Assembly (NCBI RefSeq): GCF_036507355.1
Contig: NZ_AP027877.1
DNA length: 64,000 nucleotides
Source of the DNA: Escherichia coli
GTDB taxonomy: Bacteria; Pseudomonadota; Gammaproteobacteria; Enterobacterales; Enterobacteriaceae
Strand: one strand, 5' to 3'
This document shows, one piece after another, positions 1-64,000 of the stretch. The notes below the pieces were generated by a model. That model made no database searches, was not told where the DNA came from, and worked only from the letters and a program-made list of their open reading frames with translations. Both the position numbers and the translations under genes were made by a program. Within the stretch, counting starts at the first letter, position 1, and each line of letters starts with the position of its first letter.

Positions 1-73
1 CTTCTCCTTTAGGATGTTTTCACTCCCCGAAATGGGGATAAAAGGCAAATAAAATAACTAAAGGATTTATTCA

Positions 74-1207
74 ATGAAAAGCAAAGTACTGGCACTTTTA
101 ATTCCTGCCCTGCTCGCCGCAGGTGCTGCACATGCAGCCGAAGTTTATAATAAAGACGGCAACAAATTAGATCTGTATGGCAAAGTTGATGGCCTGCATT
201 ATTTTTCAGATAATTCGGCGAAAGATGGCGACCAGAGCTATGCGCGTCTGGGTTTTAAAGGCGAAACCCAAATTAACGATCAACTTACTGGCTACGGTCA
301 ATGGGAATACAATATTCAGGCAAACAACACTGAATCTTCAAAAAACCAGTCATGGACCCGTCTGGCATTTGCCGGACTGAAATTTGCAGATTACGGTTCT
401 TTCGATTACGGACGTAATTATGGCGTAATGTACGACATCGAAGGCTGGACCGATATGCTGCCTGAATTTGGCGGTGACTCTTATACCAATGCAGACAACT
501 TTATGACTGGTCGAGCCAATGGCGTCGCGACTTATCGTAATACTGATTTCTTCGGTCTGGTAAATGGTCTGAACTTCGCGGTGCAGTATCAAGGTAACAA
601 CGAAGGAGCCAGTAATGGTCAGGAAGGCACCAACAACGGACGTGATGTTCGCCATGAAAACGGTGACGGCTGGGGTCTTTCCACAACATATGATTTAGGC
701 ATGGGCTTTAGCGCTGGTGCGGCATACACCTCTTCTGACCGCACCAATGACCAGGTTAACCATACTGCGGCGGGTGGTGATAAAGCAGACGCGTGGACTG
801 CTGGGCTAAAATACGATGCTAACAATATTTACCTGGCAACCATGTATTCAGAAACGCGTAATATGACCCCGTTTGGCGACAGCGATTATGCTGTTGCAAA
901 CAAAACCCAGAACTTTGAAGTCACTGCACAGTACCAGTTTGATTTTGGTCTGCGTCCGGCAGTCTCTTTCCTGATGTCTAAAGGCCGTGACCTGCACGCT
1001 GCCGGTGGTGCAGACAACCCGGCAGGTGTTGATGATAAAGATCTGGTTAAATACGCCGATGTTGGCGCGACTTACTATTTCAATAAAAACATGTCCACTT
1101 ATGTTGACTATAAAATCAACCTGTTGGATGAAGATGACAGTTTCTACGCTGCCAACGGCATCTCTACCGATGATATTGTCGCTTTAGGTCTGGTTTATCA
1201 GTTCTAA
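74..1207 (+). CDS. ompN: outer membrane porin OmpN
   Basis: 377-aa ORF with signal peptide ([21 protein letters not shown]), porin-type beta-strand pattern and C-terminal LVYQF; matches remembered OmpN. Confidence 0.9.
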
Positions 1208-1215
1208 ATCCTCCT

Positions 1216-1239
1216 GCCCGCTGTTATGGCGGGCTTTTT
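1216..1239 (+). terminator. rho-independent terminator after ompN
   Basis: GC stem gcccgc/gcgggc followed by a T-run directly after the ompN stop. Confidence 0.6.
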
Positions 1240-1266
1240 CTGCTTATTCTTCCTCCTTTGATCTAA

Positions 1267-1782
<516 letters not shown>

Positions 1783-1790
1783 CACTAACG

Positions 1791-1815
1791 CCCGCACATT
1801 GCTGCGGGCTTTTTG
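1791..1815 (+). terminator. rho-independent terminator after uspF
   Basis: stem gcccgca/tgcgggc followed by ttttt. Confidence 0.6.
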
Positions 1816-1957
1816 ATTCATTTCGCAAATGTGCTGACATTTTCCCCTCTAATCCGTACCATACACGCCACAGTTTTTATATCAGATTTCTTATGCTGGG
1901 CGTTCCGGCATGACGCATACTCTTCTGATGCCATATAACGAATTGAGTCGCTTTTAA

Positions 1958-2011
1958 ATGTCGCAAAATCAAGAAATTAGCAAGAAAGAACAATACAACC
2001 TGAACAAGTAA
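1958..2011 (+). pseudogene. ttcC: displaced 5' fragment of ttcA at the prophage end (ttcC-like)
   Basis: 17-codon [20 protein letters not shown] closely resembling the ttcA N-terminus at 13115; contains the 26-bp att core. Confidence 0.7.
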
Positions 2012-2110
2012 GGGCAAAAATCACAACTATCTGACTCATAAGTGTTTTACTTATTTTTCAATGTGTTAAACATCATCAGCGAGAACAATAAACTACGATA
2101 ATCAACTCTT

Positions 2111-2160
2111 TTTTTGCCCCTTTTTTGCCCCTTTTGCAGCGTTTTGCCCCATTTTTGCCA
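2111..2160 (+). repeat. three direct TTTGCCCC repeats next to the tail-side att core (putative integrase arm-type sites)
   Basis: tttgcccc at 2114-2121, 2125-2132 and 2144-2151; same motif twice at 13072-13090 beside the int-side core. Confidence 0.5.
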
Positions 2161-2248
2161 CAAAAAAAAATTCCAAAACGTCTCAATCAAAGTCAAACCA
2201 ACCGCAGCACGTTCTTGCTTAAGACGTGCTGCGGCATAATCCCAATGA

Positions 2249-2833
2249 TTACTCCCTGACAGGGTTCGTAGGCCACTCAATATCAGGTGCAGTTGATGTA
2301 TCAACACGGTTCAGCAACACCCGATACTTTTTCCAGGCTTCCAGCAATGAGGTTTCTTCCTCCGTTGCGATTTCCAGATCCACAGCATCCTGAAGTGGCG
2401 CAATATGCTCACTGGCTACCTGCATCAGGCTGTTTTTTGTTTCTTCCGCCTCTCGGATCCGGAACAGTTTTTCTGCTTCTGCATCTTTCACCCAGGCTGT
2501 GCCGTTCCACTTCTGAAACTCCCCTTCCGGCGATAACCAGGTAACATTTTCCGGTAACGGACCGAGTTCAGAAATAAATAACGCGTCCCCTGACGCTACG
2601 TCATAAACCGTTTTACCCCGATGGTCTTCAACGAGATGCCACGATGCCTCATCACTGTTGAAAACAGCCACGAAGCCTGCCGGAATATCTGGCGGTGCAA
2701 TATCGGTACTGTTTGCTGGCAGACCTGTATGAGGCGGAATATATGCATCACCTTCACCAATAAATTCATTAGTTCCGGCCAGCAGATTATAAATTTTTAT
2801 GGTCCGTGGTTGTTCACTCATTCTGAATGCCAT
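2249..2833 (-). CDS. tfaR: tail fibre assembly protein
   Basis: 194-aa [23 protein letters not shown]... typical lambdoid Tfa, directly downstream of the tail fibre fragment. Confidence 0.85.
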
Positions 2834-3750
2834 TATGCAAGCCTCACAATGTAGTTAAATGCGATGTTTTTGACGGTGTTTTCCGCGTTACCCGCAGCGT
2901 TAACGGTGATGGTGTGTCCATGTGAGCCAATCGAAACAGAGTGCGTATGAGCACCAATTCCGACAGTATGTGCGTGAGCACCTGCAGATGCAGCTGTGCC
3001 GCTGACACTATGAGTGTGCGCTCCTGCAGCACTTGTATTCACACTGGCCGCAGACACAACCTTATGTACTGACCCATTTTGTGACTACTGGCTGACTGCT
3101 GATGCGCCTGTGACACTATGAGTATGGTTTCCGGCACTTGCGGCTGTACCGCTCACACTGTGTGTATGTGCCCCGGTGTTATTCGTAGATTTAGTGCCGT
3201 AATCAAACGACGATGTGGTTTTCGTACCCAAATCCGTACTGGATGCGCTGGCGCTGTGGGTGTGCGATTTAATACCGTCCTGTTCCTGAGACAATACGGC
3301 CCGACCACTGGCAGGTTTGCCCTTAATCGTCCAGCCACGCATATCAGGGATCACGCCTGACGGATAAGCGGCTGCAAGTTTCGGGTAAGCAGATTTGTCA
3401 AAAGTTTGCCCCTGCATCAGGGCATAGCCAGACGGAACGGTATCTGATGGCCACGGGATTGGTGCACCGACTGGATAAAACTCTGCAGGAGGATGAGCTG
3501 AGGTGTAAAGCTGCGCCCACGGCGACCAGTTTGCGTCGGTCGTATCCCGTCGTGAACGAATAAATGCCGGAGCATGAGCACCGCTTGTACCACTCCAGCC
3601 GATGAGTAACTCACCTTCGCCAACGGCTGTCATCCCTTTCAGGTGAATGATATTTCCATACGCTGTTGGATATCCGTTGTTATACACCTCGTATAACTCA
3701 AGACCTGTTGCCCCCTGCGTATTGTCTGTCAGCGCGGTTAGCCGCCATTG
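2833..3750 (-). pseudogene. stfR: side tail fibre C-terminal fragment with in-frame amber stop
   Basis: open frame from the TGA at 3751-3753 through ...[23 protein letters not shown]... with [13 protein letters not shown] repeats; TAG at 3085-3087 splits it; N-terminal bulk of the gene absent. Confidence 0.8.
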
Positions 3751-4217
3751 TCACCAAGAAAATCCCCGCCCTGCGACATAGCGATGGAAAGAGCAGGTAT
3801 TGATTCGTAGTACGCCAGCATTTCAGAAAGGATCGCATCCAGTTTCCTTATCGGAAAATAGGCCTGGTCATAGTTGCGATCCACCCGAAACTGGAACTCG
3901 TGATAATCATCATCGAGCTGAATGAAGTATTTACACCCGACCAGTTTTGCCTGGTCGAAACAGGCATTACGGGCGTAAAAAATTGAGCGGCGGTCACAGA
4001 AATTATCGGCTTCGTCAAAACGACTGGCGATATCGGCTTTGGAAAACACCAGCACCTGTTCACCAAATTCAGCCATGTACTGATGCCGTGTCTTATCTTC
4101 ATCATCAACAACGATAAAAATTTTCCCGGTATAGCCAGCACGACGCAACGTCCGGTAAGTCAGAACTTTGTCCGGTCGCCCGTGAGTCAGAATAAAGGCG
4201 CAAAAATCATCACGCAT
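3738..4217 (-). CDS. GT-A fold glycosyltransferase-like protein, probably C-terminally truncated
   Basis: 159 aa from the ATG overlapping the upstream stop (ATGCGTGA) behind a GGAGGAGGA RBS; motifs FILTHGRPD...IFIVVDDED and [23 protein letters not shown] resemble GT2 signatures including DxD. Confidence 0.5.
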
Positions 4218-5001
4218 ATTCCTCCTCCTCACCACCATGCATGATCTCCACCATGCGCTGCGTCATCCGGACAAATCCATTTTCAATAGCCTGCTGATAA
4301 TCAATGATCACCAGCGCCGACTCCTCGAAAAAACACTGAATTTCAGCGGGGGCGTGAGCGTAATAGTCCGCAATTCTGCTGAAATTAAACACCGTGTGAC
4401 GTTCTGCCGCACACAGGAGGAATTTCTCAATATCAGGCTCAAGGGACGCCGAACGTATCCGGCTGATCAGCTCCTGAGTTTTCGTATCGTCGTACAGTTC
4501 ACTGATATCCGGTTTACCGCCCGACGGCTCATAAACAGGCGTATCAATTTTCGTCGTATACGGCTCCTCCTCATTTCCTGTACCGGGCAAAACATCCGTC
4601 AACAGTTCATCAATTTCTGTCGGGATGAAGCCTGTCAGGGAGACATCAAAATCAGCATTGATTAGGTCCGACAGCTCCATCCGCAACAGATCTTCATCCC
4701 AGCCAGCATTCATCGGCAGGCGATTATCTGCCAGGCGGTACGCCTTTTTCTGCTCATCCGTCAGGCCAGACAGAACAATGACCGGAACAGAATCCATTTT
4801 GAGCATTTCAGCCGCCATAACACGACCGTGACCCGCAATAATTTCGCCCTTTTCGTCAATCAGCACCGGATTAGTCCAGCCGAATTGCTTAATACTTTCT
4901 ACCAGTTGTGCCACCTGCTCAGTACTGTGCGTCCTGGCGTTGTGCGCATACGGTGACAATTCTTGTAATGGGCGATAGACTATCTTTAATTTCTCGCTCA
5001 T
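4210..5001 (-). CDS. ParB/Srx-fold (ParB-like nuclease domain) protein, ynaK-like
   Basis: 263-aa ORF; N-terminal region with GHGR motif (IIAGHGRVMAAEML) typical of the ParB/sulfiredoxin fold; acidic C-terminus. Confidence 0.6.
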   Translation of the reverse strand: MSEKLKIVYRPLQELSPYAHNARTHSTEQVAQLVESIKQFGWTNPVLIDEKGEIIAGHGRVMAAEMLKMDSVPVIVLSGLTDEQKKAYRLADNRLPMNAGWDEDLLRMELSDLINADFDVSLTGFIPTEIDELLTDVLPGTGNEEEPYTTKIDTPVYEPSGGKPDISELYDDTKTQELISRIRSASLEPDIEKFLLCAAERHTVFNFSRIADYYAHAPAEIQCFFEESALVIIDYQQAIENGFVRMTQRMVEIMHGGEEEEYA

Positions 5002-5138
5002 ACAGCCTTGCTTTATGAATAAAACGCACCCCAGCAGCCAGTGCTACTGGGGACGGAGGTGTTGCTGGTAAAGTTAGGTATTGGATCAATGAGTGAGTCA
5101 ACATAATATTAAACTCACAATTATAAATCAGCCATATA

Positions 5139-6614
5139 TTAGGAGCGCCAAAAAAAACCTGAAAACAATATAATAACAGGATAAATTTCAAGGCGACCAA
5201 GAATCATAGCTATGCACATTAAACATTTTGCAATGTCATTAAGCACTCCGAATGACGATGCAGTAGCCCCAAAACCTAATCCCATATTATTAATACATGC
5301 AGCCACTGTTGCAAATGATGTAAGAAAATCATATCCCATACCATTTAACACCAGTATAAAAAACACCGTGAAGAGAGTATAAAGAAAAAAGAAACTCCAT
5401 ACAGACCTCATTACACGATCTGTAACTATCTTCCCTCCTACATTTACACTCAACAACGCTCTGGGATGAGAAAGCTGATTTATCTCGTGTTTGCTTTGTT
5501 TGAAAAGTATAAGAAATCGAAGTGACTTAATTCCACCACAAGTTGAACCTATACATCCCCCAAAGAAACTTGACAACAGCAAAAACACTATCGTGTGCGT
5601 GGGCCAACTTGCATAATCCTGCGTAGCTAAACCATTATCAGTGAGCATGGAGCTGGCAAGAAAAAACGAATGAATAAAACTTCCATGCAAGTCATACATA
5701 CCTATATGCCAGACCTGGAAAGAGGTAACAATGATCACCCCTAAGGCTATTAACAGAAAGAAACGAAGTTCAATATCTCTGATTAAAGGTTTTATCGTTT
5801 TCCTGCTAATAACAATATACCAAAGAGTGAAGTTGAAAGCCGATAGCAGGGAAAAAGAACCAGCCACCAGCTCAACCAAATAGTTATTAAAATATCCGAT
5901 ACTCTCGCTATGAGTTGAGAAACCACCAAGCGAAACTGTGGAAATCCCGTGACAAATAGCATCAAACAAAGGCATTCCTGCAAGTCTATAACAGACAATA
6001 CAAGCAATACCTAATAAAGAATAAGTTATCCACAGTGTCCGTGACGTATCGGCCAGGCGGGGAGTGAGTTTGTCATCCTTAAATGGCCCCGGCATTTCTG
6101 ACTGATAAAGCTTTGCACCACCAATACCCAATAATGGCAATACAGCAACCGCCAGAACAATAACTCCTAAACCACCTATAAAATTTAACTGTGACCGATA
6201 GTACAAATATGCCCGAGGTAATGAACTAACATCATCAATTACAGTTGCTCCTGTTGTTGTTATTCCAGAAACCCCTTCAAACAGAGCATCAATGAACGTT
6301 AAATTAAGTTCTGAGTCAATCCATAAAGGGAATGCACTAATAACAGAAAACAAAATCCAAAACATTACAATTATAATAAACCCATCACGGGTACGTAATT
6401 GAATGCCAGATTTCTTAGTTGTATACCACGCTCCGCCACCAATGCAAAAAAATATAACGAAAGTTATAAAGAAAACGAACAGGCTTTTTTCTTTATAAAA
6501 CAATGCTACAACCATTGGTGGCAACATTGAAAGACTATAGAGCCAAACCAGGAACCCACACATATGAGTAACAACTCTTACATGAGATGTATTCATATCT
6601 AAATATTCTTTCAA
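5139..6614 (-). CDS. trkG: Trk potassium uptake protein TrkG (prophage moron)
   Basis: polytopic membrane protein with TrkH/TrkG-type repeats; AT-rich relative to flanks; likely true start at 6596 (MNTSHVRVV...). Confidence 0.9.
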   Translation of the reverse strand: MKEYLDMNTSHVRVVTHMCGFLVWLYSLSMLPPMVVALFYKEKSLFVFFITFVIFFCIGGGAWYTTKKSGIQLRTRDGFIIIVMFWILFSVISAFPLWIDSELNLTFIDALFEGVSGITTTGATVIDDVSSLPRAYLYYRSQLNFIGGLGVIVLAVAVLPLLGIGGAKLYQSEMPGPFKDDKLTPRLADTSRTLWITYSLLGIACIVCYRLAGMPLFDAICHGISTVSLGGFSTHSESIGYFNNYLVELVAGSFSLLSAFNFTLWYIVISRKTIKPLIRDIELRFFLLIALGVIIVTSFQVWHIGMYDLHGSFIHSFFLASSMLTDNGLATQDYASWPTHTIVFLLLSSFFGGCIGSTCGGIKSLRFLILFKQSKHEINQLSHPRALLSVNVGGKIVTDRVMRSVWSFFFLYTLFTVFFILVLNGMGYDFLTSFATVAACINNMGLGFGATASSFGVLNDIAKCLMCIAMILGRLEIYPVIILFSGFFWRS

Positions 6615-6731
6615 TTATAACCACCTTGCTGCAATATTATGATTATACTGTATAAAATTTAACTCCTCTTAGATCTTACTTCACTGTTCCTTATGAAACA
6701 ATCATCAAAATGAATCATATTGTAGTTAAGA

Positions 6732-6862
6732 TTTTACTTTAAACACTGCTCGGTTATGTATTGCTGAGCACCTTCAAGTTGGGCCTGCATCATTACCAGT
6801 CGTTCCCGGAGGGTGAAATAATCCCGTTCAGCGGTGTCTGCCAGTCGGGGGGAGGCTGCATT
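6732..6862 (-). pseudogene. rzpR: Rz-like endopeptidase C-terminal fragment
   Basis: frame reading ...LADTAERDYFTLRERLVMMQAQLEGAQQYITEQCLK-stop, matching the Rz C-terminus; cut off by IS3 at 6863. Confidence 0.6.
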
Positions 6863-6892
6863 TGATCCTACCCACGTAATATGGACACAGGC

Positions 6893-7759
6893 CTAAGCGA
6901 GGTTCTGGTTTTCAAATTGTTCCGGACTGAGGCCGCCACACCAACTGTGCCGCCGCCACCGATTGTAATCACATTCGATATAATTAAACACCGTTGCCCG
7001 CATTATTTCCCGGCTGATAAAGTGTTCTCCATGGATACATTCCACTTTCAGCGAATGAAAGAAGCTTTCCACGCAGGCATTATCGTAGCAGCAACCTTTT
7101 GCGCTCATACTTCCACGCAGATTATGCCGCTTCAGTTGCGCCTGATAATCTGCTGAACAGTACTGGCCTCCACGGTCCGTGTGAACGATAACGTTCCGGG
7201 GCCTCTTACGCCGCCACAGCGCCATCTGCAGGGCATCGCAGGCCAGTTGCGCCGTCATGCGTGGCGACATTGACCAGCCAATAACGGCACGTGACCACAG
7301 GTCAATGACCACTGCCAGATACAGCCAGCCTTCATCTGTACGTAAGTACGTGATGTCTCCTGCCCACTTCTGGTTCGGGCCACTGGCGTAAAAATCCTGC
7401 TCCAACAGATTTTCTGACACAGGCAGGCCGTGTGCGCGGTAGCTGACCGGGCTGAACTTCCGGGAGGCCTTTGCCCTCAGTCCCTGACGGCGCAGGCTTG
7501 CCGCCACGGTTTTTACGTTAAAGGGGTAACCCTGAGCACGCAGTTCATCCGTCAGGCGTGGGGCACCGTAACGCTGTTTTGACCGGGTAAAAGCCGCGAG
7601 GACAACGCTGTCGCAGTGTTGGCGGAACTGCTGACGCGTGCTTATCCTTGTCCGCCGCTGACACCACGTATACCAGCCGCTGCGGGCCACCCGGAGCACG
7701 CGGCACATTGCTTTGATGCTGAACTCAGCCTGATGTTTTTCAATAAAGACATACTTCAT
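6893..7759 (-). CDS. insF: IS3 transposase OrfB (DDE integrase domain)
   Basis: 288-aa [35 protein letters not shown]... with DDE-type catalytic region. Confidence 0.9.
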
Positions 7760-8064
7760 TTCAGGCGCTTCGCGAAGTATGTCGCGGCCTTTTGGAGGAT
7801 AGCCAGCTCTTCATCCCGTTCTGCCAGCTGGCGTTTGAGACGTGCAATCTCGGTAGACATCTCCAGTTCACGTTCAGAAGACGTCTGCTGATTTTGCTGT
7901 TTACTGCGCCAGTTGTAGAGCTGTGATTCATACAGGCTGAGTTCACGGGCTGCGGCAGTAACACCGATGCGTTCAGCAAGCTTCAGGGCTTCACTGCGAA
8001 ATTCAGGCGAATGCTGTTTACGGGGTTTTTTACTGGTTGATACTGTTTTTGTCATGTGAGTCAC
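7756..8064 (-). CDS. insE: IS3 transposase OrfA
   Basis: 102-aa HTH protein [34 protein letters not shown]... Confidence 0.9.
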
Positions 8065-8120
8065 CTCTGACTGAGAGTTTACTCACTTAGCCGCGTGTCC
8101 ACTATTGCTGGGTAAGATCA

Positions 8121-9500
8121 CCGGACGCAACTGAACATCATCAGGACACGCAGCCGCTGGATGCTCAGTCACAGGTAAATTCTGTTGATGCGAAATATCA
8201 GGAACTGCGGGCAGAACTCCATGAAGCCCGGAAAAACATTCCATCAAAAAATCCTGTCGATGCCGATAAATTGCTTGCTGCATCACGTGGTGAATTTGTT
8301 GACGGAATTAGCGACCCGAACGATCCGAAATGGGTAAAGGGGATCCAGACTCGCGATTGTGTGTACCAGAACCAGCCAGAAACGGAAAAAACCAGCCCAG
8401 ATATGAATCAACCTGAGCCAGTAGTGCAACAGGAACCGGAAATAGCCTGCAATGCCTGCGGCCAGACTGGCGGGGATAACTGCCCTGACTGTGGTGCGGT
8501 GATGGGCGACGCAACATACCAGGAAACATTCGATGAAGAGAGTCAGGTTGAAGCTAAGGAAAATGATCCGGAGGAAATGGAAGGCGCTGAACATCCGCAC
8601 AATGAGAATGCTGGCAGCGATCCGCATCGCGATTGCAGTGATGAAACTGGCGAAGTCGCAGATCCCGTAATCGTAGAAGACATAGAGCCAGGTATTTATT
8701 ACGGAATTTCGAATGAGAATTACCACGCGGGTCCCGGTATCAGTAAGTCTCAGCTCGATGACATTGCTGATACTCCGGCACTATATTTGTGGCGTAAAAA
8801 TGCCCCCGTGGACACCACAAAGACAAAAACGCTCGATTTAGGAACTGCTTTCCACTGCCGGGTACTTGAACCGGAAGAATTCAGTAACCGCTTTATCGTA
8901 GCACCTGAATTTAACCGCCGTACAAACGCCGGAAAAGAAGAAGAGAAAGCGTTTCTGATGGAATGCGCAAGCACAGGAAAAACGGTTATCACTGCGGAAG
9001 AAGGCCGGAAAATTGAACTCATGTATCAAAGCGTTATGGCTTTGCCGCTGGGGCAATGGCTTGTTGAAAGCGCCGGACACGCTGAATCATCAATTTACTG
9101 GGAAGATCCTGAAACAGGAATTTTGTGTCGGTGCCGTCCGGACAAAATTATCCCTGAATTTCACTGGATCATGGACGTGAAAACTACGGCGGATATTCAA
9201 CGATTCAAAACCGCTTATTACGACTACCGCTATCACGTTCAGGATGCATTCTACAGTGACGGTTATGAAGCACAGTTTGGAGTGCAGCCAACTTTCGTTT
9301 TTCTGGTTGCCAGCACAACTATTGAATGCGGACGTTATCCGGTTGAAATTTTCATGATGGGCGAAGAAGCAAAACTGGCAGGTCAACAGGAATATCACCG
9401 CAATCTGCGAACCCTGTCTGACTGCCTGAATACCGATGAATGGCCAGCTATTAAGACATTATCACTGCCCCGCTGGGCTAAGGAATATGCAAATGACTAA
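8121..9500 (+). pseudogene. recE: exonuclease VIII (RecE) C-terminal fragment, N-terminally truncated at the IS3 junction
   Basis: frame open from the IS3 boundary; ends ...[13 protein letters not shown] and overlaps the recT start as in Rac; about 460 of ~866 codons remain. Confidence 0.8.
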
Positions 9501-10302
9501 GCAACCACCAATCGCAAAAGCCGATCTGCAAAAAACTCAGGGAAACCGTGCACCAGCAGCAGTTAAAAATAGCGACGTGATTAGTTTTATTAACCAGCCA
9601 TCAATGAAAGAGCAACTGGCAGCAGCTCTTCCACGCCATATGACGGCTGAACGTATGATCCGTATCGCCACCACAGAAATTCGTAAAGTTCCGGCGTTAG
9701 GAAACTGTGACACTATGAGTTTTGTCAGTGCGATCGTACAGTGTTCACAGCTCGGACTTGAGCCAGGTAGCGCCCTCGGTCATGCATATTTACTGCCTTT
9801 TGGTAATAAAAACGAAAAGAGCGGTAAAAAGAACGTTCAGCTAATCATTGGCTATCGCGGCATGATTGATCTGGCTCGCCGTTCTGGTCAAATCGCCAGC
9901 CTGTCAGCCCGTGTTGTCCGTGAAGGTGACGAGTTTAGCTTCGAATTTGGCCTTGATGAAAAGTTAATACACCGCCCGGGAGAAAACGAAGATGCCCCGG
10001 TTACCCACGTCTATGCTGTCGCAAGACTGAAAGACGGAGGTACTCAGTTTGAAGTTATGACGCGCAAACAGATTGAGCTGGTGCGCAGCCTGAGTAAAGC
10101 TGGTAATAACGGGCCGTGGGTAACTCACTGGGAAGAAATGGCAAAGAAAACGGCTATTCGTCGCCTGTTCAAATATCTGCCCGTATCAATTGAGATCCAG
10201 CGTGCAGTATCAATGGATGAAAAGGAACCACTGACAATCGATCCTGCAGATTCCTCTGTATTAACCGGGGAATACAGTGTAATCGATAATTCAGAGGAAT
10301 AA
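9493..10302 (+). CDS. recT: recombinase RecT (single-strand annealing protein)
   Basis: 269 aa starting [24 protein letters not shown]... Confidence 0.9.
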
Positions 10303-10431
10303 TTCAGCCTGGCGGTGTAATGCACCGCCAACTTGAAATATTTTTTATGAGAAAAATTATGAGATATGACAATGTTGGTGATGCTGCCAACTTACTGATT
10401 TAGTGTATGATGGTGTTTTTGAGGTGCTCCA

Positions 10432-10707
10432 GTGGCTTCTGTTTCTATCAGCTGTCCCTCCTGTTCAGCTACTGACGGGGTGGTGCGTAACGGCAAAAGC
10501 ACCGCCGGACATCAGCGCTATCTCTGCTCTCACTGCCGTAAAACATGGCAACTGCAGTTCACTTACACCGCTTCTCAACCCGGTACGCACCAGAAAATCA
10601 TTGATATGGCCATGAATGGCGTTGGATGCCGGGCAACAGCCCGCATTATGGGCATTGGCCTCAACACGATTTTACGTCACTTAAAAAACTCAGGCCGCAG
10701 TCGGTAA
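10432..10707 (+). CDS. insA: IS1 InsA
   Basis: 91-aa [23 protein letters not shown]... zinc-finger/HTH protein; A6C frameshift motif near 10683. Confidence 0.9.
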
Positions 10708-11129
10708 CCTCGCGCATACAGCCGGGCAGTGACGTCATCGTCTGCGCGGAAATGGACGAACAGTGGGGCTATGTCGGGGCTAAATCGCGCCAGCGCTGGC
10801 TGTTTTACGCGTATGACAGGCTCCGGAAGACGGTTGTTGCGCACGTATTCGGTGAACGCACGATGGCGACGCTGGGGCGTCTTATGAGCCTGCTGTCACC
10901 CTTTGACGTGGTGATATGGATGACGGATGGCTGGCCGCTGTATGAATCCCGCCTGAAGGGAAAGCTGCACGTAATCAGCAAGCGATATACGCAGCGAATT
11001 GAGCGGCATAACCTGAATCTGAGGCAGCACCTGGCACGGCTGGGACGGAAGTCGCTGTCGTTCTCAAAATCGGTGGAGCTGCATGACAAAGTCATCGGGC
11101 ATTATCTGAACATAAAACACTATCAATAA
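10626..11129 (+). CDS. insB: IS1 InsB (expressed as the InsAB' frameshift fusion)
   Basis: 167-aa ORF overlapping insA in the -1 frame. Confidence 0.85.
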
Positions 11130-11322
11130 GTTGGAGTCATTACCGACAATGTTAAACCATGTCCATTTTGTGGTTGTCCATCAGTAACGGTGAAAGCCAT
11201 TTCAGGATATTACCGAGCGAAGTGTAACGGATGCGAATCCCGAACCGGTTATGGTGGAAGTGAAAAAGAAGCACTCGAAAGATGGAATAAACGAACCACT
11301 GGAAATAATAATGGAGGTGTTC

Positions 11323-11532
11323 ATGTATAAAATTACCGCCACTATTGAAAAGGAAGGTGGCACTCCTACTAACTGGACAAGATATTCAAAATCTAAACTA
11401 ACGAAATCAGAATGCGAAAAAATGCTCTCAGGTAAAAAAGAAGCAGGCGTTTCCAGAGAGCAGAAAGTAAAACTGATAAATTTTAATTGCGAGAAACTTC
11501 AGTCCTCGAGAATTGCATTGTATTCAAATTAA
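11323..11532 (+). CDS. ydaC: Rac prophage small protein YdaC
   Basis: 69 aa MYKITATIEKEGGTPTNWTRYSKSKL...; conserved position between ralR and xis. Confidence 0.7.
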   Translation: MYKITATIEKEGGTPTNWTRYSKSKLTKSECEKMLSGKKEAGVSREQKVKLINFNCEKLQSSRIALYSN

Positions 11533-11610
11533 AACTTCATAGCTGATTATTAATAATCAACATCGGGCGTCAATTTCAGTCTAACATTGGCGCCTGCCAG
11601 AGGTGATGCG

Positions 11611-11826
11611 ATGGCACAAGTAATCTTTAATGAAGAGTGGATGGTTGAATACGGCCTGATGCTTCGCACTGGTCTGGGGGCCAGACAAATTGAAGCATAC
11701 CGCCAGAACTGTTGGGTGGAGGGCTTCCACTTCAAACGAGTATCTCCTTTAGGTAAGCCAGACAGCAAACGAGGGATTATCTGGTACAACTATCCAAAGA
11801 TAAATCAGTTTATCAAAGACTCATGA
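11611..11826 (+). CDS. xisR: prophage excisionase
   Basis: small protein [33 protein letters not shown]... immediately upstream of the integrase. Confidence 0.7.
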
Positions 11827-11827
11827 T

Positions 11828-13063
11828 ATGTCTAAATTACCAACAGGTGTCGAGATTAGAGGTAGATACATTCGCATCTGGTTCATGTTTCGAGGAAAAC
11901 GATGTCGGGAAACATTAAAAGGCTGGGAGATTACAAACAGTAATATTAAAAAGGCCGGAAATTTAAGAGCGCTGATAGTTCATGAAATAAACTCCGGTGA
12001 ATTTGAGTATTTAAGACGTTTTCCCCAGTCCAGCACTGGGGCAAAAATGGTGACAACGAGAGTCATAAAAACGTTCGGAGAGCTTTGTGATATCTGGACA
12101 AAAATTAAAGAGACAGAGTTAACAACAAACACAATGAAGAAAACGAAATCACAATTAAAAACACTCAGAATAATAATTTGTGAAAGTACCCCGATATCAC
12201 ATATTCGTTATAGCGATATCTTAAACTACCGGAATGAACTGCTGCATGGAGAAACGCTTTACCTGGATAATCCAAGATCCAACAAAAAAGGAAGAACCGT
12301 GCGCACAGTTGATAACTATATCGCCCTGCTCTGTTCGCTGTTGCGTTTTGCGTATCAGTCGGGATTTATATCAACCAAACCATTTGAAGGAGTAAAAAAA
12401 TTACAGCGAAACAGAATAAAGCCTGATCCGTTATCTAAAACAGAATTCAATGCATTAATGGAAAGTGAAAAAGGACAGAGCCAGAACTTGTGGAAATTTG
12501 CCGTTTACTCAGGACTTCGTCACGGGGAACTGGCAGCTCTGGCGTGGGAGGATGTGGATCTCGAAAAGGGAATAGTGAATGTCAGAAGAAACCTGACGAT
12601 ACTTGATATGTTCGGTCCCCCAAAAACAAATGCCGGGATCCGAACAGTAACACTACTGCAGCCTGCTCTTGAAGCACTGAAGGAGCAATACAAACTGACC
12701 GGGCATCATCGCAAAAGCGAAATCACCTTTTATCATCGGGAGTACGGCAGAACCGAAAAGCAAAAACTGCATTTTGTTTTCATGCCCAGGGTGTGTAACG
12801 GAAAACAAAAACCTTATTACTCGGTAAGCAGTTTGGGGGCAAGGTGGAATGCAGCAGTAAAACGTGCTGGTATTCGCCGCCGTAATCCGTACCATACGCG
12901 GCATACTTTTGCCTGCTGGCTGTTGACGGCAGGAGCGAACCCGGCATTTATAGCCAGCCAAATGGGGCATGAAACTGCGCAGATGGTGTATGAAATTTAC
13001 GGTATGTGGATTGATGACATGAACGACGAACAGATAGCCATGTTGAATGCGCGGTTATCGTAG
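11828..13063 (+). CDS. intR: tyrosine-type prophage integrase
   Basis: 411 aa, lambda Int-like, C-terminal RHTFA...Y catalytic region; next to the att core. Confidence 0.9.
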   Translation: MSKLPTGVEIRGRYIRIWFMFRGKRCRETLKGWEITNSNIKKAGNLRALIVHEINSGEFEYLRRFPQSSTGAKMVTTRVIKTFGELCDIWTKIKETELTTNTMKKTKSQLKTLRIIICESTPISHIRYSDILNYRNELLHGETLYLDNPRSNKKGRTVRTVDNYIALLCSLLRFAYQSGFISTKPFEGVKKLQRNRIKPDPLSKTEFNALMESEKGQSQNLWKFAVYSGLRHGELAALAWEDVDLEKGIVNVRRNLTILDMFGPPKTNAGIRTVTLLQPALEALKEQYKLTGHHRKSEITFYHREYGRTEKQKLHFVFMPRVCNGKQKPYYSVSSLGARWNAAVKRAGIRRRNPYHTRHTFACWLLTAGANPAFIASQMGHETAQMVYEIYGMWIDDMNDEQIAMLNARLS

Positions 13064-13071
13064 TTGCAAAG

Positions 13072-13090
13072 TTTGCCCCCAATTTGCCCC
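13072..13090 (+). repeat. two direct TTTGCCCC repeats between the int stop and the att core (putative arm-type sites)
   Basis: gtttgcccccaatttgcccca; same motif as at 2111-2160. Confidence 0.5.
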
Positions 13091-13114
13091 ATTTAGTACC
13101 AGGGAACTGAAATA

Positions 13115-14050
13115 ATGCAAGAAAATCAACAAATTACAAAGAAAGAACAATACAACCTGAACAAATTACAAAAACGCCTGCGTCGTAACGTGGGCGAAGC
13201 CATTGCTGACTTCAATATGATTGAAGAAGGCGATCGCATCATGGTTTGCCTCTCCGGGGGTAAAGACAGCTATACCATGCTGGAGATTCTGCGCAATTTG
13301 CAGCAAAGCGCGCCAATCAATTTTTCGCTGGTGGCTGTTAACCTCGATCAAAAGCAACCGGGCTTCCCGGAACACGTTCTGCCCGAGTATCTTGAAAAGC
13401 TGGGCGTTGAGTACAAGATTGTTGAAGAGAACACTTACGGTATCGTGAAAGAGAAGATTCCAGAGGGCAAAACCACTTGCTCACTGTGTTCTCGGCTACG
13501 TCGCGGTATCCTTTATCGCACCGCAACGGAACTGGGGGCGACGAAGATCGCGCTGGGTCACCATCGTGACGATATCCTGCAAACGCTGTTCTTAAATATG
13601 TTCTACGGCGGCAAGATGAAAGGTATGCCTCCGAAATTGATGAGCGATGATGGCAAACATATCGTGATTCGTCCGCTGGCCTACTGCCGCGAGAAAGATA
13701 TTCAGCGCTTTGCCGATGCAAAAGCGTTCCCGATTATTCCGTGCAACCTGTGCGGTTCACAGCCTAACCTGCAACGTCAGGTGATTGCTGACATGTTGCG
13801 TGACTGGGATAAACGTTATCCGGGGCGTATCGAGACGATGTTCAGCGCGATGCAGAATGTGGTGCCATCGCATCTGTGCGATACCAACCTGTTCGATTTT
13901 AAAGGCATTACCCACGGTTCTGAAGTGGTTAACGGGGGTGATCTGGCGTTTGATCGCGAAGAGATCCCACTACAACCGGCGGGCTGGCAGCCAGAAGAAG
14001 ATGAAAATCAGTTGGATGAGTTACGGCTGAATGTGGTTGAAGTGAAATAA
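13115..14050 (+). CDS. ttcA: tRNA 2-thiocytidine biosynthesis protein TtcA
   Basis: 311 aa with SGGKDS PP-loop and CxxC motifs; 5' end contains the att core. Confidence 0.9.
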
Positions 14051-14095
14051 CCAGGATAGCGCCCGATGCGCAAGCGTATCGGGCTACTCTTATGG

Positions 14096-14130
14096 AGGCC
14101 GGATAAGACGCGGCCAGCGTCGCATCCGGC
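14096..14130. repeat. REP (repetitive extragenic palindrome) element
   Basis: gccggataagacgcggccagcgtcgcatccggc. Confidence 0.7.
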
Positions 14131-14178
14131 AATCCCGAATAAGATGTTTACTCTTGCACCCGGCAATTCAACATTTCA

Positions 14179-15552
14179 TTATTTTAATAACCGCACCCGG
14201 CACGTTTTTCCTTTAATCTTCCCGCCCTGTAACTGTTTCCATGCTTTATGAGCAACAGCCTGACGGACCGCGACATAGACATGCGCCGGATGCACGGCGA
14301 TTTTGCCAATATCTGCGCCATCAAGCCCGATATCTCCTGTCAGTGCACCTAATACATCACCCGGGCGCATTTTGGCTTTTTTCCCGCCATCGATACACAA
14401 CGTTGCCATTTCTGCTTCCAGCGTCACAATGGAACTATTAGCTGGCGGCGTTTGCCAGTTAAGTTTTATCTGCAACATGTCAGAAATGATATTGGCCCGC
14501 TGTGCTTCTTCCGGAGCACAGAAACTGATCGCCAGACCGCTATTTCCTGCACGAGCTGTACGACCGATGCGATGTACATGAACTTCAGGGTCCCACGCCA
14601 GCTCAAAGTTCACCACCAGCTCAAGCGATTTAATATCCAGACCACGCGCAGCAACATCAGTCGCGACCAGTACACGGGCGCTACCGTTAGCAAAACGTAC
14701 CAGGGTCTGATCGCGATCGCGTTGCTCCAAATCGCCGTGTAATGACAATGCACTTTGCCCTACTTCATTCAGCGCGTCGCAGACAGCCTGGCAATCTTTT
14801 TTGGTATTGCAAAACACCACGCAAGAGGATGGCTGATGCAAGCTTAATAACCGTTGCAACAGAGGAATTTTGCCTTTACTGGATGTCTCATAAAATTGTT
14901 GATCAATGGGTGGCAAAGCATCTGTTGAGTCAATTTCAATCGCCAAAGGATCGCGTTGCACTCGTCCGCTGATTGCAGCGATGGCTTCCGGCCAGGTTGC
15001 TGAAAACAGAAGCGTCTGTCGAGATGCAGGCGCAAAACGGATGACATCATCAATGGCATCGCTAAATCCCATATCCAGCATGCGGTCGGCCTCATCCATC
15101 ACCAAAGTATTCAGCGCATCCAGTGATACCGTGCCTTTTTGCAAGTGATCCAGCAAACGACCCGGCGTTGCCACGATAATATGCGGCGCATGTTGCAACG
15201 AATCACGCTGCATACCGAACGGTTGACCACCGCACAACGTCAAAATTTTGGTATTTGGCAGAAAACGCGCCAGCCGACGCAATTCACCTGCCACCTGATC
15301 CGCCAGTTCACGCGTAGGACACAGCACTAAAGCCTGGGTTTGAAATAGCGACGCATCAATTTGCTGTAACAAGCCGAGGCCAAAAGCCGCCGTTTTGCCG
15401 CTGCCGGTTTTCGCCTGCACGCGAACATCTTTTCCGGCAAGGATCGCCGGAAGCGCGGCGGCCTGCACCGGCGTCATGGTTAAATAACCCAACTCATTAA
15501 GGTTCGTGAGTTGGGCGGGAGGCAAAACATTCAGGGTAGAAAAAGCGGTCAC
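14179..15552 (-). CDS. dbpA: ATP-dependent RNA helicase DbpA (DEAD-box)
   Basis: 457 aa with Q-motif, GSGKT Walker A and DEAD box. Confidence 0.9.
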   Translation of the reverse strand: MTAFSTLNVLPPAQLTNLNELGYLTMTPVQAAALPAILAGKDVRVQAKTGSGKTAAFGLGLLQQIDASLFQTQALVLCPTRELADQVAGELRRLARFLPNTKILTLCGGQPFGMQRDSLQHAPHIIVATPGRLLDHLQKGTVSLDALNTLVMDEADRMLDMGFSDAIDDVIRFAPASRQTLLFSATWPEAIAAISGRVQRDPLAIEIDSTDALPPIDQQFYETSSKGKIPLLQRLLSLHQPSSCVVFCNTKKDCQAVCDALNEVGQSALSLHGDLEQRDRDQTLVRFANGSARVLVATDVAARGLDIKSLELVVNFELAWDPEVHVHRIGRTARAGNSGLAISFCAPEEAQRANIISDMLQIKLNWQTPPANSSIVTLEAEMATLCIDGGKKAKMRPGDVLGALTGDIGLDGADIGKIAVHPAHVYVAVRQAVAHKAWKQLQGGKIKGKTCRVRLLK

Positions 15553-15812
15553 AATCTATTCTCGTGGTCATCGACGCAAAGTTAGCAGGCGCGTATCCTC
15601 GCAGATCTACGCTCACGATGCGACAATTTAATCGGTTCTTCATCGGGTGGTGGGTCAGGCATGGGTTGCGGGCGAGGGATCGGATCGGGCACTGGAACAG
15701 GATCGCCAGGAATCGGTTCAGGGACAGGAATTTGCAAATAAATAAGTGTCGTCATATTTCCCTCCGGTCATTGGGTGGACTCTTAAAGGGTAGACGCTGA
15801 TAAATAACAGGC

Positions 15813-15934
15813 AAAAAAAAGCCGACTCATCAAAGTCGGCGTCGTACGAATCAATTGTGCTATGCAGTAATTCAAAAAAGGAAGTAAGACAATATGGAGC
15901 GCAACGCCCATCGCTTGACGTTGCATTCACCTGC
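15813..15934 (-). ncRNA. fnrS: FNR-activated small RNA FnrS
   Basis: reverse complement reads gcaggtgaatgcaacgtcaagcgatgggcgttgcgctccatattgtc... ending in a gccgacttt/aaagtcggc hairpin plus U-run. Confidence 0.8.
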
Positions 15935-15969
15935 AAGAGAGATATTGCCCTGAATGGGTAGAGAGTTTA

Positions 15970-15983
15970 TTGACTTCGCTCAA
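15970..15983 (-). promoter_or_regulatory. FNR box (TTGAC-N4-CTCAA) about 41.5 bp upstream of the fnrS start
   Basis: ttgacttcgctcaa half-site palindrome centred ~42 bp upstream of the inferred FnrS 5' end. Confidence 0.6.
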
Positions 15984-16029
15984 ACTTTGCGGCGTTTTTG
16001 TATACAGACAGCCGGAAAAATTGCTTTTG

Positions 16030-17034
<1,005 letters not shown>

Positions 17035-17267
17035 TTATTTTGTAGTCTAGCCTTCTGGCCCTGTTACGCAACATCTCATCACCCCATTACCCTGAAATGA
17101 TTAATAAAATTCTGTCTAAATTGAATACAAAAAGCAAAATGCTTTTCCGTATACAAACCGTGTGAAGTGTTAAATAGCGTCTATCATTATCAGAATTATC
17201 TGATCATATGACGAGGCTTTTTTGCGATCGGATAGCAACAAAAATTGATAAAAATAATGGGATCTCA

Positions 17268-18500
17268 ATGATTACGCACAACTTCAATACCCTGGACTTA
17301 CTCACCAGTCCTGTCTGGATCGTTTCGCCCTTTGAGGAACAGTTAATTTATGCCAATAGCGCGGCGCGACTGTTGATGCAAGACCTCACGTTTAGTCAGC
17401 TACGAACCGGTCCCTATTCCGTCTCCTCACAAAAAGAACTGCCGAAATACCTCTCCGATCTGCAAAACCAACACGATATTATCGAAATCCTCACTGTTCA
17501 GCGTAAAGAAGAGGAAACAGCATTAAGCTGTCGGCTTGTTTTGCGAGAGCTGACAGAAACAGAACCGGTGATTATTTTCGAAGGTATCGAAGCGCCGGCA
17601 ACGCTGGGGTTAAAAGCCAGTCGCTCGGCAAATTATCAGCGCAAAAAACAAGGTTTTTATGCGCGCTTTTTTCTGACTAACTCTGCACCAATGTTGTTGA
17701 TTGACCCGTCACGAGATGGACAAATCGTCGATGCTAACCTCGCCGCGCTCAATTTCTATGGTTATAACCATGAAACGATGTGCCAGAAACATACCTGGGA
17801 AATAAATATGCTCGGGCGTCGCGTCATGCCTATCATGCATGAAATTTCGCATTTACCCGGCGGTCATAAACCTTTGAATTTTGTTCATAAACTGGCGGAT
17901 GGATCTACTCGTCATGTGCAGACCTATGCCGGACCGATTGAAATTTATGGCGACAAGCTCATGTTATGTATTGTGCATGATATTACTGAGCAAAAACGGC
18001 TGGAGGAGCAGCTGGAACATGCTGCTCACCATGACGCGATGACCGGATTACTGAATCGGCGACAGTTTTATCACATTACGGAACCAGGCCAAATGCAGCA
18101 TCTCGCCATCGCTCAGGATTACAGCTTGTTGCTCATCGACACCGATCGTTTTAAACACATTAACGATCTCTATGGGCATTCTAAAGGTGATGAGGTGTTA
18201 TGCGCCCTCGCCCGCACCCTCGAAAGTTGCGCTCGCAAAGGCGATTTGGTGTTTCGTTGGGGAGGCGAAGAGTTTGTCTTATTGCTACCAAGAACCCCAC
18301 TGGATACCGCGCTTTCGCTGGCTGAAACTATCCGCGTAAGCGTGGCAAAAGTGAGTATTTCGGGCTTACCACGCTTTACCGTCAGCATTGGTGTGGCGCA
18401 TCACGAAGGAAATGAAAGCATCGATGAACTGTTTAAACGCGTTGATGATGCTTTGTATCGGGCGAAAAATGATGGACGCAACCGCGTGCTGGCGGCATAA
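17268..18500 (+). CDS. dgcM: diguanylate cyclase DgcM (PAS-GGDEF)
   Basis: PAS region followed by a GGEEF motif (RWGGEEFVLLLP); tracked ORF starts at 17208. Confidence 0.85.
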   Translation: MITHNFNTLDLLTSPVWIVSPFEEQLIYANSAARLLMQDLTFSQLRTGPYSVSSQKELPKYLSDLQNQHDIIEILTVQRKEEETALSCRLVLRELTETEPVIIFEGIEAPATLGLKASRSANYQRKKQGFYARFFLTNSAPMLLIDPSRDGQIVDANLAALNFYGYNHETMCQKHTWEINMLGRRVMPIMHEISHLPGGHKPLNFVHKLADGSTRHVQTYAGPIEIYGDKLMLCIVHDITEQKRLEEQLEHAAHHDAMTGLLNRRQFYHITEPGQMQHLAIAQDYSLLLIDTDRFKHINDLYGHSKGDEVLCALARTLESCARKGDLVFRWGGEEFVLLLPRTPLDTALSLAETIRVSVAKVSISGLPRFTVSIGVAHHEGNESIDELFKRVDDALYRAKNDGRNRVLAA

Positions 18501-18559
18501 GCCGCGGATGCGTCTCGAGATCAACGACTGCGCTTAGCGTGGCGCTCCCAGTTTTCTTG

Positions 18560-19084
18560 CTACGCCTGCGCCGTTTTACGTAGTGCGACGTAACACGCCC
18601 CGCTGCCGCCATGATGCGGTAGCGCGGTGCAATATGCCTGAACATCATCAAATTCGGTCAGCCAGCGCGCCACATAGCTGCGGACAATATTGGCATGCGA
18701 TTTATCATCCCGCCCTTTACCATGAATAATCAGCACGTTACGCAAACCATCCGCCAGGGCTTGTTGAATAAAACTGAACACCATTTTGCGGCACTCTTCC
18801 ACCGGCTGGCGCAAAAGATTCAGGCTCGCCTGTTGCGGATATTTACCACTGCGCAGCTTATCCAGCACCCCATGTTGCAACCCTTCCCGCCGAAACTCCA
18901 GCGGCTGACTTAGTGGGATGATGTCGAGAAATCCGGTGGTGAGGAAATTATCAAGCTGCAGCGTGTCGATACGCTGCGGCGCACGTTGGTTACGCGTTGG
19001 ATGCCAGTGGACATCGGTAGCACGTTTCAGCGGCTGGACATCTTCCATGGCGTCAAGAAACAGCGATTTGTCGTCAAGGTTCAT
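18560..19084 (-). CDS. smrA: Smr-domain DNA endonuclease SmrA
   Basis: 174-aa ORF MNLDDKSLFLDAMEDVQPL... with Smr domain region (LIIHGKGRDD). Confidence 0.7.
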   Translation of the reverse strand: MNLDDKSLFLDAMEDVQPLKRATDVHWHPTRNQRAPQRIDTLQLDNFLTTGFLDIIPLSQPLEFRREGLQHGVLDKLRSGKYPQQASLNLLRQPVEECRKMVFSFIQQALADGLRNVLIIHGKGRDDKSHANIVRSYVARWLTEFDDVQAYCTALPHHGGSGACYVALRKTAQA

Positions 19085-19278
19085 GTAACCTCCTATGCAC
19101 CTTCACACGTCGTGATTCAGACGGGTTAATTGTTCATACTTACTGCATCGTTCCCTTCACAGATTGAAACAATACTCTACTTCATACCTGTGAGTATCTG
19201 CGCAGGCGGGGCATTTTATACTAGCCTGTTAGCAGTATCGAACAGTTTAGCCCGAGTTTAATTCAGCACAGGCTCCGA

Positions 19279-20792
19279 TCAGGATGATTTATTCATAGCA
19301 GGAACCAACAAAAATGCGATAAATAACAGACCACTGATTAGCAGAAAGGTATCCGAAAATGCCATAGTTTGCGCCTCCCTCAGCATCAATTGACTCAATA
19401 ATTTGGTTGAAGCCAGTATTTCCGATGTCTGGTCACTTCCACTGCGATTAAAAAATAAAGCACTTCTGGAAATGAAGTCATTCACCGTATGGGGAACAGA
19501 AACCATTTTTTCACCCATTCTCGAAAAATGAAAATTAGTTCGATTATTGAGAATAGAGCCACACAGGGCAATACCGATCGCGCCCCCAAGATTACGTGTT
19601 AAATTAAATACACCAGAGGCTAACTTCAGCCGTTCTTTTGGAATTCCCCCCAGCGTTAATGTTACGATGGGGGCCATCGCAAACTGCTGCGAAATCCCTC
19701 TAATTGCCTGTGGAAACAGTAACTCCTGCCATCCCCATTCGTGGGTTATAGGGGTAAAAAGATACATTGAAAACACAAATCCGCCCAGCCCCGCCATCAA
19801 CAGCCATCGCAGATTTATTTTTTTACTTAACCAGAAGTAAAAGGGAACAGAAAATAACTGGAAAATACCTGTTGTGCAAACGGCAAAACCTATCTCTTCG
19901 GCATTTAATCCGCGAATCTGCCCCAAAAACACAGGTATTAAATATACAGTAGAGAATATCCCAACTCCTCCAGAAAAAGAAAAAAACATCCCAGAGTGAA
20001 ATTTTTATCCTTAAAAGCATGAAGATCCATTATCGGATTGGATATTGTAAGTGTACGCGCAGCAAATAAAATAAAACTCACCAATGCCAGAACTGATGTC
20101 AGCAAAATAGTATTATCATCCAGCCATCCCCAGCGCGCTCCTTCTTCAAGGGTATATTCCAGACATCCCAGTGTCATGGCCAACAGGATAATACTCGGAT
20201 AATCAGCAACTTTCAGTAAAGAGAGATCAGGTTTATCAAAATTAACCAGAAAAGGAATACTCAAAACTAAATATATGCCAGGTAATATATTGATATAAAA
20301 TAGCCATCGCCAGTCGAGGTTATCAGTGATCCAGCCCCCCAGAGTTGGCCCTAGCGTCGGTGACAGTGAGGCCAGCGCACTGACTACCGCAGCAGCCAAC
20401 CCCAACTCTTTACCCTGGTAATAAATAAACGCCGTCGTGAAAACTAAAGGGATCATGGATGCGCCAGCAGCTCCCTGTAAAGCACGAAACAAAATCATGA
20501 TCTGAATATTCCATGCAAGTCCACACGCGATACTCATTAAAGTAAATATTCCCGCGGATAGAGTAAAAAGCCAACGAGTGGAAAATACCCGTGACAGCCA
20601 CCCAGAGAGCGGAATAACAATAATCTCAGCAATTAAATAGCTGGTCTGAAGCCAGGCCATTTCGTCTTTACCTGCGGACAGACCACCACCTATTTCATTT
20701 AGGGATGACGATACAATTTGAATATCAAGCTGAGCAATAAATAATCCCATACACATACTGGCGAAAGCAATATGTTTACGCATAGACATCAT
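19279..20792 (-). pseudogene. EmrB-like MFS efflux transporter, frameshifted in a homopolymer run
   Basis: two overlapping ORFs (284 aa and 236 aa) that together form one 14-TM-type MFS protein; frame break at the T/A run near 19977-19984. Confidence 0.7.
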
Positions 20793-21820
20793 CTCTCATC
20801 AACACTGACGGTGACGGACAGTCCCGGGCGAAGAAGTTGCTTTAATTCCTTTGCGTCGTCAAATGCAATCCGTACCGGGACACGCTGAACAATTTTGGTG
20901 AAATTGCCAGTGGCATTTTCTATCGGAATCAAGCTGAAACTGGCTCCTGTCGCTGGGGAAAGGCTTTCAATGTGACCGTGAAACACTTCCCCTTTGAGAA
21001 TATCAGCACGGATCTCAGCCTTCATTCCTGGCTTCATTCCCGCTATTTGGTTTTCTTTATAATTTGCATCAACCCACAACTCACTGACTGGTACTAGTGA
21101 AACTAACGATGTGCCGCCTTCCACCCAACTGCCTGTATGGGCGCTGCGGTTTGCGACAATGCCATCAATCGGCGCACGAACAAGGGTATATTCCAGATCC
21201 AGTAGTGCCTGAGTCAAAGCGGCCTGAACTTCTTCGATACTCGCACGTACGTTTTCTTCCTGAGCAGATAAAACTGCCAGCCGTTGCTTCTCCACCAGGA
21301 AATCGTTCGCGGCTTTGCGCTCCTTTGCTGCGACCTGCTGGTAGTCAAACCTGGCGTTATCAATAATTTGTTGCGATATTGCCGCTGATTGTGCGAGTTT
21401 TTCATAACGTTCAGTATCTCGCAGGCGCTTTTGCTCCTCATGTTTTACTGCCTGCCATGTTTCACTGGCACTTTGAATTATCGACTGCTGCATCGCAATA
21501 GTGGCTTGAATGCTTTCGAGATTGGCTTTGCTACTTTTTATTTTTGCCTCAAGCCTGGCGACATTTGCACGATAATCCCGATCATCGAGACGCAGGATAA
21601 TATCGCCTTTTTTTACGCTCTGATTATCGCGCACCTCTATAGCAGAAATATAACCAGAAACTTTACTTGCCACCGTGGTGATATTACCACCAATGTAAGC
21701 ATCATCCGTCGTCTGTATAAATCTTCCTTTGCTTACCCACCAGATAAAAAAGACAACGCCAGTCAAAAGAATACCGATCGCTACCACCCCAATAAGCTGT
21801 TTTTTAGAAATTATCATCAC
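20789..21820 (-). CDS. HlyD/EmrA-family membrane fusion protein
   Basis: 343 aa, N-terminal TM helix, long coiled-coil, C-terminal beta domain; start overlaps the MFS gene by 4 nt. Confidence 0.75.
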   Translation of the reverse strand: MMIISKKQLIGVVAIGILLTGVVFFIWWVSKGRFIQTTDDAYIGGNITTVASKVSGYISAIEVRDNQSVKKGDIILRLDDRDYRANVARLEAKIKSSKANLESIQATIAMQQSIIQSASETWQAVKHEEQKRLRDTERYEKLAQSAAISQQIIDNARFDYQQVAAKERKAANDFLVEKQRLAVLSAQEENVRASIEEVQAALTQALLDLEYTLVRAPIDGIVANRSAHTGSWVEGGTSLVSLVPVSELWVDANYKENQIAGMKPGMKAEIRADILKGEVFHGHIESLSPATGASFSLIPIENATGNFTKIVQRVPVRIAFDDAKELKQLLRPGLSVTVSVDER

Positions 21821-21913
21821 TCTTTACACCGTATATATCCGGAAACTTGCATACGTCATATTTAAAATTTAACATGGCTTATTTGATGATTTCTGACAAA
21901 ATACCTACTGTAA

Positions 21914-22729
21914 ATGACAATTACACTGCAACCCAAAGCATCACCAGGGCATCACATTATCGGACTGGATTCGGAACATCTGAATGGAGGTACAGTTCCC
22001 TGGCATAAACATCTCTATGCCCAGTTGCTTTACCCGGCTGAAGGAGTCGTTCGTGTATGGGCTGGAGAAAGCGTCTGGCTAGTCCATGCCAGCAGCGCGC
22101 TTTGGCTGCCCCCACAAATGCCGCATAAGTTTGTTGCGACAGGCAACGTACTTTTAAAAACCGTACTGGTTTCAGAAGCGGAAAGTGAAACGCTGGGAAC
22201 AGTTTGCTTCATGACGGGTATTTCACCCCTGTTAAGGGAATTACTAATTGCAATTAACCAACTTCCACCGTCGCAAAGTACCACAGATAAACAACAGTTA
22301 CGTTTTTCAGCCCTCGAGACACTGATACTTCAGGAAATAAAAATGGGGGTGAAAATGTCACTTGAACTCCCTTGGCCAAATGATGAGCGGCTACAGCAGC
22401 TTTGTGAGAATTTGCTAAACAACCAAGGGTATCTGCCAACACTGGATAATCTAGCGGATAAAATTAACGTCAGTAGCCGTACACTCATGCGCTTATTTGT
22501 TAAAGAGACGGGATTAACATTTCGCCACTGGGTTCAGCAAATGCACGTTATATCTGCAGTGACGCTTCTTGATGATGGATATTCGTTGACCAAAATTGCC
22601 CATCGTCTGGGCTATGCCTCAGCTGAATCGTTCGGCAATATGTTTAAGCGTCGAACGGGTTACTCGCCCGGTAAATTTACTCGTCGATTAACGATGCATG
22701 ATTATGCAATCACAAGACAAATGATTTAA
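21914..22729 (+). CDS. AraC-family transcriptional regulator
   Basis: 271 aa with cupin-like N-domain and C-terminal double HTH; divergent from the efflux genes. Confidence 0.75.
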   Translation: MTITLQPKASPGHHIIGLDSEHLNGGTVPWHKHLYAQLLYPAEGVVRVWAGESVWLVHASSALWLPPQMPHKFVATGNVLLKTVLVSEAESETLGTVCFMTGISPLLRELLIAINQLPPSQSTTDKQQLRFSALETLILQEIKMGVKMSLELPWPNDERLQQLCENLLNNQGYLPTLDNLADKINVSSRTLMRLFVKETGLTFRHWVQQMHVISAVTLLDDGYSLTKIAHRLGYASAESFGNMFKRRTGYSPGKFTRRLTMHDYAITRQMI

Positions 22730-22799
22730 CTTATATTTTCGTGAAATCTGTCACTGAAGAAAATTGGCAACGGATGGGTAAAACCGTTATAACACTGTC

Positions 22800-22893
22800 A
22801 CCGGTCACCAGGACCCCAGGCCGGATTTAAGACGAGGATGCACTGCTGTGTGTACTGTAGAGTCTGGCGGATGTCGACAGGCTCTATTTTTTT
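22800..22893 (+). ncRNA. mcaS: McaS-like small RNA
   Basis: accggtcaccaggaccccaggccggatttaagacgaggatgcactgctgtgtgtactgtagagtctggcggatgtcgacaggctctattttttt resembles remembered McaS; strand assignment tentative. Confidence 0.55.
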
Positions 22894-23272
22894 ATTCATT
22901 TTTTAGCTCTGTAAATAACCACATTCTCGCCGGGATTGGGGAATGAGTGACGAGATCAGTGGTGTCTGGCGGCTATCACGCCACAGAATCAAATAACAGA
23001 TAGCCTACGGTAAAATTTCGCTGACTGGAATTATCCCACCCTCGATCCATGTGATGGCTTGCCCTCATTTCTTCAGGCAGAAAAATCAAAAAATCGCTTT
23101 ATGCTATCAAACTGCGACAAACCAGACGCGAAACTGGGTACTTACTATTCGTTAGTCTTGCCCTATCCACTTATCTTTTTGGTGGTATGGCTGCTGATGT
23201 TGCTGGCGTGGTATCTTGTCGGTCTGCCGATAGGTCCGGGTATTTACCCACGTTTGTCTTAAGAGAGAACGG

Positions 23273-23788
23273 ATGCTGAGATTACTTGAAGAAAAAATTG
23301 CCACGCCACTGGGTCCACTGTGGGTGATTTGCGATGAGCAATTTCGCCTGCGGGCGGTTGAATGGGAAGAGTACAGCGAACGCATGGTGCAGCTGCTGGA
23401 CATCCATTATCGCAAAGAAGGCTATGAGCGCATTTCTGCCACCAACCCAGGTGGTTTAAGCGACAAGCTTCGTGAATATTTTGCCGGTAATCTTAGCATT
23501 ATTGATACGCTTCCCACTGCCACGGGGGGGACGCCATTTCAGCGCGAAGTCTGGAAAACACTGCGCACTATCCCCTGCGGGCAGGTAATGCATTACGGCC
23601 AACTGGCTGAACAATTGGGCCGCCCTGGCGCGGCGCGTGCCGTTGGTGCGGCAAACGGATCGAATCCCATCAGCATCGTCGTACCTTGCCATCGGGTTAT
23701 TGGCCGAAACGGCACCATGACCGGATATGCAGGCGGAGTTCAGCGAAAAGAGTGGTTATTGCGCCACGAAGGTTATCTTTTGCTGTAA
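23273..23788 (+). CDS. ogt: O6-methylguanine-DNA methyltransferase
   Basis: 171 aa with PCHRV active-site motif. Confidence 0.9.
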
Positions 23789-23982
23789 ACATTAAACAAT
23801 TTGTGCCAGCTTGTTCACACTTTTATGTAAAGTTACCCTTAACAACTTAAGGGTTTTCAAATAGATAGACATATATTTACATCTAATATCGGAATTCTCT
23901 GCTGTTAAGGTTTGCTTAGACTTACTTGCTCCCTAAAAAGATGTTAAAATTGACAAATATCAATTACGGCTTGAGCAGACCT

Positions 23983-24735
23983 ATGATCCCGGAAAAGCGA
24001 ATTATACGGCGCATTCAGTCTGGCGGTTGTGCTATCCATTGCCAGGATTGCAGCATCAGCCAGCTTTGCATCCCGTTCACACTCAACGAACATGAGCTTG
24101 ATCAGCTTGATAATATCATTGAGCGGAAGAAGCCTATTCAGAAAGGCCAGACGCTGTTTAAGGCTGGTGATGAACTTAAATCGCTTTATGCCATCCGCTC
24201 CGGTACGATTAAAAGTTATACCATCACTGAGCAAGGCGACGAGCAAATCACTGGTTTTCATTTAGCAGGTGACCTGGTGGGATTTGATGCCATCGGCAGC
24301 GGTCATCACCCGAGCTTCGCGCAGGCGCTGGAAACCTCGATGGTATGTGAAATCCCGTTCGAAACGCTGGACGATTTGTCCGGTAAAATGCCGAATCTGC
24401 GTCAGCAGATGATGCGTCTGATGAGCGGTGAAATCAAAGGCGATCAGGACATGATCCTGCTGTTGTCGAAGAAAAATGCCGAGGAACGTCTGGCTGCATT
24501 CATCTACAACCTGTCCCGTCGTTTTGCCCAACGCGGCTTCTCCCCTCGTGAATTCCGCCTGACGATGACTCGTGGCGATATCGGTAACTATCTGGGCCTG
24601 ACGGTAGAAACCATCAGCCGTCTGCTGGGTCGCTTCCAGAAAAGCGGCATGCTGGCAGTCAAAGGTAAATACATCACCATCGAAAATAACGATGCGCTGG
24701 CCCAGCTTGCTGGTCATACGCGTAACGTTGCCTGA
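23983..24735 (+). CDS. fnr: anaerobic global regulator FNR
   Basis: 250 aa [32 protein letters not shown]... with N-terminal Cys cluster and CRP-type HTH. Confidence 0.95.
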
Positions 24736-24886
24736 TTTTTCCGCATAACTCACTATCCTTCTGTCATATCATTAAATTTTTCTGATTTATTGATCTGGCA
24801 GAAGGTTCATCACTGTTTCATTCACCAGATATGGGTTAATCTTTTAATTACAAACTGCGTTGACAGTTGTTGTAAGGAGACCCTGT

Positions 24887-25837
24887 ATGGCTATGTATCA
24901 GAACATGCTCGTTGTTATCGATCCTAACCAGGACGACCAACCAGCATTGCGGCGAGCTGTTTATTTACATCAACGGATTGGTGGCAAAATTAAAGCCTTT
25001 TTGCCGATCTATGACTTCTCATACGAAATGACCACCCTGCTCTCCCCGGACGAACGTACCGCTATGCGTCAGGGCGTCATCAGCCAGCGTACAGCCTGGA
25101 TCCACGAGCAGGCAAAATATTATCTCAATGCTGGCGTTCCCATTGAAATTAAAGTGGTCTGGCATAACCGTCCTTTCGAAGCCATCATTCAGGAAGTGAT
25201 CAGCGGCGGGCACGATTTGGTGCTAAAAATGGCGCACCAACATGACCGTCTGGAAGCGGTGATTTTTACGCCAACGGACTGGCATCTGTTACGCAAATGC
25301 CCAAGCCCGGTGTGGATGGTGAAAGACCAGCCGTGGCCGGAAGGAGGTAAGGCGCTGGTGGCGGTGAATCTCGCCAGTGAAGAGCCGTATCATAATGCGC
25401 TCAATGAAAAACTGGTCAAAGAGACGATCGAACTGGCAGAACAAGTCAACCATACCGAAGTTCATCTGGTTGGCGCTTACCCAGTAACGCCAATTAATAT
25501 CGCGATTGAACTGCCGGAATTTGATCCGAGCGTTTATAACGATGCCATTCGTGGGCAACATTTGCTGGCAATGAAAGCTCTGCGGCAGAAATTCGGCATT
25601 AATGAAAACATGACGCACGTAGAAAAAGGTCTGCCAGAAGAGGTGATTCCTGATTTGGCGGAGCACTTACAGGCGGGGATTGTGGTTCTGGGTACGGTAG
25701 GACGCACCGGTATTTCAGCAGCATTCCTCGGCAACACGGCGGAACAGGTGATTGATCATCTTCGCTGCGATCTGTTGGTCATTAAACCTGACCAGTATCA
25801 GACACCCGTTGAACTGGATGACGAAGAAGACGATTAA
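24887..25837 (+). CDS. uspE: universal stress protein E (tandem Usp domains)
   Basis: 316 aa [25 protein letters not shown]... Confidence 0.9.
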
Positions 25838-25867
25838 CGACTCTTCAATAACTGACAAGGCCCGAGT

Positions 25868-25895
25868 TATCGGGCCTATTTTTTACTTACTGCTC
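25868..25895. terminator. bidirectional rho-independent terminator between uspE and ynaJ
   Basis: stem aggcccg/cgggcct followed by tatttttt. Confidence 0.6.
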
Positions 25896-26144
25896 TTCGC
25901 CGCCAAGGAAATAAATTCCCAACGGGATTGCCAGCAACACAGTAAAGACCAGGCTATAAACAAAAATCATCGATGACTGAATCACATACATTGATGTCGT
26001 CCACTCAGACAGCGGAATATTGTACTGTTCTATAACGCCGCCGATAGTCGCGCGAGTCACAACCGACGCCGCAATAATGAAAACCGCCAACAAACCAAAG
26101 AGAAATTTCTTCCCTTTCGCTGACTTCAGTTTCGCCATAATCAT
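25887..26144 (-). CDS. ynaJ: small inner membrane protein YnaJ
   Basis: 85 aa with two predicted TM helices. Confidence 0.75.
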   Translation of the reverse strand: MIMAKLKSAKGKKFLFGLLAVFIIAASVVTRATIGGVIEQYNIPLSEWTTSMYVIQSSMIFVYSLVFTVLLAIPLGIYFLGGEEQ

Positions 26145-26387
26145 GATGTAATCCTTGTGCAGACAAATTTCTTGTTACCTAAACGTAACAATACCATGAC
26201 ATTTCACCGTTGTCTGCTCTGAAAACCTCACCTCTTAGCTGGATTTACAATCAACGCATTGATTAGTTAGCTAATGTTGCTACTTCCTTCCCTGACTATT
26301 GATGATCTGAATGAATTGTCGCGGTAAAATAGCCCCGCCAGGGGTTTCCGGCATGACGACAATTATCTGGAGGAGCCTGATAAAACA

Positions 26388-27419
26388 ATGATCGCTGAAC
26401 TGTTTACAAATAATGCGCTTAATCTGGTCATTATTTTCGGTAGCTGCGCAGCATTGATTCTGATGAGCTTTTGGTTTCGCCGCGGAAATCGTAAAAGAAA
26501 AGGTTTTTTATTCCATGCGGTGCAATTTTTAATCTACACCATAATTATCAGTGCTGTTGGTAGCATTATTAATTATGTTATAGAAAACTATAAACTCAAA
26601 TTTATCACCCCAGGCGTTATCGATTTTATCTGTACGTCCCTGATTGCGGTTATTCTGACGATTAAGCTATTTTTGCTGATTAATCAGTTTGAAAAACAGC
26701 AGATTAAAAAAGGTCGCGATATCACCAGTGCGCGGATTATGTCGCGCATTATCAAAATCACCATTATTGTGGTGCTTGTTCTGCTTTATGGCGAACATTT
26801 TGGCATGAGCCTTTCTGGCTTGCTGACCTTTGGTGGTATTGGTGGTCTGGCTGTCGGTATGGCCGGTAAAGATATTCTGAGTAATTTCTTTTCCGGGATC
26901 ATGCTCTATTTCGACCGTCCTTTCAGTATTGGCGACTGGATCCGTTCACCGGACAGAAATATCGAAGGTACAGTAGCGGAAATTGGCTGGCGAATTACCA
27001 AAATTACGACCTTTGATAATCGTCCATTGTACGTACCGAACTCGCTGTTTTCGTCGATCAGCGTAGAAAACCCAGGACGAATGACCAACCGCCGCATTAC
27101 CACGACCATTGGTTTACGTTATGAGGATGCGGCAAAAGTGGGCGTTATTGTCGAAGCCGTACGTGAGATGCTGAAAAATCACCCGGCCATCGACCAGCGA
27201 CAAACCTTACTGGTTTATTTCAACCAGTTTGCTGACTCGTCATTGAATATTATGGTTTATTGCTTTACCAAAACCACGGTATGGGCTGAGTGGCTTGCTG
27301 CACAGCAAGACGTTTATTTGAAGATTATCGATATTGTACAGTCACACGGCGCGGACTTTGCCTTCCCCAGCCAGACGCTGTATATGGATAACATTACACC
27401 GCCGGAACAGGGTCGCTAA
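26388..27419 (+). CDS. ynaI: MscS-family mechanosensitive channel YnaI
   Basis: 343 aa, N-terminal TM helices plus MscS beta domain. Confidence 0.85.
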
Positions 27420-27430
27420 ATCAGACATCA

Positions 27431-27458
27431 CTGGCGTTATCCACAAGGGTAACGCCAG
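27431..27458. terminator. hairpin between convergent ynaI and mppA
   Basis: ctggcgtta/taacgccag stem; weak T-tract. Confidence 0.4.
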
Positions 27459-27469
27459 TTCCCATCACA

Positions 27470-29083
27470 TCAATGCTTCACAATATACATAGTCCGACTG
27501 TACGCCACATCTTCAGGGTTATTAATGGGATAACCTTTCAGCCACGGTTTGATTAATCGTCCATTGGTATATTGATAAATTGGTGCAATCGGTGCTTGCT
27601 CCATGAGGATTTTTTCTGCCGCGTTGTAATCGGCATTACGCGCTTTAACGGTATTTTCCGTCGATGCCTGGGCCAGAACTTTGTCGTATGCCGGATTGTT
27701 AAAGCGTGAAATATTTCCTGAATGCGTTGACGTTAATAATGTCAGGAAAGTGGAGGGTTCATTATAATCCCCCACCCATGAGGCGCGGATAACATCAAAA
27801 TTGCCGGTGTTACGGCTATCGATATAGGTTTTCCATTCCTGATTTTGCAATTTAACATCTACGCCAAGGTTCTTTTTCCACATCGATGCTACAGCAATCG
27901 CAATTTTTTGATGGTTTTCTGAAGTGTTATACAAAAGCGTCAGCTTCAGCGGTTTTTGCGGACCATAACCAGCTGCGCTCAACAAAGTTTTTGCCTGCGC
28001 ATTCAGTTCTTCCTGACTCATTTGTTCAAACGGCGAAGGTTCCGGCGTAAATCCGGCGGTAACATCTGGTGTAAAATGCCACGCTGGCTTTTCGCCCGTC
28101 CCTAATACTTTTTCGGTCATCAGGCGGCGATCTATCGTCATACTTAATGCCAGACGAACGCGCTGATCTGCCGTCGGCCCTTTTTGCGTGTTAAACGCAT
28201 AATAATAGGTCCCGAGCTGCGGCGGCGTATAAACCTGCCCCGGAATATCCTTCAACAGCTTCTGATACATATTTTTCGGGAAGGATTCGGTGATATCAAT
28301 ATCCCCCGCGAGGTAACGCTTAGTGGCTGCGGATTCCTGATTAATTGGCAGGAAGGTCACTTTTTGCAGTACCGTTTTGGCGTTATCCCAATAATGGGTA
28401 TTCGGTACCACGACCAGTTTTTCATTGACTACGCGCTCTTTAAGAACATAAGCGCCATTGCCGATCAGATTTCCGGGTTTCGTCCACTCTTTACCGCTTT
28501 CTACGTTGGCTTTTTGCACCGGGAAGAAGGCAAAGTTAGCGGTTAAATTCACAAACCACGGCAACGGTTTATCAAGCTGAATTTTCAAAGTATGGGCATC
28601 AACTGCGGTGACGCCAAGCTGGTCAGGCGTAGCTTTACCATCAATAATCGCCTGTGCGTTGTTGATTCCCGCCAGCGCGGCAAACCATGCAAATGGCGAT
28701 AGCGTTTTCGGGTCCACCAGACGCTGCCAGCTGTAGACAAAATCTTGCGCCGTTACCGGTGTGCCATCCGCCCATTTTGCGTTATCGCGCAGGGTAAAAG
28801 TCCAGATACGGTTGTCATTACTTTTCCACTGAGTCGCAACGCCGGGGACAATCTCCCCTTTCTCGTTCTGATTCACCAGTCCTTCAAACAGATCGCGAAT
28901 GACCTGAATCTCTGGCAGGCCCACGGCTTTAGCGGGATCCAGCGACGCAGGCTCATCTTTAATGTGGCGCACCAGCTCCTGCTTCTCTGCCAGTACTGTG
29001 CCGCTCGGAACTTCTGCAGCATACGAAAGAGAAATGCTGCTGACCAACAGCGCACAACACGTGACTGAAACAGAGTGCTTCAT
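27470..29083 (-). CDS. mppA: periplasmic murein tripeptide-binding protein MppA
   Basis: 537 aa with signal peptide; OppA-like family 5 substrate-binding protein; tracked ORF extends to 29104. Confidence 0.9.
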   Translation of the reverse strand: MKHSVSVTCCALLVSSISLSYAAEVPSGTVLAEKQELVRHIKDEPASLDPAKAVGLPEIQVIRDLFEGLVNQNEKGEIVPGVATQWKSNDNRIWTFTLRDNAKWADGTPVTAQDFVYSWQRLVDPKTLSPFAWFAALAGINNAQAIIDGKATPDQLGVTAVDAHTLKIQLDKPLPWFVNLTANFAFFPVQKANVESGKEWTKPGNLIGNGAYVLKERVVNEKLVVVPNTHYWDNAKTVLQKVTFLPINQESAATKRYLAGDIDITESFPKNMYQKLLKDIPGQVYTPPQLGTYYYAFNTQKGPTADQRVRLALSMTIDRRLMTEKVLGTGEKPAWHFTPDVTAGFTPEPSPFEQMSQEELNAQAKTLLSAAGYGPQKPLKLTLLYNTSENHQKIAIAVASMWKKNLGVDVKLQNQEWKTYIDSRNTGNFDVIRASWVGDYNEPSTFLTLLTSTHSGNISRFNNPAYDKVLAQASTENTVKARNADYNAAEKILMEQAPIAPIYQYTNGRLIKPWLKGYPINNPEDVAYSRTMYIVKH

Positions 29084-29419
29084 AAGTTTCCCTCTAACCG
29101 ACATTAAAATTGATGCGTAATTATTTGTTTCGCCTTAAAGAAATGCAAACAACTTCCATCAAAAAAGTGACACAGGAAGCATAAAATGTTTTATGTATCA
29201 ATATATTAAATCAGATTTAGTGTAAATAATAGACGCCAAAATGCGGCAAAGCACATAGAACACCGAACACTACGTTCGGGCTTCGCACGTTCAAACCAGT
29301 TTTCGGTATCATAATCAGCATCTGTCGCCATTGTACGAAGAATAAAAAATAACCAAAACGTTGAAAGGAACTGAGAATACGTTAAGAGAAGAATTAAATT
29401 AATGTATCAGCAAGTAGTG

Positions 29420-30319
29420 CTAAACAGCACCTTTATACTTCAGCCTATCTATAAATAATGAGAATGCCGAGCCAGCATGTCGACGGTGTGGATAGTACAG
29501 GTGATAACCGGGTAAATCTGGTGTGAATTTATCCAAAACACGTATCAGTTTTTTTTCTTTAATAGCCCGCTCAACCTGATCATAAGGTAGATACGCCAAT
29601 CCATGCCCATCAATTGCAGCATCAATGATCAGGTCTATCGTATTCAGTAAAAGCTGACCTTCCATGCGAACACGAACTTCACGTCCACCGCGTATTAATC
29701 TCCAGCGATTTGCTGTACCCGATGTGGGAAGATACAAATTAACTGCCTGATGATCTATTAATTGTGACACTGACGTTGGAACACTTCGGCGGGAAAAATA
29801 ATCCGGTGAGCCGACAATAGCCATTGGTATATCTGGCCCGATTCGAATGGCGATCATATCTTTATCCATCTCCCCACCCAGACGGACGCCTGCATCAAAA
29901 CGCTCAGAAACGACATCAGTCAAACCATAATCAATGATAAGCTGAATATCAATTTCAGGGTGTGATTTCAGGAATGTGCGCATGGCTGGTAACAATATCG
30001 TTTTTGCTGCATGTTCTACAGTAGTAATACGTATTGTCCCGGATGGGCGGTTCTGCAGATCGCTCAGGGATGCCAGGGCAGAATCTATGTCATGCAGCAT
30101 AGGGCCAAGAACAGACAAAAGATGCTCGCCCGCTTCAGTGGGTACAACACTGCGCGTGGTTCGCGTCAGAAGCCGCAATCCCAATCGTTCTTCTATACGG
30201 CGCACTATCTGGCTTAAAGCTGACTGCGCCATGCTCAGGCGGGCTGCTGCTCGAGTGAAGCTACGCTCCTCTGCAACGACGACAAACGCCATCAGATCAG
30301 CGATCTCTTCACGCTTCAT
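29420..30319 (-). CDS. pgrR: LysR-family regulator PgrR (YcjZ)
   Basis: 299 aa with N-terminal LysR HTH (FVVVAEERSFTRAAARLSMAQSALSQ). Confidence 0.75.
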   Translation of the reverse strand: MKREEIADLMAFVVVAEERSFTRAAARLSMAQSALSQIVRRIEERLGLRLLTRTTRSVVPTEAGEHLLSVLGPMLHDIDSALASLSDLQNRPSGTIRITTVEHAAKTILLPAMRTFLKSHPEIDIQLIIDYGLTDVVSERFDAGVRLGGEMDKDMIAIRIGPDIPMAIVGSPDYFSRRSVPTSVSQLIDHQAVNLYLPTSGTANRWRLIRGGREVRVRMEGQLLLNTIDLIIDAAIDGHGLAYLPYDQVERAIKEKKLIRVLDKFTPDLPGYHLYYPHRRHAGSAFSLFIDRLKYKGAV

Positions 30320-30481
30320 TCAGTATCTCCATACAATCTATTAATCATTTAAATGATAGGTCTAATCATGATTTTGGGTCTAATCAACTTAATGATCAAT
30401 ATCTATAGTGATATCACCAACCGTTGAATCGCCACGGGTTTAACAGACACCTCAGAGTCATTTAAGATGGCTTAAAGAGAG

Positions 30482-30766
30482 GTGCCCATGAGCGGTAAGC
30501 GTTATCCCGAAGAGTTTAAAATTGAAGCAGTCAAACAGGTTGTTGATCGCGGTTATTCTGTTGCCAGCGTTGCAACACGTCTCGATATCACCACCCACAG
30601 CCTTTACGCCTGGATAAAGAAGTACGGTCCGGATTCTTCCGCTAATAAAGAACAGTCAGATGCTCAGGCCGAGATCCGCCGTCTCCAGAAAGAGCTGAAG
30701 CGGGTTACCGACGAACGGGACATATTAAAAAAAGCCGCGGCGTACTTCGCAAAGCTGTCCGACTGA
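30482..30766 (+). CDS. IS3-family transposase OrfA (HTH)
   Basis: 94 aa MPMSGKRYPEEFKIEAVKQVVDRGYSVASVATRL... with leucine-zipper-like C-terminus. Confidence 0.85.
   Translation: MPMSGKRYPEEFKIEAVKQVVDRGYSVASVATRLDITTHSLYAWIKKYGPDSSANKEQSDAQAEIRRLQKELKRVTDERDILKKAAAYFAKLSD
30727..30734 (+). promoter_or_regulatory. putative -1 programmed ribosomal frameshift site (A-run followed by G)
   Basis: ttaaaaaaagcc near the end of orfA, typical position of the IS3-family orfAB slippery site. Confidence 0.5.
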
Positions 30767-30822
30767 GGTACGCCTTTATCCGTGACAACACCTGTTGCTG
30801 GCCTGTTCGCCTGCTCTGTCGG

Positions 30823-31635
30823 GTGCTGGATGTTCATCCCAGTGGTTTTTACGCCTGGCTTCAGCAGCCGCATTCACAACGCCATCAGGCAGACCTGAGG
30901 CTGACAGGGCAGATTAAACAGTTCTGGCTGGAATCGGGATGCGTCTATGGTTATCGCAAAATCCATCTGGATCTGCGGGACAGCGGGCAACAGTGCGGAG
31001 TGAACAGAGTCTGGCGACTGATGAAACGTGTCGGGATAAAGGCTCAGGTCGGATACCGGAGCCCGCGGGCACGTAAAGGCGAGGCCAGTATCGTGTCGCC
31101 CAACAGGCTCCAGCGACAGTTCAATCCGGATGCTCCGGATAAGCGTTGGGTAACGGACATAACCTACATCAGGACCCACGAAGGCTGGCTGTATCTTGCC
31201 GTGGTTGTTGATCTGTTCTCACGCAAAATTATCGGCTGGTCCATGCAATCCCGGATGACAAAGGACATTGTCCTGAACGCACTGCTGATGGCTGTATGGC
31301 GCCGTAATCCCCAAAAACAGGTGCTGGTTCATTCGGATCAGGGCAGTCAGTACACAAGCCATGAGTGGCAGTCGTTCCTGAAATCACACGGCCTGGATGG
31401 CAGCATGAGCCGTCGCGGTAACTGCCATGATAATGCGGTTGCAGAAAGCTTTTTCCAGTTGTTGAAACGCGAACGGATAAAGAAAAAGATCTACGGAACG
31501 CGGGAAGAAGCCCGCAGCGATATTTTTGATTACATCGAAATGTTTTATAACAGTAAGCGTCGGCATGGTTCCAGCGATCAGATGTCACCGACAGAATATG
31601 AAAACCAGTATTATCAACGGCTCGGAAGTGTCTAG
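30823..31635 (+). CDS. IS3-family transposase OrfB (DDE integrase)
   Basis: 270 aa with DDE residues in WVTDITY...HSDQGSQYTS...CHDNAVAESFF context. Confidence 0.85.
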   Translation: MLDVHPSGFYAWLQQPHSQRHQADLRLTGQIKQFWLESGCVYGYRKIHLDLRDSGQQCGVNRVWRLMKRVGIKAQVGYRSPRARKGEASIVSPNRLQRQFNPDAPDKRWVTDITYIRTHEGWLYLAVVVDLFSRKIIGWSMQSRMTKDIVLNALLMAVWRRNPQKQVLVHSDQGSQYTSHEWQSFLKSHGLDGSMSRRGNCHDNAVAESFFQLLKRERIKKKIYGTREEARSDIFDYIEMFYNSKRRHGSSDQMSPTEYENQYYQRLGSV

Positions 31636-31653
31636 ATTATCCGTGGCGATTCA

Positions 31654-31864
31654 TACAATTCTTCGCCCTGCCTGGCTGACGGATGAAGATATTATTGATT
31701 ATGAGCTTACCTCACGCAATGAACCATTCAAAGGTACGATCGTATCACGTAAGAGTGTCGCAGCATTAATTACAGATATCATCGATAAACCTGAGAAACA
31801 CATTGGTGAGAATATAGGCATCAATCAACCCGGGACTGATGGCGATAAGCCATTCTTCATGTAA
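31654..31864 (+). pseudogene. ycjY: C-terminal remnant of an upstream gene truncated by the IS (ycjY-like)
   Basis: open frame continuing from the IS end to a stop at 31864 (…KPFFM); only ~100 bp lies between pgrR and the IS, so the 5' part is missing. Confidence 0.4.
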
Positions 31865-32154
31865 ATCAATTATATAGCCACCATCGTACTGTACTATGTG
31901 CAGTACGATTTATTAAACTTATTAAGGTGAACTGATCAATCAGATGCGATTAACATGTGTAGAACCAGTAAGAATAAAATACGCCATGTATATAACATTA
32001 CGACAATTCTAATATCTGCACATCAATGAAAATACAAACAACTTCCGGCAAAAAGGTGATACAAGATCGATGACATAGCGTTGAAGAAAAGGATTTGATA
32101 ATCCGCAAAATTTGCACAACACTGCCTGTAATACTTCCTGAACCAGAGACGATC

Positions 32155-32857
32155 ATGACCGTAACCCGCCCACGCGCCGAACGCGGCGCATTTCCGCCCG
32201 GAACAGAACATTACGGACGTTCATTATTGGGCGCGCCGTTAATCTGGTTTCCGGCCCCTGCAGCCAGTCGCGAAAGTGGTTTGATTCTGGCTGGCACTCA
32301 CGGTGATGAAAACTCTTCGGTCGTCACGCTCTCCTGTGCTCTGCGGACTTTGACACCTTCTTTGCGCCGCCATCATGTGGTGCTGTGTGTGAATCCTGAC
32401 GGCTGCTAGCTGGGGTTACGGGCCAATGCTAATGGTGTGGATTTAAACAGAAACTTTCCGGCGGCGAACTGGAAGGAAGGTGAAACGGTTTATCGCTGGA
32501 ACAGCGCCGCTGAAGAACGTGATGTCGTTTTACTGACAGGTGGCAAACCTGGCTCCGAACCTGAAACCCAGGCGCTGTGCCAGCTTATACACCGCATTCA
32601 ACCTGCCTGGGTGGTCTCATTCCACGATCCACTGGCCTGTATTGAAGATCCCAGACACAGCGAATTAGGCGAATGGCTGGCTCAGGCGTTTGAATTGCCT
32701 CTGGTAACCAGCGTCGGTTATGAAACGCCTGGCTCTTTCGGCAGTTGGTGTGCAGATCTGAACTTGCATTGCATCACCGCAGAGTTTCCGCCCATCTCCT
32801 CCGACGAAGCCAGCGAAAAATATCTCTTTGCGATGGCAAACTTGCTGCGCTGGCATC

Positions 32858-32883
<26 letters not shown>
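32155..32883 (+). pseudogene. mpaA: murein peptide amidase MpaA with in-frame amber codon
   Basis: zinc carboxypeptidase-like frame MTVTRPRAERGAFPPG... interrupted by TAG at 32407-32409 (…VNPDGC-stop-LGLRANANGVDLNRNFP) then continuing in frame. Confidence 0.75.
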
Positions 32884-33833
<950 letters not shown>

Positions 33834-33941
33834 TGTTGTCGCGGTGGTCTGCGGATTAAGCGCAAATAGCGTTTGCTGTGTTATTGACAGTTAGCATAAA
33901 CTAGGTGTGACGTTAACTATATGTAAACAGGAAAGATAATC

Positions 33942-34448
33942 ATGTCACAAACCGTTCATTTCCAGGGCAACCCGGTTACAGTCGCCAACTCCATCCCGCA
34001 GGCGGGTAGCAAAGCGCAGACTTTTACTCTCGTGGCAAAAGATCTGTCTGACGTCACCCTCGGTCAGTTTGCGGGTAAACGCAAAGTGCTGAACATTTTC
34101 CCGAGTATTGATACCGGTGTTTGCGCCGCATCAGTACGTAAGTTTAACCAACTGGCAACCGAGATCGACAACACCGTTGTGCTGTGTATTTCTGCCGATC
34201 TGCCGTTCGCCCAGTCTCGTTTCTGCGGCGCAGAAGGTCTGAACAACGTTATCACCCTCTCCACTTTCCGTAACGCTGAATTCCTGCAAGCCTACGGTGT
34301 GGCAATTGCTGATGGCCCACTGAAAGGTCTGGCAGCGCGTGCCGTTGTGGTTATTGATGAAAATGACAATGTGATTTTCAGTCAGCTGGTGGATGAAATC
34401 ACCACCGAGCCGGATTACGAAGCAGCTCTGGCTGTACTGAAAGCATAA
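33942..34448 (+). CDS. tpx: thiol peroxidase Tpx
   Basis: 168 aa atypical 2-Cys peroxiredoxin (PSIDTGVCA). Confidence 0.9.
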
Positions 34449-34453
34449 GTTAA

Positions 34454-34485
34454 TATGCCTGATGGTGTTGCACCATCAGGCATAT
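34454..34485. terminator. bidirectional hairpin between tpx and tyrR
   Basis: atatgcctgatggtg / caccatcaggcatat perfect inverted repeat. Confidence 0.6.
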
Positions 34486-34491
34486 TCGCGC

Positions 34492-36033
34492 TTACTCTTC
34501 GTTCTTCTTCTGACTCAGACCATATTCCCGCAACTTATTGGCAATCGCGGTATGTGAAACGCCGAGACGTTTTGCCAGTTTGCGCGTGCTGGGATAATTG
34601 CGATAAAGCTGGGTTAATACCGAGCGTTCAAAACGGCTGGTGATTTCGTCCAGCGAACCTTCCATCGCATCTTCGCCCACGGCTACCGTTGCGGCGTCAT
34701 AATCCGGCAACAAAATATCCTGTGGACACAGCTCATAACCGTCCAGTTGTGTCAGTGCGCGATAGATAGCGTTCTTTAACTGTCGCACATTTCCCGGCCA
34801 CGCATAACGCGTAAGTACAGTATTCAGGTCAGCGGCCAGTTTCGGACGCGGCACGCCCTGCTCGTCGGCAAAGCGGGCGACGAACAGCTCAGTTAACGGC
34901 ATGATGTCCTGCGGACAGTCACGTAGCGGCGGCAGATTGAGCGTCAACACGTTCAGACGATAATAGAGATCTTCACGGAACATGCCTTTTTGCACCAGTT
35001 CGACCAGATTCTTCTGCGTAGCGCAAATCACCCGCACATCGACATGCACCTCATGGTCTTCGCCAACCCGACGGAAAGTGCCATCATTAAGAAAACGCAG
35101 TAATTTCGCCTGCATCCGTGGTGACATCTCACCTATTTCATCCAACAGCACCGAACCACCGTTCGCCTGCTCAAAGAATCCTTTCTTCCCTTCCGGAGCA
35201 TGACCAAACAGCTCACTCTCGACCGCATCTTCCGGTATAGACGCACAGTTCAGCGCCAGGTAAGGTTTGCTCGCTCTTGGGCTTGCCTGATGGCAGGCGT
35301 AGGCAAAAAGATCTTTACCTGTACCTGTGTCACCCGTAATCAGCAGCGGCGCGCTTAGCATCGCCAGTTTCTGCGCCTGTTCGACAACGTGCTTCATTTT
35401 CGGGCTGACGGCGACAATTTGACTGAAGGCGCTGACGTCCTGGGCGGCGACATTTTGCAACTGGCGGCCCATACGAATCGTTGATCGCAACATCACCACC
35501 GCACCGGTCAGGACGTGTTGATCATTTTCATCCTGAAGATAAACAGGCGTAATCTCCATCAGGAAATTCTGCCCATTAATAACGACATGCTCGTTATGCG
35601 AATCTTGCGGTTCGCTTTCCAGCCAACGTAAAAAATTAAAGCCGTTAATCAATTGTGCGGCGGTATGGTTGCGCAGGCGATCCAATTTTTGCCCAAAAAG
35701 CTGACAGCTCGCCGGGTTCGCCATATCCACTTTGCTTTTCATATCGACAGAGAGCACAGGTTCAGGCAACGCCTCCAGTAACGCGCTCAACGCCAGATGC
35801 TCACGTTCGGAAGGCATCCACGGGACAGTACGCACATCGGTAACACCTGCAATACGGCGTATTTCGGCCATCAGACTGCTGAAACTCTCAAACTCCAGTT
35901 CAGCAAAATTGAGGTAGATTCGCCCAATGGGGTCAATCTCAATACCGCGTAAATCAATGCCTCTTAGCACGAGTAGATCGAGTAATTCGCGGGTCAGACC
36001 GAGTCGGTCTTCACAAAAGACTTCCAGACGCAT
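34492..36033 (-). CDS. tyrR: transcriptional regulator TyrR
   Basis: 513 aa: ACT/PAS N-domain, sigma54-interaction-type AAA+ core (GDTGTGKD), C-terminal HTH. Confidence 0.9.
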   Translation of the reverse strand: MRLEVFCEDRLGLTRELLDLLVLRGIDLRGIEIDPIGRIYLNFAELEFESFSSLMAEIRRIAGVTDVRTVPWMPSEREHLALSALLEALPEPVLSVDMKSKVDMANPASCQLFGQKLDRLRNHTAAQLINGFNFLRWLESEPQDSHNEHVVINGQNFLMEITPVYLQDENDQHVLTGAVVMLRSTIRMGRQLQNVAAQDVSAFSQIVAVSPKMKHVVEQAQKLAMLSAPLLITGDTGTGKDLFAYACHQASPRASKPYLALNCASIPEDAVESELFGHAPEGKKGFFEQANGGSVLLDEIGEMSPRMQAKLLRFLNDGTFRRVGEDHEVHVDVRVICATQKNLVELVQKGMFREDLYYRLNVLTLNLPPLRDCPQDIMPLTELFVARFADEQGVPRPKLAADLNTVLTRYAWPGNVRQLKNAIYRALTQLDGYELCPQDILLPDYDAATVAVGEDAMEGSLDEITSRFERSVLTQLYRNYPSTRKLAKRLGVSHTAIANKLREYGLSQKKNEE

Positions 36034-36180
36034 GGGAACCTTCACCTGAAAAAAGAACAATTAATATGATGATATGACACTATTTGGATAGCAGGAAGGT
36101 TTCTGTCAACAATCATTGACACAAAGACGGAAAAACGGGCACTTCGGCGTAAAGATATCCGGTCAGCACCCGATATTGCA

Positions 36181-37242
36181 TTATTTTTCGCTGGGCGTTT
36201 TGCCTTTTTGCAGCGTTTCTTTCACCTGACCGATAAGCTGACGACGGAAATCCCCAAGGCGAGGTTTGTCATCGTCAATCCACGGCAGCGGGCGGCAAAG
36301 CTCCATAGCTTTAATCCCGAGTCGTGCCGTCAGAAGTCCAGCACCAATTCCCTGAGCTGCGCGGGTAGACAAACGAGCAGCGAGATCTTGCGACATCCAG
36401 TCCATCCCCACTTCGCGCACCAGTTCGCTGGCTCCGGCGAAAGCGATATTCAGCAATACCAGCTTGAACAGGCGCAAACGGCTGTAATACCCCAGTTCAA
36501 TGCCATACAGCGTGGCGATGCGATTAATCAAACGCAGATTGCGCCAGGCGATAAATGCCATATCCACCAGCGCCAGCGGGCTGACCGCAATCATCAACGT
36601 TGATTCCGCTGCCGAACGGCTGATTTCGCGCCGCGCCTGGGCATCTAAAACTGGCTGGACCAAATGCGCATACAAACTGACCACTTCACGGTCGTTTTGC
36701 GTTTCATGGATTGAGGCATACCAGCGTTGCAGCGCCGGATGTGACTGATCGATGCCCGCCTGCTGCGCCAGTTTTTCGCAAAATGCGCGGCCTTTACCCG
36801 TGCCGTGGCTGTGCAACAAATCGCGCGCTTCGTCGCGTTCATGGGCGCGCTGTCGCAAGCGCCATAAGCGCCGCCACTCTGTTACCACAGAACCTACGCC
36901 AGCGCCGATAATCAATGCCCCAGCGGCACATCCACCCAGCGCCACCCAGTCCTGAGTTTGCCAGGCATTCATTGTCCATTGTACCCCCTGCCCGACAACG
37001 CTTGCGCCAAACAGAGCCAAGCCGCCCATCACCATTTTGCGCCACAGGCTGCGTTTCGGACGTAACGCTGCGTCCATTACCGCTTCGACTTGCCCCTCTT
37101 CTTCCTGCGCTTCGTCGAGCGTGGCCGGGGCAAAATTTTGCGCCTGATTTTCGTCAAAGGTCTGCTGCGCCCTGAATTTTGGATTCTGTTCGACCTCCAG
37201 CGGACCGTCGAAATCAATACGTGGTTTTAACGGTTCGGTCAT
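36181..37242 (-). CDS. ycjF: inner membrane protein YcjF (UPF0283)
   Basis: 353 aa with TM segments; translationally coupled to ycjX. Confidence 0.8.
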
Positions 37243-38636
37243 CGCAATTTATCTCCTATTAAAAATTCCAGCGCGGCATCAAGACGAATATGCGGCAGCG
37301 GTTTGTCGACATCCATCACCTGCGGGCGAAATGCCTCAAACTGGAAGCCTTGCTTATCCCAGAACGCCTGACCAGGCAAACGTGCGGGAACTTCGCCAGG
37401 ATAAACAGTGAGCGGTGCGCCATCGCTAAGTCGATTACCGCGCAGCGCCGGGATTTTCTCACCGTTAACATCAATAATGCCACTGGTGGTCGCCTGAACT
37501 GACGCCAGCCCCAGGCAATCCATGCTGATCCCTTCGAACGCCGCATTTTGCCAGGCATCCTGAATTAGTTGTTGCAGCAATGAAACCATATTGGCGTGCT
37601 GATCGATGGTCACATGGTCCGCTTTAGTGGCAGCAAACAATAGCTTATCGATAACCGGCGAAAACAAACGCCTGAACAGGGTACGCTGCCCATAGTGGAA
37701 ACTTTGCATCAGCTGCGTCAGCGCCAGACGCATATCATTAAATGCCTGTGGCCCACTGTTGAGAGGTTGCAGGCAATCCACCAGCACAATCTGGCGGTCA
37801 AAGCGCAGAAAATGATTCTTATAGAACCCCTTCACCACTTTCTCGCAGTAATAATTAAACCGCTCGCGCTGCATTCCGGCATTGGTATGCTTATCGGCCT
37901 GCGCGAGTTTGGACTCGCCCCAGGCATCGACATCCGGCCACGGGAAGAATTGCAGCGCGGGCGCACCTGCCATATCTCCTGGCAAGACAAAGCGCCCTGG
38001 CTGAATAAAGTGCAGCCCCTGCTGTTTACAGTAGTGGAGATAATCAGTCCAGGCGGCGGCAATGTCCGCCAGCCGGTTTTCGTCGGCAGGCGCTAGCGGG
38101 TCAAGTCCTTCGCACATCATTCGCCATTTCGCCGACCATTCCCCGCGCTGACCATTGAGTAAGCCCGTCATCTGGCGCGACCAGCTTAAATAGTCCTGCG
38201 CCAGCATCGGCAGGTCGAGCAACCATTCGCCGGGATAATCTACAATTTCCAGATACAGCGTGGAGGTATCCTTAAAGTGGCGCAGCAGCGAATCGTTCGA
38301 TTTATAGCGTAGCGCCAGGCGAATTTCGCTGACGCCGCGCGTTGGCGTCGGCCAGGCGGGAGGATCGCCATACAGCTGCGCCAACCCTTCGTCGTAGGTA
38401 AAACGCGGAATGCCAAAATCGCGCTGAGGAATGCGTTTTACGCCCAGCAGGCGCTCTTCACGCACCGCACTTAACAGCGGCAAGCGTGCTCCGGCATGAA
38501 TATTAAGCAACTGATTAACCATCGCGGTGATAAATGCTGTTTTGCCGCTGCGGCTAAGTCCGGTTACAGCGAGGCGCAGATGTCTGTCGACACCCCGATT
38601 CACCAGCGCATTGAGTTCATTTTTAAGTCGCTTCAT
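37239..38636 (-). CDS. ycjX: P-loop NTPase YcjX
   Basis: 465 aa with Walker [11 protein letters not shown]. Confidence 0.8.
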
Positions 38637-38791
38637 TGCTGTCCTGTGCTGCTCTGAAGACCAGAAAAAAAATCATTCGTAAGGATATGAATGTGGGGGC
38701 CAGGCCATTGATTATCAACTGCCCGTGTTGTCATCGACGGGCGAACTCCATAAGATGTGCAGCATTCACGTTCGGACGGAGTTCCTGACCT

Positions 38792-39790
38792 ATGTCCCCT
38801 ACTATTTATGATATTGCCAGGGTTGCAGGCGTATCAAAATCCACCGTATCACGCGTGCTGAATAAGCAAACTAATATCTCCCCGGAAGCGCGCGAAAAAG
38901 TGTTACGGGCCATTGAAGAATTACAGTATCAACCAAACAAGCTGGCCCGCGCGCTGACCTCTTCGGGTTTTGATGCCATTATGGTGATTTCTACCCGTTC
39001 GACCAAAACTACGGCGGGTAATCCGTTTTTCTCAGAAGTTCTACATGCCATCACCGCCAAAGCGGAAGAAGAAGGTTTCGACGTGATATTACAAACGTCG
39101 CACAACCTGGCAGAAGACTTACAAAAATGTGAAAGCAAAATTAAGCAGAAAATGATTAAAGGCATTATTATGCTAAGTTCGCCAGCGGATGAGTCATTTT
39201 TTGCCCAACTTGATAAATACGATATTCCTGTCGTGGTGATTGGCAAAGTTGAAGGTCAATATGCCCATGTTTATTCTGTCGATACCGATAATTTTGGTGA
39301 CAGCATTGCGCTAACCGATGCATTAATTGAGAATGGACATAAAAACATTGCCTGCCTTCATGCACCGCTTGATGTCCATGTTTCAGTGGATCGGGTAAAT
39401 GGTTATAAGCAAAGTCTGTCCGCGCATAATATTGCAGTGCGTGATGAATGGATTGTTGACGGCGGTTATACCCATGAAACAGCACTGCAAGCCGCGAGAG
39501 AATTATTAAGCCAGTCACCGTTGCCTGAGGCGGTGTTTGCCACTGACAGCCTGAAATTAATGAGCATTTATCGTGCGGCAGCAGAGAAAAATATTGCTAT
39601 TCCGCAGCAGTTAGCGGTGGTGGGTTATAGCAATGAAACGCTGTCATTTATTTTAACGCCTGCACCAGGCGGCATCGATGTTCCGACGCAGGAGTTAGGG
39701 CAACAAAGCTGCGAGTTATTATTCCGCTTAATTTCCGGAAAACCGTCGCCACAAAATATTACCGTTGCCACGCATATGACGCTGAAATAA
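38792..39790 (+). CDS. ycjW: LacI-family transcriptional regulator YcjW
   Basis: 332 aa, N-terminal [24 protein letters not shown]. Confidence 0.85.
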
Positions 39791-39814
39791 ATACCAGCTA
39801 CCTTGCCTGAATGC

Positions 39815-39890
39815 CGGATGCGATGCTAGCGCATCTTATCCGGCCTACATTTATAGATCGGATAAAGTACTCGCGCCGCATCCGGCAATT
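39815..39890. repeat. REP elements
   Basis: gccggatgcgatgctagcgcatcttatccggcctac and cgcgccgcatccggcaat palindromic units. Confidence 0.7.
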
Positions 39891-39900
39891 TAGCCCATTA

Positions 39901-40806
39901 TCAGAACGAGTAATTTACGCCGACACCTGCATAATGGAATTTATCACTGTCTCCTTCGTCGTGATCCTGCCACTCAAACGCGTATTCCAGCGAAACGGAA
40001 AGACCATTCTGGAAATCATAACCGTAAAATAAACCCACACGGTTAAAATCATGGCCTTCACGTTCAATATCATCCTGCCAGTCCCAGTTACTCCAGCGAT
40101 CCAGCCCAATGCGCGTATACGGCGTCACCGAGTGGTTGCCGAGCGTCAGCGGCAAATAGGCGCGAATTTCTTGCGTGGAAAACTCACCGTTATTGCGGCT
40201 GTCGTCCATATTGAAGCCGCGCTCGAGATAATAGTTCACTCGCAAAGCAACCGTTTCGTTGAAGGTATATTGCAGACCTGTTTCCGTTTCGACACGGGTA
40301 TCAGCGTAACCGGTCGTGTTCAAATCGTTGGCAAATTTATACATCGACAACCAACCGTTGAAACGTAAATCGTCAGTCAGTTTCACATCCCAATCTGGCG
40401 CGATTTTCCAGCGCTGCATATTCGCCGTGTCTTTACCCGGTTCATCAACGTAGTGATAACCATAATTACGGAAACCGCCGGTCAGGCCGAAACTGAAATC
40501 ATCGCTTTCGAGGAACTGATAATGCACCTCCAGCTCCGGGCGATCAAACCACGTTCCACGTTTACCCGCGCTATAATCTACCGGCCCTTCCTGATAATAG
40601 GCCAAAGAAATTCTCCACGGCCCGTTGGCAGCATTAAAATAGACAGAAGGCTCCGCCAGCCCATTCATATCTTCGCCATAACCCTCGACGTTTTCTATTT
40701 CGTACATCGCGCCGATATTAAAGTGCCAGTCGTTTCTTTCCTCGGCCTGTGCGCAGGCCATTCCCGCACACATCACCAGTGCGGTACAGGGTAATAACTT
40801 TTTCAT
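39901..40806 (-). CDS. ompG: outer membrane porin OmpG
   Basis: 301 aa beta-barrel with signal peptide, C-terminal VNYSF. Confidence 0.9.
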   Translation of the reverse strand: MKKLLPCTALVMCAGMACAQAEERNDWHFNIGAMYEIENVEGYGEDMNGLAEPSVYFNAANGPWRISLAYYQEGPVDYSAGKRGTWFDRPELEVHYQFLESDDFSFGLTGGFRNYGYHYVDEPGKDTANMQRWKIAPDWDVKLTDDLRFNGWLSMYKFANDLNTTGYADTRVETETGLQYTFNETVALRVNYYLERGFNMDDSRNNGEFSTQEIRAYLPLTLGNHSVTPYTRIGLDRWSNWDWQDDIEREGHDFNRVGLFYGYDFQNGLSVSLEYAFEWQDHDEGDSDKFHYAGVGVNYSF

Positions 40807-40850
40807 TATTGTTCCTTGTATTATCCTGGGGGAATGCCTTCCCCCTGTAT

Positions 40851-41933
40851 TTAGCGAATTGCTATTTCCGTTTCTGCATCAAAGAAATGACATTTAGTCA
40901 TATCAAAATGAATAGTGATATTTTCTCCTGCATGATAATCATTTAACGCACCAGCACGGACCACTAACTCGTGCCCCCCAACCGTGGTGTAGAGCATAAA
41001 TTCCGCACCGGTTAATTCTGCCACGCTAATTTTGGCGGAAATGTTATTTTCCTCTTGCGCGTCCGGATGAATATCTTCCGGGCGTATTCCCATCACGATG
41101 GGCTTATGCAAACTTTCCTGTGTTTTCAGAACCGCTAATTTCTCTTCGGGAATGGTTAATTTAAGCGTTTCCGTAACGAATTTATCGCCATCGATCGTGC
41201 CGCGAATAAAATTCATCGCTGGTGAGCCAATAAATCCGGCAACAAACATATTCGCGGGTTGGTTATAAACCGTTTTCGGCGCACCTACTTGTTGAACAAT
41301 CCCGTCTTTCATAATCACAATCCGCGTCGCCATGGTCATCGCTTCGGTCTGATCGTGGGTCACGTAGATCATGGTGGTGTTCAGTTTCTGATGCAGCTTG
41401 CTGATCTCTGCGCGCATTTGTACGCGCAGCTTGGCATCAAGGTTAGAGAGCGGTTCATCCATTAAAAACACGCCCGCTTCGCGCACAATCGCCCGCCCGA
41501 GCGCTACACGCTGGCGTTACCCGCCGGAAAGCGCGCCCGGCTTGCGTTTCAGGTACTCACGCAGGCCGAGAATTTGCGCCGCCCAGTTCACCCGCTCATC
41601 AATCACCTCTTTGGCGATTTTTTGCATCTTCAGGCCAAACGCCATGTTGTCGTAGACCGCCATATGCGGATACAGCGCGTAGTTCTGAAACACCATCGCG
41701 ATATTGCGTGCTTTGGCTGGAACGTCATTCATTCGTTTGCCGTCGATCAACAGATCGCCGCCGCTGATCTCCTCAAGCCCGGCAATCATGCGCAGGGTGG
41801 TCGATTTACCGCAGCCTGACGGACCGACAAACACGATGAACTCTTTATCGGCAATTTCCAGGTTGAAGTCCTTCACCACATGCACCTGGTTATCGTAGAT
41901 TTTTTGAATATGTTGTAACGAAAGCTGAGCCAT
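40851..41933 (-). pseudogene. ycjV: ABC transporter ATP-binding protein YcjV with nonsense codon in the signature motif
   Basis: two ORFs (138 aa + 211 aa); at ~41500 the frame reads LSGG-stop-RQRVALGRAI, i.e. TAA in place of the Q of LSGGQ. Confidence 0.85.
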
Positions 41934-41946
41934 GTTGATTCCTTTG

Positions 41947-44802
41947 CTATACGTTTTGCCAGAAGGCCGATAACCGCGACCAGGTCAGGGAGTCCGTTGA
42001 AGGCAATAGTAATTGCGCCCCGGTTAAGCCCGCGCCGATCCCCACCGAGCGCATACCGCTGGCGTTAATGGCGTCAATGCCCGCCTGCGCATCTTCAATG
42101 CCGATACATGCCTGCGGCGGCACGCCCAGCCCGGCACAAGCAGCGAGAAAGATTTCCGGATCCGGTTTCGAGTTTTTAAGTTGGGAAGCATCCGCGCAGA
42201 AGGTGAAAAACTCGCGCAGCTCCAGCGCCGCTAAAATCGTCGGCGCATTCAGGGAGACGGAAGCCAGCCCTACCGGAATCTGCTGTGCACGGAGCTCTGC
42301 CAGCAAATTGCGAATACCGGGCAGCACAGCATTAACCGTCAGCTCGCGCAGTGAGTGGACGTAGAGCAGATTTTTGCGATACGCCAGTTGCGCCCGCTCC
42401 TGCGAGTTAAAGTCGCCCTCTTTGCCCCCGTATTGCAGAATGCGCCGCAGAGACTCATCGCGGCTAATCCCTTTTAGGGATTCGTTAAACTGCGCATCAA
42501 TGCTGATGCCAATTTCAGCGGCAATCTGCTGCCACGCCTGGAAATGCAGATGCGTGGTAGCGGTCCCATTGAAGGGCAAAATAAAATCAACCAAACAGAA
42601 AACAGATTCTTCAGCCACGGATATAAGCTGCCCGTTCAAACGCAGTGAAACGGGCGCAGAAGTTCGAATCGCAATACGCTGCGCGTCGAGCGTGACCTGT
42701 AATTCGCAGCCCTGCCAGAACAGAGGGAAAGACAACTGTTGCCACTGCTCCGGTAACGCCGGATTGAGATGTAATTCACCGTCACGCACGCTCACCCCGG
42801 CAAAACCCTGAATTGCCCCCAGCCAGATAGCGCCAGTTGCGGCAGCGTGGATACCATCATCACAACTATGCGGATCAGCACCAAGATCGATTTCAGTCCC
42901 CTCGCGCCAGAACTGATAACTTTGGGTCAGCAGGCCACAGCGTGCGGCAACAATGCCGTGGATTGCTTTACTTAATGACGAGTCGTGAATAGTGCGCGGT
43001 TCATAAAATTGCAGATTGGCAAGACACGATACCGCTGAGAACTGCTCCGGCAGCATGTAATTGAGCATCACCACATCAGCTTGTTTGAGGATCTGCATCT
43101 CGTTCACTTCTGCGCGTGAATAATCCAGCAGAATGGTTTGCTTCCCCGCCGCCGCTTTGTATTTAGCCAGATTAATCGCCGGCTTAGCCATAAACGAATC
43201 ATCCTGCGGCAAAACGCCATCGGGCTGCGTTTCTGGCATCCATAGCTCTTTGAGGAACATTTCGGCCCGATGGATAAACGCATCGTCGCTACAGCCGAAC
43301 TGGCGGGCAATATTCAGCGCCTGTTGAACGTTGTAGCGGGCCATATAGCTGGTGTATGCATTATTATTGACATGTTCGGTATATTCGTCTGGTCCAATAA
43401 CATCATGAATTTCCAGACGATCGTTAACTCTCACCGCGCGGCTAATCCAGAACTTTGCCGTCTCCAGAAGTAGCGCCATGCCTTCATGAGCAATGAAACT
43501 TTCATCCCCCGTTGTCTGCCAGTATTGAATAACCGCCCAGGCGATATCGGCGACCAGATGATGTTCCGCCTGCGCCGAGGCCACTTTTTGCCGCAGCCCG
43601 GTGCGAATGTTAATGGCGGCAAATTCCGGCGTCTCTTCTTCGCCGCTGCGCGCGCTTTCCCACGGAAATAGCGCGCCCTGCCAGCCATTGCGTCGCGCTT
43701 TCTCCTGCGCGCCAGGCAAGTTGTGCCAGCAATAACGCAGTAAACTTCGGGCAACCGTCGGATCGCTAAACAGATGAAACGGTAGCAAAAATACTTCTGT
43801 ATCCCAGAAAACGTGGCCTTTGTAGCCTTCGCCGGTTAAGCCTTTTGCCGCAATACTGCTGCGCTCGTCGTGGGCGGGCGTCATGATGCGCAGATGATAA
43901 AGTGCATAATCTAACGCTTGCTGATCGTGCGCATCGCCGCCGTTTACCGTGATACGACGTTTCTGCCACAACTGACGCCAGTTTTCTGTTGATGCTGCAA
44001 GAAGTTGGTCGTAACTCTGCTGCGCACACATTTCAAGCTGGCGAAGCGACGCACTGCCCCACTCGTCTAAAGCAGCTTGCCTGTCATCCCGCCAGTCGAT
44101 CCACACCCGTTTTTGCAACGTCACTGTCTCGCCTGCATGAAGCTGCGCACTGGTATGTTGCAGCAAACGGCGCTCTTTGGCGGTATAGCATTGCTGCACA
44201 TCACCGCTCACCTTACAGCAACAGCTGATGGCCACATCACTGCGTCCATCCTGGGTGGTGTAGATCCCCTGCATCAGATGCTGACCAAACACCCGCACCT
44301 GGGTTTCGTCGAGATGCTGGCGACCGTGGTTGGTTTGCGTGGCGTCGATACCTGTTGAAATCAGCACTGACGCGACGGCGTCCAGTGGCGTAATAGTGAT
44401 TTCCAGCGCAATGAGCGGCAGTTGGTCTGCCGAAACAAAGCGACGGCTGGCGATGGTGTAACCTGCGCCGTTGCTGGTACGCCAGACAACGTTGCGGCGT
44501 AATTCGCCACTGGCAAAGTCAAGCTCACGCTGCCAGGCTTCGTGGGATAACGAGAAAACCTCACCATTTATGGCAATCTCCATCCCCAAGATATCAGGCA
44601 GGTTCACCAGTTCGTTGATTTCACCTTTACCCGCCCGATGATACAGCCCCGCCAGATACATTCCTCGCGTCTGGCGCGTGTAATCTTCTTCATGGCTGGC
44701 GCGAAGCCCAAGATAGCCGTTCCCCTGCGCCATCAGCGATGCATACTTGTTCAGGGTATGCTGGCTGAAATGGGGTTCTGATAACGTTACTGGCCTGGTC
44801 AT
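41947..44802 (-). CDS. ycjT: single 951-aa ORF combining a GH65 kojibiose phosphorylase-like region (YcjT) with a HAD beta-phosphoglucomutase-like region (YcjU)
   Basis: continuous frame; C-terminal ~200 aa ([18 protein letters not shown]...SAFWQNV) is HAD/beta-PGM-like but has no DxDG motif upstream in any frame. Confidence 0.7.
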
Positions 44803-45674
44803 AATTCCACACGCGTCCCTGTTTCTGCGGATTGATATAACGCCGCCACCAGTTGCTGGATGATGTACCCCTGCTCGGCGTCGGCTATCATCACGGGCTT
44901 GCCCTGTACGTGATTGATAAAGGCTTCCATGCTGCGCAAATGGCGGTTGTCGTCTGCCATTTCCCGTTGCATCAGCGTCATTAACTCACCGTTGTTATCG
45001 GTGTAGATATGTGCTGGAAACAGCGTCGCACCGGCTTTATCACCACAAAAGCTGACGTTCATAATCGACTGTTCGCGGATGTTGAGTGCAAATGACGTTT
45101 CCAGCCACAGAATGCCGATGTCGATCAGCGGGCCACCACCCTGCAGTTCTTTATTGGTAAAGACGCCCCAGCCGGGAACGCCGCAGCGACGCAGGGCGCG
45201 GGCGGTGGTAACGTAAATCTCTCCCAAAACGCCGTTGGTCACCTGTTCGCGCAGCTGTTGCGTATCGAGCGCAAAACGATGGTGAAAGTCGTAGGCCAGC
45301 ACCTTGCCCTGTTTGCGCGCGATATCGCACATTTCCCGCGCCTGTTCTGGCGTCATGGCGGGCGGTTTTTCGCACATCACATGGCAGCCCGCTTCCAGTG
45401 CCATCAGGGTATGTTCGTAATGAAAACGGTTAGGTGAGCAGACGCTAACCACATCAGGTTTCACCGCCAGCAGCATGGCCTGCGGATCGTCCCACACGGA
45501 TGCATTACCGTATTTATCTGCCAGCGCCTGCGCCTGGGAAAGGCAGCTGTCACAGACAGCCACCAGTTCCAGATCGTTGCGGGTGCAGTAGTACGAAGCA
45601 TGAACCTTATCCGCCACCTGGCCTGCGCCTATTATCGCGACCCGCAGCGGAGAGCTTGTCATTGCACTTTTCAC
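44799..45674 (-). CDS. ycjS: Gfo/Idh/MocA-family oxidoreductase YcjS
   Basis: 291 aa with N-terminal Rossmann motif [11 protein letters not shown]. Confidence 0.75.
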
Positions 45675-45683
45675 AAAGACCTC

Positions 45684-46472
45684 TTAGCAGGTACGCAACC
45701 AGGCCAACGAATCACGGTACGCCTGGGCAGGATCTTCTGCCCGGATACGCCCTTCATACACCACATAACCCTGATAGTTATCGGCGCGCAGCTGTTCAAA
45801 CAGCGCGTGGAAATCGAGGGTGCCGCTGCCCGGCTGGTAACGATGGTTATCGGCAATATGCACATGACCGAGCAAGTCACGGTTGTCGTGCAGCGCCTGC
45901 GCCAGGTTATCTTCTTCGATGTTCATGTGATAGAAATCGCCGATAATCTGCACATGTTTAAGATTGTTTTCGACGATGTAACGACGAGCATCGGCGAGGG
46001 TGTTGATCATATGATCCTGATAGCGGTTTAACGGTTCGAGATACACCACGGTTCCGGTACGCGCGGCGACCTGTTCCAGTACGCGCAGGGAATCACTCAC
46101 CATTTTGCGGTCGCCGTCCAGGCTACGCGGCGAGGTCATCGGCGGTAAGCGGAAGGTAAACATGCCCCACGCTGCCGGAACGACGATACCTTTACCCCCC
46201 ACTTCTGCCAGCGCTTCGAGAATGCGTTCGATCTGCTTTAATCCATTAAGACGACGCTCTTCGATAAAGTCACCAATCCAGCCGTCATAGCCGCCGCAGG
46301 CGGTGGTCACCGGTAAACCGGTTTCTTTGATCGCCGCTTTGACTTCTTGGATGTTGTTGACCAGCAGTTTGCCGTCAATCTCAAAACCATCGAAGCCCAT
46401 CTCTTTGATATAACGAAATTTCTCGCGGATATTTTCCGGAAAGAATGCCTGATTCTGTGTGCCTATTTTCAT
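45684..46472 (-). CDS. ycjR: sugar phosphate isomerase/epimerase (TIM barrel) YcjR
   Basis: 262 aa xylose isomerase-like fold. Confidence 0.8.
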   Translation of the reverse strand: MKIGTQNQAFFPENIREKFRYIKEMGFDGFEIDGKLLVNNIQEVKAAIKETGLPVTTACGGYDGWIGDFIEERRLNGLKQIERILEALAEVGGKGIVVPAAWGMFTFRLPPMTSPRSLDGDRKMVSDSLRVLEQVAARTGTVVYLEPLNRYQDHMINTLADARRYIVENNLKHVQIIGDFYHMNIEEDNLAQALHDNRDLLGHVHIADNHRYQPGSGTLDFHALFEQLRADNYQGYVVYEGRIRAEDPAQAYRDSLAWLRTC

Positions 46473-46489
46473 TTTTTCATTCCTTTGAA

Positions 46490-47542
46490 TTAAAACGTAA
46501 CGCCCATTTTGATGCTCTGTTCCGGATGCTGATCGACATACTGCATGTAGCTTTCCGGGCTATTGACAAAGGTCACCACCGGGTCGATTAAATCTTCACA
46601 GTTGAGATAACCGTTCATCAGCAGTTCCCAGCAGGTTTCTTCAATACGCTTACGGCTCCAGCGCGGATAATCCGGGTTCGGTTCGCTGCACGCGCGGGAG
46701 AAGACAATTTTGGCGTTATTGAAATGCGCTTCGCGTCCGAGGTTGAAACCTTCGGCAAACGGTTTGGCAAACGCGACATAGGAGATGGTGCCGCCGTAAG
46801 CCAGGCCGCGCAGTGCCGATTGCAGCGCGTCGGCGTAGCCGCTGGTTTCGATAATCACATCGGCACCCTGCTTGCCGGTCAGCGTTTTGATCTCTTTCCC
46901 TACGTCAGTGCCAATGGGGTTAAGGCAGAAATCCGCGCCGTGGCGACGGGCAATATCACAGCGATGGGCGATAGGATCGACGCCAATCACCACCGAAGCG
47001 CCAGCGCGTTTCGCCAGTTGAATGGCAATTTGACCGATCGCGCCAAGCCCTACCACCACGACAAAATCCCCTACGCGCACGTTGGCATCGCGCACGCCGC
47101 TCATGGCAAACTGCGCCGGGTCGTAGCAGACGGCGTTTTTCCAGGAGCTGCCTTCCGGCATTTTGCGCAGCTTGTAGTTATTCACCGCGTTAATGATGAC
47201 CGTTTCGGAAAGCGGACCGTAGCCGCATACGCTGTCACCCACCGCGTAATCGGTAACGTCGCTGCCACATTCGATAATGTCGCCAACCACCATGTTGCCA
47301 AGTTGGAATTTGCCAAACTCAATGCCGCGCGGCGCATCTGCCGGGCGCGGGGTGAACATCTGCCATTCGCCGTTAAAGTCTTCATCAATAAACGGGCTGG
47401 CGGCGCGGAAATCGACCACTTCCGTCCCGTGCTTCGGCGCGCCGAAACGCACGCGGATCTTCACTTCATTGGCTAAAATCGCCCTGTCTTCATACTCAAC
47501 CAGCGCAGCAACACGCGGTGCTGTGGCTACTAACTTTTTCAT
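46490..47542 (-). CDS. ycjQ: zinc-type alcohol dehydrogenase YcjQ
   Basis: 350 aa MDR-family with GLGAIGQ Rossmann motif. Confidence 0.8.
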   Translation of the reverse strand: MKKLVATAPRVAALVEYEDRAILANEVKIRVRFGAPKHGTEVVDFRAASPFIDEDFNGEWQMFTPRPADAPRGIEFGKFQLGNMVVGDIIECGSDVTDYAVGDSVCGYGPLSETVIINAVNNYKLRKMPEGSSWKNAVCYDPAQFAMSGVRDANVRVGDFVVVVGLGAIGQIAIQLAKRAGASVVIGVDPIAHRCDIARRHGADFCLNPIGTDVGKEIKTLTGKQGADVIIETSGYADALQSALRGLAYGGTISYVAFAKPFAEGFNLGREAHFNNAKIVFSRACSEPNPDYPRWSRKRIEETCWELLMNGYLNCEDLIDPVVTFVNSPESYMQYVDQHPEQSIKMGVTF

Positions 47543-47572
47543 GTAAAACTCCTTGTTAAGAAACTGGCCGCT

Positions 47573-48415
47573 TTAGCCCTTCACGCCACCGGCGGTCAAA
47601 CCACTCTTAATAAAACGTTCCGAAAGCGCATACATAATCACTACCGGTAATGCGGTCACCAGCGAGGCCGCCATCATCCGTCCCCAGATGTAATCAGGCG
47701 TACTGAACAGCGCGTTCAGGCCCACCGGTAAGGTGAAATTGCTGGCGCTGGAGAGGAAAATCGACGCAAACAGATAGTCGTTCCACGCCACCATAAAGCA
47801 GTAGACGAAGACGGAGATCAGCCCGGACATCGCCAACGGCACGGTGATACGGAAGATGATTTGCAGACGGTTGAGGCCATCCATCATCGCCGCTTCTTCG
47901 ATCTCATCAGGGATGGTGTCGAAGTAACTTTTCAGCATAAACACGGCGGTGGGCAGAGTTTGCGTCACCATGGTAATGATCAGCGCCATCTCGGTGTCGT
48001 AAATGCCAAGTGCGGTGATAATTTTGAACAGCGGCACCACCAGCAAAATGCCGGAGAACATGTACACCGTGTAAAAGCTGGCGTTGATGGTCATCCGGCC
48101 TTTAAAGCGCAGGCGGGATAGCGCGTAAGCCCCGAGTATGCCGAGAAATACCGCCACCACGGAGGAAACCACCGACACCACCATGCTGTTACGGAAGTAG
48201 TCGACAAACGGGAAAATCATCGGGTTAAAAATGTCGACGTAATGCTCCAGCGTCCACTGCTGTGGCAGCAGCGTAGGATGCAGCGAGATCGCCTCTTTTG
48301 CGCTCTTGAACGAGGTCATCAGCATCACAAAAAACGGAAACAGCGTGATGATGAGAAACAGCGCCAGCCCGCAGTAAAAACCGATACGACTGAGTGTGCG
48401 TTTATTTGTTGCCAT
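47573..48415 (-). CDS. ycjP: ABC sugar transporter permease YcjP
   Basis: 280 aa with 6 TM helices and EAA-type loop. Confidence 0.8.
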   Translation of the reverse strand: MATNKRTLSRIGFYCGLALFLIITLFPFFVMLMTSFKSAKEAISLHPTLLPQQWTLEHYVDIFNPMIFPFVDYFRNSMVVSVVSSVVAVFLGILGAYALSRLRFKGRMTINASFYTVYMFSGILLVVPLFKIITALGIYDTEMALIITMVTQTLPTAVFMLKSYFDTIPDEIEEAAMMDGLNRLQIIFRITVPLAMSGLISVFVYCFMVAWNDYLFASIFLSSASNFTLPVGLNALFSTPDYIWGRMMAASLVTALPVVIMYALSERFIKSGLTAGGVKG

Positions 48416-49283
48416 TGAGGTTCACCCGTTTCCTGGTCAGCAGAATGACAGCGAAAATAATGATGAAGAGCACCACCGAGATCGCCGCCGCTTTCCCTAA
48501 GTCATTAAAGGCAAAGGCGGTTTTGTAGGGATAGACACCAAGAATATCGACCTTGGTTGTCAGCAGATAAACATCAGCGAACATGTAGAACATCCAGATG
48601 GTGCGCAGGGTCACCACCGTCGCCAGGACCGGCATAATCGCGGGCAGCGTGACGATACGAAACCGTTGCCAGGCATTAGCGCCATCCATCTCTGCCGCTT
48701 CGTACAGCGATTTGTCGATGGTCTGCAAAATCGCCAGAAACGAGATAAAGGCATACGGGAAGTAGCGCCAGATGGCGAAGAGCACCACCAGCACAAAACT
48801 ACTGCCCGGATTATCGAACCACAGCGGTGCCTGCTCATAAAGATGCAGAAGATCGACGCCGAGGTAGTTCACAATGCCGTAGCCGTTGTTGAACATGTAT
48901 TTCCAGGCGAACACCAGCGAAATAGACGGCGTTACGTAGGAGAGGATCACCAGCGAACGCGCGGTTTTGCGCAGGCGGAACTCGCGGTTGAAAAACATCG
49001 CCACTGCCAGCCCGAGCACGGTGCTGCCCGCCACCACCAACGCGGTATACCAGACCGTCATCCACAGCGAGTGCCAGAAGCCGGGATCGGAGAGAATACG
49101 CACATAGTTGCTTACCCCAACAAACGTTGACTCGATGTTGGGATTGAGCGGCAGACGTAAAAAACTGATTTCGATATTCGACACCATTGGCCACGCAACC
49201 AGACCGCCCAGCAGTAATAAGCTGGGTGCGAGAAGCAACAGCGCAAAGGGCATATCGGAACGACCTGAAAAAAGCCTGTTCAT
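48402..49283 (-). CDS. ycjO: ABC sugar transporter permease YcjO
   Basis: 293 aa MalF/G-type permease. Confidence 0.8.
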   Translation of the reverse strand: MNRLFSGRSDMPFALLLLAPSLLLLGGLVAWPMVSNIEISFLRLPLNPNIESTFVGVSNYVRILSDPGFWHSLWMTVWYTALVVAGSTVLGLAVAMFFNREFRLRKTARSLVILSYVTPSISLVFAWKYMFNNGYGIVNYLGVDLLHLYEQAPLWFDNPGSSFVLVVLFAIWRYFPYAFISFLAILQTIDKSLYEAAEMDGANAWQRFRIVTLPAIMPVLATVVTLRTIWMFYMFADVYLLTTKVDILGVYPYKTAFAFNDLGKAAAISVVLFIIIFAVILLTRKRVNLNGNK

Positions 49284-49303
49284 TGCGGACTCCTGTCCTG
49301 GGT

Positions 49304-50596
49304 TTAGTGCTGTTCGATCAGTTCATCCAGCTTTTTCTGGCTCGCTTGTAGCGTGGTAGAGAGATCGGCTTTACCCACAGTGACGTTATGCACCATGGAG
49401 CTCACCACCCCAGAACCCGTCACATCGCCCATGCGGGTAAAGTTTTTATCCCCTACTGCGCCAAAGACCTGAATATTCGGCAGTTCACCGATTAACTGAT
49501 TTGGCAGTTCACCCAGCGCCTTAATAACGTCGTTGTCTTTCCAGGTGGCAGTAGTGACAACCGCTTTGTTCACCGGCAGCGCCGCGCCTGGCGACATCAT
49601 CACCCAGTCGGCAATGTTGTCTGCCTGCTCCATAAAGGTGACAAATTTTTCTGCTGCTTCCGTTTCTTCGGTCTTTTGCCCGGCGGTAATGGTCAGCGAG
49701 GTCAACATGCCGTAGACTGCAGCGTTTTTCTCCGTTGGCACGACGAAACCGACGTTTTTCGGGTCGCCTTCTTTAATCACAGCCGGAAGGATATAGGTGG
49801 AGTAAATCGCCATCGGCGCGGTGCCGTTCATAAAGGCGTCTTTCACTTCCATGATGTCGTTAGAACCCGGCATGGTGTTGGCAGCAAGGTCGCGGTAATA
49901 GGTCAGCGCCTGCATCATCTCTGGTGTATCAAGAGTGATTTTGCCTTCGGCGTTAAAGACGTTGGCCTGGTTGGATAACGCAAACTGGGAGAAGGATTGT
50001 TCCGTCAGCACGCTTTCTGCCGTAGGCAGCGCAATACCGTATTTTTTATTCGCCGGGTCATTCAGTTTCTGTGCAACGTCCAGCAGCTGTTGCCAGTTTT
50101 TCGGCTCCTCCAGCCCCGCTTTTGCCAGCACATCTTTGCGATACCAGATGCCGCCAATCCAGGCGCTGACAGGTACACCGGTCCATGCGCTACCATCTTC
50201 GGTACGCACAATACGCAGTACGCCATCGTAAAACGCGCCTTCACCAACGTTGCTGATGACCGTGGCAACCGCTTTGCGATCGATAAGCTGCTCTTTATCC
50301 ATAACTTTGGCGTAGTCATGGCTGGTTTCGATCACTTCCGGCAGCGAGCCGCTACGTGAAAGGGTGATGACTTTAGTGTTATAAGCGTCTTCTTCCACGG
50401 GCACTTGTTTAACGGTGATACCTGGGTTTTCTTTTTCAAAACGGGCAATCAATTTGCTGATAACTGCCTGACGCTCCTGCTCCACCGAAGAATGCATAAA
50501 TTCGATGGATACATGGGTTTTATTTTCTTCTTTACAGCCTGAAATCAGGGCGCAGGAAACCAGTGCTGATAACAGCACGATTTTTGATTTAATCAT
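49304..50596 (-). CDS. ycjN: periplasmic sugar-binding protein YcjN
   Basis: 430 aa with lipoprotein-type signal (LISGC). Confidence 0.8.
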   Translation of the reverse strand: MIKSKIVLLSALVSCALISGCKEENKTHVSIEFMHSSVEQERQAVISKLIARFEKENPGITVKQVPVEEDAYNTKVITLSRSGSLPEVIETSHDYAKVMDKEQLIDRKAVATVISNVGEGAFYDGVLRIVRTEDGSAWTGVPVSAWIGGIWYRKDVLAKAGLEEPKNWQQLLDVAQKLNDPANKKYGIALPTAESVLTEQSFSQFALSNQANVFNAEGKITLDTPEMMQALTYYRDLAANTMPGSNDIMEVKDAFMNGTAPMAIYSTYILPAVIKEGDPKNVGFVVPTEKNAAVYGMLTSLTITAGQKTEETEAAEKFVTFMEQADNIADWVMMSPGAALPVNKAVVTTATWKDNDVIKALGELPNQLIGELPNIQVFGAVGDKNFTRMGDVTGSGVVSSMVHNVTVGKADLSTTLQASQKKLDELIEQH

Positions 50597-50972
50597 GAGA
50601 TGTTCCTTTTTATTTAATCCACATAACCTGCCAGGGGCGCAGCGTTATTTCATTACCCAATATATCAACTTCACTAATCAGATCCCGACCATGCAGATCA
50701 GTAATATTTACATGCTGAATATTTTCACTGACATTAAACAATCCAGTCAGACAATTACCATCAGCGTTACTTCTTTGAATACGCATTACGGATGAATTAA
50801 CCGTATCAATGGTAAAATTATTATCCGGATGAAACTCGTTATGGCTGCGACGAAGTGTAATTAAACGCGACAACTCATGATATACCGCATGCCTTAATGT
50901 AGCTTCATCGTTCAGTTGGTGATGCTGCCAACTTACTGATTTAGTGTATGATGGTGTTTTTGAGGTGCTCCA

Positions 50973-51248
50973 GTGGCTTCTGTTTCTATCAGCTGTCCCT
51001 CCTGTTCAGCTACTGACGGGGTGGTGCGTAACGGCAAAAGCACCGCCGGACATCAGCGCTATCTCTGCTCTCACTGCCGTAAAACATGGCAACTGCAGTT
51101 CACTTACACCGCTTCTCAACCCGGTACGCACCAGAAAATCATTGATATGGCCATGAATGGCGTTGGATGCCGGGCAACAGCCCGCATTATGGGCATTGGC
51201 CTCAACACGATTTTACGTCACTTAAAAAACTCAGGCCGCAGTCGGTAA
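50973..51248 (+). CDS. insA: IS1 InsA
   Basis: identical to the insA at 10432. Confidence 0.9.
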
Positions 51249-51670
51249 CCTCGCGCATACAGCCGGGCAGTGACGTCATCGTCTGCGCGGAAATGGACGA
51301 ACAGTGGGGCTATGTCGGGGCTAAATCGCGCCAGCGCTGGCTGTTTTACGCGTATGACAGGCTCCGGAAGACGGTTGTTGCGCACGTATTCGGTGAACGC
51401 ACGATGGCGACGCTGGGGCGTCTTATGAGCCTGCTGTCACCCTTTGACGTGGTGATATGGATGACGGATGGCTGGCCGCTGTATGAATCCCGCCTGAAGG
51501 GAAAGCTGCACGTAATCAGCAAGCGATATACGCAGCGAATTGAGCGGCATAACCTGAATCTGAGGCAGCACCTGGCACGGCTGGGACGGAAGTCGCTGTC
51601 GTTCTCAAAATCGGTGGAGCTGCATGACAAAGTCATCGGGCATTATCTGAACATAAAACACTATCAATAA
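51167..51670 (+). CDS. insB: IS1 InsB
   Basis: identical to the insB at 10626. Confidence 0.85.
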
Positions 51671-53276
51671 GTTGGAGTCATTACCCGTTCAGTTCTCGTG
51701 TTATCTCTTCACTGTGATATTTTTTACGGTTAATCGCACGGTTATATCCGAGTTTTTCGACACCTGCGTAATCATTACGCGAGCCCAGAATACTTTGAAT
51801 ATATATCGCTGGCACACCGGGGAAACTTAACAAAATCGCATGGGCAAGGATAAACCTGGCGCAACGTTCTTCATCGCTACTCTCGCGGCGGCTTAACGCA
51901 TCCATATAGGTGACATTTATTTCATAGGGACTGCGCGTACCGTCGGGATTATTTTTCCAGTTTACTAATGCACCTTCCTGCTGTAATGCCTCGATCAGCG
52001 CTAATATTTCGCTTTCTGGTAACAAGCCCCGCAGTGGGTTCAGCCCGATGCCATCGTGAGAGGCGAGGAAGTTAAACCAGGTCGTTTTACCGGAGGGCAA
52101 GCTCAGACTTTGCGCCCACTGGCACAGCGCCTCGACGTTCTGTTTTTGCACCGCATGTAACACCAGCGGCGGCAGCGAGAACTGGTACACCATATGCGCT
52201 TCGTCATCGCCTTCGCCAAAGTAAGCAATGTTATCTTTATGCGGAACATTCGTCTCAGTAATAATCACCGTACCTGGCGCGATGTCATCAATAATCGACC
52301 GTAACAGTTTGATAATCAGATGTGTTTTTTCCAGATGGATGCAGCTTGTTCCCGGCTCTTTCCACATAAAGCCAACGGCATCCAGACGGACATATTCTGC
52401 GCCCTTTTCCAGGTAGCACAGCAATACATCCACCATCGCCAGCAACACTTCAGGGCTACGGTAATTGAGGTCAATTTGATCGTCGCTAAAGGTGGTCCAT
52501 AAATGGCGCGTGGAATTATCATCCATTTGAAACGGCGTTAATAGCGGTAACGCACGCGGACGGGTGACGGCACTGAGATCGGTTTTCGGATCAACCGCAA
52601 TAAAGAAATCTTTAAAACCCGGAAGCTGTTGCAAATAGTTTTTAAACCATTCACTTTTTGCCGACATATGGTTGCAGACAAAATCAAACATTAAATGACT
52701 GCATTCACCGAGCTGCTGAATATCCTGCCACTCCCCCGCTTCACTGGCGACCTGATGATAATCAATTACCGAAAATCCATCATCAGATGACCATGGATAA
52801 AAAGGTAATAAATGAACATGTGAAAAAATGCTTTGCAGCCATTGGTGGTAAAACTGATTAAATGTGGGTAGTGGTTTTAAATCATTACTGTGAAATTGAT
52901 CGGCATAGGTAATTAACACGACGTCACTTTCATCCCAGTGTTTTTTACGTCGCTGTGTAATTAATCGTTTCGCACTCTCAAGACGCGTTACAAGTTTCTG
53001 TAAATGAGTTGCGGTAAATGTTCCACCGTAGATTTCGCCCAGGTAATCCGTAATTTTCTGTTTCATGTTGCCTTTCCGTGGTAGCGGTCCCATGAAACGA
53101 GAGACTACTCCGCAGAAAATAAACTGTCAATTGAGCACAAGGGTTTTAGTCACGCAGGAAATCATTTTTTACCAGGGAAAAAGCGTATTTGTGAGCTGAC
53201 GCAAATAATCTATAGGGATGTAAATAAGGTGTGACAGAAAAAAACGGCGCATAAGCGCCGCTCATGGTGAATTCTT

Positions 53277-53591
53277 TTAACCTTTGACCTTCGGCATTGC
53301 GATGTCTTTCAGGCCACCGGCGTTCTCAACGTGGGTATATCCCATCTCGCTAAGGATCTCTTTTGCCTGCCCGGACTGGCGTCCGGCATTGCAATACACT
53401 TTCACGGTGTCGTTTTTATCCGGAACGGCGGTGGCAATGCGTTCTTTCACTTCCTTCAGGGGAATATTGATGGCCCCCTGAACGTGCTCCTGCTGATACT
53501 GCTCTGGAACACGAACATCGATCCAGTGTTCAGCGGCGAAAACGGGCAGTGAAAACACCAGTGCCAGAGCAAGTAAGCCTTTTTTAAACAT
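53277..53591 (-). CDS. pspE: thiosulfate sulfurtransferase PspE (rhodanese)
   Basis: 104 aa with signal peptide and active-site Cys (YCNAGRQS). Confidence 0.9.
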   Translation of the reverse strand: MFKKGLLALALVFSLPVFAAEHWIDVRVPEQYQQEHVQGAINIPLKEVKERIATAVPDKNDTVKVYCNAGRQSGQAKEILSEMGYTHVENAGGLKDIAMPKVKG

Positions 53592-53665
53592 GTAAGCGTC
53601 CTTCTATGGATGAAAATTGCCATCCATTATACGCCTGAGATTTAACAATTTTTGCGAAACTCCCC

Positions 53666-53887
53666 TCACCTTTTATAACGCTGTGCCAGTTTATTGGCAG
53701 CCCGACTTAACAGCGGTTCCAGCGCCACAGCCAGCAACATTTTCAGCGGTCGGCGAGCAACTGATTTTATCGCCCAGCCCGCCACACCCGCCGGGCCATA
53801 GCGCAGTGCGGTAAGAAGTACCAGCTTGCCTGCTAATTTGAAACCAGGCTTCACCTTTTGCCCGGCCTGTTGCCAGCGAGTATTCAT
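53666..53887 (-). CDS. pspD: phage shock protein D
   Basis: 73 aa [25 protein letters not shown]... Confidence 0.8.
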
Positions 53888-53895
53888 AACTTTCC

Positions 53896-54255
53896 TCACA
53901 GTTGACGGAAACGGCTACGTAACGTGAATGTATCGGAAGTGACATAACGTTCCATCTCGCGTAAACGCGTTTCACTTGCCGCCAGTTCACGGTCGACTTC
54001 ATCCAGCAATTCACTGCTGGAAGGTAGCTGCTCACCAAAAGCCATGTTGTCCGGCATTGGATCAAGCGCAAATGACAAAATGATGTAAGCAACCAGGGTA
54101 AACAGCGCCAGACCGAAGAAAATCGACAGCACCACCAGGATACGCACCAGTTTTACCGGTACATCAAAATAGTTGGCAATCCCGGCGCAGACGCCACGGA
54201 CCATGCCCTGCTGTGGAATACGCCATAATTTTTTATTGAGATTAATGCCCGCCAT
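53896..54255 (-). CDS. pspC: phage shock protein C
   Basis: 119 aa with single TM helix. Confidence 0.9.
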
Positions 54256-54479
54256 TAGCGATCCCTCCAGTTCGGATGTTCTGCATCAAGAATAGATTCC
54301 AGCGCCTGAATACGTTCGCGCATCCGTTTTGCTTCATCAGCCAGTTGCGCTAATCGCTGCTGCTCACTTTGCGACAATTCACTGCGACCAGAACGATTGC
54401 TGTAATGCAGCCATAACCAGATCGGTAAAACAAACAGCACAAAAATGGTTAATGGAATAGCCAGAAATAGCGCGCTCAT
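54255..54479 (-). CDS. pspB: phage shock protein B
   Basis: 74 aa, N-terminal TM helix. Confidence 0.9.
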   Translation of the reverse strand: MSALFLAIPLTIFVLFVLPIWLWLHYSNRSGRSELSQSEQQRLAQLADEAKRMRERIQALESILDAEHPNWRDR

Positions 54480-54532
54480 AAGTACTCCTTAGACGATGAG
54501 CGGCGGCGCTTTCGGACGCCGCCTGGATGTTA

Positions 54533-55273
<741 letters not shown>

Positions 55274-55367
55274 TTATCTTTTTGATTTATAAAGATCTGA
55301 TTGAAGAATCAACAGCAACATGCCAGGATGAATTAGCGAATTACACTAACAAGTGGCGAATTTCATC

Positions 55368-56345
55368 ATGGCAGAATACAAAGATAATTTACTTGGTGAG
55401 GCGAACAGCTTTCTCGAAGTGCTGGAACAGGTTTCGCATCTCGCACCGCTGGACAAACCGGTGCTCATCATCGGCGAACGCGGCACCGGTAAAGAGCTGA
55501 TCGCCAGCCGCCTGCATTATCTCTCCTCCCGTTGGCAAGGGCCGTTTATTTCCCTTAACTGCGCGGCGTTAAATGAAAATCTGCTGGATTCCGAACTGTT
55601 TGGTCACGAAGCGGGGGCGTTTACCGGTGCGCAAAAACGTCATCCAGGGAGATTTGAACGTGCCGACGGCGGTACGCTATTTCTTGATGAACTCGCTACA
55701 GCACCGATGATGGTGCAGGAAAAATTATTGCGCGTGATTGAGTACGGTGAACTGGAGCGCGTTGGCGGCAGCCAGCCGTTGCAGGTGAATGTGCGGTTGG
55801 TATGCGCGACGAATGCCGATCTCCCGGCGATGGTCAATGAAGGTACTTTTCGCGCTGACCTGCTCGACCGCCTGGCTTTTGATGTTGTGCAACTGCCACC
55901 ACTGCGCGAGCGCGAAAGCGACATTATGTTGATGGCGGAACACTTTGCCATCCAGATGTGTCGGGAAATCAAGCTGCCTCTGTTCCCGGGTTTTACCGAG
56001 CACGCCAGAGAAACATTGCTGAATTATCGTTGGCCGGGAAATATTCGTGAATTGAAAAACGTGGTGGAACGTTCAGTGTATCGCCACGGCACCAGCGATT
56101 ATCCGCTTGATGACATCATTATTGATCCCTTTAAACGGCGTCCGCCTGAAGACGCTATCGCCGTTTCAGAAACCACCTCGCTTCCAACACTGCCGCTGGA
56201 TTTACGTGAGTTTCAGATGCAGCAGGAAAAAGAGTTGCTGCAACTCAGTTTGCAACAAGGGAAATATAACCAGAAGCGTGCGGCTGAATTACTGGGGTTA
56301 ACCTATCATCAGTTCCGCGCGTTGTTGAAAAAGCACCAGATTTAG
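55368..56345 (+). CDS. pspF: sigma54-dependent activator PspF
   Basis: 325 aa AAA+ enhancer-binding protein (GERGTGKE, GAFTGA motif) lacking a receiver domain; C-terminal HTH. Confidence 0.95.
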   Translation: MAEYKDNLLGEANSFLEVLEQVSHLAPLDKPVLIIGERGTGKELIASRLHYLSSRWQGPFISLNCAALNENLLDSELFGHEAGAFTGAQKRHPGRFERADGGTLFLDELATAPMMVQEKLLRVIEYGELERVGGSQPLQVNVRLVCATNADLPAMVNEGTFRADLLDRLAFDVVQLPPLRERESDIMLMAEHFAIQMCREIKLPLFPGFTEHARETLLNYRWPGNIRELKNVVERSVYRHGTSDYPLDDIIIDPFKRRPPEDAIAVSETTSLPTLPLDLREFQMQQEKELLQLSLQQGKYNQKRAAELLGLTYHQFRALLKKHQI

Positions 56346-56366
56346 CGAAGTTGGGCAATACAACTT

Positions 56367-56450
56367 GCCGGATGCGGCGTGAATGCTTTATCCGGCATAC
56401 ATAATCAATACGTCGTTTGCAGGCCTGATAAGCGCAGCGCATCAGACATT
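56367..56450. repeat. REP elements between pspF and puuE
   Basis: gccggatgcggcgtgaatgctttatccggc and ggcctgataagcgcagcgcatcag palindromic units. Confidence 0.6.
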
Positions 56451-56464
56451 ATTGCGTTGGGCTA

Positions 56465-57730
56465 TTAATCGCTCAGCGCATCCTGCAAAATTTTCATTGC
56501 CGCATCGAATTGCGCATCCGGGATGGTCAGCGGATACAGGAAACGAATCACGTTGCCATACGCGCCGCAGGTCAGCAGTAGCAGCCCCTGCGCCAGCGCG
56601 CGTTGCTGGATTTTCTGTGCAATCGCCGCTGACGGCTCGCCCGTTTGCGGATCGTTAAACTCTGCCGCAATCATAGACCCCAGACCGCGTACCGCCGCGA
56701 TGGCCGGAACGCTTTCTTTGGCATCAATCAGCGTGTTTGTCAGACGCTGGCCAAGTTGATTCGCGCGTTCGCAGAGTGATTCTTTGTCGATAATGTTGAG
56801 CACCGCGTGCGCGGCAGCCACCGCCAGCGGGTTACCGGCGTAGGTGCCGCCAAGCCCGCCCGGCGCGGGTGCGTCCATAATATTCGCGTTACCGACCACG
56901 CCCGAAAGCGGCATCCCGCCCGCGAGGCTTTTCGCCATCGTCATTAAATCCGGCTTATCGGCGTAATGATCCATGGCAAACAGCTTACCGGTACGCGCAA
57001 AGCCGCTTTGCACTTCATCAGCAATCATCACAATACCGTGCTCGTCGCACAGGCGGCGAATGGCGGCAACCAGCTCTTTGGGTGCAACGTTGAAACCGCC
57101 CTCGCCCTGCACTGGTTCGAAAATAATCGCCGCCACCTGCTTCGCTTCAATGTCCGATTTAAACAAGCGTTCGATGGCGTCGAGCGAGTCCTGCGTTGAA
57201 ACGCCATGTAAATCTGACGGATAAGGCACGTGATACACCGAACCAGGGAACGGGCCGAAGCCAATTTTGTACGGCGCGACTTTTCCAGTCAGCGCCATGG
57301 TCATATACGTGCGACCGTGGAAGCCGCCGCTAAACGCAATCACGCCAGGGCGTCCGGTATGGGCGCGAGCAATTTTCACCGCGTTCTCAACCGCTTCCGC
57401 GCCGGTAGTGAAGAACGCGGTTTTGGCCTGCCCGCTCACCGGGGCAAGGGCGTTGATTTTCTCCGCCAGGGTGACGTAGCTTTCATACGGCACAATCTGA
57501 TACGCGGTGTGGGTAAACTGTTGCAGTTGCTGCTCCACCGCCGCGACCAGATCAGGGTGGCGATGTCCGGTATTCAGCACCGCAATGCCTGCGGCGAAAT
57601 CGATGTACTCGTTGCCCTCAACATCCTTCAGCGTAGCGTTTTCAGCCGACTGGGCGAAGAAGTTACACATCACGCCAACCCCGCGCGGGGTGGCAGAAAG
57701 ACGACGCTGATGGAATTCATTGTTGCTCAT
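56465..57730 (-). CDS. puuE: 4-aminobutyrate aminotransferase PuuE
   Basis: 421 aa class-III PLP aminotransferase. Confidence 0.9.
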   Translation of the reverse strand: MSNNEFHQRRLSATPRGVGVMCNFFAQSAENATLKDVEGNEYIDFAAGIAVLNTGHRHPDLVAAVEQQLQQFTHTAYQIVPYESYVTLAEKINALAPVSGQAKTAFFTTGAEAVENAVKIARAHTGRPGVIAFSGGFHGRTYMTMALTGKVAPYKIGFGPFPGSVYHVPYPSDLHGVSTQDSLDAIERLFKSDIEAKQVAAIIFEPVQGEGGFNVAPKELVAAIRRLCDEHGIVMIADEVQSGFARTGKLFAMDHYADKPDLMTMAKSLAGGMPLSGVVGNANIMDAPAPGGLGGTYAGNPLAVAAAHAVLNIIDKESLCERANQLGQRLTNTLIDAKESVPAIAAVRGLGSMIAAEFNDPQTGEPSAAIAQKIQQRALAQGLLLLTCGAYGNVIRFLYPLTIPDAQFDAAMKILQDALSD

Positions 57731-57767
57731 GTTTCACACCTTTTGACTCTTCACTGTTAATCGGAAA

Positions 57768-59048
57768 TTAAACGCCCAGACGATCGCGCAGGCTGTAATA
57801 AGCCGCGCCCATCGCGGTAAACGGCACACGCAGCGTGCGCCCGCCGGGGAACGGGTAATGCGGCAGATTGGCGAAGGCGTCGAAACGTTCGGCGTCGCCG
57901 CGCAGCAGTTCAGCAATCAAGCGCCCGGCAAGATGGGTACAGGTGACGCCGTGTCCGCTGTAGCCCTGCATGTAATAGATGTTGGTATCGAGGCGACCAA
58001 ACTGCGGCATACGCGACAGGGTCAGCAGGAAGTTGCCCGTCCAGCGGTAGTCGATTTTCACGCCCTTCAGCTGCGGGAAGGTTTTCAGCAGTTTCGGCAC
58101 CACAAGGCGCTCAACATCGTCCGGGTCGCGCGCGCCGTACACCACGCCGCCGCCGTACAGCAAACGGTTATCGGCGGTAAGACGGTAGTAATCAAGCAGA
58201 TAATTACAGTCTTCCACACAGTAGTTTTTCGGGATCAGCGAACGGGCTAAATCATCGGAAAGCCGCTCGGTGGTGATCACCTGCGTGCCGCACGGCATAC
58301 TACGCTTCGCCAGTTCCGGCTCCACTTTATCGCCCAGGTACGCATTCCCGGCGACAATCACATACTTCGCCGTCACCTGGCCTTTGGTAGTACGCACCAC
58401 GGCGGGCGTGGTGTGCTGGATCTGCGTCACCGCAGAAAGTTCATACACGCGCCCGCCGTTCAGGCGGATAGCGTCCGCTTCGCCAATGGCGAGGTTCAAC
58501 GGGTGAATATGCCCGCCGCTGTGATCCAACAGCGCGCCGGTGTAGCGGTCGCTGGCCACTTCACGGCGAATGGCGTTGGCGTCCAGCAGTTCCAGCTGTT
58601 TATTGCCGTAGCGTTCCCAGTTCTCTTTCTGCTCTTCGAGTGTGGCGAGCTGTTTATCATTCATCGCCACAAACAGACCGCCGGGACGGTAGTCGCAGTT
58701 AATCTGATAACGTTTGATACGTTCGCGGATGATCTCACCACCTTCGAACATCATGCTGCCGAGCATACGGGCGGTGTCCATGCCGTAGCTTTTTTCGATC
58801 ACGTCGATGTCGCGGCTGTAGGAGTTCACAATCTGCCCGCCGTTGCGTCCGCTTGCGCCGAAGCCGATGCGTGAGGCTTCAAGAACCACCACGTCAAAGC
58901 CCGCTTCCGCCAGATGAAGCGCGGAGGAGAGCCCGGTATAGCCGCCGCCAACCACGCAAACGTCGCAGGAAATCGACTCATTCAGCGTGTCGAATGGCGC
59001 GTATTTATTCGCACTGGCGGTGTAATAACTGCTGGTATGTTCGGTCAT
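57768..59048 (-). CDS. puuB: gamma-glutamylputrescine oxidase PuuB
   Basis: 426 aa FAD-dependent oxidoreductase with GGGYTG dinucleotide motif. Confidence 0.9.
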   Translation of the reverse strand: MTEHTSSYYTASANKYAPFDTLNESISCDVCVVGGGYTGLSSALHLAEAGFDVVVLEASRIGFGASGRNGGQIVNSYSRDIDVIEKSYGMDTARMLGSMMFEGGEIIRERIKRYQINCDYRPGGLFVAMNDKQLATLEEQKENWERYGNKQLELLDANAIRREVASDRYTGALLDHSGGHIHPLNLAIGEADAIRLNGGRVYELSAVTQIQHTTPAVVRTTKGQVTAKYVIVAGNAYLGDKVEPELAKRSMPCGTQVITTERLSDDLARSLIPKNYCVEDCNYLLDYYRLTADNRLLYGGGVVYGARDPDDVERLVVPKLLKTFPQLKGVKIDYRWTGNFLLTLSRMPQFGRLDTNIYYMQGYSGHGVTCTHLAGRLIAELLRGDAERFDAFANLPHYPFPGGRTLRVPFTAMGAAYYSLRDRLGV

Positions 59049-59049
59049 T

Positions 59050-60537
59050 TCAGGCCTCCAGGCTTATCCAGATGGTTTTCAGTTCGGTGAATTTTTCAAG
59101 GGCATGCAGAGATTTGTCGCGACCGTTGCCGCTCTGCTTATAGCCGCCAAACGGCACGGTCATATCGCCGTCGTTGTAGTTATTGACGAAGACGGAACCG
59201 GCTTTCAGGCGTCGACTCATGCGGTGCGCGCGGGAGAGGTCGCGCGTCCATACCGCCGCGCCAAGGCCGTACTGGCTGTCGTTGGCAAGCTGTAGCGCCT
59301 GTTCTTCTGATGTGAAACGCGTGACCACCAGCACCGGACCGAAAATCTCTTCGCGGCTTAAGGACGCATTCGGGTCTACATCCACAAAGATGGTCGGGCC
59401 GATGGCGGCAGCCAGCCCGGCGTTGCGGCCATCCAGCAGCAGTTGCCCTTTGCCTTCGCCCTCACGAATAAAGCTATGCACCGAGTCAGCGTGAGCGCTG
59501 TCGATTAAAGTGCCCATGGTGGTTGCGGGGTCAAGCGGATGGCCCGGCTGCCAGTTTTGCGCCTGCTGTTTTAACAGGGCTAAGAATTCATCGGCGATGC
59601 TCTCTTCCAGTAACAAACGCGTTCCGGCGATGCACACCTGACCCTGGTTGTAGAAGATGCCTGCTGCGGTGGCGCTTGCCGCCTGTTGCAAATCCGGGCA
59701 GTCAGCGAAAACGATGTTGGCGCTTTTGCCGCCCGCTTCCAGCCAGACGCGTTTCATGTTGCTGTCGCCCGCATCTTTCAGCAGCTGTTTCCCGGTACGG
59801 GTTGAACCGGTAAAGGCGATGGCATCGATATCGTTATGACGCGAAAGCGCCTGCCCCGCTTCATGACCAAAACCCGTTACTACGTTCAGTACGCCATCCG
59901 GCAGACCTGCTTCTTTCGCCAGCCCGGCGAGACGAATCGCACTGAGCGGTGATTTTTCAGACGGTTTTAGAATCACGCTGTTTCCCGCCGCCAGCGCCGG
60001 GCCGAGTTTCCAGCAAGTCAGCAGCAGCGGGAAGTTCCACGGCACGATGGCGGCAATTACGCCGACCGGTTCACGCACGATCATCGCCAGCTCATGGCTA
60101 CTGGTGGTCGCCACTTCGCCATACACTTTGTCGATCGCTTCGGCGTACCAGCGAATGGCGCGCGCCGCGCCGGGAATATCATCACGCAGACTGTGACGAA
60201 TCGGTTTGCCGGTGTCGAGAGTTTCCAGCAGTGCCAGCTCTTCGGCGTTGGCTTCCATTAAATCGGCGAGTTTATTCAGTACCGCTTTACGTTTAGCCGG
60301 AGAAGAGAGTGACCAGTCGCCGCGTTCAAATACGCCGCGTGCTGCGCTCACCGCACGGTCGATATCGACGCTCTTGCCGCGGGCAATTTTCGCCAGCGGT
60401 GCCTGTGTGACCGGATCAACGGTTTCAAAGGTTTCATTTTCCGCCGCAGCAGTATATTCACCGTTAATAAATAAGCGGTTTTCAATGGCGAGACTTAACG
60501 CTTTATCCTGCCAGTAAGCCAGATGATGAAAATTCAT
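59050..60537 (-). CDS. puuC: aldehyde dehydrogenase PuuC
   Basis: 495 aa from MNFHHLAYWQDKA; tracked ORF extends upstream to 60633. Confidence 0.9.
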   Translation of the reverse strand: MNFHHLAYWQDKALSLAIENRLFINGEYTAAAENETFETVDPVTQAPLAKIARGKSVDIDRAVSAARGVFERGDWSLSSPAKRKAVLNKLADLMEANAEELALLETLDTGKPIRHSLRDDIPGAARAIRWYAEAIDKVYGEVATTSSHELAMIVREPVGVIAAIVPWNFPLLLTCWKLGPALAAGNSVILKPSEKSPLSAIRLAGLAKEAGLPDGVLNVVTGFGHEAGQALSRHNDIDAIAFTGSTRTGKQLLKDAGDSNMKRVWLEAGGKSANIVFADCPDLQQAASATAAGIFYNQGQVCIAGTRLLLEESIADEFLALLKQQAQNWQPGHPLDPATTMGTLIDSAHADSVHSFIREGEGKGQLLLDGRNAGLAAAIGPTIFVDVDPNASLSREEIFGPVLVVTRFTSEEQALQLANDSQYGLGAAVWTRDLSRAHRMSRRLKAGSVFVNNYNDGDMTVPFGGYKQSGNGRDKSLHALEKFTELKTIWISLEA

Positions 60538-60686
60538 TATGACTCCTGTTTCACGTCTATCAGATATATGCAGTTTGTGAACGTCAGGGCGCAGAGATCC
60601 CCGGGCCGTATGCCCGTTTATTTCTGGCGACATTCTTTATGGATTGCCGGGCGCATTGCGCTTACCCGGCTTACAGAACAAAAAGA

Positions 60687-61244
60687 TTAAAACGTGGTGG
60701 GCGTATGGGCGCTGATAATTCGGCAAATACCTGCCGACGTATTACTGAAACTGTGCGGGATGCCGGTATTAATGGCATAACTTTGCCCCGCGACGAGGTG
60801 GTAATCCTGACCATTAATCGTCAGAACAATTTCACCTTCCAGTACAGTGCCTATTTCCTCACCCTGATGCTTAATTCTTTCCCCAGTGGTTGTGCCCGGC
60901 TGGTACGTTTCAAAGATCATCGCCAGCGTGCGATTCGGGTTACCGTTATGAACCAGCTTCATTGACACACCCTGACTGCCCATCTCAATTAAATCGTCCT
61001 GATTAATGACGACCTGCGGCTCATCAGGTTTTTCCGGCTCGGAAAAGAATTCCGAGAGTGACAGACCATACACCTTCAGCAGCTTTTGCAGCGTACTGAT
61101 GGCAGGGCTGACTTTATCTTGTTCTATCGTACTGATAGCACTGTGAGTCAGCCCGGAGAGTTCGGCGGCACGACGTTGTGAAAGCCCCTGCTGCTGGCGG
61201 ATTTCCGACAAGCGTTTTCCTGGCGCCAGTCCCTCATCACTCAT
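60687..61244 (-). CDS. puuR: repressor PuuR (HTH plus cupin)
   Basis: 185 aa with XRE-type HTH and cupin C-domain. Confidence 0.9.
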   Translation of the reverse strand: MSDEGLAPGKRLSEIRQQQGLSQRRAAELSGLTHSAISTIEQDKVSPAISTLQKLLKVYGLSLSEFFSEPEKPDEPQVVINQDDLIEMGSQGVSMKLVHNGNPNRTLAMIFETYQPGTTTGERIKHQGEEIGTVLEGEIVLTINGQDYHLVAGQSYAINTGIPHSFSNTSAGICRIISAHTPTTF

Positions 61245-61270
61245 ATTTGCATTTCCTTAAACTGTAGTGG

Positions 61271-62035
61271 TCAGAGTCGCTGTTTTTCAGCGATATGGTG
61301 CTGACAAGCGGTGATAAAGCCCTCGAACAATATACGCGAAAGCGCGTACTCGCTACTGTTCCATTCCGGGTGCCACTGTACGCCCAGCGCAAAAGGATGA
61401 TTGATGACGCTAACCGCCTCAACTAAGCCATCCGGCGAGCGAGCTTCAACACGCAACCGTGGGCTAACGACCTTCGCCCCTTGTCCATGCAGAGAGTTTA
61501 CCCAAAAGTTGCTACATTCAGGTAACAACGCAGACAGTAATCCCCCCTCTTCAACCTGAACTTCATGCGACGGCGCATATTGCTGTTCCACCGGCAGTTC
61601 GGGATCTTCCCGATGTTCCCGCAATTCAGGCTGTTCGCACAGCTTGCGATGCAACGAACCACCGGTTGCCACCACCAGTTCCTGTAAACCCCGGCAGATG
61701 GCGAAAATGGGGATGCGCCTTTCGAGTGCGGCATTAATTAACGCCATGCTCAGAAGATCACGCCCGGGATCGGCGTCAGGCTCATCGCCGTTTTCACCAT
61801 ATAGGTGCGGCTGCACATTGCTGGGACTACCAGGAAGATAAATGCCATCGAGTTTCGGCAAAAGTTGTTCAAGTAAGGACGGTTCCGCCAGCGCATGTGG
61901 TAGCGCAATTGGCAAGCCGCCTGCATGGATGATGGCATTCAGGTACTTTTCTTGCAGAGTCTGGGTCGCATGACCCTTAAGCCTGTTCCTGCACATTACG
62001 ACACCGATAACCGGATTGTTCATTATATTTTCCAT
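61271..62035 (-). CDS. puuD: gamma-glutamyl-GABA hydrolase PuuD
   Basis: 254 aa class-I glutamine amidotransferase-like with AICRG nucleophile motif. Confidence 0.9.
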   Translation of the reverse strand: MENIMNNPVIGVVMCRNRLKGHATQTLQEKYLNAIIHAGGLPIALPHALAEPSLLEQLLPKLDGIYLPGSPSNVQPHLYGENGDEPDADPGRDLLSMALINAALERRIPIFAICRGLQELVVATGGSLHRKLCEQPELREHREDPELPVEQQYAPSHEVQVEEGGLLSALLPECSNFWVNSLHGQGAKVVSPRLRVEARSPDGLVEAVSVINHPFALGVQWHPEWNSSEYALSRILFEGFITACQHHIAEKQRL

Positions 62036-62246
62036 GCTCAATCTCACAAAGTGGACTAAATTATCGCCATTACTGCGGTTTAAATGACCTTTATGTTCAA
62101 TATTTTTTCAATCTAGCAGTGGGTTTTCATTTTTGCAAACTCAATTTAACATTTGACAAACATTTAGTTTGCATACAGATTCGAATGGTGGTCATTATAT
62201 TTTACGCTTTGATAACGAGCGGAAAACAAACCAAAGGCGAAGAATC

Positions 62247-63665
62247 ATGGAAACCAATATCGTTGAAGTAGAGAACTTTGTTCAGCAGTCAGAAGAGAGG
62301 CGGGGTAGCGCCTTTACGCAGGAAGTGAAACGCTACCTGGAGCGCTACCCGAATACGCAATATGTTGATGTTTTACTTACCGATTTGAATGGTTGCTTCC
62401 GTGGAAAACGTATTCCTGTTTCAAGCCTGAAGAAGCTCGAGAAAGGGTGTTATTTCCCGGCCTCGGTGTTTGCAATGGATATTCTGGGCAACGTAGTAGA
62501 AGAAGCAGGCCTGGGTCAGGAAATGGGTGAGCCGGATCGTACCTGTGTCCCTGTTCTTGGTTCCTTAACCCCTTCTGCCGCCGATCCAGAGTTTATCGGT
62601 CAGATGCTCCTGACCATGGTCGATGAAGATGGCGCTCCCTTTGACGTTGAGCCGCGGAACGTTCTTAACCGCCTGTGGCAGCAGCTGCGCCAGCGCGGAT
62701 TGTTCCCGGTCGTAGCGGTAGAGCTGGAGTTCTATTTACTGGATCGTCAGCGCGACGCTGAAGGGTATCTGCAACCGCCCTGCGCGCCCGGCACCGATGA
62801 CCGCAATACACAAAGCCAGGTTTACTCGGTTGATAACCTCAACCACTTCGCCGATGTGCTCAATGATATTGATGAACTGGCGCAGTTACAGCTGATTCCG
62901 GCAGATGGCGCGGTCGCTGAGGCCTCGCCGGGTCAGTTTGAAATCAACCTTTACCATACTGATAACGTGCTGGAAGCCTGCGATGATGCGCTGGCACTAA
63001 AACGCCTGGTGCGTCTGATGGCAGAAAAGCATAAGATGCACGCCACTTTTATGGCGAAGCCGTATGAAGAGCACGCGGGCAGCGGAATGCATATCCATAT
63101 CAGTATGCAAAATAATCGTGGCGAGAACGTGCTTTCTGACGCGGAAGGCGAAGATTCGCCGCTGCTGAAAAAAATGCTCGCCGGAATGATCGATCTGATG
63201 CCGTCATCAATGGCGTTGCTGGCACCAAACGTGAACTCGTATCGCCGCTTCCAGCCAGGTATGTATGTACCGACGCAGGCGTCGTGGGGCCATAATAACC
63301 GTACCGTCGCCCTGCGTATTCCATGCGGCGATCGCCATAATCACCGCGTGGAATATCGCGTGGCGGGTGCCGATGCCAACCCATATCTGGTGATGGCAGC
63401 GATTTTTGCCGGTATTTTGCACGGTCTTGATAACGAGCTGCCGTTGCAGGAAGAAGTCGAAGGCAACGGGCTGGAACAGGATGGCTTACCCTTCCCGATT
63501 CGCCAGAGCGATGCCCTGGGTGAGTTTATCGAGAATGATCACCTGCGCCGCTATTTAGGCGAACGGTTTTGCCATGTGTATCACGCCTGTAAAAATGATG
63601 AGCTGTTGCAGTTTGAGCGCCTCATCACAGAAACAGAAATTGAGTGGATGTTGAAAAACGCATAG
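62247..63665 (+). CDS. puuA: glutamate-putrescine ligase PuuA
   Basis: 472 aa glutamine synthetase-family protein starting METNIVEVENF. Confidence 0.9.
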   Translation: METNIVEVENFVQQSEERRGSAFTQEVKRYLERYPNTQYVDVLLTDLNGCFRGKRIPVSSLKKLEKGCYFPASVFAMDILGNVVEEAGLGQEMGEPDRTCVPVLGSLTPSAADPEFIGQMLLTMVDEDGAPFDVEPRNVLNRLWQQLRQRGLFPVVAVELEFYLLDRQRDAEGYLQPPCAPGTDDRNTQSQVYSVDNLNHFADVLNDIDELAQLQLIPADGAVAEASPGQFEINLYHTDNVLEACDDALALKRLVRLMAEKHKMHATFMAKPYEEHAGSGMHIHISMQNNRGENVLSDAEGEDSPLLKKMLAGMIDLMPSSMALLAPNVNSYRRFQPGMYVPTQASWGHNNRTVALRIPCGDRHNHRVEYRVAGADANPYLVMAAIFAGILHGLDNELPLQEEVEGNGLEQDGLPFPIRQSDALGEFIENDHLRRYLGERFCHVYHACKNDELLQFERLITETEIEWMLKNA

Positions 63666-63967
63666 TACCCCTTGCGGGGTTGTTTCATCGGCCTGAGCGG
63701 AGCCAGGCCTGACATTTGCTGGTAATCCAGACATTTCCCGGATGTCGCGTTATGGAGCGCAGGCGGCAACGGGCTTCCGTTAACGATTAAGACTGTGACG
63801 AGGAAATGAGATGATGCCGATGATTAAATCCCCGCATGGCGCGGGAGGCTGCGTATGCGCCCCTCCTGCGACTGACTGGACTCCGCCCCCTTTGCTTCCC
63901 TTGCTAAACAGGTTTGATTTCAGGTCGACACGACCGCAAACCTTATTACGCAGGGGAGGCAGCAATT

Positions 63968-64000
63968 ATGGCTATTAATTCACCACTGAATATTGCTGCG
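63968..64000 (+). CDS. puuP: putrescine importer PuuP, 5' end only (runs off the window)
   Basis: ATG with upstream ggagg RBS; encodes MAINSPLNIAA. Confidence 0.6.
   Translation, partial: MAINSPLNIAA

Follow-up and report, generated by a model that had tools for sequence, protein, structure and literature searches.

The locus between smrA and mcaS raises the question of whether a homopolymer that breaks the reading frame of a drug-efflux pump gene reflects simple decay or a slippage-prone on/off switch. In the stretch of Escherichia coli DNA analysed here (64,000 nucleotides; hereafter the window), a three-gene drug-efflux-type cassette (19279–22729), in which an AraC-type regulator gene is divergent from an adaptor–pump operon, lies between these two genes. 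The cassette stands in place of 111 unrelated nt found between smrA and mcaS in K-12, and no homology between this K-12 filler and the module was found. The GC content of the cassette is 0.439 compared with 0.496 for the whole window. The features of the locus are as follows.

18560–19084, smrA, flanking gene.
19095–22693, no strand assigned, 3.6-kb accessory cassette (MFS, adaptor and AraC genes) for which BLAST of the window against K-12 found no counterpart.
19279–20792, minus strand, MFS pump gene (EmrB-like DHA2), both halves.
19279–19989, minus strand, 3′ part of the pump gene, read in the −1 frame as an ORF of 236 aa, colinear with residues 269–504 of the intact allele and with EmrB.
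19938–20792, minus strand, 5′ part of the pump gene, a 284-aa ORF with a PF07690 match at residues 14–248.
19980–19986, minus strand, frameshift site, T7 on the coding strand (A7 on the plus strand), located by alignments to intact alleles.
20789–21820, minus strand, intact gene for an EmrA/HlyD-type periplasmic adaptor of 343 aa (ORF and profile matches).
21821–21913, no strand assigned, divergent intergenic region of 93 nt, from the gene arrangement.
21914–22729, plus strand, intact gene for an AraC-family regulator of 271 aa (N-terminal cupin/AraC_binding, C-terminal HTH_18).
22800–22895, plus strand, mcaS sRNA gene, flanking and outside the cassette (Rfam RF00115, 112.8 bits).
22903–23114, minus strand, abgR 3′ remnant, a pseudogene stub 81% identical to K-12.
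23114–23262, plus strand, abgT 3′ remnant of the final ~149 nt, contiguous with the abgR stub.
23273–23788, ogt, flanking gene.

The ORFs (236, 284, 343 and 271 aa) and their profile matches bear out the first-pass annotation in its description of an AraC regulator, an EmrA/HlyD-type adaptor and an EmrB-type MFS pump in divergent arrangement, and its 284- and 236-aa pump ORFs do belong to a single gene, which a 1-nt frameshift in a homopolymer has cut in two. The run itself, which had been given as 8 nt at 19977–19984, is 7 nt long (A7 on the plus strand at 19980–19986, preceded by A5-G at 19974–19979), and 8 nt is the length found in intact alleles. In the latter, the T8 run forms part of TGT TTT TTT TCT (Cys269-Phe-Phe-Ser272). 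When one T is put back into the window sequence, a 504-aa ORF results, as in strains A30, Z142-4 and THO-003; UTI89-type strains also have a 504-aa ORF. The first 271 residues of the 284-aa ORF are native and agree with residues 1–271 of the 504-aa product of the intact allele; another 13, read out of frame (LFLEELGYSLLYI), precede the stop. The ATG of the 236-aa ORF is a chance start inside the tract (GGGATGTTTTTTT). The pump gene of the window is thus a pseudogene that has lost one T from a T8 run. Runs of at least 7 nt number 16 in the 64-kb window, three of them in the module, and the run is notable for breaking the frame, not for existing.

Homopolymer indels are a typical sequencing and assembly error, and the true gene could accordingly be intact; one other genome with T7, strain A34, is frameshifted in four adjacent genes. 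We consider this explanation very improbable for the window. Two independent short-read metagenome contigs (ENA ERZ27235504 and Logan SRR7532973) carry T7 together with the window-specific GGAGGAGTT variant and encode exactly the 284-aa product of the window, with the 236-aa ORF behind it; the T7 of the window is therefore genuine. T7 is also present in several other short-read assemblies.

The products of the cassette were compared with known efflux families. The intact pump allele matches TIGR00711 (efflux_EmrB subfamily) over residues 9–496 of 504 with 405.7 bits (cut-off, 230.2), whereas in the window the pump is not one uninterrupted polypeptide. The best solved relatives of the pump and the adaptor are EmrB of the EmrAB complex (8zal_J, E = 6e-56, residues 12–489) and EmrA (8zar_A, E = 5.6e-43, residues 6–341), respectively. 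Both proteins score below the cut-offs for EmrB proper (NF000391, 219.9 versus 925 bits) and EmrA proper (NF011715, 206 versus 563 bits), and the adaptor also remains below that of TIGR00998 for the EmrA/EmrK subfamily (266.8 versus 390.8 bits), though aligned end to end (7–340 of 343), while exceeding that of the generic adaptor model TIGR01730 (132.5 versus 94.9 bits). On these scores, the two proteins are best regarded as paralog-level relatives of EmrB and EmrA, not as orthologs. Matches of the regulator to PF12833 (78.0 bits), PF02311 (34.7 bits) and PF07883 (29.7 bits), all above the gathering scores, place it in the AraC/XylS family, with a predicted C-terminal double HTH and N-terminal ligand-binding (cupin) domain.

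The module resembles the emrRAB locus of E. coli K-12 (EmrAB-TolC) in its two-gene adaptor–pump operon with overlapping (coupled) frames, the adaptor stop and the MFS start sharing 4 nt (ATGA), and in having no outer-membrane gene; no gene for an outer-membrane factor was found between smrA and mcaS. It differs in its regulatory gene, which is of the AraC type and divergent, whereas EmrAB is regulated by the MarR-type EmrR. Unlike EmrAB, it is also accessory, and its pump is frameshifted here. By homology, the AraC-type protein would control the pump operon, and the 93-nt divergent region presumably contains the promoters and operator of both transcription units. A promoter and terminator scan yielded only weak consensus matches, near shuffle expectation, such as a sigma-70-like match on the minus strand (21914 to 21886).

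An orthologous cassette, alike in its three genes and in their order and orientation, occurs in Citrobacter freundii, Kluyvera cryocrescens, Pluralibacter, Hafnia and Salmonella salamae, and in the Citrobacter- and Kluyvera-type genomes it lies in other chromosomal neighbourhoods. The pumps share 82% identity, the adaptors 68% (a gap-free alignment to the Citrobacter-type ortholog) and the regulators 80% (up to residue 256). The intact 504-aa pump aligns without gaps to the 505-aa orthologs of Citrobacter and Kluyvera, reading CFFSFSGG versus CFFSFAGG at the site of the frameshift. At the nucleotide level, the tract in other genera is TGTTTTTTCTCT (T6) versus T8 in E. coli; because the orthologs have T6, the T8 run is specific to E. 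coli and Shigella. Within E. coli, the best match to the module of the window is 99.7% identical, with no exact match. The AraC protein of the window is identical to Shigella entries, and the lesions specific to S. flexneri were not found in the window module. Elsewhere, the window carries two identical IS1 copies, and its 36–56-kb part matches E. coli only in pieces. The putative host would be an E. coli that is Shigella-like or rich in IS elements.

The AraC protein of the orthologous cassette is 262 aa long, whereas in the E. coli copy 12–15 codons spanning the insertion junction are additional or altered. The last ~12 codons of the AraC gene (22694–22729) are native E. coli sequence, with K-12 homology beginning at 22694. 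Loss of the module from K-12 by deletion, leaving an AraC 3′ relic, was considered and rejected: the K-12-homologous stretch starts four codons before the stop of the ortholog, which the E. coli AraC exceeds in length by 9 aa. The junction at the AraC 3′ end appears to fit insertion better than deletion.

The module had been thought to occupy the position of the K-12 abg (aminobenzoyl-glutamate) operon, and this placement needs correction. The order in K-12 is smrA-mcaS-abgR-abgABT-ogt; the module lies between smrA and mcaS, and abg lies between mcaS and ogt. In the window, abg has been lost by a separate deletion of ~5 kb (K-12 1400396–1405435), and the abutting abgR and abgT stubs are the scar of this event. 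In relatives, these stubs are annotated as a partial, frameshifted LysR gene and a partial AbgT transporter, respectively, and PF03806 matches a 67-aa ORF in the latter. In the alignment to K-12, the adjoining mcaS proves to be a variant allele whose 5′ hairpin is changed. Strain Z142-4 has both the module and abg, and inclusion–exclusion on the counts requires that at least 230 genomes do so. Module and operon are thus independent neighbours rather than alternatives, and the locus occurs in three states.

About 1,320–1,450 of 5,426 complete E. coli genomes (approximately one-quarter) carry the module. The frequencies of T7 and T8 were estimated from two systematic (spread) samples of 60 genomes each and from the 60 closest relatives, not from a full census; tract length was taken from alignment length, and SNPs lie within 10–20 nt of the tract. 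T7 was present in 2/60 and 1/60 genomes of the systematic samples and in 3/60 of the closest relatives, no tract longer than 8 (T9) was found in any of the three sets, and the tract was in frame in ~97% of the sampled carriers. T7 calls in the database may include long-read homopolymer errors, A34 being a candidate. T7 lies on no fewer than four sequence backgrounds; it was seen in E2348/69, Nord8, S. flexneri and the clades of the window and of A34. Nord8 is identical to the T8 strain THO-003 elsewhere over 1515 nt. In the systematic sample with a single T7 genome, 22 of the 60 match THO-003 exactly, and that T7 genome, OZ547000, is near-identical to it at 99.9%. In a tree of 14 alleles, the group containing the window, A30 and A34 is explained equally parsimoniously by two T8-to-T7 losses or by one loss and one reversion. 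Synonymous changes break the tract in UTI89 and MS1737 (TGTTTCTTTTCT) and in ST80 (TGCTTTTTTTCT).

The pump gene is broken in many other ways. The lesions include G6-to-G5 losses at nt 453 and nt 1143, a GC deletion, the loss from an A7 run accompanied by a C-terminal deletion, IS1 insertions in some strains, a junction deletion of the M1/5 type and, in ~10% of the sample, a 1.85-kb deletion of the LF82 type. ST80_NDM carries a nonsense codon at position 330, a real nonsense allele; the reading of P0100, the 328-aa cluster representative, as a contig-end truncation was rejected. In S. flexneri, the adaptor gene contains an IS91-family insertion, and contigs that have a C-terminal frameshift in common differ in the tract (T7 versus T8), so that here the tract changes in an already dead gene. 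These findings favour the simple decay mutation over the slippage-prone switch, the two possibilities that the first-pass annotation had offered. It had also named invariance of the tract together with fixation of the gene as a pseudogene as what would contradict a switch. In spirit, this test goes against the switch, since the tract is near-invariant at T8, but the gene is not a fixed pseudogene, ~73% of the sampled carriers having an uninterrupted 1515-nt gene.

We therefore regard the change from T8 to T7 as ordinary decay, that is, recurrent slippage in a dispensable, decaying pump gene of a horizontally spread EmrAB-type cassette and not a phase-variation tract, with a probability of roughly 0.87. 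In the proposed scenario, this locus contains a horizontally spread three-gene EmrAB-type efflux cassette, with a cupin-domain AraC-family regulator transcribed divergently from a two-gene operon for an EmrA-like adaptor and a predicted 14-helix DHA2 MFS proton antiporter. By homology to EmrAB, the intact pump would export some small molecule, presumably via TolC because the cassette is without an outer-membrane gene. T8, at codons 269–272, is the longest homopolymer in the pump gene and therefore its most slippage-prone site. With one T lost, translation departs from the frame after residue 271 and ends 13 codons on, so that the C-terminal six-helix half of the pump is missing; the window retains intact genes for the adaptor and the regulator. 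The same 1-nt loss has arisen several times on different E. coli and Shigella backgrounds, as one of many sporadic lesions rather than in a maintained phase-variation tract. Pseudogene formation in Shigella and E. coli by homopolymer slippage and IS insertion, here seen as deletions, insertions of IS1 and IS91 and the loss of 1 nt from T8, A7 or G6 runs, shows no material difference from what is found in the module and is the category to which it belongs.

A contingency tract, in which reversible slippage between T8 and T7 switches the pump on and off within populations, would share several of these properties. As in the poly-G and poly-C contingency loci of Campylobacter, Neisseria and Haemophilus, a 1-nt change in a coding homopolymer toggles the frame and recurs on several backgrounds, and recurrence at one site is also expected of a switch; the nesting of A30 (T8) between two T7 clades is compatible with reversion, and the length varies within S. 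flexneri. In contrast to those loci, however, the tract is only 8 nt long and is not conserved, ~97% of the sampled carriers keep the frame, every observed change was −1, and many irreversible lesions likewise destroy the gene. T7 is rare even within the THO-003-like haplotype (OZ547000 and Nord8). The tract is not maintained, being interrupted in the lineages of UTI89 and ST80 and only T6 in the orthologs. A/T runs of 8 nt are short for phase variation in mismatch-repair-proficient E. coli. Such a switch thus seems extremely unlikely. A similarly slim chance is left to a leaky T7 allele, in which a −1 ribosomal slip or the insertion of a U by RNA polymerase would restore the exact wild-type protein at a low level. 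U UUU UUU of the T7 allele forms a perfect −1 slippery heptamer in the right phase: a tandem slip on TGT TTT TTT CTT would re-pair both Phe tRNAs, the next codon would then be TCT, and the intact-allele sequence CFFSFSGG would result. The folding of the 90 nt that follow, however, does not surpass that of shuffled sequences (z = −0.18), so that no stimulatory structure is predicted, and the sole upstream SD-like element, GGGA, is 2 nt away, a spacing that is wrong for −1 stimulation. Furthermore, T7 is a rare derived allele that is not conserved, and runs of 7 show little transcriptional slippage. It is likewise highly doubtful that rare reversion of T7 to T8, or slippage, could re-arm the pump alongside the intact adaptor and regulator and thereby act as a low-frequency heritable expression dial, a proposal that draws on the sequence of the run and on its recurrence and on nothing else.

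Ordinary decay thus remains the preferred reading, and the cassette itself is already known: more than 1,300 complete E. coli genomes have its genes routinely annotated as those of a DHA2 pump, an HlyD-family adaptor and an AraC regulator, and frameshifted copies are already flagged as pseudogenes. Among the papers searched, nothing relevant was found on the module or on the abg/B2 polymorphism. Added here are a corrected map of the locus, the recognition of T8 as the ancestral tract, the placing of its loss among many independent decay events and a caution about RefSeq labels, in which intact copies are called ‘frameshifted’, the reference probably being a truncated Shigella protein; a candidate is WP_162471458.1 of S. 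flexneri, with 488 aa and the C-terminal end AFSVPFC. The overall significance is small. If T7 were leaky or reverting, the site would be a heritable expression dial for the pump; the substrate and the inducer of the pump are a point for studies of B2/ExPEC-specific efflux.

Profile searches bore out the AraC/HlyD/MFS module described in the first-pass annotation. The module and its flanking genes are arranged in the window as follows:

18560-19084, minus strand: smrA, flanking the module
19279-19989, minus strand: 3' ORF of the pump gene (236 aa), one half of a DHA2/EmrB-type MFS transporter
19938-20792, minus strand: 5' ORF of the pump gene (284 aa), the other half of this transporter
20789-21820, minus strand: EmrA/HlyD-type periplasmic adaptor (343 aa)
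21914-22729, plus strand: AraC-family regulator (271 aa) with cupin/AraC_binding and HTH_18 domains
22800-22895, plus strand: mcaS (Rfam, 112.8 bits), flanking the module

The solved structures nearest to the pump and the adaptor are EmrB (8zal_J; E 6e-56, colinear over residues 12-489) and EmrA (8zar_A; E 5.6e-43), respectively. Three features are directly observed: the families to which the proteins belong, an overlap of 4 nt between the adaptor and pump ORFs, and the divergent orientation of the regulator gene. EmrAB is a paralog-level relative (ortholog cut-offs were missed in the profile search), whereas the module is the ortholog of an uncharacterised and widespread Enterobacteriaceae cassette. 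This cassette is already annotated in public genomes; no paper on it was found in the literature collection searched.

The gene order in K-12 is smrA-mcaS-abgR-abgA-abgB-abgT-ogt, and the following segments were distinguished by comparison with K-12:

15002-19094: 99.2% identical
19095-22693: without counterpart, with 111 unrelated nt in K-12
22694-23114: 81% identical, containing mcaS with its promoter region and ~210 nt from the 3' end of abgR
23114 onward: 99.3% identical, restarting within the 3'-terminal 149 nt of abgT

These segments place the module between smrA and mcaS and not, as initially proposed, at the K-12 position of the abg (aminobenzoyl-glutamate) operon, which is absent through a separate ~5-kb deletion on the opposite side of mcaS. 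In the proposed comparison with abgRABT-carrying strains, Z142-4 was found to combine the module with a complete abgRABT. Because abgAB was found in 4,202 genomes and some part of the pump gene in 1,454 of 5,426 complete E. coli genomes, both must be present in at least 230 genomes. Identity to K-12 drops to 81% in the mcaS-abgR' segment, against 99% in both flanks, and the abgR stub contains frameshifts and stops; this pattern argues for an old, diverged haplotype and against recent decay. Z142-4 changes from the module type to the K-12 type at ~22880, which indicates a recombination breakpoint within mcaS. The module-linked McaS has an altered 5' hairpin (22803-22828; CCGGTCACCAGGACCCCAGGCCGG versus CCGGCGCAGAGGAGACAATGCCGG in K-12), which preserves the stem along with one GGA motif.

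The GC content of the cassette is 0.44 (0.50 for the window), and the same three genes form a cassette in other genera, where they have unrelated neighbours. Between the E. coli AraC protein and its 262-aa orthologs, homology stops at residue 256. The regulator's final 12-15 codons (22682-22729) have no counterpart in them, and the last ~12 come from DNA also present in the K-12 smrA-mcaS spacer; thus, the right-hand cassette junction lies here and is crossed by the ORF. Among records classed as plasmids, 1-2 matches to the pump gene were found, and a wider 3.9-kb query matched in six places. Two direct, 100% identical copies of IS1 (771 nt, insA/insB) are located at 10374-11144, directly after the recT-like gene (9436-10302) of a Rac-type prophage, and at 50915-51685. 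Across 36-56 kb, matches to E. coli genomes come only in 5-6 pieces. Since an identical AraC protein occurs among Shigella entries and no complete E. coli genome matched exactly, the host, with its identical IS1 copies, appears to be IS-rich and Shigella-like. FnrS (Rfam RF01796, 134.8 bits) is encoded at 15817-15934 on the minus strand, downstream of zntB as in K-12.

The pump was reported to be split into 284-aa and 236-aa ORFs at an 8-nt A/T run (19977-19984). Both ORFs are present and the break lies at a homopolymer, but the run consists of seven A's at 19980-19986 (plus strand 19974-19986, AAAAAGAAAAAAA), i.e. T7 on the coding strand. With one extra base in this run, strain A30 has a single 504-aa ORF, and the 504-aa ORF is likewise unbroken in UTI89, Z142-4, and THO-003. 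The intact codons TGT TTT TTT TCT encode Cys269-Phe-Phe-Ser272; in the T7 allele, the native frame ends after residue 271, with a stop 13 codons on. The 504-aa pump is 82% identical to 505-aa orthologs from Citrobacter, Kluyvera, and related Enterobacteriaceae; the alignment is free of gaps, including at the site itself (CFFSFSGG in E. coli and CFFSFAGG in orthologs), indicating that T8 is both ancestral and functional in E. coli and that T7 is a 1-nt deletion. The ortholog tract (TGTTTTTTCTCT) contains T6 only; on sequence comparison, the E. coli/Shigella copy owes its 8-nt run to chance synonymous change. An assembly error in the window was ruled out, because T7 and the exact 284-aa product, with the 236-aa ORF after it, recur in two independent short-read assemblies that also have the window-specific SNP. 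Other T7 calls in the databases may include errors; strain A34 has frameshifts in four adjacent genes.

RefSeq/PGAP tags intact 504-aa ORFs as 'frameshifted' in UTI89 (L003 3895-5409), A30 (L001 6180-7694), and THO-003 (L015 2695-4209; local coordinates of each locus). The annotated pseudogene stops at a TAA 59 nt within the ORF (19338-19340 in the equivalent 19279-20792 of the window), and the same TAA terminates S. flexneri proteins of 484/488 aa ending in ...AFSVPFC (WP_162471458.1), which bear a 1-nt deletion. The label is probably an annotation artefact derived from a truncated reference protein. The Z142-4 pump is annotated as intact (WP_019842378.1).

The middle of the pump gene was found in 1,320 of the 5,426 genomes. 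Tract length was read from alignment length in two systematic samples (n=60 each; a 200-nt query and the whole 1515-nt gene) and in the 60 closest relatives. With the 200-nt query, 57 genomes were in frame (201 nt), two were T7 (200 nt; 2013C-4830 and E2348/69), and one was cut by IS1, its tract itself being in frame. In the whole-gene sample, the exact 1515-nt length was kept in 44/60; T7 was found in one genome, another single 1-nt deletion in two, two 1-nt deletions in one, an IS1 insertion in two, an adaptor/pump junction deletion (M1/5 type) in four, and the last 426 nt alone (LF82 type) in six. T7 was present in 3/60 closest relatives, and no tract longer than T8 by one base was found in any of the three samples.

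Lesions elsewhere in the module are diverse. The non-tract 1-nt deletions of the whole-gene sample sit at G6 runs (nt 453 and nt 1143) and a GC repeat, four of the six pump-gene homopolymers of ≥6 nt are altered in some strain, and codon 330 is a nonsense codon in ST80_NDM. S. flexneri contigs share a 1-nt deletion near the pump C-terminus; three have T7 and one T8, and one has an extra deletion in an A7 run. Their adaptor gene is interrupted by an IS91-family (Y2 transposase) element (L030 4100-5298 and L031 4099-5298), and L031 has an IS1 transposase at the expected AraC gene position. Three distinct large module deletions are each fixed in their own lineage: the last 426 nt of the pump joined to the first 270 nt of the adaptor (L029 3060-3689; LF82, Seattle 1946, and others, ~10% of carriers); loss of the pump 5' end, adaptor, and part of AraC in the STEC lineage strain 2013C-4830 (L005 3954-5436); and loss of the adaptor/pump junction in M1/5 (L028 2560-4836).

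By analogy with EmrAB-TolC, the intact pump would be a proton-driven exporter using TolC, switched on by the AraC-type regulator upon ligand binding. According to the EmrB alignment, the window pump is cut close to where the C-terminal six-helix bundle begins; because of this truncation, the efflux system should be non-functional, despite the intact adaptor and regulator genes. Speculatively, T7 could be leaky, as U UUU UUU is a perfect -1 slippery heptamer and slippage would give back the exact native sequence. No stimulatory structure was found downstream of T7 (fold z = -0.18), and the T7 allele is rare and derived.

The break had been read as either a simple decay mutation or a slippage-prone on/off switch, to be distinguished by tract-length variation among isolates. 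Such variation does exist, and an alignment of 14 full-length alleles revealed T7 on several backgrounds: the window with two metagenome contigs, the A34 clade, E2348/69, and Nord8, which is elsewhere identical to the T8 strain THO-003 at every position; S. flexneri is a further one. For the group formed by the window, A30, and A34, a scenario of two independent losses is as parsimonious as a single loss with a reversion. A switch is not supported, as T7 is rare in the systematic samples (2/60 and 1/60) and the run is broken by synonymous changes in UTI89 and MS1737 (TGTTTCTTTTCT) and in ST80 (TGCTTTTTTTCT). The many lesion types favour decay. Taken together, the population counts, recurrent T7, and interrupted tracts show a mutational hotspot in a gene on which selection is weak or absent, and give no evidence of a contingency tract that is maintained; the frameshift is a case of ordinary pseudogene formation.

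Follow-up and report, generated by a model that had tools for sequence, protein, structure and literature searches.

An ISEhe3-like insertion sequence at the joint of a probable 2.3-kb deletion between pgrR and mpaA in an Escherichia coli genome

In the Escherichia coli genome studied here, the interval between pgrR and mpaA holds an insertion sequence (IS) followed by the 3' end of a gene. We analysed this locus in a stretch of 64,000 nucleotides of contig NZ_AP027877.1 (hereafter the window, to which all coordinates refer). The arrangement raises a simple question: did an IS insert into a locus that looked much as it does now, or does it mark the place where DNA has been lost? We examine in turn the element itself, the absence of a target duplication around it, the sequence found between its flanks in other E. 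coli, the ways in which the present structure could have arisen, and what became of the neighbouring genes and promoters.

Positions 30425-31653 are occupied by a complete IS3-family element of 1,229 bp, ISEhe3-like and on the + strand. It is bounded by imperfect terminal inverted repeats of 38 nt (30425-30462, + strand, beginning TGAATCGCCACGG; 31616-31653, + strand, ending CCGTGGCGATTCA) that are 74% complementary and have the form TGAATCG...CGATTCA, i.e. TG...CA ends. orfA (30488-30766, +) encodes 92 aa with an HTH_Tnp_1 domain (4e-20), and the orfB part of OrfAB (30733-31635, +), open throughout, carries an rve DDE integrase core (2e-33). A 382-aa OrfAB is readable via a -1 frameshift at the slippery A AAA AAA run at 30727-30733, and the same CDS is annotated with a “programmed frameshift” in E. 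coli records. The transposase scores 337.8 bits on the NCBIfam IS3-family model NF033516, for a cutoff of 160. Overlapping orfA and orfB with a -1 frameshift, TG...CA repeats and a length within the range of about 1.2-1.55 kb are all as described for the IS3 family, to which a preliminary description of this DNA had rightly assigned the element. The 64-kb window holds one copy of it.

In ISfinder, isoforms of an element share a nucleotide identity of about 95% or more. The window IS is 89.4% identical to the copy of the Shigella phage SfIV, which is annotated as ISEhe3 orfA/orfB (PMC3851460); the ISfinder reference for ISEhe3 is AF327445, from plasmid pPATH of Pantoea agglomerans. ISEhe3 belongs to the IS51 group of the IS3 family, is listed with direct repeats of 3-4 bp, and comes from P. 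agglomerans (PMC10425158). The window element resembles it by its orfA/orfB organization with a -1 frameshift, its TG...CA ends and its length of about 1.2 kb, and also by the 3-bp duplication that other copies of the element make; it differs from ISEhe3 as annotated in SfIV by its identity of only 89.4%. It may thus stand under another ISfinder name than ISEhe3, and we refer to it as ISEhe3-like.

The element is widespread. Its left end (exact match over 33 nt) was found in 69 contigs from Pantoea, Erwinia, Franconibacter, Kosakonia, Enterobacter, Klebsiella, Salmonella and other genera, full copies are present in 178 of 5,426 complete E. coli genomes, and 702 plasmid records contain 80% of the IS or more. 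Compared with the full copies of other E. coli the window copy is 99.9% identical (1 mismatch), and a Pantoea assembly contains a collapsed contig of 1,229 bp, the same length as the window IS (L054). With its OrfAB open, near-identical copies elsewhere and a wide distribution, the element looks active as judged from sequence.

We then come to the target site. The window IS is flanked as ...ACCGT|IS|TACAATT: neither the adjoining triplets (CGT and TAC) nor the adjoining tetranucleotides (CCGT and TACA) are repeated, in agreement with the preliminary description, which had reported no target duplication. Other copies of the same element do duplicate 3 bp. The copy of E. coli Res13-Sevr-PER07-33, which differs from that of the window by 1 mismatch in 1,229 and lies at the 3' end of ycjY, is bordered by a perfect GGA duplication. 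In a small survey of 22 complete copies a perfect 3-bp duplication borders 8 of them, for a chance expectation of 1/64; this comprises five of the nine E. coli chromosomal copies and three of the 13 copies from other Enterobacterales (the loci used for the observations on duplication and orientation are L002 3406-4634, L092 2559-5010, L028-L085 and L107-L114). A 4-bp duplication, as in the IS407 group, was considered and ruled out, as the duplicating copies show 3 bp and not 4. Since the same element duplicates 3 bp elsewhere, the absence of a duplication at the window copy is real and meaningful. A duplication is the one feature of the IS3 family that this copy lacks, which would reflect a deletion and not its family membership.

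Copies without a 3-bp duplication are nevertheless common in this survey (14 of 22), and the window case is therefore unremarkable in that respect. Their frequency is consistent with common rearrangement after insertion. Several of these duplication-free copies adjoin truncated genes, e.g. rspA in strain OW1E2 (L113).

To the left of the IS, pgrR (ycjZ; 29420-30319, - strand) encodes an intact LysR-type regulator of 299 aa, as judged from the ORF and from the annotation of matching E. coli records, and the exact PgrR protein is widespread in E. coli, MppA being common as well. The pgrR ATG is separated from the IS left end by 105 bp (30320-30424), a measured value close to the 100 bp given earlier. 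To the right, the sequence resumes at 31654 within the 3' part of an NAD(P)H-binding short-chain dehydrogenase/reductase (SDR) gene. In IS-free E. coli both flanks are collinear and in the same orientation, and they are separated by 2,330 bp in L011, by 2,243 bp in L003 and by about 1,450 bp in LF82. In the closest relatives the pgrR-mpaA interval contains three genes: ycjY (306 aa), whose product is an alpha/beta hydrolase, a second alpha/beta hydrolase gene (about 310 aa, hereafter hydrolase 2) and the SDR gene (212 aa). This three-gene arrangement is present in all of the nearest loci (L011, L007, L013, L005, L002 and L003), whose flanks are 99.0-99.8% identical to those of the window.

Relative to L011 the 2,330 bp absent from the window comprise the 32 bp of the pgrR-ycjY spacer that adjoin ycjY (the spacer measures 137 bp, of which 105 bp are thus retained; the reference alignment ends at 30424/30425), both hydrolase genes and, out of the 639 nt of the SDR gene, 428 nt. 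A search for the missing segment elsewhere in the 64-kb window found none of it. Both junctions can be placed only to within one base, as the terminal bases of the IS (T and A) happen to equal those of the reference. Flanks that are collinear in the window and apart in IS-free relatives, together with the lack of a duplication around the IS, are what an IS-linked deletion leaves. The alignment with IS-free genomes, proposed earlier as a check, thus supports a deletion over a simple insertion. The preliminary description had further considered that “the gene” between pgrR and mpaA had lost its 5' part. That is correct for the SDR gene; the interval held three genes, however, and two of them are lost whole.

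The left flank (27470-30424) is 99.7-99.8% identical to relatives that match the right flank (31654-35000) at only 98.7-99.2%. This gap suggests that a boundary of recombination lies at the locus or close to it.

The element with its boundaries, the absent duplication, the collinearity of the flanks and the amount of DNA missing relative to the nearest relatives are directly observed; from them we infer an order of events and a molecular route. The reading that we retain, with a probability of roughly 0.85, is an IS-linked deletion in at least two steps, i.e. the insertion of the ISEhe3-like element followed by the loss of the adjoining 2,330 bp. The insertion would have taken place where one or the other junction now lies, in the pgrR-ycjY spacer or at about codon 142 of the SDR gene. 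Everything from that IS end to the other junction would then have been lost while the IS stayed, by an adjacent deletion made by the transposase, or by recombination between the first copy and a second, same-orientation copy that had landed nearby. Either route would leave a single IS whose flanks derive from two different target sites, and so no duplication. Adjacent deletion and two-copy recombination are thus indistinguishable from the sequence, which does not tell either at which site the original insertion took place. A parallel comes from the long-term evolution lines of E. coli, in which 14 movements of IS150, another IS3-family element, were linked to deletions (Ngan et al. 2024, PMC11708052). 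As in those cases, the window has an IS3-family element at the joint, in single copy and with no duplication, and flanks collinear with the ancestral arrangement. It differs from them by the element (ISEhe3-like) and by the locus, and also in that the prior insertion, seen there in the time series, would here have to be assumed. The predicted intermediate (the IS with its duplication at either junction and the genes present) would have ...GGAATATAC next to the IS left end if the insertion was at the SDR site, or CGTTAAAACG next to the IS right end if it was at the spacer site. It was found neither in 5,426 complete RefSeq E. coli genomes nor in JGI metagenome contigs. The same collections gave no contiguous match to either junction (120-bp probes for the genomes).

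Other histories have to be weighed against this one. The IS could have inserted first inside the interval, for instance in ycjY as in Res13, and DNA could have been lost on both sides by two separate adjacent deletions. The same element does lie inside the interval, in the same orientation, at the 3' end of ycjY in Res13 (with its duplication) and at the start of ycjY in strain MB51, and stepwise growth of adjacent deletions was frequent in the long-term evolution lines (PMC11708052). But the flanks in Res13 and MB51 differ from those of the window by 0.8-1.6%, which makes them separate lineages with independent insertions, so that the interval has been struck three times by the ISEhe3-like element (in the window, in MB51 and in Res13), each time with the same orientation. 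As this history also requires one event more than the best explanation, we regard it as unlikely. Slightly less likely still is a one-step event in which a DNA break captured the IS during the 2.3-kb deletion, a hypothesis set out by Ngan et al. 2024 (PMC11708052). A duplication would then never have been made, in accordance with its absence and with the intermediate not having been found; yet in that same study the two-step route explains all of the IS3-family (IS150) cases, and nothing in the window sequence demands the extra hypothesis.

An artefact of assembly must also be considered. Two direct IS copies around an intact segment could have been collapsed by the assembler; IS copies are classic collapse points, and it is precisely at the window IS that short-read assemblies from this lineage are interrupted. 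Contigs from two other samples, L018 (GCA_905398585.1) and L019 (SRR31122001), start inside the IS right end and are 100% identical to the window over more than 3.3 kb. Because short-read assemblers break at repeats, contigs that start in the IS are the expected look of the same junction. Exact matches to fragments of MpaA likewise led to three short-read assemblies that have the right junction of the window. This junction is thus reproduced in independent samples, and a collapse would moreover need 2.3 kb of unique sequence to be dropped, which makes it very improbable. This support from other assemblies covers the right junction, the left one being read in the window assembly. Finally, the interval varies in E. 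coli, with B2-type strains that are without hydrolase 2 and a K-12 that has a deletion of its own, and one may ask whether the missing genes were ever present in this lineage, the IS having simply inserted. Such an insertion predicts the 3-bp duplication that the window copy does not have. In addition, no IS-free genome with a spacer-to-SDR joint exists among the 5,426 complete RefSeq E. coli genomes, and the nearest relatives all have the full gene set; this last history is scarcely credible.

What remains of the SDR gene (31654-31864, +) is its last 69-70 codons and the stop. It corresponds to residues 143-212 of 212, with 97% identity (tblastn), and matches Pfam NAD_binding_10 at profile positions 139-184 of 184 (E 2.5e-11). 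The open frame that had been seen to leave the IS right end and to stop at 31864 is the frame of this remnant; it extends from 31526 to 31864, i.e. 129 nt back into the IS. A transposase-SDR fusion protein is ruled out, as the remnant is not in the frame of orfB. The fusion ORFs leaving the IS have no exact match in the protein collection. The spacer between the SDR gene and mpaA (31865-32154, +; 290 bp) is fully kept, the right-flank alignment being continuous from 31653/31654. Directly 3' of the SDR stop it contains a terminator-like hairpin (31883-31909, +) with a 12-bp stem and a U-rich tail, whose folding energy is -16.2 kcal/mol (z -4.5; 0 of 200 shuffled sequences fold as well). A simple terminator scan did not flag this hairpin.

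Further downstream, mpaA (32155-32883, +), the gene of the murein tripeptide amidase, is a pseudogene: its Gln85 codon CAG is TAG at 32407-32409. Six reference loci have CAG at codon 85 and an open frame of 242 aa, whereas TAG is found in the window and in L018. The exact C-terminal fragment of MpaA is recorded for the GenBank E. coli protein BED22585.1. The same C-to-T change also occurs in unrelated K-12-like backgrounds (L015 and L017) and in L016. From its distribution, this TAG allele would be one of three things: recurrent, moved by recombination, or a laboratory amber allele.

Did the deletion deprive mpaA of its promoter, as the preliminary description had proposed for the downstream operon? 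ycjY-ymjDC-mpaA is listed as a PgrR-regulated operon, with a PgrR SELEX site in the ycjY/ycjZ spacer (Shimada and colleagues, PMC5934670), and promoters have been predicted for both divergent genes, ATGATA-19-TCTAAT for ycjY and TAGACC-18-TATCAT for pgrR (Shimada and colleagues, PMC3946193). Both lie in the 105 bp retained in the window: the hexamers ATGATA/TCTAAT of the predicted ycjY(-ymjDC) promoter at about 30353-30384 on the + strand, and the predicted pgrR promoter (TAGACC-18-TATCAT) at 30382-30353 on the - strand. The window is identical to K-12 across these predicted divergent promoters. Since the predicted ycjY promoter and the whole 290-bp mpaA spacer are kept, no promoter region appears to have been removed, and the proposal is not borne out. 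What has changed is the path from the ycjY promoter to mpaA, which now includes 1.2 kb of IS, with the older terminator-like hairpin retained. Transcripts from the ycjY promoter would enter the IS in the sense direction and then meet the hairpin at 31883-31909.

Consensus scans for promoters and terminators gave counts no higher than in shuffled sequence, and for this reason carry no weight alone. They called no outward hybrid promoter at the IS right end, despite the TACAAT hexamer that directly adjoins it. In any case the question of the mpaA promoter is largely moot, mpaA having a nonsense codon.

The pgrR-mpaA interval also decays elsewhere in E. coli. K-12 keeps ycjY and only scraps of hydrolase 2 and of the SDR gene, ymjD and ymjC. 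The same interval has thus decayed independently in both genomes, with hydrolase 2 and the SDR gene reduced to fragments in K-12. The outcomes are nevertheless different: K-12 has no IS there and retains ycjY together with a 5' remnant of the SDR gene (ymjC), while the window has lost ycjY and keeps only the 3' end of the SDR gene. K-12 is also without the sequence corresponding to window positions 31654-32024, i.e. the SDR 3' end and the hairpin. We suggest that this loss of the hairpin may be the reason why mpaA appears in the ycjY operon of that strain. In an O157-like genome hydrolase 2 and the SDR gene are both frameshifted, and strains of the LF82 type are without hydrolase 2. As the interval decays in K-12, in the O157-like genome and in B2-type strains as well, the genes lost from the window appear dispensable.

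The IS copy of MB51 at the ycjY start (L092 2872-4094) is interrupted in its turn by an IS30 that is bordered by a 2-bp duplication (GC), and the outer IS shows no clean 3-bp duplication. The window carries further insertion sequences away from the locus. An IS3 copy (orfA/orfB; 6893-8064, -) and an IS1 copy (about 10374-11141) bracket recE and recT of the Rac prophage (8271-10302), recE being apparently truncated. A second IS1 (about 50915-51682) lies between the ORFs 49304-50596 and 51681-53093, which by gene order alone would be ycjN and ycjM. Over their first 300 nt the two IS1 copies have the same sequence. The IS1, IS3 and pseudogene content might suggest a Shigella origin; the named exact matches are, however, a mixture of partial proteins of E. 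coli and S. sonnei and do not establish it.

The window genome is IS-active and is shedding dispensable genes, and the IS-linked deletion is an ordinary, known kind of event. Two more far-reaching possibilities seem doubtful to us. The ISEhe3-like element, with its 14 duplication-free copies among 22 and its three hits in the same interval, may be unusually prone to duplication-free deletions or rearrangements; if so, it would contribute notably to the loss of genes in Enterobacterales. Or the PgrR-controlled ycjY promoter may read into the transposase gene, which, if true, would tie transposase expression to a peptidoglycan-recycling signal. Beyond the correct annotation of the window genome the finding has little importance, except that the two junctions, which are absent from the 5,426 complete E. 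coli genomes, could serve as markers of the lineage. For the organism itself, this lineage has lost ycjY, its paralogous hydrolase and the SDR gene, and with mpaA broken the MppA-MpaA-YcjG route of murein tripeptide breakdown is interrupted at the MpaA step.

Follow-up and report, generated by a model that had tools for sequence, protein, structure and literature searches.

An amber stop at codon 85 of mpaA, most probably an ordinary pseudogenisation, in an IS-rich lineage of Escherichia coli

MpaA of Escherichia coli is described by the family model NF007897, belongs to Peptidase_M14 and is represented by the PDB entries 5HXD and 4AXV. Its role in the murein tripeptide pathway and the re-use of the tripeptide by Mpl have been reported (PMC9928106). 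The gene is the last one of the PgrR-repressed operon ycjY-ymjD-ymjC-mpaA (PMC5934670; PMC9928106). In the 64-kb stretch of E. coli DNA analysed here (the window), the mpaA locus agrees with described E. coli MpaA in its sequence and in its position between ymjC and ycjG, and it is also close to pgrR and mppA; mpl itself lies outside the window. In contrast to the described gene, the reading frame is stopped at codon 85, ycjY and ymjC have been lost upstream, and an Asp130Gly exchange is present.

Two further comparisons concern the stop and its surroundings. Like the ambers of supE44 laboratory strains, the stop is a CAG-to-TAG change that would be fully reversible by a glutamine-inserting suppressor. 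In contrast to those strains, the window is derived from a natural lineage closest to phylogroup E genomes and not from a K-12 derivative; the nearest RefSeq complete genomes, O157:H7 (O157 in the following) and O55:H7, are only 98% identical over 18 kb. The four IS copies, the several deletions and the three private nonsense mutations within 64 kb, as well as the chromosome size of 4.64 Mb (4,643,937 bp) in the same lineage, resemble the decay of Shigella and enteroinvasive E. coli (EIEC) genomes, although the same-lineage assemblies are labelled E. coli and not Shigella in GenBank. The IS copies and the lesion load fit a host-restricted, Shigella- or EIEC-like genome decay.

The mpaA frame comprises 242 codons, and its sole interruption is the in-frame TAG at codon 85. 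A preliminary description of this DNA had stated that the frame continues across the TAG, which is what we find. The translation around the stop reads HHVVLCVNPDGC, stop, LGLRANANGVDLNRNFP (in the shorter form VLCVNPDGC, stop, LGLRANANGVDLNRNFP). The features of the locus are, in window coordinates:
32155..32883, plus strand: mpaA pseudogene (murein tripeptide amidase), from the NF007897 match, the PDB 5HXD match and the identity to O157
32407..32409, plus strand: amber codon, TAG for CAG (Gln85), C253T, from the reading frame and the O157 comparison
32155..32409, plus strand: N-terminal ORF of 84 aa, 149.6 bits, with HGDE (HxxE) at residues 49-52 kept
32437..32883, plus strand: C-terminal ORF of 148 aa with a GTG start at codon 95, partial NF007897 match, without HxxE
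32543, plus strand: A389G (Asp130Gly); Vibrio MpaA conserves this residue (TGDK)

The closest allele found is that of O157, from which the window differs at 3 of 801 bases (99.6% identity of mpaA at the DNA level). One of these differences, C253T, converts the CAG of Gln85 in O157 into the TAG of the window; the Gln at this position is conserved in Vibrio MpaA, too. A375T is synonymous. The third difference, Asp130Gly, lies downstream of the stop and is a weak hint of relaxed constraint, but relaxed selection on mpaA cannot be demonstrated from two further changes, one of which is synonymous.

For the assignment we used the NCBIfam equivalog NF007897 with its curated cut-off of 157 bits. If codon 85 is repaired to Gln, MpaA scores 476.6 bits over model positions 1-236, and the solved E. 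coli structure 5HXD ('Protein MpaA') is matched at E=1e-165. The 84-residue fragment stays under the cut-off of NF007897, and a Pfam search with it gave no match. The 148-residue ORF reaches 285.5 bits, but only over model positions 95-236; its exact sequence is named 'hypothetical protein VEE46_23530 [Escherichia coli]' in GenBank. Because neither real product matches NF007897 over its full length above the cut-off, the locus is mpaA by descent and, as judged from its predicted products, encodes no MpaA protein.

The position of the stop relative to the sequence motifs points in the same direction. HGDE (residues 49-52) precedes it, whereas NRN (98-100), FHDP (156-159) and TAEF (208-211) follow. 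From general knowledge of M14 peptidases we take FHDP and TAEF to contain the second zinc histidine and the catalytic glutamate of MpaA, respectively, and NRN to be substrate-binding. HxxE and these two presumed residues are not found together on one polypeptide here. Since the stop parts HxxE from the presumed zinc histidine and catalytic glutamate, neither fragment should be able to hydrolyse L-Ala-gamma-D-Glu-meso-Dap.

With a 73-base probe centred on the TAG position, mpaA was found in 5,414 of the 5,426 RefSeq complete E. coli genomes. The TAG probes covered two local haplotypes, the window's own and the K-12-type. Comparison with other strains had been suggested in the preliminary description, and it supports a change away from the common codon: O157 has CAG, no exact (100%) match of the window's TAG 73-mer exists among the 5,426 genomes, and the K-12-type haplotype with TAG likewise has no exact match in the RefSeq complete E. 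coli genomes. Therefore, CAG is the ancestral and almost universal state. Four public loci (L005, L006, L007 and L011) share 99.97% identity with the window over 8-11 kb and have all three mpaA changes; L024 and L025, which were reached via the C-terminal fragment, proved to be the contigs of L005 and L007. The exact 84-residue product is found on 35 public contigs, although some of these entries are partial proteins cut by contig ends. Several further proteins are specific to the lineage, namely a YcjT-PgmB fusion, YcjV fragments, a truncated SmrA and the C-terminal MpaA fragment. They are labelled Escherichia coli in GenBank, and each occurs on only 3-14 public contigs, among which is the 4,643,937-bp chromosome. 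Since independent, 99.97%-identical assemblies carry the same changes, the TAG is a real allele that is fixed in a lineage.

Apart from an IS element and a deletion upstream, the context of mpaA is kept and is collinear with both O157 and K-12. The neighbouring features are:
27470..29083, minus strand: mppA, murein tripeptide binding protein, intact, 1,614 nt, 99.8% identical to O157
29420..30319, minus strand: pgrR, intact gene (900 nt) for the repressor that acts on the ycjY-ymjD-ymjC-mpaA operon; its product differs from O157 in one residue
30425..31653, plus strand: IS3-family element of 1,229 bp with 38-nt imperfect inverted ends and two transpos_IS3 ORFs
31653..31864, plus strand: 3' remnant of ymjC (SDR oxidoreductase), nt 428-639 only, from the O157 comparison
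32858..33823, minus strand: ycjG, L-Ala-D/L-Glu epimerase, the step after MpaA, intact

Homology to O157 ends at 30425 and restarts at 31653, the outer boundaries of the IS3-family element, whose inverted repeats lie at 30425-30462 and 31616-31653 and whose ORFs both match the transpos_IS3 model. The element stands where O157 has ycjY1, ycjY2 and nt 1-427 of ymjC; neither ycjY1 nor ycjY2 has a match anywhere in the 64-kb window. Its 3-nt flanks are unlike each other, so a target duplication is lacking; this is what an IS-associated deletion would leave, and the deletion upstream of mpaA amounts to 2.3 kb. Because the element and the deletion removed upstream genes of the operon, the normal transcription of mpaA has probably been lost or impaired as well. 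A sigma-70 consensus scan of the plus strand between the IS element and mpaA gave no match, which is weak evidence. The destroyed operon had been missing from the preliminary description. That description had, however, regarded mppA as intact, and rightly so: MppA has 537 codons, differs from O157 in one residue and is found as the exact protein on at least 1,000 public contigs.

We propose that mpaA is an ordinary dead gene, inactivated by one C-to-T transition from Gln85 to amber in a gene-losing lineage, and we assign a probability of about 0.9 to this reading. The transition would have occurred in a single E. coli lineage that loses genes by IS insertions, deletions and point mutations. 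Translation would end after 84 residues, so that HxxE is kept and NRN is lost together with the presumed zinc histidine and catalytic glutamate; the downstream 148-codon ORF would have to work without HxxE, and neither piece would be active. The IS3-family element and the 2.3-kb deletion would additionally lower mpaA expression by taking out the upstream operon genes. Simple pseudogenisation had been one of two possibilities named in the preliminary description, and it is favoured by the CAG in O157, by the reproducibility of the allele, by the varied inactivating lesions found nearby in the window and by the many unrelated mpaA lesions of other E. coli. The same description had expected an effect on murein tripeptide breakdown with uptake by mppA kept, and we come to the same expectation. 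With mppA intact, the catabolic branch would be removed: re-use of the MppA-imported tripeptide by the Mpl ligase would stay, whereas its breakdown for Dap, carbon and nitrogen would be lost. Consequently, the lineage is predicted to be unable to use murein tripeptide as a source of these three, while import and recycling continue. The stop calls for no special decoding. Taken alone it matters little, adding to the signs of reductive evolution in this IS-rich E. coli lineage. Annotators would do best to mark mpaA as a pseudogene and to leave its two fragment ORFs out of the gene set.

Between ompN and puuP, the window runs collinear with O157 and departs from it at a number of lesions. Besides those at mpaA, it includes:
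18560-18562, minus strand: smrA codon 175, AAG to TAG (Lys175), removing the last 13 of 187 residues
41517..41519, minus strand: ycjV codon 139, CAA to TAA (Gln139), a non-amber nonsense change
50915-51686: IS1 in ycjM with a 9-bp target duplication (O157 21392-21400 aligns on both sides)

The smrA codon is the other TAG nonsense change that the preliminary description had counted in the window, and it is real. Neither the smrA TAG 73-mer nor the ycjV TAA 73-mer has an exact match in the RefSeq complete genomes; L005-L007, of the same lineage, share the split of ycjV. The 174-residue smrA product keeps the name SmrA in PGAP, and the smrA TAG may leave this gene active.

Several other explanations of the mpaA stop have to be weighed against an ordinary dead gene. 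It is hardly credible that the TAG is a sequencing or assembly error in a strain that truly has CAG. Such an error would have to concern only one base, and some public contigs (L008-L010) break exactly at mpaA nt 252 or 254; but the TAG is present in six or more independent read sets or assemblies of the lineage, among them NCBI GCA_905398585.1 and Logan ERR3330519, SRR17480487 and SRR32181686. Resequencing to CAG, which the preliminary description had raised against the stop, is thus contradicted by the independent assemblies of the lineage. The three contigs end at 10252 (L008), 8961 (L009) and 8443 (L010), one base before the variable site, and these breaks are best read as an assembly-graph fork from mixed alleles in the sample rather than as an IS junction. 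The preliminary description had also considered, as a speculation, that the host carries an amber suppressor. A tRNA of the supE/glnV type would read UAG85 as Gln, and both mpaA and smrA would be functional. This is very improbable, even though two of the three private nonsense mutations of the window are TAG and a supE-type suppressor would presumably restore the exact wild-type residue at codon 85. The third mutation, in ycjV, is a TAA, which a glnV/supE-type amber suppressor is not expected to read. Moreover, the expected TAG share of single-base nonsense changes, computed from the codon usage of 39 window genes, is 38% if all substitutions are equally frequent, 46% if transitions are favoured fourfold and 58% if only transitions are counted, which makes two of three unremarkable. 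The observed two TAG, one TAA and no TGA show no TAG excess over this expectation, and therefore no amber suppressor is needed. Suppression would also extend the products of four intact window genes that terminate in TAG, and the mpaA operon has been separately wrecked by the IS3-family element and the deletion. A few genes from mpaA, O157 has a ycjN pseudogene produced by CAG to TAG at codon 210, although no suppressor is known from O157; this illustrates how common such amber pseudogenes are among ordinary strains. Within the 64-kb window there are no tRNA genes. In E. coli, termination at UAG is comparatively leaky when the next base is C, and Gln is what near-cognate decoding would insert; by this route, a trace of wild-type MpaA is conceivable. 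An active split enzyme, formed by joining of the two fragments after re-initiation at GTG95, is as far-fetched as a sequencing error. The 148-codon ORF does begin only 27 nt past the stop, but inspection of the sequence reveals nothing like a Shine-Dalgarno sequence ahead of GTG95, residues 85-94 would be absent, and we know of no precedent for a split M14 peptidase.

A different kind of alternative accepts that the gene is dead and holds that its loss was not neutral, being either selected or mutationally favoured at a hot spot of nt 252-257 around CCAGCTGG. We regard this as unlikely, though clearly less so than the explanations above. It would be in line with the finding that C253T occurs on three mpaA haplotypes, namely in the window lineage, in K-12-like phylogroup A (L002, L004) and in the common B1 haplotype (L003), which is shared by hundreds of natural isolates, so that identical flanks need not mean one clone. 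Furthermore, +T after nt 255 is found on at least three backgrounds, including the RefSeq genomes UTAK-14, UTAK-4 and 99E2750, in all of which PGAP marks mpaA as frameshifted, and delA254, delT257 and C252A (Cys84 to TGA) fall into the same stretch. Altogether, about half of the distinct lesions in the detectable stretch of about 44 nt lie within 7 nt. However, the look-ups of exact products detect only lesions at about nt 239-282 of mpaA and are blind outside this range. A replicate look-up with the commonest C-terminal fragment returned C252A as well as a junction near nt 260, +AC at nt 263, +AT at nt 277 and, on at least two backgrounds, delG266, and randomly read members of the fragment clusters have lesions near codons 73, 124 and 142. 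In addition, given the depth of the public collection, a C-to-T change is expected to recur at any site, and other CAGCTG sites in the window are without indels. If loss were selected, inactivation might help, for example, an invasive or host-restricted life via altered handling of Dap peptides by shutting off murein-tripeptide catabolism; a literature search found no paper tying mpaA loss to Shigella or invasive E. coli. A sequence-specific variant, aberrant very-short-patch repair at two overlapping CCAGC quasi-Dcm half-sites, is pure speculation. In part, the pattern comes from the way in which the look-ups sample lesions; what is left is a mild excess at nt 252-257 and the recurrent +T. 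Independent of its cause, the presence of many unrelated lesions across E. coli means that mpaA is dispensable and has been lost repeatedly.

The lesions of the other, unrelated E. coli (loci L002-L004, L014-L023, L027 and L029-L038) are varied and pile up at nt 252-257, with window positions 32404-32411 corresponding to nt 250-257. The site is CAGCTG, the core of the 8-nt palindrome, and MG1655 has CAGTTG there. The 120-residue product P0013 may result from a stop at codon 121 or from the end of a contig. Several special origins of these lesions were considered and given up. A hot spot exclusive to the hexamer was weakened by the lesions reaching out to nt 277 in the replicate look-up. An effect on CAGCTG in general, such as restriction-modification or a basecalling error at a methylated motif, does not agree with the other CAGCTG sites, where variation is by substitution only, some sites being lost and some gained, and without indels. 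In UTAK-14, the 40 kb around the +T allele are otherwise intact. A laboratory origin (K-12 derivatives, Cas9, base editing) was rejected since L002 and L004 are separated from MG1655 by 4-9 SNPs scattered over 13 kb and since MG1655 has CAGTTG at the site. An IS insertion in mpaA of Shigella sonnei was discarded, too, because the many partial S. sonnei proteins in the fragment clusters, which had raised the suspicion, read through Gln85 and are contig-end fragments.

Additional changes were observed elsewhere in the window. By a short deletion, ycjT (kojibiose phosphorylase) and pgmB (beta-phosphoglucomutase) are fused in frame (41947-44802, minus strand); the fusion ORF has 951 codons, and its exact protein is found on only four public contigs, all labelled E. 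coli. The adjacent ycjS (44799-45674, minus strand) has an in-frame deletion of about 180 bp and 291 codons compared to 351 in O157; the deletion apparently occurred between short direct repeats, as the alignments overlap at 45100-45117. At 19094-23110, abgA, abgB, abgR and the greater part of abgT have given way to a module of about 3.6 kb with genes for an AraC-type regulator, an HlyD-like adaptor and an MFS pump, the last of which is distributed over two overlapping ORFs (19279-19989 and 19938-20792), probably due to a frameshift. An 11-kb Rac-like prophage remnant (2007-13122) occupies the ttcA site and contains an integrase, recT, a truncated recE, trkG and tail-fibre genes. An IS3 copy (ORFs 6893-8064) and an IS1 interrupt it; the second IS1 copy of the window, besides the one in ycjM, starts at 10374. 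Beside the remnant, ttcA (13115-14050) is intact. Finally, ycjN (49304-50596, minus strand) and ompN (74-1207, plus strand) are intact in the window and pseudogenes in the O157 reference, where ompN is frameshifted.

Follow-up and report, generated by a model that had tools for sequence, protein, structure and literature searches.

A probable recent nonsense pseudogene of the ABC ATPase gene ycjV in a decaying ycj operon of Escherichia coli

The ycjV gene in the Escherichia coli DNA analysed here, a stretch of 64,000 nucleotides referred to below as the window, is interrupted by a single ochre codon at the glutamine of the LSGGQ signature motif. The allele is very probably an ordinary nonsense pseudogene, recent and restricted to one lineage, within a generally decaying operon, and it is unrelated to the frameshift found in K-12. 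Close orthologues of the gene are intact, whereas in the window the early stop in ycjV is accompanied by three further lesions: ycjM is interrupted by IS1, ycjS has lost 180 bp, and a 68-bp deletion joins ycjT to pgmB.

The ochre codon of ycjV and its products

The gene and the frames derived from it are listed by window position.
40851..41933, minus strand: ycjV pseudogene, 360 codons plus stop (1,083 nt), defined by translation and by alignment with reference ycjV
41517..41519, minus strand: TAA (ochre) at codon 139, where CAA would encode the Gln of LSGGQ; a C-to-T transition at gene position 415, with C as the following base
41658..41660, minus strand: private missense change T92A (ACG to GCG) at gene position 274, in the conserved segment LYPHMTVYDN; of 13 haplotypes, only that of the window lineage has it
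41520..41933, minus strand: N-terminal open reading frame of 138 codons, with Walker A (GPSGCGKS), the Q-loop and LSGG, and without Walker B, D-loop, H-loop and regulatory domain
40851..41486, minus strand: downstream in-frame open reading frame of 211 amino acids starting at GTG codon 150 (with an ATG at codon 158), with Walker B (FLMDEP), SNLD, THD and OB_MalK/TOBE

The gene lies between pgmB (ycjU) and ompG in the order ycjM-N-O-P-Q-R-S-T-pgmB-ycjV-ompG, with a divergent ycjW, is highly identical to annotated ycjV and matches 4,980 complete genomes of E. coli at 96–99.3% DNA identity. This combination of synteny and identity establishes that the gene is ycjV. Translation of the minus strand from 41933 to 40848 yielded one internal stop, at codon 139, followed by the normal stop at codon 361; TAA is the sole disruption of the frame. 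Compared with three reference ycjV genes (K-12 ER3413, O157:H7 and the closest haplotype, OZ197100), all of which have CAA at this position, codon 139 differs by a single C-to-T change. The initial annotation had read a nonsense codon in place of the Q of LSGGQ with normal sequence resuming behind it, and translation and alignment agree: the frame reads LSGG, then TAA, and stays intact to codon 361. It had placed the lesion at 41487-41516, a few bases away: the TAA itself occupies 41519..41517, and that span corresponds to the next ten codons (RQRVALGRAI).

When Gln139 is restored in silico, Pfam assigns ABC_tran to residues 21-162, OB_MalK to 236-288 and TOBE_2 to 282-351, and the best solved homologue is Bacillus subtilis MsmX (6yir, E=6e-148), aligned end to end, including the stretch 'alsggqrqrvalgraivr'. 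The alignment and the domain assignments together place the stop at the Q of the LSGGQ signature. The gene thus belongs to the MalK/MsmX type and encodes the nucleotide-binding subunit of the YcjNOP sugar ABC importer; the intact E. coli protein (WP_000057985.1) hydrolyses ATP (PMC7658222).

Like B. subtilis MsmX (6yir) and E. coli MalK (1q12), the Q-restored protein has all the ATPase motifs and the C-terminal OB/TOBE region. In contrast, the ycjV frame of the window ends inside the signature motif, and its product is not a complete member of the family. The P-loop (GPSGCGKS, residues 37-44, matching GxxGxGKS/T) precedes the stop, and the C-loop breaks off after LSGG. FLMDEP, SNLD and THD all follow codon 139 and can be reached only from the 211-residue frame, which gene callers list as a separate protein; the OB_MalK/TOBE residues 236-351 are likewise encoded past the stop. 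From the standard ABC ATPase mechanism, we expect that translation ending after 138 residues would leave a product unable to form an ATP-hydrolysing dimer, as it would lack the complete signature, Walker B, D-loop, H-loop and TOBE, and the YcjNOP importer would lose its cognate ATPase motor.

Three changes in ycjV are private to the window lineage, namely T92A, Q139* and one synonymous substitution. Because only two private changes accompany it, the stop must be young.

Lesions across the ycj operon and the lineage that carries them

The remaining lesions of the operon, and the gene downstream of ycjV, are the following.
41947..44802, minus strand: ycjT-pgmB fusion open reading frame of 951 amino acids, produced by loss of 68 bp between direct repeats of 6 bp (CGCATC), with the junction at about 42555/42554
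44799..45674, minus strand: ycjS with an in-frame deletion of 180 bp (60 codons), 291 amino acids instead of 351, between 8-bp direct repeats CGGCATTC; junction at about 45118/45117
50918..51685, no strand assigned: IS1 of 768 bp in ycjM, containing InsA/InsB open reading frames, bounded by 23-bp terminal inverted repeats and flanked by the copies of a 9-bp target duplication CGTTCAGTT at 50909-50917 and 51686-51694
39901..40806, minus strand: intact ompG, 301 amino acids, 45 nt downstream of ycjV, 99% identical to K-12 OmpG and free of stops

Of these genes, ycjT is that of kojibiose phosphorylase, pgmB that of beta-phosphoglucomutase and ycjM that of glucosylglycerate phosphorylase. IS1 splits ycjM into 51686..53066 and 50613..50917. 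Lost with the 68 bp are 5 codons at the end of ycjT and 18 at the start of pgmB, the latter with the catalytic DLDG motif (HAD nucleophile); the resulting fusion and the 180-bp deletion in ycjS are both also found in loci L004-L006. Damaged genes are concentrated in the operon, with 4 of 11 genes affected versus 3 of 38 elsewhere in the window (Fisher p=0.036). Q139* would accordingly fit as one step in the neutral or relaxed-selection decay of a pathway that the window lineage no longer uses. The four lesions within the operon may have arisen in any order, and the ycjV stop may be either a cause or a consequence of relaxed selection. The roughly 660 nt of untranslated mRNA behind the stop may expose ompG to Rho-dependent polarity. 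A promoter and terminator scan around ycjV-ompG returned counts close to shuffled expectation, with no operon-sense promoter-like site for ompG.

The allele recurs in public data. Proteins identical to the 138- and 211-residue products have been deposited as BED22594.1/BED22593.1, from a 4.64-Mb E. coli chromosome, and as CDK53487.1. Contigs of GCA_905398585.1, SRR31122001 and SRR32181686 are 99.97–99.99% identical to the window over 8-12 kb and have all lesions in common with it. Within the window lineage, the identical allele is found in at least five independent assemblies, each with the same ycjS and ycjT-pgmB deletions, and ycjV is identical among all members of the lineage. The lineage is missing among 5,426 complete RefSeq genomes, where the best identity reaches 99.3% for ycjV and 98.1% for the 10.8-kb psp-puu region.

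Across the whole window, resemblance to K-12 forms a mosaic (for example, 53200-64000 versus 23273-29083). The products of mppA, ynaI, ynaJ, uspE, fnr and ogt have 100% identity to those of K-12, and in the psp-puu and ycj regions none of the 5,426 complete E. coli genomes exceeds 98.1% DNA identity. These observations indicate a rare and recombinant lineage.

Several features elsewhere in the window were recorded in passing. The murein tripeptide amidase gene mpaA is a nonsense pseudogene with TAG at codon 85 (Q85*, Q in K-12; 32407-32409, plus strand), and in smrA a TAG replaces K175 of the K-12 protein (K175*; 18560-18562, minus strand), ending the frame 13 codons early. At 19279-23119 the K-12 abgR-abgA-abgB-abgT block is gone except for the last 47 codons of abgT, and its place is taken by an AraC-family regulator, an HlyD-family adaptor and an MFS transporter, the latter split, probably by a frameshift, into overlapping frames at 19279-19989 and 19938-20792. 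Two IS3-family transposase frames (rve/HTH_21) lie at 30823-31635 (plus strand) and 6893-7759 (minus strand), the first where ycjY of K-12 is missing. A Rac-prophage remnant at 5139-13063 contains intR (100% identical to the K-12 protein), recT, a truncated recE-like DUF3799 frame and trkG, with an IS3-family element inside it.

Recurrence of the stop and its possible function

We surveyed codon 139 in complete E. coli genomes by megablast, with an exact 28-mer needed for a match and with 55-mers centred on the variable base that match only genomes with that base, in four haplotype backgrounds. CAA was found in 4,975 of the 5,426 genomes and TAA in five; the T-probes gave six matches, comprising these five true alleles and one deletion junction. 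All five are annotated in RefSeq as ycjV pseudogenes with an 'internal stop'. They belong to A17 (otter, Mexico) and to a clone of four isolates from four countries, B2, PSJ-14, STK39-3-E and EC529 (the B2 clone), whose ycjV genes are identical to one another.

T415 occurs on three haplotypes (the window, A17 and the B2 clone), which differ from each other at 22-26 of 1,083 sites. T415 of the B2 clone is flanked by distinguishing SNPs as near as 16 nt on the upstream side and 5 nt on the downstream side, a spacing that excludes import by recombination and identifies an independent mutation. The ycjV genes of A17 and the window, on the other hand, are identical from position 280 to 428, and their T415 may have a common origin through a short recombination tract. 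Judged from these haplotypes, T415 arose at least twice and probably three times. The A17 and B2-clone pseudogenes resemble the window allele in having the same CAA-to-TAA change at codon 139. They differ in sitting on other haplotypes, in loci without the ycjS and ycjT-pgmB deletions, where the annotation gives ycjS, ycjT and pgmB as intact and ycjR, in so far as it is covered, is undamaged too; these loci stop short of ycjM, and there the stop is an isolated lesion.

Since single transitions can create stops at 24 positions of ycjV, we extended the survey to all of them. Concatenated probes were built in 13 haplotype backgrounds, separated by spacer bases unobserved in the 13 haplotypes, and were checked in silico for wild-type 28-mers. 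Matches were obtained in 22 genomes at nine codons.
Codon 3: 5 genomes
Codon 16: 2 genomes
Codon 139: 5 genomes
Codon 141: 1 genome
Codon 142: 3 genomes
Codon 195 or 214: 1 genome
Codon 215: 1 genome
Codon 272: 1 genome
Codon 293: 2 genomes
The 22nd match is a deletion junction in NCTC9088 (positions 5001-5028 of locus L009), where a pgmB-to-ycjV deletion has its right end exactly at gene position 415. Together, the matches represent roughly 10-12 independent events. The calculated probability that at least two of some 10-12 events fall on one prespecified site of the 24 is about 0.06-0.09, and that of some site being hit twice exceeds 0.9; the former value makes the recurrence at codon 139 compatible with chance.

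The strongest alternative to ordinary decay is a hotspot of mutation at codon 139, or positive selection for loss of function there. It draws on the three divergent haplotypes, on the independent mutation in the B2 clone and on the NCTC9088 deletion that ends at the same base. We nevertheless consider it very unlikely: the events are spread over nine of the 24 possible sites at a frequency compatible with chance, A17 and the window may share one origin, and selection would be served equally well by any loss-of-function mutation. Neither a quasi-palindrome nor a Dcm CCWGG motif is evident in the sequence at GGGCAAC. A stricter form, in which this codon (GGG-CAA-C) is a true recurrent target, struck two or three times by CAA-to-TAA and once by a deletion end through a local hotspot or an advantage of truncation at the signature, is slightly less probable still. 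If there were such an advantage, the 138-residue product or a restarted C-terminal fragment might act, for example, in a regulatory or dominant-negative manner on other CUT1 importers that share MalK-like ATPases. The three haplotypes could hint at more than neutral decay, with an excess that is not significant. As for the place of the stop, its position in the signature motif has no special meaning, codon 139 being one of the 24 single-transition stop sites of the gene.

Retained function, either by readthrough or suppression of UAA at codon 139 or by a restart at GTG150 or ATG158 that yields a split ATPase, is very improbable. With C as the next base, UAA stands in the weakest context for an ochre codon, the sequence past the stop is undamaged, and the same stop arose more than once. 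Predicted anti-Shine-Dalgarno pairing reaches -6.3 kcal/mol upstream of GTG150 and -7.0 kcal/mol upstream of ATG158, compared with -5.6 kcal/mol at the native start. This moderate complementarity, 30-57 nt after the stop, makes re-initiation at either codon conceivable. However, the stop is not conserved (five genomes versus 4,975), and the intactness of the downstream sequence is explained by the youth of the lesion, which only two other private changes accompany. A product restarted at GTG150 would be missing residues 139-149, and one restarted at ATG158 residues 139-157; this would take away the post-signature helix and part of the strand that bears Walker B, and a complete ATP site would be found in neither fragment. 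With the rest of the pathway broken in the window lineage, there would also be nothing for the ATPase to serve. Without a suppressor tRNA, E. coli reads through UAA only at a very low rate. Nor does the codon resemble programmed recoding by selenocysteine, pyrrolysine or conserved readthrough, as it is a UAA with that same restricted distribution and neither a UGA with SECIS nor a UAG with PYLIS. Low-level readthrough of this codon, or re-initiation beyond it, may still take place in what is otherwise best regarded as a nonsense pseudogene.

A sequencing or assembly error at a true CAA codon can be given virtually no credence. The change is a single-base difference from all close relatives, but at least five assemblies of independent origin show the identical allele along with the ycjS and ycjT-pgmB deletions, and five complete RefSeq genomes from other lineages carry this substitution as well; moreover, a systematic error is unlikely for a substitution outside a homopolymer. 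The initial annotation had been prepared to give up the lesion if reference strains had an intact Q codon and the change in this strain proved to be a sequencing error; reference strains do have CAA, but the independent assemblies contradict the error.

The K-12 allele and repeated loss of ycjV

The initial annotation had described ycjV as a pseudogene in K-12 as well, which is correct: RefSeq labels b1318 'ABC transporter ATP-binding protein, frameshifted'. Its further suggestion that the lesion is old and shared does not hold, because K-12 has CAA at codon 139 and its frameshift lies elsewhere, while TAA is limited to five of the 5,426 genomes. The K-12 defect is the loss of one G from a run of six at about nucleotide 955 (GGGGG), a run that is intact in the window (GGGGGG). 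The two pseudogenes are alike in being inactivated alleles of the same dispensable ATPase gene, at the same ycjT-pgmB-ycjV-ompG position and with 97.7% DNA identity. They differ in that the G-run loss truncates only the TOBE domain, whereas the nonsense codon at 139 strikes the catalytic core, and their origins are independent.

A 49-nt probe, designed so that each of its 28-mers crosses the shortened G-run, detected the K-12-type frameshift in 371 of the 5,426 genomes, mostly K-12 laboratory strains (MG1655, DH10B, BW25113, JM109, HB101, MC4100, J53). The same G6-to-G5 change is present in OkiPb01676 and OkiPb01710, bovine isolates whose genomes of 5.2-5.3 Mb are not of K-12 size, which suggests independent homopolymer slippage or sequencing errors. 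The comparison across E. coli and Shigella that the initial annotation had proposed finds CAA in 4,975 genomes and, in S. flexneri 2850-71, Q141* instead. An ancient K-12-type allele widespread across E. coli and Shigella, which the K-12 pseudogene annotation might bring to mind, has next to no probability given these distributions, the different Shigella lesion and the intact annotation of ycjV in ten wild strains sampled over the 96-99% identity range.

The Shigella allele offers the closest parallel to the window. In S. flexneri, ycjV is split into frames of 140 and 218 amino acids, a pair very similar to that of the window, by a nonsense codon two codons away in the same QRQR stretch. Unlike the window allele, however, it arose from CAG to TAG at codon 141, which is a separate event. 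Other isolates carry W117* or 1-bp frameshifts, and in FAM21845 an IS1-family transposase is annotated inside the span of the ycjV match. A ycjV match is missing altogether in about 425 of the 5,426 genomes, with the neighbouring psp-puu region present in 5,421. In both E. coli and Shigella, ycjV has lost its function in many independent ways. The gene serves as a neutral integration site in W3110 (PMC6527064).

The window gene is best labelled a ycjV pseudogene with an internal stop, rather than as two hypothetical proteins (BED22593/BED22594) or as the K-12 frameshift allele. Its importance beyond annotation is small: it provides a modest case of the repeated loss of accessory sugar pathways in E. 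coli, in a lineage whose entire ycj kojibiose/guloside operon is breaking down under four different lesions.

Follow-up and report, generated by a model that had tools for sequence, protein, structure and literature searches.

A 68-bp deletion between short direct repeats joins ycjT and ycjU in one open reading frame within the ycj operon of Escherichia coli

The analysed window is a stretch of 64,000 nucleotides from E. coli (contig NZ_AP027877.1 of assembly GCF_036507355.1). On its minus strand, 41947..44802 is occupied by a single open reading frame (ORF) of 951 amino acids plus stop. This ORF consists of YcjT residues 1–751 joined in frame to YcjU/PgmB residues 20–219. YcjT is a kojibiose phosphorylase and YcjU is a beta-phosphoglucomutase, and the two enzymes catalyze consecutive steps of one pathway (PMC11543891). 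The fused ORF, its two portions and the point where they meet are located as follows.

41947..44802, minus strand: fused ycjT'-'ycjU ORF, 951 aa plus stop (ORF list, Pfam, exact protein in NCBI)
42550..44802, minus strand: YcjT (kojibiose phosphorylase) portion, residues 1–751 of 755, QEDE lost (tblastn, residue-by-residue comparison)
41947..42549, minus strand: YcjU/PgmB remnant, residues 20–219 plus stop, motif I and strand beta-1 missing (tblastn, motif search, alignment)
42549..42559, minus strand: 68-bp deletion junction, the lone remaining repeat copy TACCACGCATC (alignment with the reference)

The original prediction had described one 951-aa frame running from a GH65 region into a HAD region without a stop, and both the ORF list and Pfam agree with this description. 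Glyco_hydro_65N (PF03636), Glyco_hydro_65m (PF03632) and Glyco_hydro_65C (PF03633) were matched at residues 9–237, 298–660 and 672–728 of the 951-aa protein. These are the GH65 N-terminal, central (alpha/alpha)6 catalytic and C-terminal domains, and all three matches are far above the curated cut-offs. The HAD match follows at residues 748–916 and runs from profile position 12 onward; intact E. coli YcjU matches the same profile from position 1–3. When reference proteins were compared with the window by tblastn, YcjT aligned over residues 1–751 with 99.2% identity, and PgmB aligned over residues 15–219 alone. The fused ORF remains open and its overlap with the ycjS stop is kept, and a protein may still be made from it.

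The original prediction also proposed that a small deletion had fused ycjT with ycjU and removed HAD motif I, with an alignment to a reference as the way to size it. Alignment with the intact operon of DSM 103246, in which ycjT lies at 3049–5316 and pgmB at 5313–5972, upheld this proposal. A single clean gap was found, and the DNA absent from the window is 68 bp long. The BLAST pieces against this reference overlap by 16 nt and give the same size (5355-5302-1+16 = 68). The deletion is bounded by the imperfect 11-bp direct repeats TACCaCGCATC and TACCgCGCATC, which match at 10 of 11 positions and have the perfect 6-bp core CGCATC in common. In the window this core is at 42549–42554, where it is touched by the segment that the original prediction had singled out (42553–42600). 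In DSM 103246 the distance from the start of repeat TACCACGCATC to the start of repeat TACCGCGCATC is 68 bp, and the window has one TACCACGCATC. At the junction the intact reference reads ...GCTACCACGCATC[AGGAGGATGAATGAAACTG...ATCACCGATACCGCGCATC]TGCATTTCC and the window reads ...GCTACCACGCATCTGCATTTCC. In longer form, DSM 103246 reads ...GGGACCGC TACCACGCATC AGGAGGATGAATGAAACTGCAAGGGGTAATTTTCGATCTGGATGGTGTAATCACCGA TACCGCGCATC TGCATTTCC... and the window reads ...GGGACCGCTACCACGCATCTGCATTTCC....

The lost DNA contains the final four codons of ycjT (QEDE) with its TGA stop, the ribosome-binding site of ycjU with the Shine-Dalgarno sequence AGGAGG, the ycjU ATG that overlaps the ycjT stop as ATGA, and ycjU codons 1–19 (M-K-L-Q-G-V-I-F-D-L-D-G-V-I-T-D-T-A-H). 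HAD motif I, D9-L-D11-G-V, with both of its aspartates, falls within these codons. Because ycjT and ycjU are in different frames and 68 bp (3n+2) were removed, the two genes are now in frame. The ancestor would have had the usual E. coli arrangement with the ATGA overlap, and the 68 bp were most likely lost between the imperfect 11-bp repeats through replication slippage or another short-homology mechanism. The repeat signature is what points to such a slipped-strand or short-homology event. Deletions between short direct repeats, which are slipped-strand and RecA-independent, have been classically described for lacI. The ycjT-ycjU deletion has the features of this type: the intact allele has a repeat at either end of the segment that was lost, and the junction keeps a single copy. 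A 180-bp deletion in ycjS, described below, takes this form as well, with an 8-bp repeat. Nothing notable differs from the lacI-type deletions; the ycjT-ycjU repeat is an imperfect one.

A variant of the ycjT 3' end was observed in other E. coli. In 115 genomes, including CFT073, Nissle 1917 and ATCC 25922, the junction probe found a 29-nt match that corresponds to window 42547–42575 at the ycjT 3' end, so ycjT ends there with ...CGCATCTG and not with ...CGCATCAG. The CGCATCTG variant extends the perfect direct repeat to 8 bp, and the same deletion might be more likely in the background of those 115 genomes.

In HAD phosphomutases, the motif I aspartate is the phospho-accepting nucleophile and the aspartate two positions further on is the general acid/base. 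E. coli YcjU (PDB 4G9B) aligns through its residues 4–216 to residues 3–216 of L. lactis beta-phosphoglucomutase (1LVH/1O08 and others), so YcjU D9 and D11 correspond to L. lactis D8 and D10. The catalytic aspartate motif had been predicted to be missing from all three frames, and this proved correct. No D.DG motif was found anywhere in the 951-aa protein, and in the two remaining frames across the junction there are stops and, again, no DxDG motif. The three-frame check and the motif search also found no overlooked start that contains DxDG. Neither a second pgmB copy nor a relocated motif-I exon was found in the 64-kb window, where tblastn gave one truncated hit alone. Of the elements expected in a functional HAD enzyme, the N-terminal motif I hhhhDxDG(T/V) is therefore lacking, and motifs II–IV are kept as GLASVS at 845, SKPDPEIF at 878 and GIEDAQAG at 901. 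Motifs II (Ser/Thr), III (Lys) and IV (acidic pair) of the remnant are identical to those of reference YcjU.

Compared with E. coli YcjU/PgmB, L. lactis beta-phosphoglucomutase and HAD subclass I in general, the remnant keeps the cap domain as well as motifs II–IV. Its residues 20–219 have at most one difference (position 210) from YcjU of DSM 103246 and O157:H7 TR01. Unlike E. coli YcjU, however, it is without the first 19 residues, which include DxDG(V/T) with the Asp nucleophile. It also has neither a start codon nor a ribosome-binding site of its own, and translation would produce it only as an extension at the C-terminus of YcjT. The core strand beta-1 of the Rossmann-like fold was removed together with D9 and D11. 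With both aspartates deleted, the beta-phosphoglucomutase is predicted to be catalytically dead, judging from what is known of the HAD family. Without the mutase, beta-glucose-1-phosphate released by kojibiose phosphorylase would not be converted to glucose-6-phosphate, and the product of phosphorolysis would thus be barred from entering glycolysis.

The distribution of the fused allele was examined in 5,426 complete RefSeq E. coli genomes by megablast, using window 41900–44850 as the query. The ycjT-pgmB region was matched in 4,993 genomes, 4,950 of which cover at least 80% of the query. In the best 30 of the 4,993 matching records, the match consists of two pieces spanning 3,019 bp, versus 2,951 in the window. 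The junction was then searched with a 44-nt probe, in which any 28-nt seed must cross the junction. No match among the 5,426 complete genomes crossed the ycjT-ycjU junction; the 115 hits are one-sided, with 29 nt on the ycjT side. The same sequence was therefore not present in intact strains, since no complete E. coli genome with separate genes has this junction. The best identity of the window to the complete genomes was 98.0% over 36000–50000 and 98.2% over 52000–64000, regions that hold the core genes ycj, psp and puu. With a best identity of only about 98.0–98.2%, the source lineage is not closely represented among these 5,426 genomes.

The fused protein is nevertheless on record outside the complete genomes. 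NCBI has two entries with exactly its 951-aa sequence, HAV8407379.1 and HBM8674078.1, each under the name "beta-phosphoglucomutase [Escherichia coli]". Among about 15 billion sequences, its cluster at 90% identity contains just one further protein, and the two derive from one and the same ORF. This second protein, BED22595.1, is 928 aa long and named "glycosyl hydrolase family 65"; it is the fused ORF called from Met24 in a record of 4,643,937 bp, and an exact-sequence look-up of this 928-aa variant gave no contig on record. The identical 951-aa protein is encoded by 7 contigs, among them those from GCA_905398585.1, GCA_021425525.1 and the run assembly SRR32181686, and the DNA of these sister contigs is 99.97–100% identical to the window.

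To place the fusion in its surroundings, every gene from pgrR to puuE was compared with the DSM 103246 proteins by translated search (tblastn). Most of the neighbours are intact, including ycjW, ompG, ycjR, ycjQ, ycjP, ycjO, ycjN and the psp genes. Four lesions gather in the ycj operon: the ycjT-ycjU deletion and the following three.

44799..45674, minus strand: ycjS with an in-frame 180-bp deletion, 291 aa versus 351 (MAFFT 180-base gap)
40851..41933, minus strand: ycjV (ABC transporter ATPase) with the nonsense mutation Q139* (ORF list, BLAST, residue comparison)
50918..51685, no strand assigned: 768-bp insertion in ycjM, taken to be IS1 (tblastn split at ycjM residues 458–460)

The ycjS deletion has its junction at an 8-bp direct repeat, CGGCATTC, at 45110–45117. 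It took away about residues 188–247 (60 codons), with the GIHMLD segment among them, and none of the 5,426 complete E. coli genomes has its junction. BLAST had suggested extra small indels in ycjQ and ycjR; the MAFFT alignment contained none except the 180-bp gap. In ycjV, CAA is changed to TAA at 41517–41519, by which the gene is split into ORFs of 138 and 211 aa; apart from Q139* it is colinear with the intact 360-aa reference. The insertion in ycjM, which we take to be IS1 from its terminal sequence GGTGATGCTGCCAACTTACTGAT, is flanked by the 9-bp target duplication CGTTCAGTT at 50909–50917 and 51686–51694. A second copy, at 10374–11144, has the same sequence (100% identity). The near-identical sister contigs of GCA_905398585.1, GCA_021425525.1 and SRR32181686 are without this insertion, and their flanks overlap by 9 bp. 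The sister assemblies have the 291-aa ycjS, the ycjV split into 138 and 211 aa and the fused ORF in common with the window, and their ycjM is an intact gene of 559 aa. Since the IS1 is lacking there, it is the most recent of the four events, and a very recent insertion.

A further IS element was noticed outside the operon. At about 30425–31653, an IS3-family element (orfA-like 94 aa, orfB-like 270 aa) replaces about 2.3 kb of DSM 103246. The replaced segment codes for a pair of alpha/beta hydrolases and includes the 5' portion of a gene for an SDR oxidoreductase, of which the window retains only residues 143–212. The arrangement suggests a deletion associated with the IS.

The ycj operon thus carries independent disabling lesions in linked genes, with two deletion junctions that are absent from the 5,426 complete genomes, as expected of a decaying operon. 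Because the ycjT-ycjU deletion is one of four lesions in one operon, it reflects decay of the whole pathway rather than selective loss of the mutase, and the pattern suggests relaxed selection on the operon. The operon also appears dispensable in the species: 433 of the 5,426 complete genomes have no match at all to ycjT-pgmB, ycjV of O157:H7 TR01 carries an independent frameshift annotation and, at 1,069 bp, falls 14 bp short of the intact gene (1,083 bp), and ycjT is split in strain ABW_A19. Reductive accumulation of pseudogenes is known from IS-rich E. coli/Shigella lineages. The likeness to them lies in a dispensable catabolic operon with several independent lesions, and in a window where IS1 occurs in two identical copies and an IS3-family element is also present. 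On the side of difference, the public records name the organism E. coli.

Indels can arise from assembly errors a priori, so the fused ORF might be a sequencing or assembly artefact of a genome whose ycjT and ycjU are in truth separate. No evidence for such an error was found, and the chance of one is negligible. The 951-aa product is present on the 7 contigs, among which are two GenBank assemblies and one Logan run assembly, and the 928-aa call of the same ORF is on a 4.64-Mb chromosome record. Moreover, a clean repeat-bounded loss of 68 bp is the signature of a biological deletion and not of a homopolymer or base-calling error. The identical protein on independent assemblies indicates that the deletion is genuine and marks a single clone. 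A genuine fusion could also be a natural, selected bifunctional enzyme of GH65 and beta-phosphoglucomutase, given that its two activities are consecutive in the pathway and that the ORF is open. This idea is scarcely credible, because HAD catalytic motif I is physically absent, the cluster at 90% identity holds nothing beyond one and the same ORF, ycjT and ycjU are separate genes in every other E. coli genome examined, and the adjoining operon genes are broken too. The GH65 review PMC11442529 does not mention "fusion" or "fused", and offers no natural GH65-beta-phosphoglucomutase fusion for comparison.

A more serious alternative is that the fusion is partly functional: the GH65 half would retain kojibiose phosphorylase activity, and the HAD remnant would be an inert C-terminal tail. 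The original prediction had left room for an intact phosphorylase. What stands of this is that all three GH65 Pfam domains are complete, that just 4 of 755 residues (QEDE) are lost and lie outside the GH65 C-domain match at 672–728, and that the GPDEY segment, presumably the holder of the GH65 catalytic acid, is conserved when set against 3WIQ, a kojibiose phosphorylase of known structure. The fusion is like E. coli YcjT, a homologue of 3WIQ, in its residues 1–751, and unlike it in the missing last four residues, the 200-aa extension and three lineage-specific, non-conservative substitutions. These are D143V, W278L and R358C, which are absent from both references; the half is otherwise unchanged. 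D143V and W278L look tolerable, since 3WIQ has Ser at position 143 and Leu at position 278. The third substitution is what makes an intact phosphorylase doubtful.

43729..43731, minus strand: YcjT codon 358, CGC->TGC (R358C) (residue comparison, structure alignments, 61-mer search)

R358 is the Arg of a Y-R pair, and in the alignments shown the four distinct GH65 sequences of solved structure (3WIQ, 7FE3, 9LB6 and 4KTP/4KTR) all conserve it. The window 61-mer around codon 358 had no perfect match among 4,480 E. coli genomes; the best hits are one base off, and relative to DSM 103246 that base is the CGC->TGC change. In addition, a 200-residue HAD fragment without its central beta-1 strand would be unlikely to fold and may destabilise the protein. 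The pathway is in any event broken both upstream and downstream, by the ycjS deletion, the ycjV nonsense mutation, the IS1 in ycjM and the lack of beta-phosphoglucomutase. A working phosphorylase half is therefore rather unlikely, and residual activity would in any case be physiologically moot. Two further ideas are very improbable, and neither has positive support. In one, the YcjT part is active and the HAD remnant without motif I, through its cap domain and the sugar-phosphate-binding motifs II–IV, serves as a non-catalytic modulator of the phosphorylase that binds beta-glucose-1-phosphate or glucose-6-phosphate; in the other, loss of ycj function was positively selected in an IS-rich clone.

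The 951-aa ORF is thus very probably a derived, lineage-specific pseudogene allele that arose by the 68-bp repeat-bounded deletion while the ycj sugar-utilisation operon was decaying as a whole in this clone. The further lesions of this decay are the 60-codon deletion in ycjS, Q139* in ycjV, R358C in YcjT and, later, the IS1 in ycjM. The genes, the enzyme families, the deletion mechanism and the pseudogenes of IS-bearing lineages are all familiar, public databases already contain the allele, and the fused pseudogene raises no new biological question. It does have a consequence for annotation: HAV8407379.1, HBM8674078.1 and BED22595.1 are named as functional proteins with no pseudogene flag, although mutase activity is predicted to be impossible. 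Taken together, the 68-bp junction, the 180-bp ycjS junction and ycjV Q139* provide a clone-specific marker. The locus also illustrates that a deletion across ATGA-coupled overlapping genes can yield a long ORF that looks deceptively intact.

Follow-up and report, generated by a model that had tools for sequence, protein, structure and literature searches.

A recent IS1 insertion in ycjM follows three older lesions in the ycj operon of an Escherichia coli clone

In a stretch of 64,000 nucleotides from the E. coli contig NZ_AP027877.1 (RefSeq assembly GCF_036507355.1; hereafter the window), the ycjMNOPQRSTUV-ompG operon is interrupted in its first gene by a copy of IS1, and several of the genes downstream carry lesions of their own. 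This arrangement raises the question of whether the insertion disabled a working sugar pathway or entered one that had already been lost, and whether the accumulated damage reflects relaxed selection on this pathway in particular. An initial sequence-only reading had described three lesions, the IS1 in ycjM, a nonsense codon in ycjV and a fusion of ycjT to ycjU, in an operon whose transporter and redox genes (ycjN to ycjS) looked intact, and had proposed that the insertion completed the decay of a pathway under relaxed selection.

The element is a canonical IS1 of 768 bp (50918-51685, plus strand), located exactly where it had been placed before. It is identical to IS1A of K-12 at 765 of 768 positions, differing at the remaining 3, and is bordered on both sides by a perfect 9-bp direct repeat, CGTTCAGTT (left copy, 50909-50917; right copy, 51686-51694), a sequence that occurs as a single copy in relatives. 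On K-12 ycjM, the two flanks of the element overlap by 9 bp, a hallmark of target-site duplication; the junction sequence within ycjM reads TTCATCGTTCAGTTGGTGATGCTGCC. The terminal inverted repeats on the left (IRL, 50918-50940) and right (IRR, 51663-51685), each comprising 23 nt and given here on the plus strand, are imperfect, with arms that are 78% complementary, and a promoter-like consensus match (50925-50952) overlaps IRL. The same strand carries insA (50973-51248; 91 aa), whose product combines a zinc ribbon with an HTH_Tnp_IS1 domain (PF03811, PF12759), and the insB' frame (51167-51670; 167 aa), which contains a complete DDE_Tnp_IS1 domain (PF03400, profile positions 1-131 of 131). At the insA/insB' junction, we located the A6C slippery site AAAAAAC (51224-51230, plus strand), the motif known in IS1 for the -1 programmed frameshift that joins insA to insB'. 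Its length, ends, open reading frames, target duplication and near-identity to a known copy all identify the element as a member of the IS1 family (IS1A/IS1B type). A second copy situated ~40 kb away in the window (10377-11144) is 100% identical to the one in ycjM, each of the two has its own target duplication, and the copy in ycjM is apparently active. The perfect 9-bp duplication, the completeness of the element and the empty site in relatives together establish a real transposition event and exclude a chance resemblance, so that the splitting of ycjM by an IS1 with a 9-bp duplication is confirmed.

The interrupted gene lies on the minus strand and is cut after codon 460 of 559. Its 5' part (51686-53066, codons 1-460) is predicted to give rise to a protein of 461 residues, composed of 460 native residues and a glycine, with a TAA stop codon (51681-51683) contributed by IRR, and its 3' part (50610-50917, minus strand), comprising the last ~99 codons and the native stop codon, has neither a promoter nor a start codon. 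Excision of the IS1 in silico restores an uninterrupted 559-aa open reading frame that is ~96% identical to K-12 YcjM and corresponds to the syntenic orthologue of b1309, positioned between pspE and ycjN. The earlier assignment of this gene to the sucrose-phosphorylase family is borne out by a match to the alpha-amylase catalytic domain (PF00128, residues 83-310) and by the similarity of the K-12 orthologue to the solved sucrose/glucosylglycerol phosphorylases 7qqi, 7qqj, 1r7a and 7xdq (E-values of 1e-42 to 1e-57). YcjM is probably a glucosylglycerate phosphorylase of the GH13 class within this family, an activity name adopted from the K-12 RefSeq annotation and from earlier publications (for summaries, see PMC6599011 and PMC11543891). 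Its PF00128 match falls wholly within the retained part. However, in alignments with the solved family members, the ~99 residues that are lost correspond to the final stretch of the catalytic domain plus the C-terminal region, suggesting that the truncated protein is inactive. Exact-product look-ups with the 461-aa and 470-aa versions of truncated YcjM found no record, and searching the literature for an IS1 within ycjM brought up only unrelated laboratory-evolution tables.

The operon contains four rather than three lesions, since ycjS is damaged as well. This gene (44799-45674, minus strand) has undergone a 180-bp in-frame deletion that removes amino acids 187-246 and shortens its product from 351 to 291 aa, with a junction (~45100-45117) between the imperfect direct repeats CGGCATTC. 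The 60 missing residues include GIHMLD and the conserved active-site histidine of the DIGxH motif, and the Pfam domain GFO_IDH_MocA_C is matched only at profile positions 97-218, as compared with 1-218 in K-12. The solved homologue DgpA conserves a YcjS block of 14 residues. From the loss of this motif, we infer that YcjS activity has been abolished. The ycjT-ycjU fusion (41947-44802, minus strand) is real, forming an in-frame open reading frame of 951 aa, but the 68-bp deletion that created it (junction at 42555-42564) did more than join two genes: it eliminated the C-terminal residues of YcjT after position 750 and residues 1-18 of YcjU. The missing YcjU segment contains HAD motif I (FDLDG) with the catalytic DxD, MKLQGVIFDLDGVITDTA being absent from the fusion, so that the phosphoglucomutase domain should be dead and the beta-phosphoglucomutase activity of the protein lost. 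In line with this deletion, the HAD profile match in the fusion begins at position 12 instead of 1-3, and solved beta-phosphoglucomutases share the conserved FDLDGVITDT block. An exact-product look-up with the 928-aa annotated version of the fusion found no record, and 60-bp queries spanning the ycjS and ycjT-ycjU deletion junctions had 0 matches in 5426 complete E. coli genomes. The nonsense codon in ycjV (40851-41933, minus strand) likewise proved real. It arises from a CAA-to-TAA change at codon 139 (Q139*; 41517-41519), which encodes the glutamine of the LSGGQ motif, and is the only nonsense codon in the gene; the frameshift at codon 319 known from K-12 ycjV is not present. Because ycjV encodes the ATPase of the ABC transporter, the transporter is not intact either, in contrast to the previous description.

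The supposed integrity of ycjN to ycjS thus extends only as far as ycjR. The genes for the substrate-binding lipoprotein YcjN (49304-50596; 430 aa), the permeases YcjO (48402-49283; 293 aa) and YcjP (47573-48415; 280 aa), the dehydrogenase YcjQ (46490-47542; 350 aa) and the epimerase YcjR (45684-46472; 262 aa) are all full length, as is ompG at the end of the operon (39901-40806; 301 aa), each on the minus strand. The same is true of ycjW (38792-39790, plus strand; 332 aa), which encodes the LacI-type repressor of the operon. Two YcjW ChIP sites, the operon structure and repression by YcjW have been reported previously (PMC6599011). In the window, a candidate operator O1 with the sequence TGGGACCGCTACCA is intact upstream of ycjM (53079-53092, minus strand), and a second one, O2, with the same sequence, is retained (42555-42568, minus strand). 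The 68-bp deletion between ycjT and ycjU begins at the 3' edge of O2, and loss of an operator through this deletion is ruled out by the presence of both copies. The IS1 end facing ycjN shows no outward promoter-like site on the relevant strand, which speaks against an IS1-borne promoter re-driving ycjN-ompG. IS1 is known to exert polarity on downstream genes. Transcription of the genes behind ycjM should thus be reduced by the insertion. The sequence-only reading had left the polarity of an IS1 in an operon's first gene out of account.

The order of these events can be read from five public samples of the same clone (assemblies GCA_905398585.1, GCA_021425525.1 and GCA_047852605.1 and runs SRR32181686 and SRR31122001), which differ from the window by 2-5 SNPs per 16-22 kb, all of them outside ycjM. 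The ycjS, ycjT-ycjU and ycjV lesions recur identically in all five, which shows that they are not sequencing errors and answers the earlier concern that they might be absent from further sequence data. By contrast, the IS1 site is empty in every one of these samples, the close relatives having one copy of the target site (AACTGAACG on the ycjM strand), and window ycjM without its IS1 is identical to their uninterrupted sequence over the compared stretch. The IS1 is therefore the newest lesion, and the notion that it completes the decay is a fair one. The insertion is carried by the window only, with no independent assembly containing it. A comparison against all complete E. coli genomes ruled out that the ycj allele is unusually diverged as a result of its decay, because the intact puu-psp flank is equally distant (98.2% vs 97.9%).

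We consider it likely that the IS1 represents a neutral and very recent addition to an operon that was already non-functional and no longer maintained in this clone. This rare E. coli clone with several IS copies had experienced a slippage-type deletion that deprived YcjS of its DIGxH histidine, a deletion that joined ycjT to ycjU at the expense of the DxD nucleophile motif, and a C-to-T change that placed a stop codon in the LSGGQ motif of YcjV. Only then did the IS1 enter ycjM, generating its target duplication, truncating YcjM and presumably dampening the expression of the downstream genes.

The fact that one functional unit has been hit by several independent inactivating lesions (the IS1 in ycjM, the deletions in ycjS and ycjT-ycjU and the nonsense codon in ycjV) speaks for relaxed selection on the pathway. 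Within the window, 5 of 10 ycj genes are damaged, as opposed to 2 of the 32 other K-12 orthologues (Fisher p=0.005); this enrichment weakens to a p of about 0.07 in a rough event-based estimate that also counts an MFS frameshift and the loss of ycjY, and covers these 64 kb only. The damaged genes show no lineage-specific rise in dN/dS, with nonsynonymous/synonymous counts of 17/41 in the window lineage and 55/127 in K-12 and O55:H7 (odds ratio 0.96, p=1.0, a contrast of low power given the few substitutions). The pairwise ycjM value against O55:H7 was left out, since the O55 frameshift makes it invalid. The substitutions thus give no lineage-specific sign of relaxed constraint. Relaxed selection on the ycj pathway, as originally proposed, is plausible, but the evidence that it acted on this pathway specifically is only moderate, given the other pseudogenes in the window and the lack of a nonsynonymous excess.

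It is a serious possibility, if short of an even chance, that the pattern has little to do with this pathway and that ycj simply took its share of a genome-wide decay driven by IS expansion and drift. The window contains four IS copies, the two identical IS1 elements and two of the IS3 family, together with nonsense codons in mpaA (Q85*) and smrA (K175*), a frameshifted DHA2-MFS gene and the loss of ymjC-ycjY beside an IS, so that much of the pattern could indeed be genome-wide. The small chromosome on record for the lineage (4.64 Mb) and the unremarkable substitution counts of the ycj genes are consistent with this view, whereas the gene-wise contrast reported above and the density of damage, with four lesions in ~12 kb compared to roughly four over the remaining ~45 kb of backbone, argue against it. 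The two readings are not mutually exclusive, because the loss of one step would render the rest of a pathway neutral, such that a clustering of lesions is to be expected.

A separate issue is whether the insertion arose in nature or during the storage or culture of the sequenced isolate in the laboratory. Movement of IS1 during culture storage is a known phenomenon, and the absence of the insertion from all five related samples, the perfect identity of the element to the copy 40 kb away and the lack of accumulated change in the split ycjM would all agree with such an origin. However, nothing sets these features apart from those of a recent natural transposition, and we regard a laboratory origin as unlikely. 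In either case, the biology is read in the same way, as a neutral insertion into an operon that was already dead.

Damage to ycj is also seen elsewhere in the species. K-12 has a 1-bp frameshift at codon 319 of ycjV (ymjB) and O55:H7 a 1-bp frameshift in ycjM; in DP051, an IS1 end lies ~26 bp from the site used here and ycjN-ompG is deleted; in 2017.11.01CC, which carries two IS1 copies, ycjM is broken into three pieces, of which the middle one is inverted. Moreover, truncated YcjS-like proteins from S. flexneri appear in the protein cluster, and 407 of 5426 complete E. coli genomes have no match to the ycj cluster. The independent inactivations in other lineages indicate that the species as a whole can dispense with the cluster. 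They could also be taken to mean that its loss is positively selected, with OmpG, the transporter or an enzymatic side activity being costly and the IS1, inserted in the first gene, where its polar effect is greatest, serving to shut down the operon. However, the operon is tightly repressed by YcjW, and with ycjW and both candidate operators intact, the cost of this silent operon should be small. Furthermore, the three lesions that preceded the IS1 struck enzymes singly, unlike a selected shut-off, and an IS1 end close to this part of ycjM is present in just 11 of 5426 genomes, a number that does not exceed a rough random expectation based on ~76,000 IS1 ends and leaves the idea of an IS1 hotspot unsupported. 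Both a selected loss in this clone and the broader proposal that the recurrent inactivation of ycj in E. coli and Shigella reflects an advantage of losing it in some host niches, with the four-hit decay as a case of convergent selected loss, consequently appear improbable. It is barely credible that a functional enzyme is still made from the split ycjM, whether by the 461-residue fragment alone or by both fragments together, because the intact PF00128 match is offset by the missing end of the catalytic domain and C-terminal region and by a 3' fragment that lacks its own start codon and promoter and is faced by no promoter-like site.

The preferred reading, a neutral insertion into a defunct operon, finds close parallels in known systems. 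Classic IS1 insertions with polarity are known from the E. coli gal and lac operons. The present case shares with them an IS1A-like element, a 9-bp duplication, insA/insB' with the A6C site and a location within the first structural gene of a polycistronic operon, but differs in that the downstream ycj genes are already partly dead, so that the expected polarity would probably have little phenotypic consequence. In Shigella and enteroinvasive E. coli, sugar-catabolic operons undergoing reductive evolution similarly combine IS elements, small deletions and nonsense codons in one dispensable pathway, in a neighbourhood with several IS copies and other pseudogenes, although the lineage studied here is labelled E. 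coli in public records and its genome-wide decay would be extrapolated from one 64-kb window. As in the K-12 ycjV and O55:H7 ycjM pseudogenes, lineage-specific lesions have inactivated the ycj operon of an otherwise ordinary E. coli, but the lesions are independent, and those strains have a 1-bp frameshift each, as opposed to four lesions in one operon. In DP051, an IS1 with the same orientation in this part of ycjM removed everything from ycjM codon ~468 through ompG, whereas the window shows a simple insertion with its duplication intact.

Collectively, these findings describe a routine case of ordinary gene decay rather than a new mechanism, with little significance beyond annotation and no new question opened. 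In this genome, ycjM, ycjS, ycjU and ycjV should be marked as pseudogenes, and it would be wrong to read the 951-aa ycjT-ycjU product as a bifunctional enzyme. With and without its IS1, the clone would form a natural isogenic pair for studying IS1 polarity. K-12 has been reported to be unable to grow when kojibiose is the only source of carbon (PMC6599011), which fits with the ycj cluster being dispensable. With three older lesions followed by an IS1, the operon offers a well-ordered example of the decay of this dispensable and repeatedly lost glucoside/kojibiose/glucosylglycerate cluster.

The window is colinear with E. coli K-12 (NC_000913.3) in reversed orientation, running from puuA through the psp operon, the ycj cluster and tyrR to the Rac prophage. 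Within this cluster, a 768-bp IS1 element (50918-51685), which starts with GGTGATGCTGCCAACTTACTGAT and finishes with AAGTTGGAGTCATTACC, is bordered by the direct repeat CGTTCAGTT (50909-50917 and 51686-51694), the sole perfect 9-bp repeat of this kind in the region. Its 23-nt ends form imperfect inverted repeats, and it encodes a 91-residue InsA protein, in which a Zn-ribbon is combined with HTH_Tnp_IS1, as well as an overlapping frame of 167 residues with a full DDE_Tnp_IS1 domain, joined to insA via AAAAAAC at 51224. Three of its 768 positions differ from K-12 IS1A. Both flanks map to K-12 ycjM (b1309; annotation: glucosylglycerate phosphorylase), where their K-12 coordinates overlap by 9 bp, and in silico removal of IS1 and one repeat copy regains a 559-codon ycjM reading frame that is ~96% identical to K-12 YcjM. 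These features confirm the sequence-only reading of an IS1 insertion with a 9-bp duplication (50909-51694) and show that YcjM is truncated by IS1 transposition. The gene, which lies antiparallel to those of IS1, is broken after codon 460, with the 5' product predicted to finish ...TRELN-G-stop, its stop codon provided by the IS1 end. Alignment to solved sucrose and glucosylglycerol phosphorylases places the ~99 lost residues in the C-terminal region and the final part of the catalytic domain. A second IS1 copy, 100% identical to the first, lies within the Rac prophage toxin gene ralR (10377-11144) and has its own 9-bp duplication, GACAATGTT (10368-10376 and 11145-11153).

IS1 is not the only lesion of the cluster, and the sequence-only reading, which counted three, missed one of four. 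As that reading had proposed, ycjV carries a single nonsense codon (CAA to TAA, codon 139, 41517-41519) where the LSGGQ signature would have its Gln. The K-12 frameshift at codon 319 is not present in this ycjV gene, indicating that ycjV was inactivated independently in the two lineages. The proposed ycjT-ycjU fusion was also borne out, with a 68-bp deletion (junction 42555-42564) joining the two genes in frame into a 951-residue reading frame. The fusion lacks the YcjT residues beyond position 750 and also residues 1-18 of YcjU (MKLQGVIFDLDGVITDTA), including the FDLDG block conserved in all solved beta-phosphoglucomutases of our alignment. This block is HAD motif I, which in this superfamily carries the Asp nucleophile. 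Within the fusion, the HAD profile is matched only from position 12 instead of 1-3, whereas YcjT keeps its GH65 domains in full, which argues for a kojibiose phosphorylase with a predicted dead mutase domain rather than a bifunctional enzyme. Two imperfect repeats, CGCTACCA and CGATACCG, flank the 68-bp deletion.

The lesion that had been overlooked affects ycjS. While ycjN, ycjO, ycjP, ycjQ and ycjR are full length, as previously suggested for the whole ycjN-ycjS segment, ycjS has lost 180 bp in frame (junction 45100-45117) from between imperfect repeats (CGGCATTC...), leaving 291 of 351 residues (187-246 gone). The junction changes a 14-letter protein block and removes the His of the conserved DIGxH motif, which is also present in DgpA, the nearest homologue with a solved structure; the C-terminal domain profile is reduced by about half.

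The order of these events can be read from relatives of the strain. Exact-protein look-up identified five other public samples (GCA_905398585.1, GCA_021425525.1, GCA_047852605.1 and runs SRR32181686 and SRR31122001) whose contigs encode the 291-residue YcjS, the 951-residue fusion and a split YcjV together with an unbroken 559-residue YcjM. The three older lesions are thus real and fixed in the clone. At the three loci open to nucleotide-level comparison, 2-5 substitutions per 16-22 kb separate the relatives from the window, all of them outside ycjM, and the IS1 target site is empty. IS1 insertion is therefore the latest event, with ycjM unaltered since. Before it, YcjS and YcjU had already lost their catalytic motifs and YcjV its ATPase signature, probably along with the matching activities. 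Public records label these proteins as E. coli, and they include a 4,643,937-bp chromosome with VEE46_ locus tags. Neither the ycjS nor the ycjT-ycjU deletion junction has a match in 5426 complete RefSeq E. coli genomes, among which identity to the ycj cluster reaches at most 97.9%, and to the intact puu-psp flank at most 98.2%. The lineage is a rare one whose ycj region has diverged to no greater extent than the adjacent DNA.

Relaxed selection on the pathway, as originally proposed, is only partly upheld. Four independent lesions fall within ~12 kb, and damage affects 5 of 10 ycj structural genes versus 2 of the 32 other K-12 orthologues of the window (Fisher p=0.005). However, the window contains further lesions (mpaA Q85*, smrA K175*, a 1-bp deletion in a DHA2-MFS gene and an IS-associated ymjC-ycjY loss, besides four IS copies in all), and the enrichment becomes marginal once events are counted with these included (~p=0.07, our own estimate). 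Moreover, substitutions polarised with K-12 and O55:H7 revealed no lineage-specific nonsynonymous excess in the damaged genes (17 nonsynonymous/41 synonymous versus 55/127 in the other two lineages; odds ratio 0.96). The enzyme genes ycjM, S, T, U and V are under less constraint than ycjQ, ycjR and the transporter genes in each of the three lineages, with nonsynonymous/synonymous ratios several-fold above those of the transporter genes, which suggests that constraint is weak species-wide rather than in this lineage alone. Synonymous divergence is strongly mosaic across 38792-53093 (compared with the K-12 and O55:H7 loci), with dS versus K-12 at ~0.2 for ycjM, N, Q, R and W and 0.03-0.07 for ycjS and T.

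Consistent with weak constraint, the cluster has been inactivated separately elsewhere. In addition to the K-12 ycjV frameshift, O55:H7 RM12579 has a ycjM gene annotated as frameshifted (1679 bp; locus L013, 13559-15237) in an otherwise intact cluster, an independent inactivation of the same gene. DP051 carries IS1 ~26 bp from the insertion site described here and has lost ycjN-ompG, and in 2017.11.01CC two IS1 copies have divided ycjM into three pieces, of which the central one is inverted. Truncated YcjS-like proteins of S. flexneri belong to the same protein cluster, and no ycj cluster match was found in 407 of the 5426 complete E. coli genomes. K-12 itself reportedly does not grow when kojibiose is the only carbon source (PMC6599011).

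Several lesions outside the cluster can be described further. The mpaA gene (murein tripeptide amidase; plus strand) is interrupted by CAG to TAG at 32407-32409, and its gene calls are also split (148 + 84 residues) in a related assembly; in smrA (minus strand), AAG to TAG at 18560-18562 removes the last 13 residues. Genes for an AraC regulator, an HlyD-type adaptor and the DHA2-MFS efflux protein replace the K-12 abgRABT operon (19094-22694), as in 1457 of 5426 E. coli genomes, the 1-bp deletion relative to other genomes leaving two reading frames (19279-19989 and 19938-20792). A 1.6-kb segment with an IS3-family transposase (30431-32025; 270 residues, 30823-31635) takes the place of K-12 ymjC-ymjD-ycjY. 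Another IS3-family element (~6863-8119, minus strand; orfA 7756-8064, orfB 6893-7759) sits at an internal Rac deletion joint, where the segment equivalent to K-12 1416166-1423516 has been lost and recE is truncated at residue 408; the remaining Rac DNA is 99.9% identical to K-12.

The regulatory framework of the cluster persists. Like ycjN-ycjR, ompG and ycjW are full length, each of these genes showing 1-6 amino-acid differences from K-12. The candidate YcjW operator TGGGACCGCTACCA, a 14-bp near-palindrome, occurs exactly twice, at the end of ycjT (42555-42568) and upstream of ycjM (53079-53092), with both copies retained (the K-12 comparison locus has its two at 4191-4204 and 14119-14132); the ycjT-ycjU deletion starts directly at the 3' edge of the ycjT copy. 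IS1 is classically polar, and no outward promoter-like site facing ycjN was found at the element. The positions of both candidate operators match the two reported YcjW ChIP peaks, and the operon that YcjW represses starts with ycjM (PMC6599011). Given this gene order, transcription of ycjN-ompG may be lowered by polarity of the insertion. The insertion itself was probably selectively neutral and adds one more case to a well-known process, in which an IS element inserts into a decaying, dispensable operon.

Follow-up and report, generated by a model that had tools for sequence, protein, structure and literature searches.

The spacer between puuA and puuP of Escherichia coli holds a small open reading frame (ORF) that runs into the start of puuP, and the question is whether this ORF is a leader that couples puuP translation to its own translation or a chance frame in a GC-rich spacer, the two possibilities raised by a sequence-only reading of the locus. 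We analyzed a stretch of 64,000 nucleotides of E. coli (GCF_036507355.1, NZ_AP027877.1; hereafter the window), the last 2 kb of which represent the puu locus, with puuR and puuD on the minus strand followed by puuA, the spacer, and the start of puuP. An O157:H7 chromosome matches this region with 100% identity. The genes and the initiation signal concerned are as follows.

62247-63665, plus strand: puuA (glutamate-putrescine ligase), ending in TAG at 63663-63665; RefSeq annotation, transferred to the window from an O157:H7 record of 100% identity, and the ORF list
63800-63805, plus strand: Shine-Dalgarno (SD) sequence of ymjE, GAGGAA, 5 nt ahead of the first ATG of ymjE (7 nt counted from the GAGG core)
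63811-63978, plus strand: ymjE, 55 codons from the first ATG (ATG1) plus TAA; ORF list, RefSeq, PF23692, conservation, and SPA-tag detection (PMC6001520)
63968-64000, plus strand: start of puuP (putrescine/H+ symporter), which continues past the end of the window; RefSeq annotation

The puuA-puuP spacer is 302 nt long, and ATG1 of ymjE is located 157 nt 5' of the puuP ATG (63968-63970). The stop codon of ymjE (63976-63978) lies 8 nt into puuP, of which the first 33 nt are in the window, and is contained in puuP codons 3 and 4 (ATT AAT, +8 to +10), giving an overlap of 11 nt between the two genes. The ORF that had been placed at 63813-63980 is indeed present with the same 55-codon translation, MMPMIKSPHGAGGCVCAPPATDWTPPPLLPLLNRFDFRSTRPQTLLRRGGSNYGY, and overlaps the puuP start; the earlier coordinates were merely offset by +2. 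The description of the spacer as GC-rich holds in a moderate sense (56% as opposed to 50% window-wide).

RefSeq starts ymjE at the second ATG (63814-63978, 54 aa) in all E. coli records inspected, including K-12 MG1655 (b4742). The conserved start is probably ATG1 (55 aa), the annotated one being one codon late: in the 29 genera-level sequences compared, ATG1 was invariant and ATG2 was found in 27, and the CGAGG of the ymjE SD was unchanged in all of the 29 aligned leaders. A mini-ORF, ATG AGA TGA (63806-63814), overlaps the start codons of ymjE, and most genera carry either ATG-NNN-TGA or a start-stop (ATG-TGA) at this site, Klebsiella being without it. A 61-codon ORF on the minus strand (63780-63965) also overlaps ymjE and was regarded as a chance ORF, as the minus-strand frames average approximately two stops in other species. 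The YmjE peptide matched Pfam PF23692 ('YmjE-like') over its full length (1-54) with 143.9 bits and an E-value of 1.3e-42 (cut-off 27), and the NCBIfam search of the peptide matched no family model. The sole difference from K-12 YmjE is E10A in the 54-aa numbering; codon 10 (63841-63843) is GCG for Ala here, where K-12 and 34 out of 39 Enterobacteriaceae encode the Glu that is conserved in G-E-G.

The existence and translation of ymjE are already known, and what is new here is the proposed function, not the gene. VanOrsdel (2018) detected YmjE by immunoblot with a chromosomal SPA tag and found ymjE positive in tetracycline ribosome profiling (TetRP), and suggested that its function is related to the neighboring gene (PMC6001520). 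In LB, YmjE was seen at a low level, ranking near the bottom of the small proteins in abundance (Weaver, 2019). The supplements of VanOrsdel (2018) and Adams (2021) hold no entries for ymjE, puuP, or yoeI, and our literature search retrieved no paper tying puuP to an upstream ORF (uORF) or a leader. Databases list YmjE as a protein of unknown function, with a range limited to Escherichia/Shigella and some relatives.

Taken alone, the E. coli sequence says little about the ORF. ATG-initiated ORFs of at least 55 codons occurred in 968 of 5000 (19%) dinucleotide-preserving shuffles of 63666-63990, so the length in a single sequence is not beyond chance and the caution of the sequence-only reading was justified. 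A megablast search found puuA and the ymjE spacer together in 4373 of the 5426 complete E. coli genomes, neither query being matched in the remaining 1053; identity to the window within the species was mostly 98-99% for the spacer and ymjE and mostly 96-97% for the 3' part of puuA. As a protein search retrieved YmjE homologues only from Escherichia, Shigella, E. albertii, and one Kluyvera, a range that would suggest a young and possibly meaningless ORF, we compared the puuA loci directly at the DNA level, taking one genome per species.

A PuuP-family gene follows puuA in 82 loci, comprising the 80 fetched and two E. coli records. Each of the 73 loci, all of Enterobacterales, in which the spacer measures 266 nt or more has an ATG ORF with 55-78 codons that keeps the same frame (+2) relative to puuP; this ORF could be followed through Klebsiella, Enterobacter, Citrobacter, Buttiauxella, Serratia, Rahnella, and others. 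Within a span fixed at 62 codons, the ORF frame contained no stop in 65 of the 73 loci (the eight exceptions are shorter ORFs), whereas the other five frames contained 1.9-3.0 stops on average and were open in 0-6 loci. Indels were counted in nucleotide alignments, not in peptide-guided ones, within eight clades; 9 out of 9 inside the ORF were multiples of three, as opposed to 1 out of 45 in the upstream spacer. The pN/pS values of the ORF frame (0.43-0.63) were lower than those of the shifted frames (0.65-1.26) in all eight clades. The conservation analysis named as a check in the sequence-only reading thus speaks for a maintained frame in every long-spacer locus, and the lack of conservation that was to count against the ORF was clearly not observed. 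PF23692 recognized the Escherichia versions and, barely, those of Klebsiella, missing most of the other ORFs traced here; as judged from the loci compared, the YmjE family of Pfam and RefSeq is far too narrow. In two Pseudocitrobacter loci, PuuA, PuuP, and YmjE were 97-98% identical to the Escherichia versions and closer to them than those of Klebsiella or Citrobacter, which suggests a horizontal transfer of the puu cluster involving Pseudocitrobacter. A contig labeled 'Chryseobacterium sp. 18061' bears an Enterobacter-like puuA-ymjE-puuP and is probably a contamination or mislabeled.

The position at which the ORF ends is also kept. The uORF stop spans PuuP codons 3 and 4, taking the third position of the former and the first two of the latter, and was found at +8 of puuP in all of the 73 loci, as TAA in 70, TGA in two, and TAG in one; in the two TGA cases, the fourth residue of PuuP is Asp, not Asn. 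Codon 3 of PuuP ended in T in 73 out of 73 loci with the uORF, even though PuuP has nine different residues at this position (T, I, A, D, F, N, H, L, and V), each of which also has a synonymous codon ending in C. By comparison, none of the nine loci without the uORF has a codon 3 ending in T. With T fixed at a synonymous position, the point at which the upstream ribosome terminates is apparently under selection independently of the PuuP protein sequence.

Folding the RNA around the overlap predicts that the puuP SD is paired with the coding sequence of ymjE. The elements are as follows.

63892-63907, plus strand: 5' strand of the masking helix, UUGCUUCCCUUGCUAA, in YmjE codons L27-N32; minimum free energy (MFE) folds and covariation of the C-tract:SD pairs
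63946-63962, plus strand: 3' strand of the masking helix, containing the puuP SD GGGGAGG (63953-63959); local fold
63910-63943, plus strand: inner hairpin AGGUUUG...CAAACCU with GGUCG-ACA-CGACC, inside the masking helix; folds and covariation

In the MFE prediction, the masking helix comprises 16 bp, and its C/U-rich strand is situated within ymjE, 55 nt 5' of the puuP SD. For the 101 nt from 63880 to 63980, the local fold was estimated at -38.1 kcal/mol (z = -5.15), a stability that 0 of 200 shuffles reached. In 30 genus- or species-level sequences, 95.6% of the cells in the cores of the two helices pair, as opposed to 35-66% when the cores are slid, and compensatory changes were found in six out of the 12 consensus pairs of the masking helix and inner hairpin. 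Between the C-tract and the SD, CG was changed to UA seven times and to GC six times; in the inner hairpin, four of the seven consensus pairs bore compensatory changes, such as GGUUUG/CAAACC to GAUCUG/CAGAUC, or GAUUUG/CAAAUC. An analogous helix between a C-tract and the SD is present in distant plaP-type leaders (see below). The median predicted accessibility of the SD was 0.14 in the loci with the uORF and 0.32 in those without it (p = 0.014), a modest gap between loci that are not phylogenetically independent.

The best-conserved 3' part of ymjE coincides with these helices and with the SD and AUG of puuP, and LLPLLNRFDFRSTRPQT appears as the 'conserved core' of the Escherichia peptide because it overlies the RNA helices. 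A Pro-Pro-Pro run (P24-P26, 63883-63891) lies immediately 5' of the masking-helix strand, and a ribosome paused there would keep the puuP SD open. Nevertheless, a pause dependent on EF-P was rejected as the general mechanism, since the run is confined to the clade of Escherichia and Pseudocitrobacter. A hairpin suspected just 3' of the GEGG motif in the ORF was also discarded, as no RNAalifold consensus was obtained and the registers differ between clades.

Two further parts of the leader are conserved, namely the beginning of the peptide and the RNA ahead of it, which is preceded by a candidate terminator.

63820-63849, plus strand: N-terminal motif M-I-K-S-P-H-G-A-G-G (consensus M-F-K-Y-P-(H/Q)-G-E-G-(G/E)); amino-acid conservation
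63682-63810, plus strand: conserved structured leader element of ~130 nt, 5' of ymjE; alignment, RNAalifold, pair counts, and nhmmer
63690-63695/63704-63709, plus strand: hairpin P1 with the loop AGCGGAGC; RNAalifold and covariation
63719-63722/63727-63730, plus strand: hairpin P2; RNAalifold and covariation
63737-63740/63770-63773 with 63744-63748/63763-63767, plus strand: hairpin P3; RNAalifold and covariation
63667-63680, plus strand: terminator-like hairpin ACCCCUUGCGGGGU followed by UGUUUCAU, directly after puuA; pattern scan and spacer alignment

The N-terminal motif keeps its residues despite free variation at the third codon positions; across 39 loci, we counted 17 TTT and 12 TTC, 16 TAT and 13 TAC, 18 GAG and 16 GAA, and all four Gly codons. 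This conservation, together with a pN/pS of approximately 0.5, exceeds what pure coupling needs, implying that the peptide sequence matters in some way.

In the spacer alignment, the element at 63682-63810 was more conserved than the body of the ymjE ORF. For P1-P3, 98.1% of the cells were paired, as opposed to 26-41% when slid, and compensatory changes were detected in all three hairpins; in a single sequence, the stability of the element was unremarkable (z = -0.61). The invariant motif at the 5' end (GCAUCAU; in E. coli GUUUCAU, 63682-63688) is complementary to the start region of ymjE (AUGAUGC, 63811-63817), and this pairing with the start codons is invariant and hence yields no covariation signal. 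An anti-SD pairing of CAUUUCC with GGAAAUG is present in the MFE structure of E. coli, and is likewise almost invariant, with no compensatory change. The nhmmer search found the element in all puuP leaders of Enterobacteriaceae (E-values below 1e-28) except that of Pluralibacter gergoviae, and found none in Serratia, in the plaP-type leaders, or ahead of yoeI. Scanning 63400-64000 against Rfam 15 with E-values up to 10 returned noise, the best matches scoring 15 bits against thresholds of 50-70 (E = 0.2-9). The element is likely a gate on ymjE initiation, possibly a riboswitch-like one, if it lies within the mRNA.

As for transcription signals, the terminator-like hairpin after puuA is weak, and the hairpins found there in other genera lack a U-run. 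A pattern scan for a sigma-70-like promoter gave a sole match, inside puuA. A sigma-54-like promoter, AGGCCTGACATTTGCT (GG-N10-GC, 63705-63720), overlaps P1 and P2 and was rejected, as its spacing is not kept outside Escherichia; a table in a paper on NaF lists RpoN and RpoS for puuP/ymjE (PMC10100675).

A second leader of the same geometry precedes plaP (b2014), which encodes the low-affinity putrescine importer of E. coli and is a paralogue with 63% identity. The gene yoeI (b4678; 2087052-2087114 of NC_000913.3, corresponding to 7053-7115 on the minus strand of our record L084) encodes 20 aa (MGQFFAYATVITVKENDHVA) and, as with ymjE and puuP, shares 11 nt with the importer gene that it precedes, its TAA being located at +8 of plaP (ATG TCG CAT AAC). 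It differs from ymjE in its short length, in the absence of the upstream element of Enterobacteriaceae, and in that no SD-masking helix is obvious by eye, an upstream terminator-like hairpin with a U-run being present instead. A yoeI-plaP construct complements fully, whereas plaP alone does not (Halvorsen, 2024; PMC11630599). This result is the sole experimental hint at function and, by analogy from the paralogue, points to a positive effect in cis.

In a third of the fetched loci, the importer beside the puuA paralogue was plaP-like. The uORFs of the plaP type begin with MGQ(F/Y)F and end with HV(C/R/A), like YoeI, of which the N-terminus is MGQFF; longer versions (MGQFF...HVC) occur in Serratia, Rahnella, Rouxiella, Ewingella, and Hafnia. 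The beginning of the motif (M-x-Q-Phi-F-K) is common to the YmjE-type and plaP-type leaders, and a profile-profile comparison of the two types of peptides gave a probability of 61% and an E-value of 8e-5 over the full length. YmjE and YoeI appear to belong to one widely conserved family of importer leaders. The plaP-type leaders (L057-L083 and L084) share, ~110-215 nt 5' of the uORF start, a promoter-like sequence (TTGTCA-N17-CAAAAT) and, after it, a perfect hairpin of the terminator type (AACCGACG...CGUCGGUUAUUUUUUUU), with a CCGGA hairpin before the uORF SD; this arrangement may represent an attenuator of transcription where the leader begins.

The uORF has been lost in some lineages. In six Serratia spp. 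(L045, L049, L050, L052, L053, and L061), the spacer is ~125 nt with no uORF, and the puuP ATG directly follows the SD of the leader (…UACAGGACGCCGGU GAGGAA…AUG). The sequence upstream of puuP in these species is colinear with that upstream of the uORF in the uORF-bearing Serratia. Thus, the ORF body can disappear from a locus that retains the importer and the leader upstream, as would be expected of a relay element more than of a trans-acting protein that is indispensable. Three loci of Erwinia and Pantoea are also without a uORF.

Altogether, we consider it probable that ymjE is a translated, cis-acting leader ORF of puuP, with PuuP synthesis coupled to ymjE translation. Of the two possibilities in the sequence-only reading, a leader coupled to puuP is the better supported, given the stop pinned at +8, the covarying SD helix, and the geometry shared with yoeI-plaP; both the dependence of puuP translation on ymjE translation and a regulation through the leader are what we infer from sequence comparison and folding. 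In the free mRNA, the puuP SD (63953-63959) would be paired with 63892-63907 inside ymjE, so that ribosomes could not easily start on puuP by themselves. A ribosome translating ymjE would melt the masking helix and stop at the TAA 8 nt into puuP, by which the terminated ribosome would be placed on the opened SD and AUG, and coupling would be achieved by termination-reinitiation, SD unmasking, or both. How often ymjE is translated would probably be set by the upstream structured RNA, which is able to pair with the ymjE start codons, if this RNA is part of the mRNA, and perhaps also by the N-terminal nascent peptide; polyamine status would be the obvious candidate for the input signal. Slow termination at +8 would cover the SD and AUG of puuP, so the effect of ymjE could turn negative under some conditions.

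Translational coupling by SD unmasking or termination-reinitiation is established in bacterial operons. The classical coupled pairs resemble ymjE-puuP in that the downstream SD is held in a helix by coding sequence of the upstream gene, whose stop is only a few nt from the downstream start; in contrast, ymjE is a poorly conserved short ORF, not an enzyme gene, that appears to serve mainly this coupling, and is preceded by a conserved structured RNA. In biology, the closest systems are mdtU-mdtJI and speFL-speF. The former is, like ymjE-puuP, a translated uORF ahead of a polyamine transporter; mdtU translation is required for the expression of this spermidine exporter of E. coli, and a pairing between part of the mdtU RNA and the ribosome-binding site of the gene downstream has been predicted (Adams et al., 2021; PMC7815308). 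On the other hand, mdtU stops 106 nt upstream of mdtJ, works with Rho-dependent premature termination, and is most strongly conserved C-terminally (PMC7815308), whereas ymjE overlaps puuP by 11 nt and the conservation of its peptide is N-terminal. In speFL-speF, the translation state of a leader ORF of the polyamine pathway also controls the downstream genes (via PMC7815308). However, SpeFL is a characterized ornithine-sensing arrest peptide that acts through Rho and mRNA structure, and has no sequence similarity to YmjE.

A polyamine-dependent uORF can also be repressive, an example being the eukaryotic AdoMetDC uORF. Applied to this locus, ribosomes paused at the ymjE stop would block the SD and AUG of puuP, possibly more so at high polyamine. 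We regard this explanation as doubtful. The fixed stop would set the terminating ribosome directly over the puuP initiation region, as repression demands, and polyamine-responsive stalling near the stop is known for speFL and has been proposed for mdtU (PMC7815308). Nevertheless, the inclusion of yoeI raised PlaP function in the paralogous system (PMC11630599), and the masking helix predicts low puuP initiation when the uORF is not translated. Furthermore, the C-terminal residues of YmjE are dictated by the SD and AUG of puuP and thus give no independent sign of a C-terminal arrest motif. Ligand-sensing arrest peptides (SpeFL, TnaC, and the proposed MdtU) place a conserved motif in the exit tunnel at a defined stall site; the motif that YmjE keeps at the amino-acid level is the N-terminal MFKYP(H/Q)GEG.

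YmjE may otherwise be a small protein acting in trans, for instance by binding PuuP or PuuA, with the overlap being ordinary operon packing. The product is detectable and was suggested to work in relation to the neighboring gene (PMC6001520), every clade has a pN/pS value lower than 1, and selection for the residues themselves is visible in the conserved N-terminal decapeptide. We nonetheless judge this explanation unlikely. Between genera, hardly any alignment of the peptide body is possible, and the lengths range from 20 aa (YoeI) to 78 aa; the peptide has no hydrophobic segment, and AlphaFold2, run on a 19-sequence alignment, predicted neither a fold nor secondary structure (pLDDT 58, pTM 0.11). 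YmjE is of low abundance (Weaver, 2019), its best-conserved 3' part is that of the RNA helices and the puuP SD/AUG, and some Serratia that keep puuA-puuP have the ORF deleted. A function in trans also leaves the stop pinned at +8 unexplained.

The region may have been conserved solely as structured RNA, either a riboswitch-like leader or a processing site, with the open frame being incidental. Covarying helices indeed occur both upstream of ymjE and inside the ORF, and the noncoding upstream part is more conserved than the ORF body. This explanation, however, predicts neither the stop-free frame in 65 of the 73 loci nor the in-frame indels (9 out of 9), neither the free synonymous variation beneath a fixed peptide motif nor one stop position kept by three different stop codons, nor a detectable protein (PMC6001520), and we consider it very improbable and effectively excluded. 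A functionless chance ORF in the GC-rich spacer, for which the 19% of shuffles of the single E. coli sequence with an ORF of equal length would speak, is refuted by the conservation of the frame (open in 73 out of 73 loci), with all of the comparative evidence and the published detection of the protein (PMC6001520) standing against it.

The coupling of PuuP synthesis to ymjE translation, our preferred reading, offers the orphan small proteins YmjE and YoeI of E. coli a function that can be tested. It would add an unrecognized post-transcriptional layer to putrescine uptake, which has hitherto been described mainly through PuuR and sigma factors. In practice, deleting or cloning puuP or plaP without the leader ORF may alter expression, as has already been seen for plaP (PMC11630599). 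More tentatively, it is possible that YmjE and YoeI are branches of one ancient leader device for the importers of the PuuP/PlaP family, in which a sequence-specific N-terminal nascent peptide (M-x-Q-Phi-F-K) and, in Enterobacteriaceae, the ~130-nt RNA would sense polyamine or cation status and set the supply of ribosomes to a fixed termination site. If true, this would be an undescribed post-transcriptional feedback on putrescine uptake across Enterobacterales.
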